NCBI GenBank assembly: GCA_964247055.1
Contig: OZ176050.1
Location: 10,726,001 to 10,790,000, forward strand
Reading direction: 5' to 3'
DNA from: Paragordius varius
Lineage: Eukaryota > Animalia > Nematomorpha
Length of the DNA: 64,000 nucleotides
The notes below the pieces were generated by a model that was not told the origin of the DNA, did no database searches, and was given only the letters and a program-made list of their open reading frames with translations. The translations under genes and the position numbers were made by a program. Shown piece after piece: positions 1 through 64,000 of this stretch. The number at the start of each line of letters is the position of its first letter. Position 1 is the stretch's first letter.

Positions 1-152
1 TGTGTGTGTAGAAAGAGACAGTATCCCGAAGCTGAGCAAATTCACCATTACTGTTAGCCTTGGGTAGGCAAGTGTTACCGCTTTCACAAGACCTAATATA
101 CAATAAGTCACTGCACTTTGTTAAATGCAAACTGAAAAAAGAGATTCTTAAC

Positions 153-343
153 CAGTGATATTTAAACCGCGGTTCTAAAATACTTTTTTATGGCCCTGGA
201 TTGTTTATTAGATTTTTAGTAACTTATTTTGAGTGTAATTCAAATGTGTCAATCAGTTTTTATCGGTATTATATGGGGACGGCGCTTGAGACAAGATACA
301 TATTTTTTTGCGGCTCTTTATCATTATTTGGTGAATATCACTG
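153..343. mobile_element. hAT-derived MITE (~190 bp) sharing ends with the hAT element at 46491
   Basis: TIRs CAGTGATATTTA / TGAATATCACTG. The left end CAGTGATATTTAAACCGCGG matches CAGTGATACTCAAACCGCGG at 46491. The 8-bp flanks match only 5/8. Confidence 0.55.
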
Positions 344-422
344 CTTTTAAACTGTATTTTTTCATTTTTACCTCTTTTTGTCGAAATGAACCTTTGTGAC
401 TTTTCTTAATCATTTAATCTTG

Positions 423-680
423 TATACCATTTACATTTCAAATTCACCCTTAATTCCGATTCACCCTCGAACAATTCAAATTCACCCTAGAATGTGTTTT
501 TAAGATTAATTATTGCCTCTATTTTTATATATTTTTAAAAAATAAAATTTTGTTTTGAATTAAAATTATACTAAAAAAATAATAAATTATTCCATAAAGA
601 TATTTTATATTAATAATGAGTTACATTAGTTCGAAAACACATGATTTATTTTTAGGGTGAATTTGAATTGCAAAGGTATA
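423..680. mobile_element. MITE family A (TA-flanked, TATACCATTTACA termini, AATTCAAATTCACCCT subterminal repeats)
   Basis: Left end TATACCATTTACA; degenerate right end GGGTGAATTTGAATTGCAAAGGTATA; internal sequence shared with copies at 7725, 16295 and 31969. Confidence 0.75.
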
Positions 681-1822
681 TAATGAAGTTTTAGCGGATT
701 TTCTTACCCCACAAAACAAGTTTGTATTTTTGCACCAACCAATAAATAGCAGTTGACAATATTCTAAAATTGAATTATGACTTTTTTTATGAAATTTTTG
801 TTTGCGCAGTCTCCGCCTAAAAAAAGGTTTGTTTGACTACAGTTTGAAATGAACCCAAAACAAACCATGTTTAATGTTCCCTTGATTTCCCAATTTCATT
901 TCCAAAAATTTTGGCTTGACCGTTTGTTGTGGATTGTAGTAATTAAAAAAGCTTTTGTATATTTGTCCTTAATTACTTGATACCACAAAAAGGTAACACA
1001 TCAATCATAAAAAATTAATTACAAACGTGATATGTAAAAGTTTTTTTATATGTAAAACTTTATTTTTTATTTTTGGTTATTATAATACTGAAATTTTTTG
1101 AATCATTTTAATTTTAAAACAAGCAATGATAAATAATGACGCGTTATTTTCCTTGATACACCATTTATAATTTTGATAAAAATACAAATGATATATACTA
1201 AAATTAATTAATTTTTATAATGGTTTCCTGTATAAAATAAATAATATGTGACAAGAGTTACCTAAAAATGAACAAAAAACGTTACGTCAATAATAATGAT
1301 AATTAATAAACAAAATTTTATAAAAACGAAACAATTTGTTTTATTTTTCATTTCAAATCCCCTAAATTTTAGGTAATTTTGTATGAAAAAAAATTTGTCA
1401 ACACATCAATCACAGTTTGGTCTGGTCTAATATGGCGTGGTGATGAGACCTACAATAACCATTTAGTTACTAATAATAACATAACAAGGTTTTTAAATTA
1501 ATTAATTAATCAAAAAAGTTGATATTTTCTGTTGTTCATGTATAACAATATATATATTATTGCATTTTGAAATACTGATAGAAAGTAACAGTTTATATTA
1601 CCAACAATTTTCACACCATAGGTGTCAAATATACGACATAATACACAAAAATAAATTGTTATCATCAGGTGTGTTTGACAAATGGGATTAAGCCTAAGAT
1701 GGATGTACACAGGGTAAAATCTTTCCATTCAATTTTGATAATTAAAATTTCAGTTGCAAAAAAATGTAAAAAAACCTACCTCTCTTATTTCCCTTTTGAA
1801 TATCAGGAAAAAAAAGTTTTAC

Positions 1823-1952
1823 CTGATAACCCCTTTGATTCATATCTGCCTGGTCTAAGAACAGATTTTTCTTGATTTGAAATCGGAATAAGTAATGCGG
1901 CGAATATGCATATCAAACACAAAGCCATCTTCTTATCTGTAAGTTGTCCCAT
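1823..1952 (-). CDS. Candidate exon of an unidentified secreted or membrane protein (MGQLTDKKMALCLICIFAALLIPISNQEKSVLRPGRYESKGLS)
   Basis: Open 43-codon stretch with a hydrophobic segment, ending at a GT donor. Downstream exons could not be joined consistently. Confidence 0.25.
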
Positions 1953-2375
1953 TATAACTGGTGGTCTTTATAAAAAATAAATTAACTACTGGTGGTTAAA
2001 GAGTTTGTGTTACTAAATATAAATCGAAAAACTTTTAAAAATGACAGCAAAAGAAAAAAATGATCAAATTCGAAATTTTTTAAAGGTTTTCAGAAAAAAT
2101 ACAGATCCATAGCCTTTATAGAAAGATGTATTGAGAGAGGGTTAAATACAATTTTTTTAAAAACTAAATGATATTTTAACCAAGAGGCGTTAATGAAGAA
2201 TACAGCCCCCCTTAATTGATGGATGAAATGGCTAAGGTGTTAAAAGATTTATATTTCCGCGACTGTTATAAAAAATATTAATCAAGATATCTTACTTAAT
2301 AAGACATCATCATGTTATATGTTTTAAAATTTTATTAATATTAAAATAATGGATATATATAGTCTTTCCAATAAG

Positions 2376-2379
<4 letters not shown>

Positions 2380-2412
<33 letters not shown>
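2380..2412. repeat. (TA)n microsatellite
   Basis: Direct dinucleotide run. Confidence 0.95.
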
Positions 2413-2417
<5 letters not shown>

Positions 2418-4811
2418 TTTATTTTAGCATATTTATGAGAGAATATATGTATATTTTATCACATATTAATATCTTGTATGTCTTTTAGAAGTTTTTTTAT
2501 TTTTAGAGGCAATATGATAATGTATAGTAGATAATAAACTATCACCTGTAAAATGGGTATTAAATTCGATATTATTAGTTTTTAATAACTATCTAAATAT
2601 TTGTTTATTTTAAAAATTATTGATATAAACTATACCAAATAATATTCCTAGCATATATGTAACAAAAAATTTAGAATTTTTTTTTAAAAAAAAACATAAA
2701 AAATTTCCATGTTTAAAACAATCATTAAACTGTACTTTATAAAAAAAACTATACACTTTCTTAATGTTACTTTTTTTAGAGCTAGACGAGTTTCAAAGAC
2801 AGAAAGTTACAGGAAATCTTTAAAAATTAATTAGGTAGGATATATTAGAGTTAATTTTATAATTTTATTTTTTTGATACAAAGGATAAATAAAACGTTTA
2901 AATACTTTAATTTTAAAAGTCATGAAGACTAATAAAATATATTTACCTGTAATATTTTTTCATTTTTATGATTTATTGCTTTTTTACACGCATGAAAAAA
3001 ATCTTAATTAATCATTATATTATATGTGTCACTTTTAAGATTTTATAAAATTTAGTGATGACAAGAGTAGTATAATTCAAGTTTAAAAGAAAGCATCAAA
3101 AAGTTATTATATATTTTTATTATTAACCATTTCCTATAGCTTTTGTAATTTGTAAATGTATAAATTTTTATAAAATATTTTACCACAGCATTTTAAGAAC
3201 AAATGCTTTGTATTATATTAGGAGTTGGAATTAGAATTAAACCAATTTTATATATTTATAGATTATAAAATAAATTTTACGCCAATAAAGCTATCTCGTT
3301 AATACACCAAACAATATAAAATCTCAAAAAATAAAGTGCTAAACATATATCCTATACGTCAATTCAATTTATATGCAAAAGATTCTTTAACAATCTCTCA
3401 TTCATTCATTTCAAAATTTGGATGTTAAACCCAAGTTACATTAAAAATTTTTTTTCCTGCCTGCACAATGAAGATTTTAATGATTTATTTTTATGAACAC
3501 CGGATGTTTTTAAGATAGTTAGTAATTCATAAATATAATTAAAATTTTAATTGCAATTACGTTTGTATAGTGTTGCAATTAAGATGAAATTTAATCAAAT
3601 GCATCAGTTTATCAAACCATAATTTTTTTAGCTTAACAAGTTTGGAAGTGCAAATAATCATTTATTGTTATTACTATTTATTGTTTCAAAATAGCCAATA
3701 AAATACAACATTTAAGTTAAAACCAAATCCTCTGTGATTCAGCCTAATTTACAGTAGCGAGAACTATTATTGGCGATTTCGGTTTTTTAATTGGCTTAAA
3801 AGGGATTTTATATACATGTGTGTTGGTAAAATGTATTACATCTTTCATTCATTTAAACATAAATTTCATTGCGAACAGGCGTCAACTGTATCTTTTGCTA
3901 TATAACTAATCATACATACCTAGAGACGTGTAAATTTAATTGCCTTTCAGCCATTTAAAAAGCAAAATGGCCGATAATTGTATTCGTGACTGTTAGATAC
4001 TATACATGATTGTCAATATCATAATATATTTAAGTATTAAGACTATGTTATATGGCGCATATACGGGAATCAAAAAATGAGTGTGTTTGGTTTGATTAAC
4101 CCCTCGAAACTATAGTATTGGGGCAGGAAGTGCTACATAATATAACTAATAAAAACATTCATTTGAAATAGTTAGATATCCTACATCAGTTAATGTCTTA
4201 AATTAACACTCTCATATTTTGGACATAAGCGACATAATGTTTTACAGGCAGTATCGGCCCTACAACCTCACAAAAAGCTACAACTAAGCAGTGCCATAAT
4301 ACCTATAATGATAAATATTTTTAAAAAATCTAGTTTGTAGAGAAAGGTAATTTGCTTCTAAACAATTTTTTTAAAGAAAATGATTAATATTTTTTATTTG
4401 TGAATAACGGTCAAAACTGTGGTCGATGTTTTTTTACATTATTTGACATTAAATATAATCAACCGATAATTTTGGCATTTTTTCCTCCCTTATTATAACC
4501 ATATTTTTTGTATTAAGGCCAACTTATTTCTTAAGAGAATCGATCTAACTGGAGCTATGAGCCATTGTAAAATACACTAATTGCATATTCATTTGGTGAA
4601 ATTCATGCAATCAATATAAGAAATCATCGTTTCTAAAAAGTTTTGAACAAAAATACAATTTATTTATAAATTACATATAAGGGGTATTGATAGCACACAA
4701 CATCTATAAAATACACATAAAACAAATAGTAATTAATAAATGTTTTGAAAAGAAAATATAAAGGTATTTTTTTATAATATTTGTAGATTTCTCTAAGATC
4801 TTTCCTTTGTT

Positions 4812-4927
4812 TTATTTTCTACGCTTTCGATCAGAACCCACGGGCAAAATCATGAAAGCTCGTTGATGCCGATTAAACCATCGAGATTGTATTAACCGAT
4901 CCAATGGCCTATTCATGGGGTCATAAC
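4812..4927 (-). CDS. Candidate terminal exon (xYDPMNRPLDRLIQSRWFNRHQRAFMILPVGSDRKRRK*)
   Basis: Pyrimidine-rich acceptor (TATTTTTTTAG) followed by a phase-1 open frame to TAA; GC above background. No homology recognised. Confidence 0.3.
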
Positions 4928-6071
4928 CTAAAAAAATAGATAAACATCTAATTATGGATATTTTAATAAAAATTTAAGTTAAAATATAGCGAGGTGATAA
5001 AATGATTGATAATTTTTTTATATGTAACTTTTTACACTTTTATGATAAAAGCAAGCAAAAAAACAAGGCTTTTAGCGCCCTAAAAATTATGCATTAAGCT
5101 TTTTCTAAATTAAATGTTTTGTTGAAATGCAGAGTATCCAGAATATATTAAATCCAGATTAGATGTTTTTATTTTAATCTATAGAGATAATTTAAATAAA
5201 TTAGCCCTGGGAAATATGAATAAAAAAGTGATTTATATTAATTATACTAAATGAGGATAAATCTTTTATTTCCAATTTATATTTATCAATAAAATGTTAT
5301 TTAAAAAAATGGAAAAGTGGTTATTTTTTTACTTTCGACTCCGTTTTTCGAATTACTCCACAGTCCAAAAGAACATAGAATTATTCCAATCAAGAAAAAT
5401 CCCACAAATTTTAACACGCTATTAAACATTTTCCTTAAGCTGATGAGTAATTAAAATAAAATAAAATTGAAGTTTAAATTAAAAGTATTTATCTAATACA
5501 AATTAAAATAATTTGCCAAATATGTCGAAAATACAGGATTCTTGTAGTAAAAAATGATTATGTAGATTTTTGTGGGAAAGTTGTAAGATAGGATAAAATA
5601 AGTTACAAAAAATTTATCATCTGAAATATTGTATTTTATACAGTGTATGTGTCACACAAATGCCAAGGTGTTAATGCATCCTGTTAAGGGGATTCGGAAT
5701 ATACATTTGTATATTTTATGTTTTTTATGCTTTTCTCTATAGAAAGCTATCTGGGGTTCTAACTATAAGTAACTATTTCTTAGAATTAATTTAAACTCTA
5801 ATTATGATTTTTATCTAATTTGTCATATTTGGTCAATTTTATCATTCATTATATATTAATTTTAAATTTGATTTAAAATGAAATTAAAATATTAAATAAA
5901 AAAGAGGAGAGACCAAAATTAGCATCACCCAAGTTTTGCGCTTCTATATCTTAATACTATAAAAATGTAGTAAGTATAAATATGATCTAAGACGCCATGT
6001 TAAATATTATTTTCAGAAAAAATTGGTAATATTTTTACAAATATAATAATATATGGCCAAATTCTTTTAAA

Positions 6072-6199
6072 TATACCATTTACAGTTCAAATTCACCCTC
6101 CAACAATTCAAATTTACCCTATAATAAATTATGTGTGTTTTAAGATAAAAATTATCACAAAATTCATTTTTAGGATGAATTTGAATCGTAAATGGTATA
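6072..6199. mobile_element. MITE family A, internally deleted copy
   Basis: TATACCATTTACA...CGTAAATGGTATA termini with the same subterminal repeats. Confidence 0.75.
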
Positions 6200-6248
6200 C
6201 TTAACGGTTATAAAAATCAGTTCATATGTTCCAAATTCATCTTTGAAT

Positions 6249-6499
6249 CAGGACTGTCCCACAAAATGGGTTCGCGGGTCGCATTTGTAAAATATATAAG
6301 GATTAACAAATATTTTATTTTAAACATAAGATTGTAAAACTACTATTTATTTATACATTTTTTGCTAGACGACTGAAATTTGGGAATATTTGTTGATTTG
6401 TTCTTGAAAATCATTTTAATTCAATATGCCAAAAATTTGTGTCTAAAATTACTCGCGGGCCGTAAAAATATTTGGAGGGGCTCGTGTTGGATATTACTG
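6249..6499. mobile_element. hAT-type MITE
   Basis: Imperfect TIRs CAGGACTGTCCCAC / GTTGGATATTACTG; subterminal CGCGGG(T/C)CG motifs; flanks CTTTGAAT / CTTTAAAC resemble a degenerate 8-bp TSD. Confidence 0.55.
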
Positions 6500-7578
6500 C
6501 TTTAAACAATGATTATACATATTGTTAATGTTTTGATAATGAGGTTGTGAGTTATAAATTTACTACAATTATCAAGACCCATATTTTTAATACCGATATT
6601 TCGTTCAAGGTTTTAACCATGGATTGTAATAAGGCTAAATATAAGTATATATTTGACCAAATTTGGGTATAAAACAAAATAACTTGTGGCATATATTTTA
6701 TTACATAACTTTCTAGAATGAGTAAATATAGTATTGGCCCTTATAAATCATTCATAATATTCGGGTGTTGGTTAATTGAAAACCTTTGCTCATTAAGACA
6801 AAACTGTGAGTATTTTTTATAATATTATAATGGGTTTTTGAATGGGAAAGATTGGAAACGTTCGAAAAATCTAAAAGTCAAATCCTGCTTATTATTATTA
6901 AATAAAGTATATTCTGTATATAAACCAAAAATACCAGGGTAAAAAAAATCTTTCATAATTGAAAAATTATTAGGAAAAAAATTTTTTGACTAAAAATTTA
7001 ATCCATTATGCATGATGAAAGAAAAATCTTATTTGAAATTAATATTTAAAATAATTAAATTTTGTGTATCATTTTCATGCATCAATACCTTAAGAAAAGA
7101 ATTTAAATCAAATTAGAAAAATATAATTTACAATGTTCTATGGTTTTGATATATACCTAGATTTTTAGTGTAAAAAATAAAATCATTAAATAAATTACAT
7201 ATTATGTTCGATTTTGGCATATTATATGAACACACGACAATAAAGGATGAAATACATTAAATTAAAAAAAAATGAAAATTTCTGTTTACTAAATAAATTC
7301 AGATTATTTTTGACAATATATTTGAGCTAGGAACCGGGCTAAAAACCGGAACCAATAACCGCTTGCTAAAACTCCAAAAAAGTTACAATATGAATTTTGA
7401 AATTGGAGCTATGGTGGCTAAAAAAAGGTAAAAATGAAATATTGCTTTCAAACATTATTTGTTCAAGAACTCGTTCTGTTCGTATTTTTTTATATCACAT
7501 GACAAAATTTTGTTTGTTGGTGTATAAATATATGTGAAGCCGAAAATCCAGTATGCATTTTAATGGTTGCTTATTTTA

Positions 7579-7697
7579 CACTATAATAGGGCAATTTGCC
7601 ACACAATAGTGCATGGAAAAAACAACAGATAGTTGAAACAATTATTTCCTTTCTTTTTTCCATATACTCCTGTACTGCGAATTGCCCAACTATAGTG
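7579..7697. mobile_element. 119-bp inverted-repeat mini element with CACTA termini
   Basis: CACTATAATAGGGCAATTTGC vs GCGAATTGCCCAACTATAGTG. The TSD is not clear. Confidence 0.5.
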
Positions 7698-7724
7698 TGA
7701 AAACTATACTGTAATCGTAAATGT

Positions 7725-8037
7725 TATACCATTTACAATTCAATTTCACCCTTAAACAATTCAAATTCACCCTTGAAAAATTCAAATTACCCTCAAATAA
7801 AATATATGTTTTTTAAGATTAAAAAACACCTATATTTTATATATTTTTAAAAAATAAAAATTTTGTTTTAAATTAAAATAATACTGAAAAATAATAAACT
7901 ATACCATAAACATATATTTCATATTAATAATGAGTTATATTAGTTTTAAAACACGTAATTTATTTTTAGGGTGAATTTGAATTGTTTAAGGGTGAATTCG
8001 AATTGTTCAAGGGTGAATTTGAACTGTAAATGGTATA
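7725..8037. mobile_element. MITE family A, full-length copy
   Basis: Perfect TATACCATTTACA / TGTAAATGGTATA termini; three ~19-bp subterminal repeats at each end. Confidence 0.85.
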
Positions 8038-10102
8038 TCATCAATGTTTGATTCTGATATAAAAGAGAGCATAAAGGTATTGTTTAACGGGATTGGGAAC
8101 GCTTTTAAACCAATAGCAAATAGATATGTTTGCCACATGATATAAATATATATGTTTTTTAAAAAAGATGTAAAAAAATTAAAATTTATATGTTATTAAA
8201 TTTTTGACTATTGTTAAAAATAAATTAATAAAACTATAAATAGGGATCTTTAATTATGTTATGTTATTTCAGCACATATATTTTTTAAAAAATAATTGTT
8301 TAAAAATGTGAATTGCATTCGTAAGCGGTAGTTATTATATTAATGTCATCGCTTTCGAGTTTCCAACTAGGAATTGTCTCGTGTTTTAAATATGGTTATT
8401 AAATGATGTTTTACTATAAAAATACAATAATATATACATATATATTAGATATTTGTGGCAAAAAATAATATATCCTCCAATTTGAATTATTATATTGTGT
8501 TTTACGAAAATACCTTAATTGTTCAGGTTTTAAAAAAATCAATCAGAAAATTCAGTTATAATAATGGTCAGCAAAATCGACTTAAAATATATATATTCTT
8601 ATTGAAATATGCAAGATTTTACATGGCTTTTATGAATTTATATTATTTTCACTAATGAAGTAATTTCTCGACGTTGAAAAAAAATGGAGAAATTAGGGCA
8701 CAAATAATATTTTTAAGAGCTAATAAATTAAAATATATGTTAATAATATCATATAATATTTAAAAAAACAAAACAATATTAATTTTAATTTTATTTTTAA
8801 ATGTGCGCTCCGTAAATATCTAATTTTTGGGCTCGTCTAAAATAGATTTTAAAATACGCGGAAAAAGCAGTGATTGTGATATTTTATAATACCTAAAAGT
8901 ATTTATAACCCATTTTAGAAAGGAAAATTGGGACCGAAGCTCACATCACAAAATTAAAATATTTTAAAAATTGCTTTTTTAGGTAATTTATGAGATATTT
9001 AAAAAATATTTTTTGAGTAAAGCACTAAATTTCACCAAATTACATATAATATGCTCTTGCCATTTTTTAATATGGAGCCTTACCACAAAGTGTAAATGCA
9101 CCAAAAGCAACATGAAAATTTAGCTACATTTTTCCATCAAAATATATATACTTCATCATGTTATTGTTATGTCCCCCATTTTTTGGACGAAGTTTATATA
9201 TATATATCCGCAGGATATTTTTGCGTGCAGTGTAGATATTGGATTAAATTAAATATGCATTCTATAGCTTTTTAGGCACATTTTTTTATCTAAAACTAAA
9301 CTTTATGCCGCATTTTTTTGGATATATTTGTCGATAATATATAAAGCAATTTAGTGGGCGAAGTGTAAATAATGTTAGTGATTGAAAAATAATCGAACAT
9401 GTATTTAGATAAAAAGTCTTATTTTGCAAATTAATGCCAATATGTAACCACTAATATTTAAACAAACACATATCAATTTTTGCCAAAATGTAATTTAAAA
9501 GATTTCTAAAGTTATTACATTTTGTAGCTGTCTCCCGGTAAAAAAGAAAAAATGGCTGCGAAACTCAAATGAGTACCATGTAATTTGCAAAATAATTTTA
9601 TAAATCAAGCGCCTAAAAGGCTAAAGAAGGCATATTTTATTTTAACCCATTGATGAAGTTTTCCTAGGCTAAAATACCACAATGTGTCGAAACGCCAAAA
9701 AATTGGTATGGACCTATGATTAAATATAAAATTTAATTAACGTTATATATAATGTTTTGATGTTTAGTTTTATATTTGATCTATCAGAATCATGTATATT
9801 TTAATATTTAAATTTGAAATGGTTCTATAAAAAGATTAAATCACTAATTATTGAATTTTAAATTTTGTTGAGATTAAAAAAATGCTTTATTTAAGATTTA
9901 CAAACCTATGACAAAGCTTTTTTTTAGGTTTAATAACCAATTTTTCTAATATTATATTATAACTATGATAGATAAACTACCCAGATTATTTTTTTTTAGA
10001 TAATCAGGTTTTTACATACATCAACCTGTTTAAAATATAAAACAAAATTTTAATCTGCATATTTGCGGATTATAAATAGGTAATTATATAGACGAAAATT
10101 AA

Positions 10103-10648
10103 CACTTCGATTCAAATTGGGGTATCTAAATACCCCATACTAAATTTAAATTAAAATTTTTAAAAAACTACTGAAGGAAACGGTCCCAATTTAAATTTAT
10201 GCTCCTATCCTGATAAATATTATATAAATATGCCAAAATATCTTAATAAAATTTTGTTTTGCCATTTTTATTTTACAAAAATTTTGCAAAATATCGTCTT
10301 CATTTAATTTTTATGGTAAAACTAAAGCTTATTTTTTATATAAATTTCATCTAACATTGATAAAAATAGAAAAAGGGTTTATTTTGTATTATTTTTTAAT
10401 TTTGCAATTTGACACTTGTCACTTTGACTAAATTTTTACCTTTCAGTTTTAGCTCAAAATAAGTAATCAAGTATTTTTAAATAAAATTTTTATATATTTC
10501 GGTTTATTAAAGTTATATAAGTGCAAAATTTTGCCATGGTTTCGATTGCTTCCATACTTTTTAAAGTATTTGATTTTAAACAGGCCAGGGGTATCCAATT
10601 ACCCCAATTCGAATCGAAGGACTAAAATGAGTGTGTTGTATCCAAGTG
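10103..10648 (+). mobile_element. piggyBac-like non-autonomous element, copy 1
   Basis: Flanked by TTAA at 10099 and 10649. Ends are CACTTCGATTCAAA / reverse complement of CACTTGGATACAAC, with an internal repeat (CTTCGATTCAAATTGGGGTA..GATACCCC) asymmetrically spaced from the two ends, as in piggyBac. Confidence 0.7.
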
Positions 10649-10692
10649 TTAAAATTATTTACATATGTAAGTAAGGACGAAAAACGCTTTAA

Positions 10693-11278
10693 CACTTGGA
10701 TACAACACACTCATTTTAGTCCTTCGATTCAAATTGGGGTAGTTGGATACCCCAGGCCTGTTTAAAATTAAATTCTTCAAAAAATATAGAAGGAATTGAT
10801 ACCATGGCAAAATTTTGCACTTATCTAACATTAATAAACCGAAATATAAAAAAAATTTTATTCAAAAATACTTGATATTACTTATTTTAAGCTAAAACCG
10901 AAAGATAAAAATTTCGGCAACGGGACATATGTCAAATTGTAAAATTGAAAAATTATACAAACTAAACCGCTTTTTCGATTTCTTTCAATGTTAGATGTAA
11001 TTTATATTAAAAATTAGCTTTAGTTTTACGCTTAAAATTAAATAATGACCATATTTTCCAAAAATTTTGTAAAATAAAAATGCCGTCGAAATAGTTTGAG
11101 ATGGAGCTTTTTTTTTCAAAACAATATTTTAGCAAGATATTTTGGCGCATATTTATATAATATTTATCAGGATAGAAGCATAAATTTAAATTGGGACCGT
11201 TTCCTTCAGTAGTTTTTTTTAAAATATTAATTTTAATTTAGTCTGGGGTATTTAGATACCCCAATTTGAATCGAAGTG
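10693..11278 (-). mobile_element. piggyBac-like non-autonomous element, copy 2 (inverted)
   Basis: Reverse complement of copy 1 along its length; TTAA at 10689 and 11279. Confidence 0.7.
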
Positions 11279-11289
11279 TTAAATTTATA

Positions 11290-11700
11290 ATATTTATGTA
11301 GAAAAGTAGAAGGAAAGTAATAAAAATTTGATGTCTCATATATATAATTAAAACATTTGATATTTGTTTTAAAAAATAACCCACATGCGTAAAATATTTT
11401 ATCAAGATCCACTTTTCGTAGTTTTCGATCCAGGGATAGCATCTACTCTCCATAAAGCAATTGGTTTTTTTATAAATGAATTATAGATAATTTTGGTGTA
11501 TTCAATTTCAATTTATTGGTATGCCTCTGCTGTAAAATTTCTCTTTAGAAAAAACGTTTGATTTTAATGCAAGAAGAGGTCTTTTATCTTCATATTTTTC
11601 AAAATTTTACCATCATGCAGGGAAGTGAAGTTTTAAGTTACAAAAACTTAATGGTGCTCATGATGAAACTTGATAGTCTTTTCGCCTATCGATTTTCTGT
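11290..11700 (-). pseudogene. Possible piggyBac transposase C-terminal relic
   Basis: Minus-strand fragments TSLHDGK and KWILIKYFTHVGYFLKQISNVLIIY loosely resemble the piggyBac ST(M)HD and KWxxKxFFHLLDxAxxNAYIxY segments; frameshifted. Confidence 0.3.
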
Positions 11701-12574
11701 CTACCTTTATTTTAAAGTCAGACCGGAACAATTTGTAATAAAGTCTGGCATAAAGTATGGAACAGATTATGGTAAAATTTTTTATGTATAAATTTTGCTT
11801 TTTGCGAAAATTGGGTATTCTTCCATAAAACTTTAAACTGAAATTACACCTCTAAGATAATCAATTTCAAATAAAATTAACATAAATTATTGGAAAAAAT
11901 ATTTTACATATATATTAACCAAAAATACCTATTAGACAGGTAATCTAATGCAACACGGTAATTTTTTTAAAAGTGACTTAGCTAATAGTATAAATTGGGG
12001 GTGTTGGCCTGTATGAATAGTTAAATCATTATTTGCATAATTATTTTTATTTCATATAGTTTATATGCAAATACACAAGGCAAATCGTTTTATATCGTTC
12101 AAATATATACTTAACTTGGCGCTTTATTTTAGTAATTGATTGTATATTATTTTTTTGGATTAAATTATTACTTTTAAATATAACGCTCGCGATTGGAATG
12201 TTTTGTTTTTATAGTTTGGAAATTTAGAGCCGGCTAGGTATCCCCCATTTTTAATATGAATAGTGACCTTTGGAACGTTTTTTGTAAATATATAGCTTGG
12301 TTTGGGGTCCGGTTAGGTATATACCTCTACTCAACGAAAATGGCTACAAACTTATATTATTGATACAAAACCAATTTAAAGGGAAAAAGATTACAATTCA
12401 TAGATCTAATTAATGTACACAACCAATATCCAATATTGGCCGATTACAAAATATATTTTATTTTAAAAATTGTCGGTTTTGATTTTTTCCAGAGGTCTAA
12501 GACGGATATTCTTTTTACTATTCATCCTTCTCTTTTTTCAAAGGCAGTAAACCGAATCTCTAGCTATTATGGAG

Positions 12575-12886
12575 TAATAAACCATTTTTTCTATTTCTAT
12601 CAATGTTAGATGCAATTTAAATAAAAATTTAGCTTTAATATTACCCTTAAATTAAATGAAGACGATATTTTCTAAATATTTTGTAAAATAAAAATGGCGT
12701 CAAAGTAGTCTCACATGGAACTTTTTTTTCAAAACAAAATTTTATTTAGATATTTTGGCATATTAATATAATTTTTATTAGGATAGAAGCATAAATTTTA
12801 ATTGGGACCGTTTCACTCAGTAGTTTTTTAATAATTGTAACTTTTTTAGTCTGGGGTATGCAGACACACCAATTTGAATCGAAGTG
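12575..12886 (-). mobile_element. piggyBac-like element, truncated copy 3
   Basis: Matches ~10960-11278 and ends in AATTTGAATCGAAGTG followed by TTAA. Confidence 0.65.
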
Positions 12887-15006
12887 TTAAAGTCAATAAT
12901 CAAATGCTGATAAAAAGTAACCTAAAAACTTGTTAAAGTTAATTATTAACATTCTCTAACCATTGTTTACCACTATTTAGCTGTTGCATTAGGGATTAAA
13001 AAAAGAAAATAAGTGGCCAAAAATTTTGAGATAATTTTTTACATTTTAACGTTAAAAATATTATATGTACTATGAGCTGTAATGGCTAAAGAAAGCATAT
13101 TTTTTTGACCCATAAAGTTCTGGGGAATTCAACTGTCCCGAAAGATCCTGAATTGTTAATTATTGTTATTTTTTATTATATTACCTAGCTATTTTTCAAT
13201 AAATTGTAGTTTATAACATCTTTAATTGTGCCTTTTAAAGTTTTGTGTTATTTACTATGCGTAGATATCGCCCAAAACTGTGATAGAGTCTTTTAGCTCA
13301 TTATCAGAATTATAAGCTCTTTTAGAAAAAACATTCAGGTATTTAAAGGGACGTGATATAATAAAAAGTTATAATAACACACACATATGCTGGGGATAAT
13401 GTGGATAAAGCTAAAGAATTTAAAATCTATACAAAACCTGAATAATTACACTAGACAACAAATTTTTTCTCCACTCGAGTTTTTTGCATTTTTTGATATT
13501 TAATATCATTTTAACAGTAAATCTGAAATAAAAATTATAACTCGTTGGAAGAATTTTGTATAATTTGATTTTTTAGATTATGCGCCCTCTTTATCAAAAT
13601 TTTACTAAAAAATGTTTTTCTTTGAAAGTATACAAGTAATGCCCATTTGTAATATATCATTCGAAAGAGTATTAAAAACTCTATAAAATGTATACTAATA
13701 TGTATTACATCGACAGTTAATATTGGACACAAAGAGCGACAAACGCGCGAAGCGAGAGCATTTTTTTTAATTATAATATTTTTAAAACTAATAGATGAAA
13801 ATAGCTCAAACTTTGTTTAGATGGAGATGAATGTCCAAAAAAGATAACACAAGAAAGTTTTTTTTGATTAAAACATTTTTTATTGCTTTTATGTCACTCA
13901 AAACAGCCATTTTTAAGTTTTTTGTTTTTTAAAAATTACCATCTCATCAATATTAATTTATTTTCTATACAAGGCTGATAATTTCGAAAATTTAAAAATA
14001 AAAAGAAAGTTTAAGGTATTTTTGATCTTTTATAGCCATTATGTAATAAATTTACAGTTATAACTATGCATTTTAGTATCCACTAGGTAAAATATTTATG
14101 ATAATTATAATTTTTATTAAAAAAGCAAACCAAAAGCTTTTCCAAACATTTTTTTTAAATTAAATACTAATATAACCCTAATAATAATATTAAAATAATT
14201 TAAATGATTTAAAAATTAGTTTGTCTGTGAAAATTCCTGACTTATTTAAGGGTTGAAAATTTTGACCATTTAAATCCAAATAACTTTTACATCCGGTGGA
14301 TTTAATTGACTTACTACCATTTAAAAGATGCAGTTTTTTGCGCTCTTTCGAATGATATAAAATACATGGCTTCATATCTAAAACTTTAAATTTATGAAAT
14401 TTCGAGTTTAATGTTAAATCGGGGTCAAAAATTATCGATAAACTCTAATATAAAAAAATTCTTTCATGTAGGACCAATTTTCTTTTCAGATATACTAATT
14501 ATGTACTTTAATGAAATAAATTTTAAATTTACAAGAATGGCTGTTAAAAAAAGTTAAAATTTGTTGTCTAGTGTTATAAAATAAAACGAATGAAAATAAA
14601 CTTGTGTATTTGCATAAATACGGGACATGTAATGAATCTGATTATGCAATAAATGTTTTAACCATTGAAATAGGCTAACACACCTAAAGATTTATATTAT
14701 TTGAATGACTTTTCAGAAATATTATTTATAATATTTGCTTTTTATGTAGATATTTGTTATTAAATCAGAAATATAGTTAAATAGTCACTTTTACTTATAA
14801 GAAAACAAATAATTAGGATTGTTAGACACAATATAAAACAATAAACATTGTTAATTACATACAGTATGAGTATGAGTGTATGTTATGATAAAACAAATGC
14901 CAAAATTTTATGGGCCTACATTCAATGTATTTTTGGTCTCAACTTAGGTTTCATCAATTTTAATAATATTATATAATCTGTAACAGGCATAATTGTTAAT
15001 TTAGTT

Positions 15007-15681
15007 TTGTATGAGGAAGGGATCCCCGAAACTTGTCATGCTAAATATTGTGTATTGGTAAAACCCCTTTCTCACTCAATTTGTAATTTGAATACTACAA
15101 TCAAGCCAAAACCCTTCGCAAGAGACGAATATGAATCATTATTGTCTTCAAACAAAAATATTTGCCTCAGAACTTTGGCGGCTCATTGTAGAGTCTCACA
15201 TTCCGTTGGAAAACAGCTGATTTTGGCCTTTGCTATGCCATATGAACCGATCTTTGGAGCCCATATCCAACATGAACCACCATTATTAAAATCTTTTGAA
15301 TTGCATCATCTTTCTTCATTTCAAGGAATATTTGAGAACATAGATAGCACCCACAAAAATACTCCATTTTCGACCGATAAACCCATTGTCTCCTGTTGGC
15401 GAAAATGTAAAAGTTTAGCGGATCTTTTAACTACAAATAACATTGACAATAGTTTTGGCATATCACATGCCAATAGACAGAAATCGATTCAAGGATCTCA
15501 GAATAATCTTACGAAGGCGTTGATCTCGTTATGCCTTAAATGTTCTCAGGTGAAATGGGTCAACGGATCTGAAAATATATTAACTAATAATTATTTTACA
15601 ACATTCACCTCTTTTATACCTGTATACAAGGTTTACCCTATTATGTGCAATAGATGGGATCCTTGTGCTCATGTTAATTGA
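15007..15681 (+). mobile_element. Penelope-like retroelement fragment (RT-to-GIY-YIG linker and degenerate endonuclease start)
   Basis: 224-aa ORF containing FAMPYEP, KPIVSCWRKCKSLADLLTTN (cf. PLE linker P.vs.rr.knL.dlLv), CLKC and VYPIMCNRWDPCAHVN (cf. IY.I.C..C...Y.G). No RT core seen. Confidence 0.45.
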
Positions 15682-16294
15682 TTAATTAATATAACAAATA
15701 TATAAAATCATATAATGCAATTAAATAAGGTTAAATTAGAACAGCCTACATTTATATTATGTGGCCTAAATATGTAAAATTATTAATGGAACCGAAATCA
15801 GAATTTAGTTTGACTAAAAAATATAGGAACTAATTCTTTACGCAAAAAAACACTGGAATCGGAACCAAAAGGACGAACAAACTCTTTGGAACCAAAAGAA
15901 AAGACAATACATGACTTTATTTTGGATTTTATCCCAATGGCCATTTTTGAAAAATGCTGTTTCAATTATAACAGATGCTAATACTCAATAAATTACGATA
16001 AATTATTATATAGTTAACAAATTATGTTGTTTTGAATTATCGAACTAGTTTTGTGATAAGGTAGGTCATTTTTCAAACCCTTCATATTATGCCCAAATTG
16101 TAAAAATAACTGTTTTGTTAAAAATATTCTGTCAATAAGCATTTGTGATCTGAAATTCTCTATCTTTATTATCGGTTTAAGATTTTTATGATTTCCCCAA
16201 TGTTGACCAGAGGCTCTGAATTGGGGAAAAGTTCAATATGGTTATGCACCATATGAAGTTGGTGTCATAGGATACCTAACATTTGTTTGAATAA

Positions 16295-16516
16295 TATACT
16301 ATTTACACACCCTTGGAATTCAAATTCACCCTAAAAATAAATTATGGTTTTTGGGCTATATACTCATTATTACGAAATATATCTTTATGGATTAGTATAT
16401 TATTTTTTTAGCATAATTTCAATTACAAACGGAATTTCATTCTTTAAAAATAAATAGAGGTATAATCTTAAAAAACTTAGGGGGAATTTGAATCGTTCAA
16501 GTGTAAATGGTCTATA
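16295..16516. mobile_element. MITE family A, degenerate copy
   Basis: TATACTATTTACA...TGTAAATGGTCTATA termini. Confidence 0.65.
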
Positions 16517-18312
16517 ATATAAATATAAAGGATATAATGTAAATTATAATATAAACATTAACCAACACATAATTTTTTAAATTTATGAACCAAATCAGCT
16601 CCGAAAAATTGATTAAAGCACGAATTAAGAATTATAAAAAATTCCCGGAGCGATGTCCTAGCTAACAGCACCAGCTTGACAATTACTGAAAAAAGGTATA
16701 TCCTTGATGAGGTCATTTAATTGGGGTACTGTTATATGCTATTATTTTTGAATATTCAATTAATCTAAATTTTTTAAAATATTGTAGTGTTCTGCTTTAT
16801 AATCATGAATTGGCGGTACACAGTGTCTACAAAAAATTCCGGATGAAACATTATTTTTGAAGGCGATATATTGGCTAAACTCTATATTAAGAGTTGTTAA
16901 TATATTGTTTGTTTTATTAAAAATTAAAAATTACCGCATATTAACAAGTTTATGATTTAATGACCACAAAGTACGATTGTTAGCTAATATTCTTGCAAAA
17001 CTTTCTCCATGCGAAAAAACGTAACCTCTTTGTTGATAATATTTTGCGTTAAGATTTATTCTTGAGCTATATTAAAACAAAATCTAGTTAACCCGTTTTC
17101 ATCTATGTATTTATTTTTATTTGACCTAATGTGCGATAAAAATGCGTTTTTTTAGTTTAGGCTAATAACAGATAGTATTTAAAAACCGCATATATCATTT
17201 TGTTCATTATATTGAAACCTTTAGCTATCGAACGATATATAACTCATTACCCTTTATTTTTTATTCCCCATTTTTGTCGCACAGTGTTATATGATTACAA
17301 ATAAACTAACGAAGAAGAATAAATTTTCGATAAAGTTTTAAGTACCAAATGTAGCCACACACACCAATGATATTTGACATATCAGACTACTAAAAAATAT
17401 TATTAAAAGAATGTAATCCTTAAATCGTTTTTCTTCGACATCATTTAAGCTTATAAAGTTTCAAAATCTTAAATAAGAAATAGTAAATCTGATAATATAT
17501 CAAAATTACTCTAGGATATTAAACTATCCCAAATGTAATGAAGTAATATTACTTTTTCACTTTAATTTCTCATTTAGTATATTTTTTATAGTTTTATATT
17601 TAGGTTTACAAAGATTACAAGAAAAATTTATGCTTTAATAAATATAATAATTGCTGTAAATCCAATACTAATACAATAATATATCAGCGTAAATAATATA
17701 CAAAAAAAATTATTACCTAATGTCGCAAAATGCAATTTTTCATATTGGAAAAAATACAAATTTTTTTTTATATAATTTGTGAGGCCCAAAGCCTAAAACA
17801 CCCTGATAATCCTGATATATTTATCTATAAAAATATATATTTATCAAAATATTTTTTGTCTGCCTTTGTAATTCGGCAATAGATTTTTATGTGCACTGTC
17901 AGGAAAACAATGTTGGATAAAATTACAACAAATATACCTTTAAAAATAGTTTATATACTTTTAGATCTGGGGTTCGAAATACAAAAAAGTAATAATGTGT
18001 TAAGTACATTTTTGGTGTCATAATTTTGCATATATTATAAGTAATATCGATAAACTCGGCTTATTAGCCTTAAAAATAATAAAGACCACATAAGAGTTTT
18101 TATGACTTTTGGAGGCAACATTAAAAATATAAATATATTTTATAAACAAATTTTTTTTTGTTTTGATATTTCAGAATTTTGGACTGAGGCTCTTAACTAT
18201 AAAATAAATAGAATAAAATGCGCTACTTTTTTCATCTTTTTATATGAAGCATGCAGTACAAAAGTGTAATTTTTCCCCAAATTTTGTGCCTTGTGCAAAT
18301 GTAAACGATAAA

Positions 18313-20580
18313 AGGCCAAATAAATATTTTTTCGAGGGCCATGAACCCTTTAATGGCAAATATTTCATAGCTATGTGACACATATGCACATATTTATACT
18401 AAATCAGCACAATGAATTTTTTGCAGATCGCATGTAAATCCAGCTAAAAACTCATTTTGCACCATTTAGTTTAAAGAATTAAATATTTTGATAACAATAT
18501 TTATTTTAATATTAAGCAATAATTTTTGACAAATTTGGTTTCGCCTCATGACAGGCCAATCTTAATACGTCGTCCATGTGATCATCGGTTAAGCTATTTC
18601 TGTATGTATTCTATACATACTTCATTTTTGAATATACCGTCTCACATGTGTAAGTTGAGGGAAAAACAGTTAGGATAACTTGAGCACATTTTTTTATATT
18701 TTCATATTTATTTGGCACATCTTGCCAAAACTCTACATATCTTTCTTCTCTATGATTCTCTCATTTTTATAATTTATGAATTCTTCAAGGATATGCGCCT
18801 GATAAAAACAAATCCTCATGTTGCTTGATATTGGACATATCCATATGCCATGGATATTCAACGAGTTTTAAGCAATTTTTTCTTGAAATCTAAATTCATC
18901 CCTTTAAATAAAATGTTAAATGATTGTCTATTATTAAATTAATATCCGCCGTAAATTCCATATTTTCTCCATCAATCGTTTTAAGTGTTGGAAAATATAG
19001 AAGTGTTTTATTTATAAAATCTTGTTTAAATACTATAAATTTTTTCAAAAACAAATATTTGATCACAAATTGGGTTCCTTGAAGACTAATAAAAATACTT
19101 AGTTTATAAGTATTGTCGCAAAGGTAGGCAATAAAACCGACCGAATTTCCTGTCTTAAAACAAAAAATCTATATAATTTGCTAAGGCTTAGCCATCTCAC
19201 AGCGGTGTATAAAGTATCATCAAACCTGTGGATATTTTTCGTAAGGTTTTTAAATTTACGACAGTTGAATTCTTTGCCACGGATGTGGTTAACTATATCC
19301 ACAACTGTTTTAATTACTGAATGAGTGATTCGTCTTTTACACGCGAAACCAAGTTTTGCTGATGAATAAAGCAGTGAAAGGATATAATATTTTGCAAATT
19401 ATATTTGTTTTTAAAAAGAATAAATCCTCTTATTCAATCATAGAGGGACAGCCATCTGTGCATCGAAACCAATTTTTTCATATATTTACCATTTTATCAA
19501 AAAAGTGTTAATTGTTTCGAAAATCTCACGAAGAGCGCACATTGAGGTGGTGAACTAATATCAGTGCTAGAATCAATAGTAATACTAAAATATTTGCAGT
19601 TTTTCAGAGTCATTAATGTATTGTTCAAAATATATTTGGACATATCTTCAATGCGTCGAGCATATGTTGAATCAGAAAGTTGAAGTTTTTTATTTGCCTT
19701 ATAATTCGACCTTTATTATGGAATTTATTAAATAAAAAGTGCAACCATTTATTAGACATTCTTTTATTAATTGGGGAATCAGTAAACGGTTTCATATTTT
19801 TTCCTAAAATATAGCAAATTTCTTACTAATGTTACAGCTTTTTCCTGGGTGAAAGCTATAGATAATAGACTCTTTCTGGTGTAATTCCTTAATTTTTTTA
19901 TATTTTTCGTTTCTTTTCTCATGATTTTCTGGTAATTTATAAAAATGATGGATTGTAAAATATCTTTCAATATTGTATTTTTTACAATTATGTTGTCCTT
20001 ACATATAAGACAGTTAACAACGTTTTTATTAAAAGGACAAAGAATTTTTCTTCCCATTCTTTTAAAGGAGCGATTTTTCGATAATTCACGTTTTTTAGCA
20101 TTAGATGCCATCCTTTAAATTTATGTTTAAATATTATGTAAATATTTATGAAAAAATAGGAATTTAATTTGAATTATGTGATAAACAGGTCAAAATTTAA
20201 TGATATTGATTTGAAAAATATTTCATGTGAATGAGTTATAAAAAATGATGCATGATAGCATTGAAATGATTATAAATATAAAAGTTTGGGTTAAAATATT
20301 GCTTAAATACAAAAAAGGACTGGAATAATTTAAAATAAAAAAATGAAGAAAATAAACAGAAACAAAGTGTGTCAAAATTATGAAATCATTTTAATGTAGG
20401 GATTTTATACATAAATACAAAATTAAATCTAAAGAATATAAATTAATATTAAAATAAGCAAAAATTCTTTATGTGCATTTAAAAAATTCATCAATAAAAA
20501 AAATAGTTTAAGATCAATATGGTCATAGGGCAATTTCAAAGCAGTCTTAGGGCCGCATGGGGCCCGCGGTTTGACCACTA
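18313..20580 (-). mobile_element. Decayed hAT (Charlie/SPIN/GTF2IRD2-like) DNA transposon with a frameshifted transposase
   Basis: Reverse-complement homology to 46491-48952 over its length. Fragments MASNAKKREL...CLICKD and AVRWLSLSK; multiple stops and frameshifts; termini eroded. Confidence 0.85.
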
Positions 20581-20839
20581 ATGGAAATAATATAACTAAC
20601 ATCATTAGTATAAGTATCAGTAGTGAAACAACATCATTCTAACTTGACTTCAGTCTGCACAAGACTCCCCAATCCCCTTCACAGTAAAGCCACGGGGCGT
20701 TTTTTACAAAAGTCTGATTTAATCTAATATAAATATAAAAGTTATATTTAAAGTTATAGCGATTTACATTAATTAAATTTTTTTAATAATCATAATATTA
20801 TCCTTAGTAGCTTAACTTTGTGAGAGGTTTTTAAGAAAA

Positions 20840-23800
20840 GAATGGTCATACAGTAGCATATGGTAGGCAAAAAGTGAATATAAACAAGTCATATATTTAA
20901 TATTTATGTGGCATATTTATATATGAATAAATTTTTTTGCCATACACTGCTAATATTTATGGGGAAGGACTCGTGTTTTTAGCAAGGTTTCGATATATTA
21001 TCATTATCGGTTTTCTCTTTTGTATAATCTGTGTCGGGAACTGTCAAAATTATATAATACATATGGTATTAAAATACAATGGTAAACCATATGGCATTAC
21101 GTAAAATTCAAACTTTTTGTAGGGAGCTAGGTTATTTTTATGTTTTAATGTTAGATTGCGATTCATCATACAGATATGTGGAAACATTTCAAGAATTCAA
21201 TATAATTTTGGATGATATTGAAAATTTAAACATAGATTCAGAGACCGTTAGCGGTCTATTTCTTGCTCTGTCAAAATACACTGATTTTGTTAAGAACGAG
21301 GTTCAGATTTTTTATAATTTAGGTAAAATTGCAGCATAATATAAACATTATTTATCTGTTAATTATGTACAAGTTTATACGGATTCTTATTCGGCATTGC
21401 AGTCAATCAGATAAAATAAATATATTATTTCAATCCCTTGAATATGTGCAGAAACATATCGTTTTTACAACTTCCACAAAAAATCATGTTATAAACATTG
21501 TTTACGTTTTTGCTGATTATTCCAATCTTATTAACATCATGCATGAAATTTTAAAAATGCTCAAAATTATTGAATGTTCACAAAATTTCGATTATACCAA
21601 GATAAACTTTGCCATATTGTTTAAAATTAACACTTTTTTGAATTTTAACGAAGATTGTATGCATAAATGTATGAAGCTCAGCGAATGGATTAAAATTAAA
21701 ACCAAAATCATAGAATCCATTATAAAAGTATATAAACGATTCGTAAAAAATACTTAGATATTTACCCGATTTTTTCTTTGGGAGAATAAGGAAACGGAAA
21801 ATTATGTGAATACATTGGATCATATACATGGTATTATTCCACACGTTTTGTTTTTAAAAAAACTTTTATTTACGCTTTTTTAAATATAATTATTTGAAAC
21901 TATAGAACTTAACTAGGAGTAATAAAAATTATTTGTTTTATATCTATAAAATTTTCCATAAATATATTCAATATGCATATTCAATTTAAAGCTTAAATAT
22001 ATTGATTTTAACCTGCACCACCTTTTAAATCATATAGTTGATATTTTTACCCATACTTAAGCTATCAATTAAAATAGAGCCGTTTTCATTTTATATTTAT
22101 TTAGTTCAATATCTTACTTAACATATTTTTTTGTTTTATTAATGGGCATTGGTATGAAACAAATTTATTTGATATGAAATAACATTTTCTGAATTATGTA
22201 AGTTTTATTAAAATGATGTGTTATTAAAGTAAAATATGAAAAAAACTTTCACACCCATCTTATTTTGTGACAAAAATATTTTTTTATGGATAAACAATTT
22301 TAATTTTTTTGGATAAAACGCATTTTTATATAAACATTATTGTAATTTAATAATAGCTAAATGTCGTTTTCTCGTGTTGGCTCAATTAAGCCTACGTGAA
22401 TGTCAAGATATTATGTCACAACCGTTGTATTCATCAACATCAAACGCATTTAATTCATCAAATGATCACAGAATAAAATTGATACAAATACATCTACAAT
22501 TATGGAACCATTGTTTAACGTAAAATATTCATAGTATATTTGCTTTGATTTCATGGATTCGATAATTCATAAAATATATATAATTATTATGGGAATATAT
22601 AATAAGATAATTTTTTTAAGATCTTACTGGTTGTGGGAACGTGGCACAGAATAATATATACTAACGGTTTCAATATTTGTTTAAAAACATTTTACAATGT
22701 TTATTAATATTAATTTATAAAGGCTATTTATTCACGTTATATCGAAATCAGGCTAGTGAAATTTAAAAAATAGTTTAGAATTAAAACTTTTTGACCAAAA
22801 ATCAATGGCTTTTTTTACGAAATTTTTTTAACCCGTTTCATTCCCTCCCTGAATTTTGCCAAATTTATATGTCATTTATTTGAATTTTATTGCATTAAAA
22901 ATTGTGATTTTTTTAGAAAAATTTTAATCAAAAATGATTGTTTTCACTAAAATCCCTTAATCATTTATCATGTCATCTCTTTGGTTGATGATCGCTTTTA
23001 TATTAATTTGATTAATAGTTTTATACATTATACCATGTATTTTATTGCCCTTACTTAGGTATTTTCAAAGTGAATGTAAAAATTTTGTTATCATCAACAA
23101 TGATACAACGCTCAATGATCACAATAATCAAGAAAATTTTATTGATAATACCAATAATATAAAAACATATATGGACATATTTAATCATGGTATATACAGC
23201 TATTGCCAACATTTGCTCTTTCTTAATCCTGATTCATCCGTTATTACACCAAATAGTACTGATACCATGCTTACAGAAACTCATGAAATATATGATTCGA
23301 ATCATAGCGATAACAGTAAAAAAGATACCTCCAACATGATTAAAACGACAAAAACACCAAGCAAAACTAGGATTAATAAAGGAAATGTAACTCCCTTAAA
23401 CGCTGTAACGAAAAAACAATCGATCATTGGTTATAGCGGACAAAATGTATCGTTAAATGTTCACCTTAGCCATCAAATGTTAACCAAGTTTCGTACGTTA
23501 ATGTGTGAACATTGTTTGGAGATCATGGGAAAGTTTATGGTGGAACATACACACAGTTCAGCGAGCTTGAATAAATTTTTTAATTGGATAGTAAAGTAGG
23601 AATTCGAAAAAAACTATTATAATCTTAGATTTTTTATATTTATTATGTTAATGTGATAATATAAGGCATTAAATTTTTAATCACAATAGTTTCCGCCTAA
23701 TCACATTAATCTATATATATATATATATATATATAGATTATTAATTTATTTTATATACGATTTTTAAATACAAAAATCTATCTATATTAATACCCTTTCT

Positions 23801-26800
23801 ATTTTAAGGTTCATAGTCATCATATATATATAATATCTATGCAGATCTTTCTATTCATAAAAATTATGTCACAAAGGGACACTTAGCAAATTTTTTAATA
23901 TCTCCAAAATTAATTATATTTATAGATTAATACTGTCACGAAACGGGGTACCTTTAACCTACGCTGCTGATTTTGTTTACGAATGTATTGGGAGTCCCAT
24001 TATAACAACAATGATATGTAAAAATAATTTTAATGAAACGCAAAATAGTAATTTTTATGATATGCAAGATGAATTATTTAATACGGATCAAAATAAGCCT
24101 GGTGATTGGGCAATGACTAGTTCCCGACACCTACTTAAATTAATCTTGTGCGCCAATATTATAGTTGCTACCAAAAATCACAAGTATGTTATACTTATTA
24201 ATAAATAAATGATTGAAGAATATTTGTTTAGAATTGGTATGACTGATTTTAAAATCCTAAGCATTTATGATTATGAATTCTCCGGCTGATTTGAAAAATA
24301 AACAGCTTAAAAATTTGGAAGGTGTCTTTTCATTCAACAATAAGAGAGAGAATATGGAAAAAAGAGGGAGTTGGGGGAGGGAAGGAATTTATTTTTTTAT
24401 AATCACTTTATTTTATTGTCACAATTTAAATAATTACAAGAAAAATTATATTTGTCGTTTATATTGGCGTTTTGAAACCGGTTTATTTTGTATTTATAAA
24501 TAACATCGTGATAAACGGATCGTCTAGTCGATATATTATACATAGTTTGGGTGGCTTGCTTGAAATTAACACATTTCAGCCCATATTTTTTTATTAGTCG
24601 TGTGAGCAGATTGCACCCTTCATATTTTTATTCCAGCATATATTAATATATGCTGCTTATTACAACATATTTATTTTTTTATTCTCTATTAGCTTAAGAC
24701 ATCGATGGATATCATGTTTAAATAAATTTGTTCAAACTTATATGACTGTTGGCCCCTCAAAACTATCTGATGATCCGTGTACACCCCTATCGCATATTGA
24801 TACTTTAATGGCTCACAAAAAATTAAAAGGGAAAACTTCTTTAAAACATACAATAGAAGTTAGTGATTTTTCTCTTTTAAAATCTCTTATACCACCCCCA
24901 CCCTTAAATATCATACCAACGGATAATATTTTGAATAACAATAACAATAATTTATCGCCAAATAATGAGACAAATGATATTATTTTTGAAGAAAATGATG
25001 AAAATGCAGCAGAAAAAAGAGATACAATTGACCAAAACTTTGAATGTGAAATTGATAATAATGATGAGACTATACAAGAGAACCTAGATCAGTCCTCGTT
25101 ATCTATTACGGAACAATTGATAAAAGAATGTATACTTTTTTTGTTTTATTCTACATTTTTTATCAAAAGGCCTTTTGTTAAATTGATCTTTTATAATATG
25201 TAAATAAATTTTGATGATCATATTGATTTATATTATTAACTATTTGTTTCGATGTGTTAGATTTAATAGAGAACCCTGATGTATCAGCAACAAATGATAC
25301 AAAAGATGTATCATTAAATTCTGAAGATTCTGAAAACGACTATAATTCTTCGAGACCGAGGAGAAAAAAAATACAAAAATTAAAACCCCCAATAAAAAAG
25401 GTTTCTGATATGGATTCACAAATTGATGATTTTCCAACACCTTCATCCGAAAAGCATAAACTAAAATTTATGGGTAATTTGTTTAATTTTATGTAATTAA
25501 TAAATTTTTTTAGAAACCATTGATGAAATGGTATATTTTTTACAATTTAATCTTATAAATAAATTTGTCTTTATTAATGTTTGCCGCTTTGCAACAATGC
25601 GAGCTCCGTTTTTAAAGATGTTAGCTTAATAAGTATTTAATAATATAAATAAATGTAGTTGTTAAGATAAGAAATACTTGTATCTTAAATTTCTATATAT
25701 TAAAAGGAGCATTCTTTTTCTTTTTTACGATATCCTTTTAACTGTTTTTGAATGGTATCAAAACTAAATACTTTTTATGAATGATTTTTTAACATTGTTA
25801 AAATTACATGGAATATAAGACAATAAAGTGCGCTATGAATAGTTTAATGTTAGTATCAAAGCTGTATTTGTATCTTATAAAACCAAGTAATTATTTATAA
25901 AATTAAAAAAATATACACTAATTTTTTTACTGTATCAATTATTTTAGATCTGGTAAATCCTTTATTTCTTGGTCATGCCTCACATTATATTCCACATCAT
26001 ATTGATTATTCTAACATAAACGTGGATAATGAAAAACATTCAACGTATGAAGAAAAATATTTTTTGCCCGAACTGCTAGAGTTTATGGAATGGAAACTTA
26101 GGCACGAAACACTTTTCTACATTAAAAGGGCTGTAATAGAGTGTATTGAACACTTGATATTACACATTTTACATGCTATCGACACAGCTAATAGAGACCA
26201 AATAAGGCAACTAAACCAAAATAACGATCAAAATTGCTTGAATAACACTATTACGCGAGATAATACGTTTTTAAGGCCTGAGATTATGGATTGCCTTCAA
26301 AAAATGGTAATTATCATTATTTTGCAAATATATTTAATTATTCGGCATATTGGTAAAGTTAGGATAAATAATTTGGTTTTTATAATTAGGTGACTTTTGG
26401 ATTTACAGTTTATCAAATAACCGATTCCTACCATTTTTACTTTTTAAAATAATGCACCTGGTTCTAATAAAATACTTGTCGACGTGATATATATGAGTGT
26501 TTTCCGATAATTAACACACATAATTTTTATATTTTCACATCTATATCACAAGAATTTACTTGAAACCCTGTATCAAATCGCCTTAACGGATAACACACTT
26601 TTGGTTCGACGTCAATGCATTAATACGCTCACTAATTTAGTTATTGCTGATTACACCACTGTCTTAAAAACGCGACACTATGTTAAAAATTACAAGTTTA
26701 AATCAAGTTTTCTAAATAGTAATAAAAATAATTATAATGTGGAAATTTGGTTGAAATGCATGTTACTTTTGTACGGAGACTCTAAAGCCACCAGTGGGGG

Positions 26801-29800
26801 AGCCGAAAAAAGTTGTGGGCAACATGCAAACGTATCTGACTTGATCAATTCTTGTTTGAAACAACATGTGTTTGAACCACTCTTGTATGAATATTACAAT
26901 TATAATTTAATTTATTTACTGTATGTCATTTCATCAAATTTGTATATAAATTATATATATATATATATATATTTGCTAGAGGAATATATTATGTTAAAAT
27001 AGGCGTTTTCAATATAGTGTGTTAGAAATAAAAAAATGGGCTACTTATGTATTTTTACATTTATTGTTACAAATCAATTTTTATTTGATGTAAAGACCTT
27101 ATAAATTGTACAAAACGAGTATTAAATTCTTTTTGATACTATTATAATGTGATCAAAGGTTTAAAACTACAAATCTCTCAAGAATTATTTAAAACCCTAG
27201 AAATAGAGAGTTACTTTAATTTTTATTTTATTAATAATTTATGCAAATAAAATTTAGGAATAAAAGTATGATGAGATCGACTCCAGAAAAATATCACAAA
27301 TCTTCTAACGCACAGGTTCAATTCGCTTGGGATTGTTTGTACACATTCGTTGAACAAATCATGACGACCATCAATAACTGCCATATCTCGACTCAAAATA
27401 AACAGTTAAATAATGTTAGTTTTCTAAGTGAAAAAGATCACTTGCAAATAATTTCTAATGAATCATTTACACTTCCAAAGTCATCGCCTTGGTTAAATTT
27501 GTTTCGCTTGGCATTTGCGACTTATTGCAAAGAAAAATGGCCACATTCGTAATTATTTTTATTGAAATTATAATAATATTGAACTAAATGTTAAAATGTT
27601 AAAACTTTCCATTGTTTATCAAATCGATCAAGACATGATAATATATTTTGAGCTGAACTTTATATTTTATTATTATTTAGATCTACTGACGAAATTAATT
27701 TGGATTTTGCCTCTATTCAACAAACATTTTACACAAATGTTCAGCTTATGAACCCCAAAAATCCATATTTTAAGGTTTCTATTAAGTTATATCTTATTTT
27801 TCCATATAAACGATTTTACAAACCTTTAATATTGATTAAAATTTATTTTAGAGTGCTTGGTTTATGGTGACTATTTTGTTTGAAATTCAACCACAGTTTG
27901 ATGTTATTTTACCTAATGAAGATGTCATCGATTTCGGTTATTTATATGTGTTATCTTTAATATTAAAACCTTTTTGGGATTTGTTTAAATTTATTCATTA
28001 ATATACATAAAATTTTATACATTTTTTTATGTTTTATAATTTTGTCTAGAATTGTAAAGTTTACTCAATTGATTAATTATTTTAATGATTTTTCCTGTTG
28101 TGCTTTGTAATCTACTCTTATGCTTCTCTAATTTATGATAATGATTGATAAAAAAATATATTTACCCTTCTTTAATTATATACAATATATTTTAATTTCC
28201 TTTTAATATCCAAATTTTGACCATTATGTTTTTTTTATTTAACTGTTTTAACATATTTTAAATTTTACTAATATAGAAATGTTTTTGGTCCAATATGCCA
28301 ACAAGTATTTGATTCACCCCTTGACATTATTAATGAATCATTATACACAAGTCGTAACCGATGATAAAAACAACAGTATTATTGAATATAACACCACCCA
28401 TGATTTTAACACAACCATAATAAATAATATTCAAGAAATTTTAAATCAATATCAGATGCTTATTCATCATATTGACAATGAACCATACGGCAAAGACGAA
28501 AAATGTAGTATCGCGCTTAAGAGTTTTGAGAGCGACATTTTTTTACCTTGTCAAACCGTGATTTATATTTGTCAGACATTGTTAAACATTGTATTTCATT
28601 TAACATTGGTGTGTGTGATACGGATATTACATCAAGAACAAACCAAAAAATTTGACGATACTGATACTTACGTATGTCATAAATGTTGGCTATATTAGTT
28701 AAAAAGATAATTTTAGTTAAGTCTGAAAATAATTTTAGGCCTCTAATTGTTATTTTGTTAACATTCATATTAGGTATTAAGGGATAGACGGTTGCAAATA
28801 TGTTTAATATAAACTGATTCTAAATGTTTATTTATACAACCGTTAGTTTTTATTAACTTTTTTCGCATATTTTTTGTTCCTAAGATAAATAAAATAAATT
28901 TTGGAAATAATATATTAAAAAGCTAATATCATAAAATAATTTTAAATATAAATTATTCTCATATCTAAAACATAATATACCATTTTTTAAATTAAATTAT
29001 AATACCCTTCTTATTTTTCGTCATATTAGATAAAGATTGATGAATTTATCATAAACTCACTTTTTATGAAACTCTTAAAATTTTTGACTGGCATATTGAT
29101 GAATGGCTACCAACAACTAGATTCCACATTTTGTTTAGCTCTCTTATCCAACATAAATATGATTTATCATGGTATGCAAAATTTCATCCAAGCTTTAGAT
29201 AAAATAAGGGGGCATCATAATCATAAAGGTAAATAAGAATATAATGTTTTAACTCGTTATTAAAAATTCGGATGAATTAATAAATATGAAATGATTAATA
29301 TATTTAAACGTTTTAGAGGCTGCCAAATGGAAAGAGAGATTGACTTATGCTAACGATATAATTGTAGGTATGATTCATATCTGCATTGAGAGATTCCATC
29401 AAAATATTGATTTTGCTTCGAATCAACAAAACAAAAGTACGTTAATTTGAAACTTTCCTTGATTTATTAATTACACTTAAAATTTTATCAATACAGACAA
29501 AATTCCAAAATATAAAAACAAATATATTTCCTCAAGACCGTTTAATTTTTTACACTTGATTTTTTCTAAATCGCAAAGTGTGAAATAGAGATGTAAATTG
29601 GTAACACAATCAATTATATATTTTAGAATTAAAATTAAATAATTTTTATAGGAAAAATCAAGGTTTAAAAAAATATTGTCCTTTAAATATTTGTCTTTAT
29701 ATTTTTTGACTGTATAATTTCATTTTTACTGGAAATTTAAAATATTTTATTTTTTAACTATTTTTTTGACAGATTGTCTTTTGACAAACACAACTACACT

Positions 29801-32690
29801 CCTGACCGAAATGATTACGTTTGATTTTGGCATTCCCAACTTGATAAAACATGAAAATCTGGAAGCAATTTACCAAGCTCTCGATCGACATGTAACAAAT
29901 ACTATAATAGATTTGGAGATTATGACTAGTACAAAACTTTTTTAATATTTCAAACATATTTTTAATATTAGTTTTTTGTCATATATATTGGCTTTTTCTA
30001 TTATATTTGACAGAAGATGGTCAAGTGTATATTAATAATGATGACGATGATCCGTATTGTAAAAAATGGCATATAAGGTATCTTTTCGGAATATTTATCT
30101 AATTTTTTGAACATTATTAACGATAAATAAAACCATTCCCAATTCATATTATAAATTTAGATTGAAATTATTTACACTTCTTGGCACCTTTGGACGGTAT
30201 CAACAATCATACGCTAAACGCAATTTGTCAAATTTGCTAAAAGTTATGAAACTTTGTACTAATTTAGCCTTAACTGAACAAATCAAATATGAAGAACGGA
30301 CCTTTGAACCAAATAAATCAATCTGTTATGATGAATGCAATTTGATGTACTATATCCATGCCCTGAGAAATAATATAATACTGGATCTTTTGGAATATGT
30401 TAAGAGGTATATTGTTTTACCATGTATGATATAATTTTTTATAAATATATTTAAAGAATAAGGAAAGGGTATCAGAAAAGAGTACATGATTAATATTTAG
30501 AGAAGTGATAATAATCTTTAAAATGTAAAAAAAATGTGATAAAAATTTCTATAACCTTTGACATTTATGCAATTTTATTTTACCGTTTTGTAATTGAAAA
30601 AATAGGCTTATTACCAATTTTAATTTCTTTCCGATCGCGTATATAGTTTCCTGCTTTTTATATTTTTTACTTATCATTTTACTCGCACCTATTTAGGTAT
30701 CCAAGTTTAACGGACCCCTACATTCCATCGATCATTGAAAATGTAATGGTAACACAATTTTTACCTAACCAGCCTATCCCCTCTAACACCAACAATAGTT
30801 GCCAATTGTTTCAAATCGCACAATATCAAACCTTAACTACTTTCATGATTGATGTAATAGATCAGGGTTATGTGCCAATTACACGTTCTGGTATTTTGCT
30901 TTCTTTCATACCATTTTTGACTTTGGTGGACACCCAAGAATCCTCTTCACATATAAATGATTTATGGATAACTATGAATTTACGTATAAAATGTATGTTT
31001 GATAATTTGAACATTTTATCGGGAAAATCAAGTTATAATGCTGGGTATTTCTTTACCACACATTTCATGGATACAATATTGCTTTTACACGGTCTTATCA
31101 AACCTTTCAAAAACTTGAACATTGTATCTCAGTCTGAGAGGGAGTCCACAACTATAGTTTCGGAAAATAGTAATGGTAATTTATTTTAGAATAAATTTAA
31201 GATTTTATACTACATATAAATTTCGTTAATCATATTCTTTCCAATTATTTTTTTATTTTTTTCATTTCCTTTTTTGTTAAGAAACTTTTGAGCTACCACA
31301 CGAAATGGAAAATAATTATGGCAATACTCGAAATTTGGAAAAACTTTTTCTGCACGTGGGGATTCCTTCTCGGAACAAATTGCATCCCAAGGATCATTTT
31401 TATGACGACTCCCAATTATACACAAAAAAGTAATTTTCATTTTAATTTAAATTAAACAGAATTTCTCATAAATTTTTACTAAATCAAAACATATATTATT
31501 TGACGCTTTACGCACTTATAGACAACGCTTTGCAGTATATTTATATGGGTGGAAATATTTGAAAGTTCAACAGAAACTTTTGGTTGCCTTTAACTTGTGC
31601 ACTGGGCTTTTGATTCCGATCCTTGAAATTTTACCACAAAAATGTCGTCCAAATATAATCAAAGTATTTTACTGTTATAACATTATTTGGCCCTTTAAAT
31701 TATACTTAAGTCTTTATTTCATTAATATAATGGTTTTATATATATATCATTTATATTGATAAAATAAGGATATGGAGGAAATCAATCAAATAAAAATTAT
31801 GATCTCGATGCTCAATGATATTCTCGCTATTTTAAATTTTCGCGATGTATTGGCCCTTTTTCAAGAAATTAGAGGAATGCCTAATACTAAAGACAACACA
31901 ACTCCAAAAATTAAAAAACGTGCCCCAAAAAGTACACATATTTATACTATCTGAAACATTTAAAATAATACCATTTACAACCGCAAATTCACCCTTGAAC
32001 ATTTCCAATTCACCCTTGAACAATTTAAATCAACATGTCAAATTTACCCTAAAAATAAATTATTTTCCGTACTTATATAGCTCATGATTAATATGAAATA
32101 TTTCTTTATATTATAATTTATTATTTTTTTCAGTAACATGTTAAATTTAACCGAAATTTGATTTTTTTATTAATTGTAAAAAAATATATATCCAGTTTTT
32201 AATATTTAAAACACATAAATTATTTTATGGTGAATTTGAATTCTTCAAGGGTGTATTTGTCCAGGGGTCAATTTGAGGATAAATGGTATATTGCAAATTA
32301 TTATAATTAACAAAATAATTATATAGGGACAACACCAAAACGTATCAAAGGAGGGAGTTTGTCCAAAATTCAACAAAAACAATTAATCACGTCGCATTCA
32401 ATAGAAGGGAATCTATCAGGGATGGAAATAATCGATGCTGGAACTGATCAATCTTCGGAAAATGAAACAAAAATTCAACGAGTAAATATTTTTGTTTTAA
32501 CATATTTTTGAAAAATTATTTTAATATTTGTTAAAAACAATAGATTTATAAGGATCTCAAAGATGTGCTTTTACCTGCTTTACTGGATCTCAATAATTGG
32601 CGCCGAAAGTGGAAAAAACAACATGGATCATGGATAAAAATTGATTCTATCCAAATTTTAACTCTTATAGATATAGTGTCTGATGAATAG
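20840..32690 (+). CDS. NCAPD3: Condensin-2 complex subunit D3 (HEAT-repeat), highly divergent, multi-exon; 5' end uncertain
   Basis: Collinear matches to remembered CAP-D3 segments: SYSSIWTRVF (SMEESIWTFF), LVRRQCINTLTNLV (VRKQALQSLTELL), WLNLFRLAFATYCKEK (YLNKAFHIWSKKEK), SAWFMVTILF (PAWMLLSKIA), ALRNNIILDLLEYVKRY (AVRNNVIIVMCDLCIRY), FFTTHFMDTILLLH (MFFQHFIECIFHFN). Last exons 32327-32481 and 32553-32690 are phase-consistent with the donor at 31932. Confidence 0.8.
31969..32290. mobile_element. MITE family A inside an NCAPD3 intron; contains the left duplication breakpoint
   Basis: TACCATTTACA...AAATGGTATA termini. Confidence 0.8.
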
Positions 32691-33062
32691 TATTTTTGTT
32701 ATAACATATATAGAAAAAATATCGTGCAATATATAATTTTATTTTAGATTTTTGTAAAAAAATATATTTAGTTTACTTAATAAATATTTATGAATATGAA
32801 ATTTAACTTTTTTTACTAACGAAAATGAGTATACTATGATGTATCTTTATTATATTGACTTTTATCATGCGTAACTTATATACTTCAACGTAAATAGTTT
32901 ATATAATTTGGTATTCAATAGACAAAATCTTTTAATTTATAAAACATATTATTATTCGATACATAAATAAGGCATATTATAATGGGTGGAATCGTTTGGT
33001 AAATGGATTAATATTAATTTAGTAACAAACACATATAATGGGATAATAAAGAATCTATTAAT

Positions 33063-36000
33063 TTAAAACAAATTAATCCAAGGGTACGATTTCGGACATT
33101 TGTTAAAACAGATAACCGGGTGACGTTCTTCAGTCCAAGTTGTTTTGCTTATTTTGTAGCGACACTTTTTAGGCTTAGGGCATGCAGATTTTTCATTCCG
33201 TTCTCTCAGATGGTTACACTTAAAGGGCTCAAAATCATTAAGTTTTATATGTGGAACACCACCTTGCTTCATCCAATCCAATACCTGAGATATGGTAATT
33301 ATCCAAACATTATCAAATGACAGGGCATAATCCAAGAATTTTGCGAACCCTACATAATAGTTTTATTTAAAAAAAATAAGTAAATACATTGAAACATCAA
33401 CATTTTTTAAGTAAAGGCTACTTAACCCTAAAATATTTTTAAACCATTTTTGTTTACCTCGTAAGAAAATTCGGTTTATTAGTCCAGCATTAGATCATTT
33501 ATATTTTATCCAATTTAATCAAAAAACATAGGCATTTGTCAAGTAGTAACATTATTTGTCGAATACAAACGATATACATTTGAAAATAAGGGAAACGCCT
33601 TAACTTATCATCACGATAATTCATTGTACATATTTTATTTTATTTTTGTATTGATTATGTTAAATTCATAGATCTAATTTCGCTAAGATATGGGAATGAA
33701 ACAAATATATAAACATATTTTACAATAAAGGAACCATTTATATAAAAATATCCAATTCATATTATGATCTACTAGATCTTTTGCAATCAATGAGGTTAAT
33801 CCAAGGCCAAAAATTTTCTGTCAAAAACAAAAATATTGTTCGTGAGGTTCTCGATGGTTTGTCGGACGGTTCTTAGTGACAACATCAATAATTTATATAG
33901 GAATATTTTTCACTATTAAATTTAACTTCCATAAAATTAAACCCAAAAACAGTTAATATTTGTTTTAGAAAAAAATAAATAATAAAAATTATCATTCACC
34001 TTTAACCGTATGTTTAGCTTGAAAGTAAGAAGAGTGGAAAAATAGGGGAAGCGGTGCCTTGTTAGAATAGTAGTGTCGCTCGAAATTGAACTTCATGTCT
34101 TCATATACGGCTTTGATAGTTTTGGGTTGGGGACATCCATCCACCATAGCACACGTGTGAAATTTGGGTTCTGTGCTTTCAAGCGTGGCAGATTTGTATT
34201 GGAATAAGTCATCGTTGTTTATACCTTTTTGAATAAATTTTAATAACACATTTTTAACAATTTATGTGGCTTATGGCATAGTTTTGATACTACACATATT
34301 ACCCATCTTAAAGTTTACAAAGAAAGTATTCCATGCAAAAATAATTTTGAGAGTTTAAAACTCTTTTAAAAATGTCCGATGTTTCAATAATTTTTAATCG
34401 TTATGCGAAGTGATTTAAAAAAAATAAAAATTCATTTTTTTATACTTTGTGGCGTTGATTTTTTATTTGCATCATAGGAAAGTGGAGTGAAATCCTGTAA
34501 TTCGTCATCGTAGCTTCTGTAGGTTTTTTCGGTCATCTCCATATCCAAACTTTCTTTGCTATAAATTAATAAAAGGATGAGTTTAAGTTAAATATTTAAT
34601 GATAAATACATTATGGCATGATCGGTATCAATAATAACCGCGATCAAAAATTTGTAACCTTTATATACCATATCGTAACAAACGCCTATACAAATAAAAA
34701 ATAAAATTATCAAAAATAATGTCCATTTTTTGAAATTCAAAAATTTAATTAATTCAAAGGTATGAGCTAAATTTTTATTATATTACAATATAATGTATGT
34801 TAGGATATTAATTTGACGATCTTAAATTTCTCCATAAGTGGTCGAACTAGGGATTATCTTTAATCAGTAGCCACTGTAGCTAAATTATGTGAAATAAAAC
34901 GGTGATCAAAGAGAGAGAACAATTTGTATGGATTTGAACTGGAAATTTTTGTGTCTCTGGTTCCGGTTCGACATATTACTTTGAGAAAAACGGTTTATAA
35001 ACATAATTCTAGTTTAGTATCTAAAGTTTTATTAATATGGTTCTGATTTCGTGTTAATAATTTGAAATTACTTTGATCATAACTAAGCAGAAAACCATAA
35101 TTTTCCCTAAAAAATAAAAAACTTTTATGTTTAAATAGAAAAACAATATTAAATAACAAGGTTAACATAATAATAAATTAATATTTTGGAACTGGTAGAA
35201 GCCGGAATTTCCATCTCTCATAAAGATTACAAAATTATTTTTGATTTGTAGGTTGCAAAACGGTTTTAACAAAAACTTAAAGCTTTAATTCTATGAAAAC
35301 GGTCTCATTTTTATTTCCTAATTTTACAAACCAATGCTAACACTACTTTTCATCTCCGCCTTCATCAGAATTTATAAGTTGACTCTTAATGTTTTTCAGG
35401 TCGGAATCCTCAGTTTCGTCCTTTTTCTTGCTGGGAATCAGAGATTGGAAATACAGGAGTGGAACCTCCCATACTCCTGGCATTGCCTTTGTCGGACACT
35501 TTTCAATCAAACAGCTAACATTCTTAGCATTATCAAGAGTAAATGGGAAAAATGGTGGATTATTATCTTGTAGGGCCCAGGACGAATCATAAGTAAAATT
35601 TTCTTTGCGCAACATTTCAAACATTGTATTACCACCTTTTAAATATGATAAAAGTAATAAGGTTTTTTAGACTATTTTATATGATTATCATAAAAAGAAT
35701 GGAAAATTTGTAGGTTATAATTATGTACATATAATACAGTATAAATGGTTTAACCTTATATCAGTAGTCATAAGGGTAAACAATTGGTATTGGTATCGAT
35801 AATTATTAGAGTATTAATTTTTTTAAGTAGGTCCAATATAAGTGGAAGTTCCAATAACTCACACTTTTATTAAAGTAATTTTTGTTGAAATAATCATGAT
35901 TTAAAAAACCGTTAAACGAATTCGTAACTTGGCAAATGTAAAAAAGCTAAAACCATAAAGCAATTTTTCATTAAAATACCACTAATGTTTTGTGAGAATA

Positions 36001-39000
36001 TTATAAAACACCATATTAGATATTCTATTCATTAAATCAAATAAATATATTAAAAGTTTAAATTATACGGACAAAACGTAAATATATAAAGACAAATATT
36101 TTTTTCTAAAAGCCAACCATACTTTTTAAATATATATTTTTTTAAATAGTTTTTTAGAAAAAAATATTTGTCTTTATATTTACGTTCGGTATAATTTTAA
36201 TTTTTACTGTATATCTTTGAAAAAACATCAATAATAAAATAGATGACCCATCCTCAAGTATGGTGCTCGCATTCCTTTAATATCTTGAATGGGGATATTG
36301 GCTAATTTGCTGATAATACGCCTTTGGCCCACCATTTCACGTCTCCATTCATCGTATGAAGCAGAATTCCAATATGATTCCGGAAATTTGTGACTAAAAA
36401 ATATAAAAACGGTATGAGATTCTCATATATATATTTTACACTTTCAATGGCTGGTGAAATCACTAAATGTTTGATAATATTATTTAGCTAAAATAAATAA
36501 TATTCATATTTTGGCAACACAAGGTAAGTGGTAAATATGTAAAAAAGTATTATTAAATTACTATTAAAGTATAGAATGAGTAAGTATACTGGAAAGTTAT
36601 TAAATATTGCCGAATATTTAGGACAATAAAGGGCAGTATTATTGGCTAATAAATAGTAAAAAGTCAAAAAAATAACTATAAGCCAATTGCCCTTTGTTGT
36701 ATTTGCTATTTGGCAATAATTAATAACTTTCTAGCAATGTATACTTACTAATACTCTATATTAATATTATCTTACGCACAAAAGTTTTTTGTTTTGAATA
36801 ATAATGTAAAAATAAATGGTCAAACCTAATAGAATGGGAACCAATCTCGTGTCCTAATCGATACAATCGATTAACTCTTGAATAATCTGTGTATTCGTGG
36901 GAAACAAAAAATGTCGCTCCTATGGGACATCCATTTGGGTTTTTGCGGAACGGTTGGAACAAATATGAATATATGCTGATTAATAAAAGAATTTAAATAT
37001 AATAAAAATAAAATTACAACCATGTTTTATCAATTTTGTGGGGCAACCTAAATATAAACCCAATATAAAGATACCTATCCCTCATAGTTTTGGAAATTAT
37101 GCTCAAACTATATATTTATAAATAAAAATCAGATTTAATGGTGTTACATTATAAAAGGAACAGATGCGATATCATAAAATATTTTACTGGCCAAAGTATC
37201 TTTGTGGTTAAATAATAAAATAAACATTTAATACAAATATCTGAAAATAAATGGTAACTTATCATAATCTTGTCGGCGTACGCTATCATCAAACGTTATC
37301 ATAATAAGTTGTGGCATTTCATCGGGTTTGACGCTGGGCGGAACATCACTCGAAGGACATCTGCAGTGCGGATGACTGCAGGTTTCGGTGTCACATCCAT
37401 CACCAACTGTGTAATATTTGATAATTCAAAAAATTAGTCGTAAAATAACTGAAAAATATTTAAAAAATAGTAAGTCAAAAGAAATATTTTCCAACCATTG
37501 TTTTCGGAACAATTGAGTTCATCTGAGAAATCTTTGCAATTGGCTAATCCATCACATAAAGCGTCAGTCGGGATGCATTCTCGGGTATCTGTGCAACGCC
37601 ATTCGTTAAAACGACACTTATCTTTGAAATTTCACGTACAAAAATTCATTATATTTTATTTTAAATTTAAATAATTGGGAGTATGGTTAAAGGCAAAGGA
37701 GCTAATTTAACCGTTAAATCATTTTTTAAAAGCAAACGTATTGAGCTTATAAAACAGTCCATTAAGCTGTTAACTAAGTAACGATTTGTTTAAGTCTGAA
37801 AAGTTTCATTTTAATTTTTTTCATATATATGCGTATTATGACCGCGATAACATGCCTAGTTGTCGCCCATTGTTTACACCATGATTGCACATATCAAATT
37901 ATATTTTAGTTTAATTTCCAAAATTAGTTTGCGGTTAAGCAAAAATATTTTATAAATAACCTCCTTGGGTATATGTAACAGTTGTTGAAGTTACATTTTT
38001 AGATTCGGTAATAGTGTCAGAATGTATGGTTTCTTCAATTACTTCATTTATTGGAACTATATGCAAATATAATAATAAGAAATTATTTTTGAGAAACCCT
38101 TAATAAATAACATTGTGTGCAAAAAAATTAACAAAATATTTTTTTATATGAGATAGCTTATAACCAGGGAATTCATTTGCCGCAAAATTTTTATTTGTTG
38201 AAGACCTAATTTATAATGAGAGAAAATCAAAATTGGCCAAAAAGTGAAAATTAAGAATAATTAAGGCTTATTAAAAAAATTATGATAAAACTAGAGATAT
38301 GGTTTGTTATTATTTTATCAGATATTTACAATTTATAAATAGCCTAAAATTCTATAGTAGTTAATGTTTTATAAAACTCAATCAAAATCGCGTTTTTCTT
38401 TATACATACTTAAAAGACATAATTTTTTATGAAAATATTTTAATAACTAGCTAAACTCACTAAATAAAATTGATAAAATATTGTTTTTTATTTTTTCATA
38501 TTTTTGTCATTTGGTTTATTAGTACCAAATTAATTTTGGAAGGCTATGATTGAATAAAGAGTGGCTAAACTTTAGGTTATAATGTTAGTCATGCACGTGT
38601 TTCGTTAAAATTTCGTTAATATTTTTATGCTCATTTAAAATAAAATATCTATTAATTTAACCAGGGAGGTGCAAATTTAAGATTAGCAAATTCTTTAGAT
38701 CAATATTAGATGATTATATAATAACCGTCCGCAGAACTACAAGCGTGCTACTTTTTACACTATAATTACTGACATCACATATCCCATCAAGTAATTTTAA
38801 GGCAGTTATTTAAAAGTAACTTATATCAATAATTTGAGTGAATAATTAATATTTGATTTACCAGGTTCGACATTGCATTCCAATTCATCGGAGCCATCAG
38901 AACATTCAATGAGTCCATTACAACGGCCCTTGGCTGGGATACAGCCTTCAGTAGCACATTTGTATTCATCATCACGGCATTGTGTTTCATTGTATATGAG

Positions 39001-39017
39001 TTGTTTGAATTTATTCA
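33063..39017 (-). CDS. Headless chitin deacetylase cassette A (LDLa-linker-LDLa-CE4 catalytic domain), 10 intact exons
   Basis: Exons 38862-39017, 37961-38056, 37496-37621, 37259-37406, 36826-36975, 36248-36393, 35347-35635, 34446-34558, 34000-34224, 33063-33349. All are GT-AG and phase-consistent. Motifs TFDD, HSISH, RAPY, YDSS and PLFFH are intact. No signal peptide, CBM14 or first LDLa exon. Confidence 0.85.
36570..36760. mobile_element. Small inverted-repeat element in a deacetylase intron (second copy at ~43913-44103)
   Basis: AGTAAGTATACTGGAAAGTTATT vs AATAACTTTCTAGCAATGTATACTTACT; present in both duplication units. Confidence 0.45.
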
Positions 39018-39419
39018 CTACAATAAAATATGCTTTTATCTTTATCAAAAATCTTGGATAGAGTCCTAAATTTTAGCCTGACGAAACATATATAGCTCAT
39101 CGCTAATATATTAAAATATGAATTGTATATATTTTAAGTTAACAGTAAAAATTGAAATTAAAAAAATAAAGTGGAAGAGTATAAAGAAAAAAAGACCGCT
39201 AAGCTTTTCTAAACTTGATTTTTTAAACATAACTGATTTCTCTAAACTGCAAAGTATGAAATAGCGATGTAAATCGGCAACACAATCATTAATATATTTT
39301 ACAAATTGTAATTAAATAATTTATATAGGAAAAATTAAGATTCAAAAAAGTGTGGATATTCTTAGAAAAAAAAGTTGTCGTTTTTACATTTTGTGTGTAT
39401 AATTTCAATTTTTACTGTC

Positions 39420-39689
39420 AACAATTCAAATCAACATTTCAAATTTACCCTAAAAATAAATTATTTTCCGTACTTATATAACTCATGATTAATATGAAAT
39501 ATTTCTTTATGGCATAGTTTATTATTTTTTTAAGTATTATTTAATACGAAATTTGATTTTTTTGTTAAATGTAAAAAATATATATCCAGTTTTAAATATT
39601 TAAAAACATATAATTTATTTTAGGGTTTTTGAATTCTTCAAGGGTGAATTTAAATTGTTCAGCGGTCAATTTGAGGTGTAAATGGTATA
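39420..39689. mobile_element. MITE family A, left-truncated by the duplication junction
   Basis: Right TIR TGTAAATGGTATA present; left TIR replaced by deacetylase intron sequence. Confidence 0.8.
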
Positions 39690-39725
39690 TTGCAAATTCA
39701 TATTATTAACAAAATAATTATATAG

Positions 39726-40115
39726 GGACAACACCAAAACGTATCAAAGGAGGGAGTTTGTCGAAAATTCAACAAAAACAATTAATCTCTTCGCATTCAA
39801 TAGAAGGGAATCTATCAGGGATGGAAATAATCGATGCTGGAACTGATCAATCTTCGGAAAATGAAACAAAAATTCAACGAGTAATATTTTTTTTTGAAAA
39901 TTATTTAAGTAAATTTTATAATTTTATTATTAAATTTAAGGTGGTTTATTTTTGTAAAAAAACAATAGATTTATAAGGATCTCAAAGATGTGCTTTTACC
40001 TGCTTTACTGGATCTCAATAATTGGCGCCGAAAGTGGAAAAAACAACATGGATCATGGATAAAAATTGATTCTATCCAAATTTTAACTCTTATAGATATA
40101 TTGTCTGATGAATAA
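39726..40115 (+). CDS. NCAPD3: Duplicated orphan NCAPD3 terminal exons (39726-39880, 39978-40115), intact
   Basis: Same lengths (155 and 138 nt) and splice sites as 32327-32481 and 32553-32690; two amino-acid changes (T>S, V>L); stop TAA instead of TAG. Confidence 0.6.
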
Positions 40116-40489
40116 TAGTTTTTTGTTATAACATATATAGAAAAAATATCGTGCAATATAAAATTTTATTTTAGATTTTTTGTAAAAAAATGTATTTAGT
40201 TTACTTAATAAATATTTATGAATATGAAATTTAACTTTTTTTACTAACGAAAATGAGTATACTATGATATCTCTTTATTATATTGACTTTTATCATGCGT
40301 AACTTATATACTTCAACGTAAATAGTTTATATAATTTGGTATTCAATAGACAAAATCTTTTAATTTATAAAACATATTATTATTCGATACATAAATAAGG
40401 CATAAAATAATAATAGGTGGAATCGTTTGGTAAATGGATAAGTATTAATTTAGTAACACATATAATGGGATAATAAAGAATATATTAAT

Positions 40490-43400
40490 TTAAAACAAAT
40501 TAATCCAAGGGTACGATTTCGGACATTTGTTAAAACAGATAACCGGGTGACGTTCTTCAGTCCAAGTTGTTTTACTTATTTTGTAGCGACATTTTTTAGG
40601 CTTAGGGCATGCAGATTTTTCATTCCGTTCTCTCAGATGGTTACATTTAAAGGGCTCAAAATCATGAAGTTTTATATGTGGAACACCACCTTGTTTCATC
40701 CAATCCAAGACCTGAGATATGGTAATTATCCAAACATTATCGAATGACAGGGCATAATCCAAGAATTTTGCGAACCCTACATAATAGTTTTATTGAAAAA
40801 AAATAAGTAAATACATTGAAACATCAACATTTTTTAAGTAAAGGTTACTTAACCCTAAAATATTTTTAAACCATTTTCGTTTACCTCGTAAGAAAATTCG
40901 GTTTATTAGTTCAGCATTAGATCATTTATATTTTATCCAATTTAATTAAAAAACATAGGCATTTGTCAAGTAGTAACATTATTTGTCGAATACAAACGAT
41001 ATACATTTGAAAATAAGGGAGACGCCTTAACTTATCATCACGATAATTCATTGTACATATTTTATTTTATTTTTGTATTGATTATGTTAAATTCATAGAT
41101 CTAATTCCGCTAAGATATGGGAGTGAAACAAATATATAAACATATTTTACAATAAAGGAACCATTTATATAAAAATATCCAATTCATATTATGATCTACT
41201 AGATCTTTTGCAATCAATGAGGTTAATCCAAGGCCAAAAATTTTCTGTCAAAAACAAAAATATTGTTCGTGAGGTTTTCGATGGTTTGTCGGACGGTTCT
41301 TAGTGACAACATTAAATTAAATAATATTTTTCACCATTTTAACTTCTATAAAATTAAACCCAAAAACTGTCAGTATTTGTTTTAAACAAAATAATAAATA
41401 ATAAAAATTTTCATTTACCTTTAACCGTATGTTTAGCTTGAAAGTAAGAAGAATGGAAAAATAAGGGAAGCGGTGCCTTGTTAGAATAGTAGTGTCGCTC
41501 GAAATTGAACTTCATGTCTTCATATACAGCTTTGATAGTTTTGGGTTGGGGACATCCATCCACCATAGCACACGTATGAAATTTGGGTTCTGTGCTTTCA
41601 AGCGTGGCAGATTTGTATTGGAATAAGTCATCATTGTTAACACCTTTTTGAATAAATTTTTGGTAAAGTTTACAAAGAACGTTAATGTATTCCATGCAAA
41701 AATAATTTTGATAGTTTAAAACTCTTTTAAAAATGTCCGATGTTTCAATAATTTTAAATCGTTATGCGGAATGATTTAAAAAAATTGAAAATTTATTTTT
41801 TATACTTTGTGCTGTTGATTTTTTATTAGCATCATAGGAAAGTGGAGTGAAATCCTGTAATTCGTCATCGTAGCTTCTATAAGTTTTTTCGGTCATATCT
41901 ATATCCAAACTTTCTTTGCTATAAATTAATAAAAGGATGAGTCCAAGAAATTTAATAAATGCATTATGTCGTGAGCGGTATTAATAATAACCGTAATAAA
42001 TTTGTAACCTATATATAACATATCATAACAAACGCCTATACAAATAAAAAATAAAATTATTAAAAAAATGCCCAATTTTTGATGTATGAGCTAAATTTTT
42101 ATTTTGTTACAATATAATGTATGTTAGGATATTAATTTGACGATCTTAAATTTCTCCATAAGTGGTCGAACTAGTGATTATCTTTAATCAGTGGCCACTG
42201 TAACTAAATTATGTTGAAATAAAAAAGAAGGTTATCAAAGAGAGAGAGAACAATTTGTATGGATTTGAACTGGAAACTTTTGTGTCTCTGGTTCGGGTTT
42301 CACATATTTGAGAAAAACGGTTTATAGATATAATTCTAGTTTAGTATCTAAAGTTTTTTACATATGGTTCTGATTTCGGTTTGTTAATAAATTTGAAATT
42401 ACTTTGATTAAAACTAAGCAGAAATCTATCGTATTCTAATTTGCTCTGAAAATAAAAAGCTTTTATGTTTAAATAGAAAAACAATATTAAATTACAAGGT
42501 TAACATAATAATGAATGAATATTTTTTGGAACTGTTGGACACTGCAATTTCGTCTTTCATATAGATTTCAAAATCATTGTAGATTTGTAGGTTTCAAAAC
42601 GGTTGTAAAAAAATTAAAGCTTAGGTTATATGAAAACGGTCTCATTTCCTAATTTTATCAAACACCATTGAACAAACCAATGCGAACACTACTTTTCATC
42701 TCCGCCTTCATCAGAATTTATAAGTTGACTCTTTATGTTTTTCAGGTCGGAATCCTCAGATTCGTCCTTTTTCTTGCTTGGAATCAGAGATTGGAAATAG
42801 AGGAGTGGAACCTCCCATACTCCTGGCATAGCCTTTGTCGGACACTTTTCGATCAAACAGCTAACATTCTTAGCATTATCCAGAGTAAATGGGAAAAATG
42901 GTGGATTATTGTCTTGTAGGGCCCAGGAGGAATCATAAGTAAAATTTTCTTTGCGCAACATTTCAAACATTGTATTACCACCTTTTAAATATGATAAAAG
43001 TAATAAGGTTTTTTTTTAAACTATTTTATATGAATATCATAAAAAGAATGGAAAATTTATAGGTTGCAATTATGACACATATTAAAATATAAATGGTTTA
43101 TAATTATATCAGTAGTCTTAAGGGTATAAACAATTGGTATAATATCGATAATTATTAGAATATTATTTTTTTAAGTAGGTCCAATATCCAATAATACATA
43201 CTTTTATTAAACAATTAATTTTTGTTGAATAAATATAATCATTATTTCAAAAACTTAACACGAATTTGTAACCTGGCAAGTAAGGAAAGCAAATTTTTTA
43301 AACATAGCAATATTTCATTACCATTAATATTTGTGATAATATTATGAAACACCATATTAGATTTTCTATTCATTATATCAAATAATACAGTAAAAGTTTA

Positions 43401-46400
43401 AATTATACGGACAAAACGTAAAAATATAAAGACAAATATTTTTTTTCTAAAAGCCAACCATACTTTTTAAATAATATTTTTTTAAATAGTTTTTTTGAAA
43501 AAAATATTCTTTATATTTACGTTCGGTGTAATTTCATTTTTTACTGTATATCTTTGATAAAACATCAATATTAAAATAGACGACCCATCCTCAAGTATGG
43601 TGCTCGCATTCCTTTAATATCTTGTATAGGGATATTGGCTAATTTGCTGATAATACGCCTTTGGCCCACCATTTCACGTCTCCATTCATCGTATGAAGCA
43701 GAATTCCAATACGATTCCGGAAATTTGTGACTAAAAATATAAAAAAAACAGTGAATATGAGATTTTCATATATATATTTTACACTTTCAATGGCTGGTAA
43801 TATCACTAAATGTTTGATAATATTATTTAGCTAAAATAAAAAAATATTCCTATTTTGGCAACACAAGGTAAGTGGTAAATATATAAAAAAGTACTATTAA
43901 ATTACTATTAAAGTACAGGAGTAAGTATACTGGAAAGTTATTAATTATTGCCGAATAGTTAGGACAACAAAGGGCAGTATTATTGGCTAATAAATAGTAA
44001 AAAGTGAAAAAAATAACTAGAAGCCAATCATACTGCCCTTTGTTGTATTTGCTATTTGGCAATAATTAACCTCCTAGCAATGTATACTTACTAATACTGT
44101 ATATTAATATTATCTTAAAAATAAAACTTTTTTGTGAATAATAATATAAAAATAAATGGTTAAACCTAATAGAATGGGAACCAATCTCGTGTCCTAATCG
44201 ATACAATCGATTAACTCGTGAATAATCTGTGTATTCATGGGAAACAAAAAATGTAGCACCTATAGGGCATCCATTTGGGTTTTTGCGGAACGGTTGGAAC
44301 AAATATGAATATATGCTGTTGACAAAAAATTAAAAAATGTAATAAAAATAAAATTTTTACATCCATGTTTTATTAATTTTGTGAGGGAACCTAACAATAC
44401 ACCTACTATTTGATACCTACGTTTTCCTTCATAGTTTTGGCAATTATACTCAACCAACTATATATTTATAAATAAAAATCAAATGTATTACATTATAAAA
44501 GAAACAGATGCGATATCATAAAATATATTACTGGCCAAAGTATCTTTGTGGTTAAATAATAAAATAAACATTTAATACAAATAACTGAAAATAAATTGTA
44601 ACTTATCATAATCTTGTCGTCGTACGCTATCATCAAACGTTATCATAATGAGTTGTGGCATTTCATCGGGTTTGACGCTGGGCGGAACATCACTCGAAGG
44701 ACATCTGCAGTGCGGATGACTACATGTTTCAGTATCACATCCATCACCGACTGTGTGATATTTGATAATTCAAAAAATTAGTCGTAAAATAATTGAAAAA
44801 TCTTTAAAATAATAAGTCAAAAGAAATATTTTCCAACCATTGTTTTCGGAACAATTGAGTTCATCTGAGAAATCTTTGCAATTGGCTAATCCATCACATA
44901 AAGCGTCAGTCGGGATGCATTCTCGGGTATCTGTGCAACGCCATTCGTTAAAACGACACTTATCTTTGAAATTTCATATGCAAAAATTCATTATATTTTA
45001 TTTGGAATTTAAAATAGTTGGGAGTATGGTTTAAGGCAAAGGAGCTAATTTAACCGTTAAATCGTTTTTTAAAAGCAAACGTATTGAGCTTATAAAACAG
45101 TCCATTAAGCTGTTAATTAAGTATCGATTTGTTTAAGTCTGAAAAGTTTCATTTTAATTTTTTTCATATATATGCGTATTATGACCGCCATAACATGCCT
45201 AGTTGTCGCCCATTGTTTACACCATAATTGCACATATCAAATTATATTTTAGTTTAATTTCCAAAATTAGTTTGCGGTTAAGCAAAAATATTTTATAAAT
45301 AACCTCCTTGAGTATATATAACAGTTGTTGAAGTTACATTTTTAGATTCGGTAATAGTGTCAGAATATATGGTTTCTTCAATCACTTCATTTATTGGAAC
45401 TATATGCAAATATAATCATAAGAAATTATTTTTAAAAAACCCTTAATAAATAACATTGTGTGCAAAAAAATTAACAAAATAATTTTTTTCATGAGATAGC
45501 TTATAACCAAGGAATTCATTTGCCGCAAAATTTTTATTTGTTGAAGACCTAATTTTTAAAATATTGAGAGAAAATCAAAATTGGCCAAAAAGTGAAAATT
45601 AAGAATAATTAAGGCTTATTAAAAAATATATAAAACTAGAGATATGGTTTATTATTATTTTATCAGATATTTACAATTTATAAATAGCCTAAAATTCTAT
45701 AGTTAATGTTTTATAAAACTCAGATCAAAATCGCGTTTTTCTTTATACATACTTAAAAGACATAATTTTTTATGAAACTATTTTAATTATTAACTAGCTA
45801 AACTCACTATTAAAATTTTAACCTTCATATTTTATACAGTAACAATAAATTATATATCAAATAGAATTGATAAAATATTGTTTTTTATTTTTTCATATTT
45901 TTGTCATTTGGTTTATTAGAACCAAATTAATTTCGGAAGGCTGTTATGATGTTAGTCATGCACGTGTTTTGTTAAAATTTCGTTTATATTTTTATGCTCA
46001 TTTTAAATAAAATATCTATTAATTTAACCAGGGAGGTGCAAATTTAAGATTAGCAAATTCTTTATATCAATATTAAATAATTATAGAATAGTTGTCCGCA
46101 GAACTACAAGCGTGTTACTTTTTACACTTTAATTACTGACATCATGCATCCCATCAAGTAATTTTAAAGCATTTATATAAAAGTAACTTATATCAATAAT
46201 TTGAGTGAATAATTAATGTTTGATTTACCAGGTTCGACATTGCATTCCAATTCATCGGAGCCATCAGAACATTCAATGAGTCCATTACAACGGCCCTTGG
46301 CTGGGATACAGCCTTCAGTAGCACATTTGTATTCATCATCACGGCATTGTGTTTCATTGTATATGAGTTGTTTGAATTTATTTACTACAATAAAATATGC

Positions 46401-49400
46401 TTTTAGTTTTTTTCTTTACCAAAAATCTTGGATAGTTTCCTAAATTTTAGCTTGACAAAACCAATATAACTCATCGCTAATATACTAAAACAGTGATACT
46501 CAAACCGCGGCCCGCGGGCCGCATGCGGCCCTAAGAGTGCTTTAAAATTGCCCTATGACCATATTGATACTTATAACTTTTAACACATAAACGTATTTTC
46601 GATTTTAATATTAATTTATTTTCTTAGATTTAATTTTGGTAGTTTTTATTTTTTACCCAATTCGAAATGTAAAAAATTTCCCAACATTAAAATAATTTGA
46701 AAATTTTGGCACGCGTTGTTTCTGTTTCGTATTCTATTTCCTTTTCTATTTTGAAATTTTAATTGCATTCCTTTTTTGTATTTAAGCAAGCCTTTCACCC
46801 AAACTTGCATATACATATTCTTTTCACAGCTGTCCTGCCTCATTTTTTATAACTCATTCCCATAAAATATTTTTCAAATAAACATTAAATTTCAACTTGT
46901 TTTTTATAGCGTAAATCAAATTATATTCTTATTTTTTGAAAAAATTTACATAATATTTAAACATAATTTCAAAGGATGACATCTAATGCTAAAAAGCGTA
47001 AATTATCCGATGAAAATCGCCCTTAAAAAAGAATGGGAAGAAAAATTCTTTGTCCTTTAAAATAAAAATGTTGTAACTTGCCTTATATGTAAGGACAACA
47101 TAATTATAAAAAAATACAATATTGAAAGAATTTTACAATCCATTTTTCTCATAAATTACCAAAAAAATCATGAGGAAAAACGAAAAATTTAAAAAGATTA
47201 AGGAATTATACCAGAAAGGAAAATCTATTATGTCCATAGCTTTCTCCCAGGAAAATGTTGTATAATTAGCTTCGTATGAAATTTGTTATATGTGAAAAAA
47301 TATGAAACCGTTTACTGATTCACAACTAAAATGTCTAATGGTTGCACTTTTTTTGATAAATTCCATATAAAGATAAATCATGAGGCAAATTAAAAAACTT
47401 CAACTTTCTGCAACATGTGCTCGACACATTGAAGATATGTCTAATTATATTTTTAACAATACATTATTGGCTCTGAAAAACTGCAAATATTTTAGTAATG
47501 CTATTGATTCTAGCACTGATATTAGTACAACACCTCAATGTGCGCTCTTCGTAAGATTCTGCAACGACAACATAATCAACGATAAATATTTAAAATTTTT
47601 ACCAATGAATAATACCACGAAAGGAAGTCATTTTCTCGAAATAATAATTAACACTTTTTTCAATAAAAATGGTATATCTATGAAAAATTGGTTTCGATCT
47701 GCACAGATGGCTGTCCCTCTATGATTAGAATAACCAAAGGAATTATTCCTCTTTTGAAAAACAAATATAATTTACAAAATATTTCATCCTTTCACTGCTT
47801 TATTCATCAAACTTGGTTTCGCGTGTTAAAGATGAATCACTCAATTCAGTAATTAAAACAATTGTGGATATAGTTAACCACATCCGTGGAAGAGAATTCA
47901 ACCGCCGTAAATTCAAAAATCTTCTGAAAGATCTCCACAGTGAGTCTGATTATATTCTTATGTACACCGCTGTGATATGGCTAAGCCTTAGCAAAGTATT
48001 AAATAGAGTTTTAAGACATGAAATTCTATTATTTAGAAAAGATAACAGAAAGTTTGAGGAGGAAATTAATAGTGACACATGGTGGGTTTTATTAGCCTAC
48101 CTTTGCGAAACTACTTATAAACTTTTTTAATACGTCGTCAAAGAAGCAAAATAATAACCCTTGTTAATGAAATATCTTTTAAAAATTAATAATATAAACT
48201 AGATTTTATAAATTAAACACTCCTATATTTTCCAACACTTAAAACGATTCATGAAAAAAATATGGAATTTACCGCGGAGATTAATTTAATAATAATCTTA
48301 TATTTTTATCTAATGAGATATAATTCAGATTTTAAAAATTATATTAATAATTGCTTAAAACTCGTTTAAAATTAATGGCAAATGGATATATTTAATATTA
48401 AACAACTTGAGCATTTCGGTTTTGATCAGGCGCATATTATTGAAGACTTCGTATAAAAATTCCAATCTGGATATTCAAAGAGAATCGTAGAGGAGAAAGA
48501 TATGTAGATTGGCAAGATGTGCCAAATAAATATGAAAATAAAAAAATCTGCTCAAGTTATTCTAACTCATTTTCCCTCAACTTATACGTGCGAGACGTCA
48601 TATTCAAAAATAAAATATGTCAAGAATACATACAGAAACTGCTTAACCGATGATCATATGGACGACGTATTAAGATTGGCCTGTCATGAGGTAATCTCAA
48701 ATTTGTCAAATATTGGTTAATATCGAAATAAAAATTGTTATCAAAATATTTTAATTTTTTAAACTAAATGGTAAATCAGTTTTTAGCTGGATTTACATGC
48801 GATCCGCAAAAAATTCATTGTGCTGATTTAGAGTATAAATATGTGCATATGTGTTAAATAGCTATGGAATATTTGCCATTATAAGGTTCATGGCCCTCGA
48901 AAAAAAAATATATTTTATTTGGCCCGTCAAATTTTTTTGGTGAGTACCACTGTACTAAAATATGAATTGTATATATTTTAAGTAACAGTAAAAATTGAAA
49001 TTAAAAAATAAAGTGTAAAAATATATAGAATATTTTTATAAGCAAACCGCTAAACTTTTCTAAAGATTTGTTATAACTGATTGTGAACAAAATATGAAAT
49101 AGCTATGTAAATCGGTAACACAATCAATTTTATATTTTACAATCGTAATTAAACAATTTATATGGGAAAAATTAAGGTTAAAAAAGTTTGGATATCCTTT
49201 GAAAAAAATAGTCTTTTAGTTTTAACATATTGTGTGTATAATTTAAATTTTTACTGTATCTTACCATCTAACGTAGTGCAGTCTAATCTTTCATCCGATG
49301 CATCTTGGCAATCAATAATACCGTTGCAGATATCCTCAGGAAAAATGCAAGACTGTTTGTCATTACACAATATCGATTCCTCATAACATATCGCTAAATA

Positions 49401-50297
49401 TATAAATTTCTCAACAAACGATATTTTTTAATTAAAATCGAATATATTATATTATTGAATTTTAGCCAAAAAATTGTCTTTAATATTTTATTTTAAATCG
49501 AGGAATATTGCAATACTAAAAAGAGATCTTTTCTAACCATGATGTACCGTTTAATTTTCTCTACTACACTTTTGCACATGATTAAAATATATATAAATTG
49601 GATTGCGTCTTATAAAACTTCTTTTATGGTTATCATCTTCGATGACATAAACGCGAAACTTTTTGAAAACACTTTAAAAGTTTTTCTTTATCTTATATAA
49701 ATTTTTTACTTATTATTTTGTTTAACAATCCAAAAATCCACACCTTGCCGATGTTATATTTTAAAATATATATGGTGTTTTGCCCATTACAAATTATCCT
49801 AAAATCCAAAATTATATATATATGTCTTGGAAAAGTCAAAGTGTTTACTGGATTTAGGTGAATAACAAATTGCAGTAAGATTGGTCACATCAGATTTCGG
49901 AATACAGCGTTGAGAAGCATGGTTGTATATGTGATCCTTCAAACAATTTAGCATTAAAATTGTGTTGTTGAGACAATACCCAAACTTTTGGCAATTATGT
50001 ACGTTGGCGTACCGCTTATCTTGAACGCATTCAAACCCATCCTTAGGTTTCAATTGGTATATGCCTTATATTTGGAATTTTAAATTTAACTACTAATTAT
50101 TTTACGTATCGTTCAATACCATATTGGCATAAGTATTAAATATGATTAATTAAAAAAGTTTCATTACAAATATTTTATAGCCGACAAAGTATAAATTTCC
50201 AATTAAATAACCAAAAATAATGAAAAAAATAATAGATAAAATTTTAGGCTTAAAAAACTTTTGCTTTATTATAATTTAATTTATCAAATTATACCAT
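40490..50297 (-). CDS. Secreted chitin deacetylase (CE4), signal peptide-CBM14-LDLa-LDLa-Thr-rich linker-LDLa-catalytic domain, ~711 aa
   Basis: CBM14 exon 49849-50064 (six-Cys pattern CVQD..CQKFGYC..C..C..C), LDLa exons 49265-49393, 46229-46384 and 44838-44963, catalytic exons from 44603-44750 ([11 protein letters not shown]) to 40490. Signature [19 protein letters not shown]; motifs [36 protein letters not shown]. The 5' exons (ATG 50295-50297; 50212-50263, [16 protein letters not shown]) are tentative. Confidence 0.9.
46491..48952 (+). mobile_element. hAT (Charlie/SPIN/GTF2IRD2-like) transposon, 2462 bp, disrupted transposase from ATG 46976
   Basis: TIRs CAGTGATACTCA / TGAGTACCACTG; perfect 8-bp TSD TACTAAAA. 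Motifs AIDSSTD, CTDG (frameshifted), FHCFIHQ, WLS and the hATC segment [15 protein letters not shown]. An empty site is present in unit A at ~39107-39116. Confidence 0.95.
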
Positions 50298-50877
50298 AAT
50301 TTTCGGATATTAATAAATAAAATTGAATTATCCAGAATATATAAATGTGCTTCATCCAAAATTTTAGAAAAAAGTACAAGATAAATATTCAACATCTCCC
50401 AATCTAAAACATATAATGTGTATTATATCTCTTATTATACCCTCCAGAAAAAAGAGTTTACTAAAGAAATAAAAATGGGTTCATTAGACAATATAGTAAT
50501 AAAGATAGTCTAGGTTTTGAATAACAATCTTTAATATATCAAATAAATAATTAAAGCATTTTAAATTTATTTCGAGACAAACACTATATATTAATGCGTA
50601 TTGTAAAAGTAACATTATTATATTAATTAATTTATGAGAGTAATTGAAAGACATATAAATCTGAGGATCAAAATTTGCCATGACTATACAGTAAATATAT
50701 TATATATTGCCAATATTGTGTTGATAAATTAAGAATAATCTTTTACATTTTATAGATAAGTTCAGTCTAATCAAGATTATAATGGGTGCTTAAAAGATAT
50801 ATGCGTAAAAGGCAAAAAATTTAAATTATTTAATATCTTTTTTTTGTTAAAATTTTATTTGTTAAATAAATTATGTG

Positions 50878-53800
50878 TCATATTTGGGCTTTCTTTTCCA
50901 GTGTTGTTTTTTGAGATATTTGATCGGATTCAAAGGGTTTTGAGGTTGAAGATCGCGTCATATGTGCCCATGCATGTATGGAATCGTTTATATTGTAACA
51001 AATATCCATAAAATTTTGGGATAAAATATCTTTTATTACTGTATTGTTATTATTATTATTTGCATTATACTTTTGATGGGGGATTTTTTGTTTTGAAGAA
51101 TTTTCATCTGTGATAATCAAAATAATTAAATTAAATTAACCCAAATGATTATCTCCTAGTTCGAACATGCGGATATTTTCAAACATTTTAACAAAGTCAT
51201 AATTTTTAAAGATAAATCGCTAGTTTGTGGACTTTTTTAAGCCATCTAAATTAATATTATATAAAAAATGGAATAAAAATAATTAAGCCAAAAAAAGAAA
51301 AAAGATGGGTGGTTTATATTTTTATCAGTCCAAAAACGTAAAATATAACCTGAAAGTGAAGAGTCACCATCATGAGTAATATTATTCATGTTTTGATCAG
51401 CCAAATCTCTAACATATGATGAAGCATTACTACTTATACTACATTTATCCATATTGTCTCCCATAAGAGTATCTGCAAAGAAAAGATATTTATTTTATTA
51501 AAATAAATGAAAGTTAAACTTTGCATGTATAAAATGCATGCTTGCAAAAATAAAGTATCAATGTGTATACTACTATCTTCATCCTCAACCAATATTCTAT
51601 CCAAATATTCGAGGGTATCGTTGCAAGGCTCAATGGGACTGTTTGGGCGTATGTTGTATTGCCTGTTATTTTTGTTGTTTATGCCGCGATCTGAATCAAG
51701 AAAAAAAGTGTTTTATAATAAAAGTCCTTTAATAAAACTTGACGTTCTAGGAAATAATTTTGATTAAACATATTGATACTTGCTTACAAACATATGGAAA
51801 AACTTACATAAAGTCTGACGATATCTTTAATATTAAAGTAAAAAATAAATAAATTAACGTGTGTGTGTGCGTGTATATATATACAAAGTGAAGAACTATA
51901 AACTGCTACTATTTTATTAAACATTACCGGAAAACATGTAGAGCAAAGAAATTATTATTGCTAATTAGAATGAAAAAGCGAAAAAATCACTTTAAGCTAA
52001 TAAAACTTGGCTTTGCATATGATAACTGGCAAAAATTGATGAAAAACAAGAAATATGCATTTACTTATATACTAAACAGTAATCAACCCTATATTATTAA
52101 ATAAATATCAAGGTTCAAACAATCATATAAACATACTTATAGATTATTCTACACCCTTTTACATTTCTTTCCCATTAAATATTAAAATAAACACAAAACT
52201 TACCATATAGTCTAGGGATAAAATCTGGCGTAGCTTCGTGTCCAACCCTTAATTTTTCCTTTCGTTTTCGTTCTTCTTTCTTTTGAGTAAAATCAATCCT
52301 TAAACCATCCTTATCGTTTCCTATGTTATGAAACGATAAAAAATGTAATTATACAGGTAAAACGTGATATTAAAAGAAAGGTATTAGATAAACAACTAAT
52401 ATTTTAAAATTTTAATTTTTTAAGATACTCATCATTTGGGTCGCCAAGATAATAGAAATATTAATTGCTTATACATTCAATAATATAATTCCCAGGTATA
52501 ATATAAAGTTCATGTGGGGAAGATAAAGATTTTAAAAATATGGTAGTATTTTAAATAATTAGCCTTCAATTTTAACATTTTGTCTATATAATGTCAATTT
52601 TTACTGTAATTTTGTTCAACATTGTCGTTGTCAAGTAACAAGGATTCAGTTGAAGAGCTTAGAGCTTCAGAGGCCTCCTCAAGAATAAAAGCGGCCCGCT
52701 CATCAAGTTCAGGAAGGAATTCGTAAACATATATATCCGTATCCAAATCTTCATAACTATGCATTGTCGGTTGATGTTCATCTTTTTTTGGAAAAATATA
52801 TATATCAAATTTTAGAAACGGGTTTTAATTATATCAATGAATTATATCGTAAACATTTTGACAGTAAATTTAGGACTCTATAAAACGTGATAGTTAAGGG
52901 TTTTTTCATATCTTAAAGTTTTTATGCCTGGGCAATCCAAAATTTTAAATGTTTTACCAAAATAACTTTTATTTGGTGGATATTAACAAAATAAACAATT
53001 AGTTTCTTCTTATCTCATTTAATTATTATGCAAAATATATATATATATTATATATAATTCAAAATAGTATAATAAAAATTTAGAATATACCAGTATTTTG
53101 TGATTTTAAATCGGTCGTTCGAGTGCCAGATAATGTGGCTAAATAATTTGTGGGAAATTTAAATGCAGCAGGTAACCATGAAAAATATTTTGAGCTGGCG
53201 ATTTGTTCTTCATCTCGATTTTCTTTGGATTCTTTAGAGTCATTTTCATTGCCCTCCGTAATACTTTTAGGCGATTTTGCTAACAAAATAGATTAAAATG
53301 TAACTAAATAACTTAAAATTAATGTTTAACGTTCAATAAATTCCATAAATGACATTTATACCCTTGTTAAGTAGCGCTATACGTCCTTTAACGCCACTGT
53401 AATAAGATTTGGGAAAACATCGACTTACGTAGCGTAATAAATGTTTGCAACCAAACTTACTCACATCATAAAACAGAAATGGGATGAAGGAAAGATAAGG
53501 CCAAGTTATGAGAGACATAGCTGTAATAGAAAATAAATATGTGGTATAAACATAAAAATGAATTTTTGGAAATATTTTTTAAAAGGGCATGTTAGCCTTA
53601 CATTAAAAAACTCCTACTGTTAAATTAAAAATAGGATTCCTTTTAGTATTTTACTCTAACTAATTTATTATTCCAATAAACAATGCGATATGATGAAAAA
53701 TTCCTTATTTAGTTATAACTTATGGGGCTTTGCGATTTCGAATAAAATAAATATTTAATTAATAAATTAATTATTAATTAAATACAAATTTTATAAGACA

Positions 53801-54631
53801 AATAAAATATTGTAATTAATCCAAATACTTACAGGCTAAATGAAATAAAACGATGCCTGGTACATAACGGCCCAACATCGCAGAAGCTACGCATGACGGA
53901 ACCACGACAAATGTAAACTAAATTGATGATAAAAAAGATTAAGGTCAAATTTAAATATATTACAGATATTGATATGTCTCAAATAACAACAACTTTTTAT
54001 AAGATACTAAAAAATATTACTATACTTTGCTGTAAGATTTACGGCGTAGTAGCAAAACAAATTTTGCTACGTTACCACAAGTTGATATAACTTTCCAAGC
54101 TCTATCATCTGGTTCGTTATAAAGTTCCACGTTATCAATTATAATCCAACTAATTTAGATTGAATAAATTATAAAATTCATATAATATTTCATAATAAAT
54201 TTTAATATTCTCAAAAAATTACCCATCGGCATCTTCGTAACCACTGTAAGAAATTTTACCTAAAATATTAAAAGTCATATTTACCCCGAATGTTTTGTGA
54301 TACCTTTCGTTTCCAAAACATATATGTGTAAATTATGGTTAGATAAAATGTTAGGAAGTTCAATACAGTCAATCTTTTTTCATAATATATGCTAAAAACA
54401 TATCATAAAATCATACCAAAATAAGATATTCAGCGACAAGAACAAGTAAATCTTTCGAAAGATTGTTTCCGTTAACAGAAATTGTATATATTTCTGTTTT
54501 GAATAGCTTCGTATTTGTTTAAGATGTAGCAGAAAATCGTCAAAAATATGATAGAAATAAGCGGTAAGTAGTGATTTTTTATGCGAAAGTGTAAAACGTA
54601 AATATTTTATTTTTCGAAAGCATAAATTCAT
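50878..54631 (-). CDS. RETREG: Reticulophagy regulator (FAM134/RETREG family), 12 exons, ~560 aa
   Basis: VLLLRRKSYSKFTFVVVPSCVASAMLGRYVPGIVLFHLASMSLITWP aligns with remembered FAM134C (LLLFKKQNPGKFCLL..LAVLGRYVPGLLLSYLMLVTVMMWP). Exons 54417-54631, 54285-54391, 54223-54259, 54026-54149, 53833-53917, 53362-53520, 53091-53279, 52605-52781, 52204-52320, 51571-51690, 51350-51472, 50878-51107 are all phase-consistent. Confidence 0.85.
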
Positions 54632-54780
54632 GAAATTTTGGCATCCGAAAATACCCTATTCATCACAATAAGAAATGTCATATGTTTTTCGACTGATACC
54701 GAATATATTTATATTTAGCATATGAAACTTTATAATTCACATTTTTGTCGGAAAACGCCACCTTTAATTTAATAACGGCA

Positions 54781-55278
54781 TAATATGGAGATTATTTTTA
54801 TTAGCCTACCTTTGCAATCATAAGTCATAGTTTCTATCAATTAATAGGTGGCTTTATGAAACAAAAATTCAAGACACTGTTTACCACGTGTCATGAGACG
54901 CGTTTTATCATTGTTGTGGACTCATCAGTCACACATAATGGACATTGGCAAACACAGTCAGTTAGGAGTATGCATATATACCGAATATTTTGTTTAGGAC
55001 AAATTATAGTTGGTGAAAGAGAAAACAGACAACATAAGGACCGGTGGGCAACCGATAGTACTTAGATCAAGCCAATTATCATATGTCCTTACTCCTAGCT
55101 GACAGTGTTTGCCCGTGTCCATTATGTGTGACTGATAAGTGGACAACAAGTACAAAACGCATCTCACACTATGACACGTGGTAAACACTGTCATCTTAAA
55201 ATTTTCGTTTTCTAAAGCTACCTAAACACTATGACTTCTAATTGCAAACGTAGGCTAATAATAATAATCTCTATATTA
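54781..55278. mobile_element. Foldback-type element / long hairpin (~195-bp arms, ~80% identity, ~100-bp loop)
   Basis: Arms are reverse complements (e.g. TTTACCACGTGTCAT / ATGACACGTGGTAAA; TCAGTCACACATAATGGACA / TGTCCATTATGTGTGACTGA); TA at both ends. Confidence 0.75.
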
Positions 55279-55871
55279 AGACCTAATTAAATATGAAACT
55301 TTAATAAAAAAAATGCGGTGATCGCTATCAAAAAAAATTTCAATGGTTATAGTACTTGTTAATTTATTATTTATTAGTATATTATTATAAACGAATTAAA
55401 AATAAAATTTTACAAATTTACTGTCAAATATTAGATGTAAATTAAAAAGTTTTAATTCATTGTATTCTCATATAAGTTAAAAGGCTGAGGACTTTTAATC
55501 CGTATCATAATGTTTTATTTCGTCTCAAAACATGAACTGTAATAAGCTAAATAGTTAGTTTTCACTTTAAGGTATTATACCCCTGATCACATATTGTCTC
55601 ACTAGTAAAAAATTTTCTTATAAGTCAAGCCACACCTTTTTTAACCAGATGTTCTATAAGTATTAATTTGTTGTAAAATATTTTTAAACACTGCCATATT
55701 TCCCTTTCATATTCTCTATAGTTTATTATAATTAAGTGTATTAACCGCCCTTATATTAATATCCCTAATTATTAAAAATGTTTTTGCATAAATTTAAATC
55801 TGTCGTCATGTGGCATTTTGCGTATTTTTGGCTCCAATTGACCCACAAAAATTAAGGAGTGAATTAATACC

Positions 55872-56520
55872 TAGGGTTGTGCATTTAACTGCTTTTTCAA
55901 AAAAGTCCGGTCAGACCCAATCAGACCATGGTCATGACCTCCTGCGATATTGGATTGAAATAATGTATGGATGACACTTGCGTTTCATTAATAATTTCAT
56001 CCTTTTTCTTAAAAACTTGTATTATACTTTTTTTGATATTTATTATTTACAAATATTTTAAATCTAATTTAATCAAGAATTTAGTTTTCAAAATTTTGCC
56101 GCATGTATAGCCTTCTGAATCTTCAAATACATAGCTTTTAATACTGGATATATCAAATAAAATTTTACCTAGTTTGTTTTACAACTTATTTCAACATTAA
56201 AATATCCAACTATAAAATGTTTTTTCATTTTATTGGTTCAAATATATGGAATAATTGGATATTTTGCAAAGTTGTTTTTCGAAATAACTGGATATGCTTA
56301 AAAGCTAATGTTATAAGGATGCATGTTTAACAATTTTATATTGTCAAATAAGCATATTTAAATATTTAATTTTATATATTTTAAAAAATAAATCTTACTA
56401 TCTTTCTTCCAAATAAATTTTATCAGCAAATTTTCAAAAAACAGCTGTTTTTTAAATGACCAATGTTAAAAATAAATGGTCACTGACCTGGTCATGACTC
56501 GGTCAATCAGCACAACCCTA
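55872..56520. mobile_element. hAT-type non-autonomous element with TAGGGTTGTGC termini
   Basis: TAGGGTTGTGC / GCACAACCCTA; subterminal GGTCATGAC repeats; flanks (A)TTAATACC / ATTACACC resemble a degraded TSD. Confidence 0.55.
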
Positions 56521-57100
56521 ATTACACCCTAGCCAATCTTTAAATACCTGCTAAATTCTTGGTGAAAATTTATTAAATTTTTATTAAAAGCGATTACAGT
56601 CACAGTCATAAATTCATTCGTTACCAGCAAATAAATGAAATAACATATTTTGAAAAAAAATTAGCAACGAAATATACTGCATACAAAAGGAGTTAAATCG
56701 AGAGACTATAGTAATTAATAAAAACGTGTTTATTTCATTATATCATTGTTAAAAAAGGACTGTAATTTAAAATTTATACAAAATCTGAAATATATTTTGT
56801 TATTAGAATTTTCCCTATGCACATCTATGAAATATCAAAATGTGCTATATATGCGTTATGTATGGAACTTTTACTAGAACAAGATTTATTAATTCTTCAC
56901 ACATTTAATAATTTTTTTCATAGAAAATGGAGCACAATTGGTCTTGTTGATATGTGGGGGGCTTTCGCAAGTTATTTGAGCGATAGTTTTATTTTCGTAC
57001 ATTATGTTAATCGATGTAAAATCCACATACACCCCATTTGAATTAATTGTTATGTTTGCATTCTACGAAAATTTATTATTTGTTCATTTATAGATTAGTG

Positions 57101-57379
57101 CAGGGGTGTCCAACATGCGGCCACCCAATTGTGCAGCCCGCATGTGAGTTACAATATTTTATGGATTCTAAATAGGTTTTCTCAAACGAATTTCCCAAAT
57201 TAACCTTTTCCGAAGTTTGGCAAAGAACTCTCAAAAATTATTAAAACAGAGAGTAAATTTAGAGCGCTATCAAAATCTAGTAAAATATTTTTTATTGCCT
57301 ATTTATTTTGTGAATGCGGCCCGTTAAATTTTAGATCCAAAAATGCGGTCCGCCACGCCATTTGTATTGGATACCCCTG
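57101..57379. mobile_element. hAT-type MITE
   Basis: TIRs CAGGGGTGTCCAA / TTGGATACCCCTG; GCGGCC subterminal motifs; TAGTG repeated on both flanks. Confidence 0.7.
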
Positions 57380-57549
57380 TAGTGTACAAATATTAAGAAT
57401 TTTCGAAAAACCTGTGACTATGGTCGAAAGTACCTTTGGACTATATATACATAAAAAAATATTCGTTCCTTGTTTATAAATATATTTAGTTATTTTTTCA
57501 TATTATGAGAAAATAAAAAGCTTATCCTGCTGCACGCTAGTATAAGAAC

Positions 57550-59620
57550 TTCTGGGGGGGGGGGGGGGGGCTATTTGAAAAAAGGGAAAATAAAATGATC
57601 CGCATATGAGAATTATTTCGAATTATTTAATAGATATGATCTCATAAAATTTCAAAACGGTGTATTCATACTAATATATTGTTTACTTGAGCGAAAAATA
57701 GAATCAAAAAATTATTTTTGTGGACTTGGTTATTTTGAAAAAAATGGCATTTTACGGAAAGAGCGGGTAAAAAGGGCCCAAATTACAAAAGCGAGCCGAC
57801 TATGTTCGGCGCAATCAAAAATAACTAAACAAAAATCATATTTGAAATTGAATTGTTCTCAAAGACACCCGTTTTTTACACGGGATGGACCACTGGGGGC
57901 CTAATTCAAAAAAAGGGCGAAGCTATTGTCGGGTCATTCATTATTGATTATATTTTTTCGATATTTGGATTTGAATGGGTCACCGGTTTACGGAAACAGA
58001 TCACAAAGCCACATGACAGATCAGTTTTTAGCGGGTAGCTCCCTACCCAGCAGCTATCATCAAAGAAACGCCTGACTAAAATTTTTGCCTTTTAACAGGG
58101 AATACCTGGAATTCTTATGAAAGTTTTACAGTCTCATACCTAGGGCGAAAAATAGATTTAAAAAATTATTTTTGTGGACCTTGTTATTTGAAAAAGGTGG
58201 CATTTTACGGGGGGAGCGGGTAAAAAGAGGGCCTAAATTAAAAAACGACACGACTATGTTCGGCGCAATCAAAAATAAGTAAACAAAAATCATATTTGAA
58301 AATGAATGGTCCAACACGTTCTCCAGAAAATTGTCTCAAAGAAACGATTTTTGTGGACTTCTGTTTTCAAAAAAACGCGTTTTTTTACACGGGGTAGGCC
58401 CGAATTGGGGCCTATTTCAAATAAGGGCGAAGCTATTGTCGGGGCATTCATTAATGATTATATTTTTTCGATGTTTGGGTTTGAATGGGTCTACCGGTTT
58501 TCCAGAAACAGATCACAAAGCCAGCATTTGCCATTTTTATAAATATATAGATATAGATTACTATAAATATAAATATACATATGATAGATAAATAAATAAT
58601 AAAACAATAAACTAATACGATTTTATGTTTACAATCAATAAAGTCTGATTGATCATTTAATTGTCTCGTTTTATTGAAATAGACAATTTTATTTGAAATG
58701 AACACAATATATTTTTGTTTATAAGCAATTATGCGGCACAAAGTTTTTGATTCACATAGTCTCATAAGTTTTCTGAAATTTGGCTCCAAAGGCATGCTGT
58801 ATCGATATGAGGGCGCAGTTGTAGGCGGGTAGCCCCCTGCCCAGAGGCCAATATAAAAATGTAGTTGGATCAAAAATTTTGCCTTTTTACCTGGAATCGT
58901 CGTTCATTCCTAATAGTTTATGGAAGAATGGCTTCAAAACCAAATAATAGTTTAATGATAGTGCCATTTTTAGGGCGTAAAGGGCCTATTTAACGGCTAA
59001 TTTAAAAAATCCGCTCGACTAAAATTTTTGCCTTTTTACCGGTAATATCTTAATCAGCTATTGAACTCATATGGCTTGGTTTTCTGAAATTTAGCCCCAA
59101 AAGCACGCTATTTTGATATGACGGGTAACTTTTTCGCGGGTAGCTCCTTACTTAGCAGGTATCATCAAAGAAACGCTTGACTAAAATTTTTGCCTTTTAA
59201 CAGGGAATACGTGTAATCCTTATTGAATTTTTACGGTCTTATACCTTGGGCGAAAAATACATTCAAAAAATTATTTTGGTGGACTTAATTTTTTGAAAAA
59301 AATGGCATTTTACGGGGGGAGCGGGTAAAAAGAGGGCCTAAATTAAAAAAGCGAGACGACTATGTTCGGCGCAATCGAATATATGTAAACAAAAATATAT
59401 TTGAAATTGAATGGTCCAACACGTTCTCCAGAAAATTGTCTCAAAGACACCCGTTTTTTACACGGGGTGGACCCGAACTGGGGCCTAATTCAAAAAAAGG
59501 GCGAAGCTATTGCCGGGGCATTCATTAATGATTATATTTTTTCGATATTTGGGTTTGAATGGGTCTACCGGTTTTCCAGAAAGAGATCACAAAGCCAGCA
59601 TTTTCCATTTTTATAAATAT
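57550..59620. repeat. Complex tandem repeat (three ~430-520-bp units plus ~150-bp sub-units), headed by G17
   Basis: CGACTATGTTCGGCGCAATC at ~57798, 58250 and 59357; AAGGGCGAAGCTATTG three times; GCGGGTAGC(T/C)CC at ~58031, 58825 and 59136; AAAATTTTTGCCTTTT four times; poly-G at 57554-57570. Confidence 0.85.
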
Positions 59621-60289
59621 ATAGATTAAGCATATTATTAGTATATGAAAGTATTTTAAGTTTTAGTTTAAAGCAATTAAAAACACAGTTTTGTGTAAAA
59701 ATGCAAGTTATGTTCCATTTAACTACTATATTAACAAACAAGTCTGCTCTTCTTTAAATTTTACACACATAAAACTTTAATAAACAATATTTTATAATTG
59801 ATTACAAATATCCCATATTGACATTTTAAACGCTTTACCACCATTATTTATTGTTCTAAAAATATAGCAGGCTGCTCAAAAACAGTTTTTTAGGTTTAAA
59901 CTTCTTAAATGCATCGTAACCCGGTACTTTGGTTCCGAAAACTGCTGTGTGTTCTTTTTCAAAAATTACTGAAATTGAGGAACTAAATTTTTGACCCTAA
60001 ATCTGGCACATGCATATTTAATTCAAATAAATATATCTTTTACAGGAGTTCAATCCTTTATATAAAAACGCAGTTTATATAAAAAAAACAGTATGTAATG
60101 AATAGGACATCGTTTCATGCATGTTCTATTTAACCTTTAACCGATGGAACAATTTGAGTGAGGGTAACTAATATAATTAAGGAGAGATTGCAAAAGATTT
60201 CTTACCGATTACTTAATTCCTAACATGATTATGTCCACAAGATATTTTCATTCGTTTTATATACAAATTTACATATTTTTATGGGGAAA

Positions 60290-60460
60290 ACATATAATCA
60301 AAAATGAGGTATTTTTAGTAAATTAACTTCAATCAGTGAGAGTGCTACAGATTTTCCGCTTTTTACATCAAACAAGATAAGATGGCATTTTCCATTTTTT
60401 CGGAATTGCAGTTTACACTAATATATTGGAAGTATTTTTGTAGTATTTAAATTAATTAAA

Positions 60461-60508
<48 letters not shown>

Positions 60509-61230
60509 AACCATAACCCTAAATTTGGGAGGGGTTGCACATCATGTAAAAATTTATAAAAATTAATATATTTTCATTTAATTAGAATTAGTTTATTCCA
60601 TTTATGAATTCATATATTAAATTATCTTGAATACTGAGTGATGTACCGCTAAACAATTAAATTATATTCTTAAGTTAAACCTATAAAGTAAATAAAAATC
60701 ATTCAAAAGAATAAAGATTGTGTAAAAATGGATTACCTCAAATTCATTTTTGATTTTGTAGGGTACCATTTGCAATAAAATATGTTTAATCTCCATATAT
60801 TTTGGTATCATTTGATAAGTTCCAAAATCAAATAAATTATTTGGAACATCGTAGGATAACCTTATAGTAAACTTGGTGTGATTTCGTTTACTGCATTCCT
60901 TAATCTCAAAATACGGTCTATATAATTAATATTAGTTGATACTGTATCTTTTGGATCATTATGCTGATATTTGATAAATTCATCCATTTGCCATTGTTAA
61001 TACATCGATCGAAAGTTGTTGGATGTTTTTTATAGATTTCTAACAAATACAAAAATGACAAATTAAACATTTCGCCCTAAATTAAAGTATAATGAATGCA
61101 CATTCCTTCCTTCAAATTCAGGCATTTGTTTTCGAGATATCTTAAACTCCGTACTTATTTTTTACCGTTGTACCCTAGATAAACCCTTTGTAACGCAGTG
61201 TTAAATCTGAATTTATTGTACTAGATTATT
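60290..61230 (-). CDS. Unidentified multi-exon protein-coding gene fragment (may extend to ~62050)
   Basis: Removing 25-nt introns 61077-61101 and 60918-60942 gives a continuous frame ISRKQMPEFEGRNGEMFNLSFLYLLEIYKKHPTTFDRCINNGKWMNLSNISIMIQKIQPYFEIKECSKRNHTKFTIRLSYDVPNNLFDFGTYQMIPKYMEIKHILLQMVPYKIKNEFE, ending at the GTAATC donor at 60736. A further open segment lies at ~60290-60415. Confidence 0.45.
60463..60504. repeat. (TA)n microsatellite
   Basis: Direct dinucleotide run. Confidence 0.95.
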
Positions 61231-63199
61231 ACTATATAATATGCATTTTATTTTTAGGCGCATTATTATTACAGATATTTTTTTAAAATTTATAAAAAAC
61301 CTTCATTGTGAGTTTTAGCCGCCAAATATTTTTCGGAATTTTTGTTAATATAATCAAATGCATTTTATTGAAAATTGCATAAAATTATTTTTAATTGATT
61401 TCAATCAGATGTTTGTTTAATGGATTTGGGGCAATCTTATATCTAATTTAAAAATTTTCTATAATAGTTCGCTAACATGTTCCACCCCGGAAAATACCCT
61501 AAAATGTATCCTTACATTAAAAATTTTGTAACTTTTTAAGTGAGATAAATTATAAAAATATAATTAAATAAATAAAATTATTACACATAATTTGGGGAAT
61601 ACCCAGAAATCTAAACAACGATATTTCCTAAATTACGTTGAAATCTGAACTTCGCTGCAAATTTAAATTATAAAACGTTAAAAAATGGTGATAAAACAAT
61701 ATCATAAAGTATATTAAGTTAACTATAATTTCTTAATTATAATAGAAAAACCAAAATGCAATAAACAGCCATATATGGGTATTCGTTTTTTTCATTATTT
61801 TTTAAAAATAACGAATCAATAATTTGACTGTTTCCCGCAATACAAGTAATTTAAATATCAGCTGTGTTTAATTTAAATTTCAGAAGCTTATTCAGTGAAA
61901 AAAGAACCTCATGATATATAAATTATTTAATATTCAGAGATGACAACTTTAAGGAATTTCAGCGCTAAAATATACCTCAAAATTTATTTTAAATAAATAC
62001 CGTTTCCGTATCCGCTTCCTCCTTGTATAACTGAATATTTGAATTTTTTACATTGACTCATATGTTCTATAGGTAAGTTAAAATGATTATTTACCAAATT
62101 TTATAAGCATGAATAAATATACAAGGTATATTGAAAAATACATAAAAAATATTGAAGGGAAATAAATGATTAGTTTTTATTGATTTTACTATCAATAAAT
62201 CAATTTGTATTATAACACTCGTTATCCACTACAAAACAATCAAAGTTCAAAAACTGGTCAAAAAAACAATTAAAATTAAAAGTTTAATCTTTAGCGGAAA
62301 TTTTATTAATAGAAACATAAAGTTAAAAATAAGAGGTCAAGTGGAAGATATTCGGAGAGTACTTATTTTTTGAGTAAATTGTTGTACCCATCATAGTGTA
62401 CACGTAAAATAAATACAGATATCAATTAATTGTATTAACGCAAAACGTTTTTATAGCAATAAACTTGGAATGTAAGGGTGCATACAAAAAAATTGTTATT
62501 TCAATACAAAATCATACATGTCTAGTACAAAATTTTGGTTTACTGCTTCAGCTATTAAAAAATGGTATTTTAAATACAGTAACAAGACTCATTAAAGGCC
62601 ATATCTGTATTGTTAATGACTAAAAGGGTTGTATTTAATTTACATATCTGTTGCCTTGTATAATTCATTTTTATCAGTTACATTTTTAAAAATTATGAAG
62701 AAAAATACCGTGTTTAATTTAAAATATGTAAATAGTACAATGAAAAATCTCATACATAGCCACAGACATGAAAATTAAATGCACATTTTGCCATTTAAAA
62801 TACAGATGATGCTTTTAATAATCCTCGTTAGGGTGTTAGGTCAAATTAAAATTAAGGAAAGAGAGCTAGCTAAATTTTGTTTGTTACTATATATTATACA
62901 ATATATATTCGGTTCCAATTTTCGGAAGGCCCTTTAAGATTAACTAAATCGCACTTACACGTATCAAAACTAAAAAATGCGATTGTGCGAGATATGTTAA
63001 AAAATAATTTCATAATAAAAAGAAAACTATTTTAATGTATTGGCATCATAGGTTAAGTTTTGTCCACTTTTTACAAAACACTTAACATCTCATTATGGGA
63101 TAGTATAAAGTATATTCATGATACTACATATGTACAAATGTTTTATAAGTTTGTACCTGTTTTTTAATTAATTGAAAGAAAATTAATTATATATTAAAT

Positions 63200-64000
63200 C
63201 AAAATCTTATGCCCCGGTTTCCACACATTTCGCCCATCTTTTAGATACGTCACAGAAAAACTGATATCTTTTGCGAAAAACCAGTCGTCAAGTCCAACGT
63301 CTTCTAAATATTTAAAGTCCTGCTCTGCTAGGGTGTGTCCCAAGGATGCGGAGTTGCATTATCAGATGACGCCCAGTCAAGCGTTTCCAGAATTTCCCAT
63401 TGAAGCGAACTCAAGGTACCTTTCACTGGTTCTGTGTGAGACGGAGCATGTCATAAAGCAACATTTTTGCCATGTTTTCTGGCTCATTTCGATTGTATTT
63501 TATAAATGCATCGTTTTAATTAGGTATTTGTTAGCGATAGTGTTGTGTATTAACAATTTCGCAAGACTTAATAAATTTATAATACACAATATCGCTCCCA
63601 CAAGACACAGAGCATGGTTCTCTTGCCCAAACGATTTGGCCTTATTGTGGATGGAAGGGCTGGGCAAAATAAAAGCCACGATTACTTTACTTTGCATTTC
63701 CAAAACAAAGCCATTACCCCTCACTCGTCCAAAGATACGAAAATGATTTCTTTTTTGTGACGTTGAAGCAGGATTTCACAAGTCACTTAACGATTTTCGA
63801 TTTGACGTCATTCAAATTGTGTGATACCCATTTACTGAGTTAATTAATCTTTTCCATTACTCGTAGACATCTATTGATTGTTTTTTTGATATATGTAAAT
63901 GCCAATTGTTGCTAAGTTTGAGTTGATCATCCTTCAATAATTCTTGCATTTTAACGTCTTCGCTGTTGTGTGGTCTACCAGAGCGCCCACATTATTCTCA
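63200..64000 (-). mobile_element. Decayed mariner (Mos1/mauritiana-like, DD34D) transposase, truncated by the window edge
   Basis: Minus-strand fragments RSGRP, KWVSHNL (WVPHEL), STIRPNRLGKRTMLCVLWE (Mos1 STARPNRFGKKTMLCVWWD), SASLGHTLAEQDF..LDDWFFAKD and RWAKCVE; many stops and frameshifts. Confidence 0.9.

What the first reader, a model, noticed from the sequence alone, without database searches (positions are those of the whole stretch)
33063..39017. Headless chitin deacetylase cassette under strong purifying selection
Cassette A lacks a promoter-proximal exon, signal peptide, CBM14 and LDLa1, yet all 10 exons, splice sites and catalytic motifs are intact. A manual comparison with cassette B gives about 40 synonymous differences and 8 amino-acid changes, 7 of them in the linker or acidic insert. 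Examples: TFDD exon 7 synonymous/0 replacement, NPNG exon 6/0, HSISH exon 3/0. Its first acceptor completes a Val codon with the LDLa1 phase-1 donor (GTG vs GTA in B). A copy dead since duplication should carry many replacements. It is therefore probably expressed via the shared 5' exons, by long-range cis- or trans-splicing or from an internal start.
Basis: partly seen in the sequence, partly recalled or inferred. Interest (0 to 1): 0.85.

Follow-up and report, generated by a model that had tools for sequence, protein, structure and literature searches.

The report
Duplicated chitin deacetylase gene tail
The last ten exons of a horsehair-worm chitin deacetylase gene lie twice in a row and differ almost only at silent positions. 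Equally different silent variants occur in other individuals, so this more likely reflects two gene versions (haplotypes) side by side than a proven second, working gene end.

Summary
A minus-strand chitin deacetylase gene (CBM14, three LDLa, NodB domain; closest relative in the horsehair worm Gordionus) has its last 10 exons in two tandem units: A (32019-39418) and B (39420-46490, continuing to 49257 past a hAT-like insertion).

- **Exons:** all 10 pairs have equal length and keep AG/GT.
- **Differences:** 51 in 1736 coding bases, as 42 silent and 8 replaced codons; dN/dS is about 0.045.
- **Indels:** none in exons, against 60 events in about 4 kb of introns.
- **A long-dead A is excluded** (P below 1e-11).

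No RNA run holds the stretch, and the four runs laid look like DNA.

Those runs show exon versions that are neither A nor B yet are as different, and again silent (14:1). Non-coding divergence varies from 1.3% to 13% along the unit. The spare 3' exons of the convergent plus-strand gene are also intact.

The scan has noted this same stretch (s1-368126) and similar 'spare but clean' copies elsewhere in this genome.

My odds:
- about 0.55 that the differences are allelic (stacked haplotypes, or a young duplication built from two haplotypes);
- about 0.22 that A is a working alternative 3' block.

The parts
49849..50064 (-). Shared CBM14 (chitin-binding) exon, present once, upstream of both cassettes
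   Evidence: tblastn with P0001; Pfam CBM_14 E 2.5e-7; borders ag|GC...CCA|gt
49265..49393 (-). Shared LDLa1 exon with a phase-1 donor (…GATG|gtaaga), present once
   Evidence: tblastn; Pfam Ldl_recept_a E 1.6e-5; borders checked
48986..49256 (.). MITE R1, copy at the upstream end of unit B, 8 nt from the LDLa1 donor
   Evidence: Terminal inverted repeats CAGTAAAAAT / ATTTTTACTG; 82% identical to the copy at 39143-39417
46491..48952 (.). hAT-like transposon inserted in the first intron of unit B only
   Evidence: 8-bp target-site duplication TTTTAGTA on both sides and CAGTG ends; weak Dimer_Tnp_hAT match, E 0.003; 81-85% inverted relative at 18318-20569
39420..46490 (-). Tandem unit B: 10 exons (46384-46229 … 40776-40490), 3' flank and truncated MITE R2. 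It continues to 49257 once the hAT-like insertion is removed.
39143..39417 (.). MITE R1 copy lying exactly at the A/B junction. Its end (39417, plus T at 39418) abuts the inside of R2 at 39420 with at most one filler base.
   Evidence: Many contigs of all runs end at 39416-39418, and depth there is about 1000 times the single dose, so this is the end of a high-copy element.
32019..39418 (-). Tandem unit A (the finding): 10 exons, introns, 3' flank
38862..39017 (-). A exon 1 (LDLa2); its acceptor accepts the phase-1 donor of LDLa1
   Evidence: Pfam Ldl_recept_a E 6.8e-11; 1 difference from B
37961..38056 (-). A exon 2 (linker)
   Evidence: 4 differences from B, 2 of them replacements
37496..37621 (-). 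A exon 3 (LDLa3)
   Evidence: Pfam Ldl_recept_a E 1.7e-10; 0 differences from B
37259..37406 (-). A exon 4 (start of the deacetylase domain, TFDD motif)
   Evidence: 7 silent differences
36826..36975 (-). A exon 5 (NPNG … GHEIGSHSI)
   Evidence: weak Polysacc_deac_1 match; 6 silent differences
36248..36393 (-). A exon 6 (SHKFPESYW … MRAPYLRM)
   Evidence: 3 silent differences
35347..35635 (-). A exon 7 (core of the domain and start of the acidic insert)
   Evidence: 9 differences, 1 replacement
34446..34558 (-). A exon 8 (insert)
   Evidence: 7 differences, 3 replaced codons
34000..34224 (-). A exon 9 ([10 protein letters not shown] …)
   Evidence: 7 differences in 6 codons, 1 of them replaced (I410V)
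33063..33349 (-). A exon 10 with the stop codon
   Evidence: 7 differences, 1 replacement
31954..32259 (.). Fold-back MITE R2, full copy at the downstream end of unit A. The duplication breakpoint (32019) lies about 65 nt inside it. The copy at 39420-39689 lacks that left end.
32327..32690 (+). Last two exons of the convergent plus-strand gene (32327-32481 and 32544-32690, stop TAG), inside unit A
   Evidence: ag/gt borders and open joined frame
39726..40115 (+). Spare copy of those two plus-strand exons inside unit B (39726-39880 and 39969-40115, stop TAA), still open
   Evidence: 5 differences in 302 nt and no indel, while the 63-nt intron between them has 13 mismatches and 3 indels

Best explanation
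Cassettes A and B are two allelic-grade versions of one and the same working 3' gene block. Most of their 51 coding differences arose while each version was 'the' gene on a different haplotype. That history filters out replacements and frameshifts, but it says nothing about what A does in its present place.

The two versions lie in tandem for one of two reasons. Either a recent rearrangement at transposon ends joined, or later exchanged sequence between, two divergent haplotypes. Or the assembler stacked the two haplotypes of one locus. I cannot tell which. The clean junction favours a real rearrangement slightly, about 55:45.

Shown here:
- the tandem anatomy;
- the intact exons and the silent-site bias;
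- third versions of the exons in other samples;
- the uneven neutral divergence along the unit.

Inferred:
- that the A-B differences predate the juxtaposition;
- that A therefore need not be spliced to the shared CBM14 and LDLa1 exons.
For: (1) Third versions exist. In sample S3 (runs X4, X5) the exon 7 contig carries, within 52 nt and phased by 31-letter words, a version that differs from B at 4 sites and from A at 5, all silent. Exon 1, where A and B differ once, differs from both at 5 silent sites. Exon 9 carries 5 further private changes.

(2) Over all exons laid, the variants that are neither A nor B are 14 silent to 1 replacement. This is the same ratio as A against B, 43:8 (Fisher p 0.67). 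Silent divergence of this depth therefore exists among versions that are not the two assembled cassettes.

(3) Contigs of S1 and S2 mix A and B letters at sites closer than 31 nt, for example 35565 A-type with 35583 B-type, and 36878 B-type with 36897 A-type. Exchange between the types is therefore ongoing or old.

(4) Both S3 versions of exon 7 are closer to B than to A, so there is no A-with-A, B-with-B pairing as an old fixed duplication would give.

(5) Non-coding divergence runs from 1.3% to 13% along the unit (chi-square across introns p 9e-8). This is what segments with different coalescence times give, not one duplication date.

(6) The spare copy of the convergent gene's last two exons is also open and clean: 5 differences in 302 nt and no indel. 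Under the use-based reading this needs a second, independent alternative-end story.

(7) Scan notes for the same genome, not checked by me, list many spare exon copies with the same silent bias. They include truncated exon-edge copies that cannot be exons.

(8) A and B encode proteins that are 98.6% identical, with 7 of the 8 changes in the linker or insert. No diversification is visible that would explain keeping two ends.
Against: - A-type intron contigs with zero differences occur in two other samples (S1 about 1.1 kb, S2 about 1.2 kb), and both also carry B letters. This fits fixed paralogues more easily than three independent A/B heterozygotes.
- The junction is base-precise: a transposon end against the inside of another transposon, with no N, no duplicated flank and no homology. 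This is not the usual look of stacked haplotigs.
- A transposon-end rearrangement would more naturally involve sister chromatids. The units would then be identical at birth, and all divergence and constraint would postdate the duplication.
- The related species Gordionus montsenyensis has only 0.55% heterozygosity (bioRxiv 10.1101/2023.06.26.546503).
- S3 could be a cryptic sister lineage rather than the same population.
- The low divergence of the spare plus-strand exons is close to that of the neighbouring non-coding DNA (2.4%), so point 6 above is weak.
- Contigs from word graphs can drop or mix variants that lie more than 31 nt apart.
Confidence: 0.55

Rival explanations
1. The duplication is real and old (silent divergence about 0.12), and both blocks are kept by selection because both are used. 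Transcripts from the single promoter carry the signal peptide, CBM14 and LDLa1 exons. They then splice either to B, or, after reading through B's end, over about 10 kb to the identical acceptor of A. Trans-splicing is a variant of this reading.
For: - dN/dS is about 0.045, there are no exon indels, and all 20 splice sites are kept.
- A dead A is excluded at P below 1e-11.
- The acceptor of A exon 1 is identical to B's over 15 nt and fits the phase-1 donor of LDLa1.
- A has no signal peptide and no in-frame Met before codon 157, so it can only work with the shared exons.
- The junction anatomy looks like a real rearrangement.
- A-type and B-type sequence are both present in S1 and S2.
- A is not the more decayed copy: it is GC-richer at the differing exon sites, 28:13.
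Against: - There is no RNA evidence at all.
- Third versions, equally divergent and equally silent, exist in other samples, so the silent bias does not need post-duplication selection.
- Variants show no orthologue-like pairing.
- Neutral divergence is uneven along the unit.
- The two proteins are 98.6% identical, so nothing is gained by choosing between them.
- Reading through B's 3' end is required.
- The same pattern in the convergent gene's spare exons, and at other loci of this genome, would need many parallel stories.
Confidence: 0.22
2. A is a dead spare that stays clean only because gene conversion from the working copy B keeps overwriting it.
For: Tandem units convert each other readily. 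Divergence is uneven, and exons 1 and 3 are almost identical between A and B. Contigs of other samples are mosaics of A and B letters.
Against: Conversion erases silent and replacement differences alike. The differences that remain would be dominated by A's own unfiltered mutations, roughly 3 replacements per silent change, together with indels. What is seen is 8:43 and no indel. Silent-site divergence (0.11-0.14) is not lower than intron divergence (0.07), so exons are not preferentially homogenised.
Confidence: 0.05
3. A is an independent gene with its own promoter and start, either upstream of exon 1 or from an internal Met.
For: About 1.5 kb of sequence, including a MITE, lies between B's stop codon and A exon 1. 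An in-frame Met at codon 157 precedes the TFDD motif.
Against: - No ATG-initiated exon with a signal peptide lies in 39018-40489. That stretch is simply the copy of the 3' flank of A.
- A product starting at Met157 would lack the signal peptide and all LDLa modules of a secreted, cysteine-rich enzyme.
- The constraint covers the LDLa exons 1 and 3 as well, with 1 and 0 differences.
Confidence: 0.03

Closest known systems
Group I/II-type animal chitin deacetylases (CBM14 + LDLa + CE4/NodB domain), such as insect CDA1/serpentine and CDA2/vermiform. Nearest sequences: two Gordionus sp. proteins (CAK9297011.1 = P0001, and P0151).
   Same: The domain order is CBM14, LDLa, deacetylase domain, with TFDD, H-x-x-x-H and RAPY motifs. 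The two Gordionus proteins share the unusual three LDLa modules and the long insert, at 57% identity over the cassette.
   Different: Here only the 3' ten exons are doubled. In Gordionus the two paralogues are complete genes 4.6 Mb apart, and neither is doubled within 10 kb. From my own knowledge, Drosophila serp and verm are neighbouring complete genes and Tribolium CDA2 swaps a single exon; neither claim was checked here.
False (haplotypic) duplications in genome assemblies. From my own knowledge these are described for vertebrate assemblies by Ko et al. 2022, Genome Biology; the paper was not read here.
   Same: There are two adjacent copies of one segment. They differ by allelic-type variation with a low replacement/silent ratio, and every functional element is intact in both.
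   Different: No gap or contig border lies at the junction (no N in the window). No flank is duplicated, and the join is base-precise at a transposon end. Read depth relative to the flanks could not be measured.
Genes with alternative 3' exon blocks joined to common 5' exons. From my own knowledge, Drosophila lola and mod(mdg4) are examples, some isoforms by trans-splicing.
   Same: One set of 5' exons is followed by two complete, phase-compatible 3' blocks, each with its own stop codon.
   Different: In those genes the alternative ends encode different domains and their use is documented by transcripts. Here the ends are 98.6% identical and no transcript is known.
Tandem duplications made by aberrant transposition of hAT elements. 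From my own knowledge, maize Ac/Ds reversed-ends or sister-chromatid transposition is the described case.
   Same: A transposon end lies exactly at the joint between the two units, and a second copy of the element lies at the outer border.
   Different: No target-site duplication could be recognised. R1 is a short non-autonomous element of uncertain superfamily. The mechanism is inferred from anatomy only.

Membership tests
Animal chitin deacetylase (CE4/NodB with CBM14 and LDLa) | Chitin-binding peritrophin-A (CBM14) domain | tested here: met
   Pfam CBM_14 E 2.5e-7 on the exon at 50064-49849. It is present once and shared, not in cassette A.
Animal chitin deacetylase (CE4/NodB with CBM14 and LDLa) | LDL-receptor class A module(s) | tested here: met
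   There are three modules: the shared LDLa1 (E 1.6e-5), and exon 1 (E 6.8e-11) and exon 3 (E 1.7e-10) of each cassette.
Animal chitin deacetylase (CE4/NodB with CBM14 and LDLa) | NodB-homology deacetylase domain with metal and catalytic motifs (TFDD, H-S/T-x-x-H, R-x-P-Y) | tested here: met
   [14 protein letters not shown] and MRAPYL are present and identical in A and B. The region aligns along its whole length to P0001, which carries PF01522. Single exons give only a weak Pfam match, E 0.0019. The joined model was not sent to Pfam.
Animal chitin deacetylase (CE4/NodB with CBM14 and LDLa) | N-terminal signal peptide | tested here: inconclusive
   The first exon was not located with confidence upstream of 50064. 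Cassette A itself has none.
Gene with alternative 3' exon blocks on common 5' exons | Transcripts joining the common donor to the first exon of each block | not testable with these tools
   No RNA run holds the stretch. The laid runs show no exon-exon joints. No protein fragment of this gene is in the protein collection.
Gene with alternative 3' exon blocks on common 5' exons | Phase-compatible acceptors, with a complete open frame and stop codon in each block | tested here: met
   The phase-1 donor of LDLa1 fits both first acceptors. Both blocks have 578 open codons and a stop.
Gene with alternative 3' exon blocks on common 5' exons | Blocks encode different products | tested here: not met
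   The two products are 98.6% identical, and 7 of the 8 changes lie in the linker or insert.
False haplotypic duplication of an assembly | Each copy at about half the read depth of the unique flanks | tested here: inconclusive
   A-specific contigs lie at about 183 and shared exon contigs at about 320-420 in run X1, which is one dose against two. The 6-kb stretch I laid holds no unique flank, so one dose could be haploid or diploid.
False haplotypic duplication of an assembly | No read crosses the joint; a gap or contig end lies at the joint | tested here: inconclusive
   The window has no N. The joint lies between two elements of about 1000 or more copies, which 31-letter-word contigs cannot bridge.
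False haplotypic duplication of an assembly | Differences look like standing allelic variation | tested here: met
   The silent/replacement ratio matches that of private variants in other samples. Third versions and mosaics exist, and divergence is uneven along the unit.

The most novel reading that the evidence does not exclude
The duplication is real and fixed, and the whole 10-exon block encoding two LDLa modules and the entire catalytic domain works as an alternative gene end. It would be reached by skipping all of B and its polyadenylation site over a 10-kb intron (or by trans-splicing). It would be interleaved with a likewise duplicated and used alternative end of the convergent plus-strand gene. 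If the similar cases noted elsewhere in this genome are of the same kind, horsehair worms would use tandem 3'-end duplication as a regular way of building genes.
Probability: 0.2. Interest if true: 0.7.

Novelty: new member of a known kind. Interest (0 to 1): 0.35.

Why it matters
If the ordinary reading holds, the value is a caution. In this very AT-rich horsehair-worm assembly a low dN/dS between neighbouring copies cannot be taken as proof that a spare copy is used, because versions of the gene differing at about 10% of silent sites are around. Gene counts and 'alternative end' calls in this genome need a read-depth check first.

If the use-based reading holds, this would be a rare case of a whole catalytic domain offered twice behind one promoter, and a handle on how splice and polyadenylation choice work over 10 kb in a little-studied phylum.

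Either way the locus is a clean, small test case. About 50 diagnostic exon sites separate A from B, so one RT-PCR and one depth plot would decide.

Tried and rejected
- **RNA evidence.** The one run search found no holder on record as RNA. Five runs guessed to be RNA under the same species label hold next to none of the words. The two runs with word shares of 0.17-0.19 that I hoped were RNA (X4, X5) cover introns, and their contigs cross exon borders without any exon-exon joint, so I read them as DNA with uneven coverage, perhaps Hi-C.
- **Protein fragments of spliced transcripts.** A search with exon 7 by reference found nothing in the 52-166 aa range. A search with P0001 found no protein of the window's species in the 405-1288 aa range.
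- **Outgroup polarisation.** The two Gordionus proteins are only 57% identical. The replaced sites lie mostly in poorly alignable linker or insert, and no lineage could be assigned.
- **Depth as copy number.** The stretch I laid (33990-39989) lies entirely inside the repeat, so one dose cannot be calibrated. Exon depths are also inflated relative to AT-rich introns. With hindsight, a stretch including 31000-32018 would have been the better choice.
- **Crossing the joint.** This is impossible with short contigs, because both sides are high-copy MITEs.
- **Conversion-only and own-start readings.** Both rejected on the numbers; see the rival explanations.
- **Naming the convergent plus-strand gene.** Pfam on ten ORFs and on the two last exons gave nothing usable, and one Atlas look-up gave scores below 0.9.
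- **Joined model.** Following the operators' note, the joined 10-exon model was used only inside local scripts (dN/dS, and local alignment with P0001 and P0151). It was not sent to any search or folding tool, so that step is left out.

Full report
**What is there.** The window is very AT-rich (about 26% G+C) and has no N. Self-comparison shows a head-to-tail repeat: 32019-39116 against 39420-46490 at 90-94% identity, with 39109-39418 matching 48953-49257 at 82%.

A search with the largest exon found a 736-aa protein of the horsehair worm Gordionus sp. m RMFG-2023 (P0001, CAK9297011.1) as the closest relative. Its locus has the same G+C content. Scan notes for this genome also call it a horsehair-worm genome.

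tblastn with P0001 lays out one minus-strand gene:
- a CBM14 exon (50064-49849);
- an LDLa exon (49393-49265) that ends in a phase-1 donor;
- the same ten exons twice, as B (46384 … 40490) and A (39017 … 33063).

Pfam confirms CBM_14 and three Ldl_recept_a modules. The deacetylase motifs [14 protein letters not shown] and MRAPYL are present in both copies. The architecture (CBM14, three LDLa, insert-bearing NodB domain) is shared with two Gordionus paralogues. Those are complete genes 4.6 Mb apart and neither is doubled locally.

**Check of the observation.**
- *Exon structure.* All ten exon pairs have identical lengths, and all 20 acceptors and donors are AG and GT. The first acceptor of A completes a Val codon with the LDLa1 donor: GTG in A, GTA in B.
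- *Coding differences.* There are 51 in 1736 nt, giving 42 silent codons and 8 replaced codons. Seven of the 8 lie in the linker or the insert. dN/dS is 0.043-0.069 by four methods, with dS 0.10-0.14.
- *Non-coding contrast.* Introns differ at 6.65% of aligned sites and carry 60 indel events in 4013 nt, while the exons carry none (P about 5e-12).
- *Dead-copy test.* If A had been free of selection since the split, 46-94 replacements would be expected on its branch alone, and 8 are seen on both branches together (P below 1e-11). A can have been neutral for at most about 19-32% of its branch.
- *What A lacks.* No CBM14 or LDLa1 copy precedes A. A has no in-frame Met before codon 157.

**Anatomy of the repeat.**
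- The 2.46-kb block at 46491-48952 is a hAT-like transposon. It has an 8-bp target-site duplication (TTTTAGTA) and a weak match to the hAT dimerisation domain. With it removed, unit B runs on to 49257, eight bases from the LDLa1 donor.
- Each unit begins, in gene direction, with a 275-bp MITE, which I call R1 (39143-39417 and 48986-49256; ends CAGTAAAAAT / ATTTTTACTG).
- Each unit ends in a fold-back MITE, R2. The copy at 31954-32259 is complete. The copy at 39420-39689 lacks its left 50-65 nt.
- The joint is therefore the exact end of R1 set against the inside of R2, with at most one filler base, no homology and no duplicated flank.
- The unit also contains the last two exons of a convergent plus-strand gene (32327-32481 and 32544-32690). 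Their spare copy (39726-39880 and 39969-40115) is still open. It shows 5 differences in 302 nt and no indel, while the 63-nt intron between the two exons has 13 mismatches and 3 indels. An earlier scan note on this same stretch had pointed to this.

**Public reads.**
- *Runs found.* No holder is on record as RNA. Five runs guessed to be RNA under the same species label hold next to none of the words.
- *What was laid.* I laid four runs on 33990-39989, within the 6000-letter limit. All four cover introns. Their contigs cross exon-intron borders, and no exon-exon joint is listed. I read them as DNA, so expression of A could not be tested.
- *Doses in X1.* In run X1 (sample S1), four A-type intron contigs without a single difference lie at depth 182-187. 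Exon contigs lie at 317-416, which is one dose against two. The stretch laid holds no unique flank, so I cannot say whether one dose is a haplotype or a diploid locus.
- *The joint.* It lies between elements of about 1000 or more copies and cannot be bridged by short contigs.

**Variation in the other samples**.
- Sample S3 (X4, X5) carries two versions of exon 7. One is B-like. The other differs from B at 4 sites and from A at 5 within 52 nt, and is phased because the sites lie closer than the 31-letter words.
- Its exon 1 differs from both A and B at 5 sites, although A and B differ there only once. Its exon 9 has 5 further private changes.
- Of the 15 exon variants that are neither A nor B, 14 are silent. 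This ratio does not differ from A against B (Fisher p 0.67).
- Both S3 versions of exon 7 are nearer to B than to A, so the variants do not pair up A with A and B with B.
- S1 and S2 show combinations of A and B letters at sites closer than 31 nt (35565/35583 and 36878/36897) that are not in the assembly.
- Versions of this gene block as far apart as A and B, and equally silent, therefore exist outside the assembled pair, and they exchange segments.

**Further tests inside the window.**
- Non-exon divergence runs from 1.3% to 13% along the unit (chi-square across introns p 9e-8). It is low at both ends and high in the middle, which does not fit one duplication date without later exchange.
- A is GC-richer than B at differing exon sites (28:13, p 0.03) but not in introns (99:89). 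A is therefore not the more decayed copy; I have no firm reading of this.

**Weighing the readings.** Two kinds of history give 8 replacements against 43 silent changes and no indel.

   - the joint looks like a real transposon-end rearrangement;
   - A-type and B-type sequence are both seen in S1 and S2;
   - A can only work with the shared 5' exons, whose donor it fits.

2. *An allelic origin of the differences.* The two units were working alleles on different haplotypes and now lie side by side, through a young rearrangement or later exchange with alleles, or through haplotype stacking by the assembler. In its favour:
   - the third versions and the mosaics;
   - the lack of orthologue-like pairing;
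   - the uneven divergence;
   - the equally clean spare exons of the convergent gene;
   - the near identity of the two proteins (98.6%);
   - the many similar notes in this genome, which I did not check: PSMC2/XPC tails, LysRS exons, and truncated exon-edge copies that cannot be exons.

Gene conversion from B onto a dead A does not explain the data, because the remaining differences would then be dominated by A's unfiltered mutations. An independent start for A is not supported either.

I put the allelic origin at about 0.55. Within it, a real tandem arrangement is slightly more likely than stacking. I put the working alternative 3' block at about 0.22, and the remainder on the minor or unknown readings.

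**Comparison with known cases.** As a protein this is an ordinary member of the animal CBM14-LDLa-NodB chitin deacetylases, of a horsehair-worm subtype with three LDLa modules. As a locus it resembles, on one side, haplotypic duplications of assemblies and young tandem segmental duplications at transposon ends. On the other side it resembles genes with alternative 3' exon blocks such as lola or mod(mdg4). It fails the feature that makes those genes meaningful, namely different products, and the defining feature (transcripts) could not be tested.

**Limits.** Contigs can drop variants and mix those more than 31 nt apart, so I relied on phased sites and on complete difference counts per contig. 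S3 may be a cryptic lineage. No more reads could be laid, so the depth-versus-flank test, which would be decisive, is left as the first next step.

Noticed in passing
window 32327-32690 (+) and 39726-40115 (+): The last two exons of an unidentified convergent plus-strand gene lie inside the repeat unit. Their spare copy is still open: 5 differences in 302 nt, and the stop codon is TAG in one copy and TAA in the other. The gene body (ORFs at 21-31 kb) gave no Pfam or Atlas identification.
   Followed up: partly
window 46491-48952: A hAT-like transposon lies in the first intron of unit B only. It has an 8-bp target-site duplication (TTTTAGTA), CAGTG ends and a weak hAT dimerisation-domain match. 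An 81-85% identical inverted relative lies at 18318-20569.
   Followed up: partly
window 35990-36189, 36590-36789, 37990-38589, 39190-39789: Intron and junction segments have word depths hundreds to thousands of times the single-copy dose in all four runs (up to about 7e5 against 183). These are very high-copy MITE-like elements. Several 'joints' between 36082-36186 and 39397 reflect copies of one such element.
   Followed up: no
window 34242-34325: A form lacking 84 nt just upstream of the exon 9 acceptor of A is present in all four runs at about one dose. It overlaps the 60-nt stretch (34242-34301) that A has and B lacks, so it looks like an indel polymorphism or the B-type form.
   Followed up: no
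cassette A against B, exons: At differing exon sites A holds G or C where B holds A or T 28 times, against 13 the other way (p 0.03). Introns are symmetric (99:89). A scan note elsewhere in this genome also mentions a GC-richer silent version of an exon copy.
   Followed up: partly
L001 10001-13608 and L002 10001-15825 (Gordionus chromosome OX940784.2): Gordionus has two complete paralogues of this gene, 79% identical and 4.6 Mb apart on one chromosome in opposite orientation. They have far fewer introns: codons 356-736 of P0001 align as one block in L001. The window's gene has ten exons over the same part.
   Followed up: partly
window 39143-39417 and 48986-49256: The two R1 MITE copies at colinear places of the two units are only 82% identical, much less than their flanks (91-95%). 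No target-site duplication can be recognised at either copy.
   Followed up: no
cassette B donors of exons 1, 2, 3, 6, 8, 9: All of these donors end in phase 1, like the LDLa1 donor. If B's end were read through, any of them could join A exon 1 in frame, which would predict a two-domain product. This is arithmetic on the exon phases only; there is no evidence for it.
   Followed up: no
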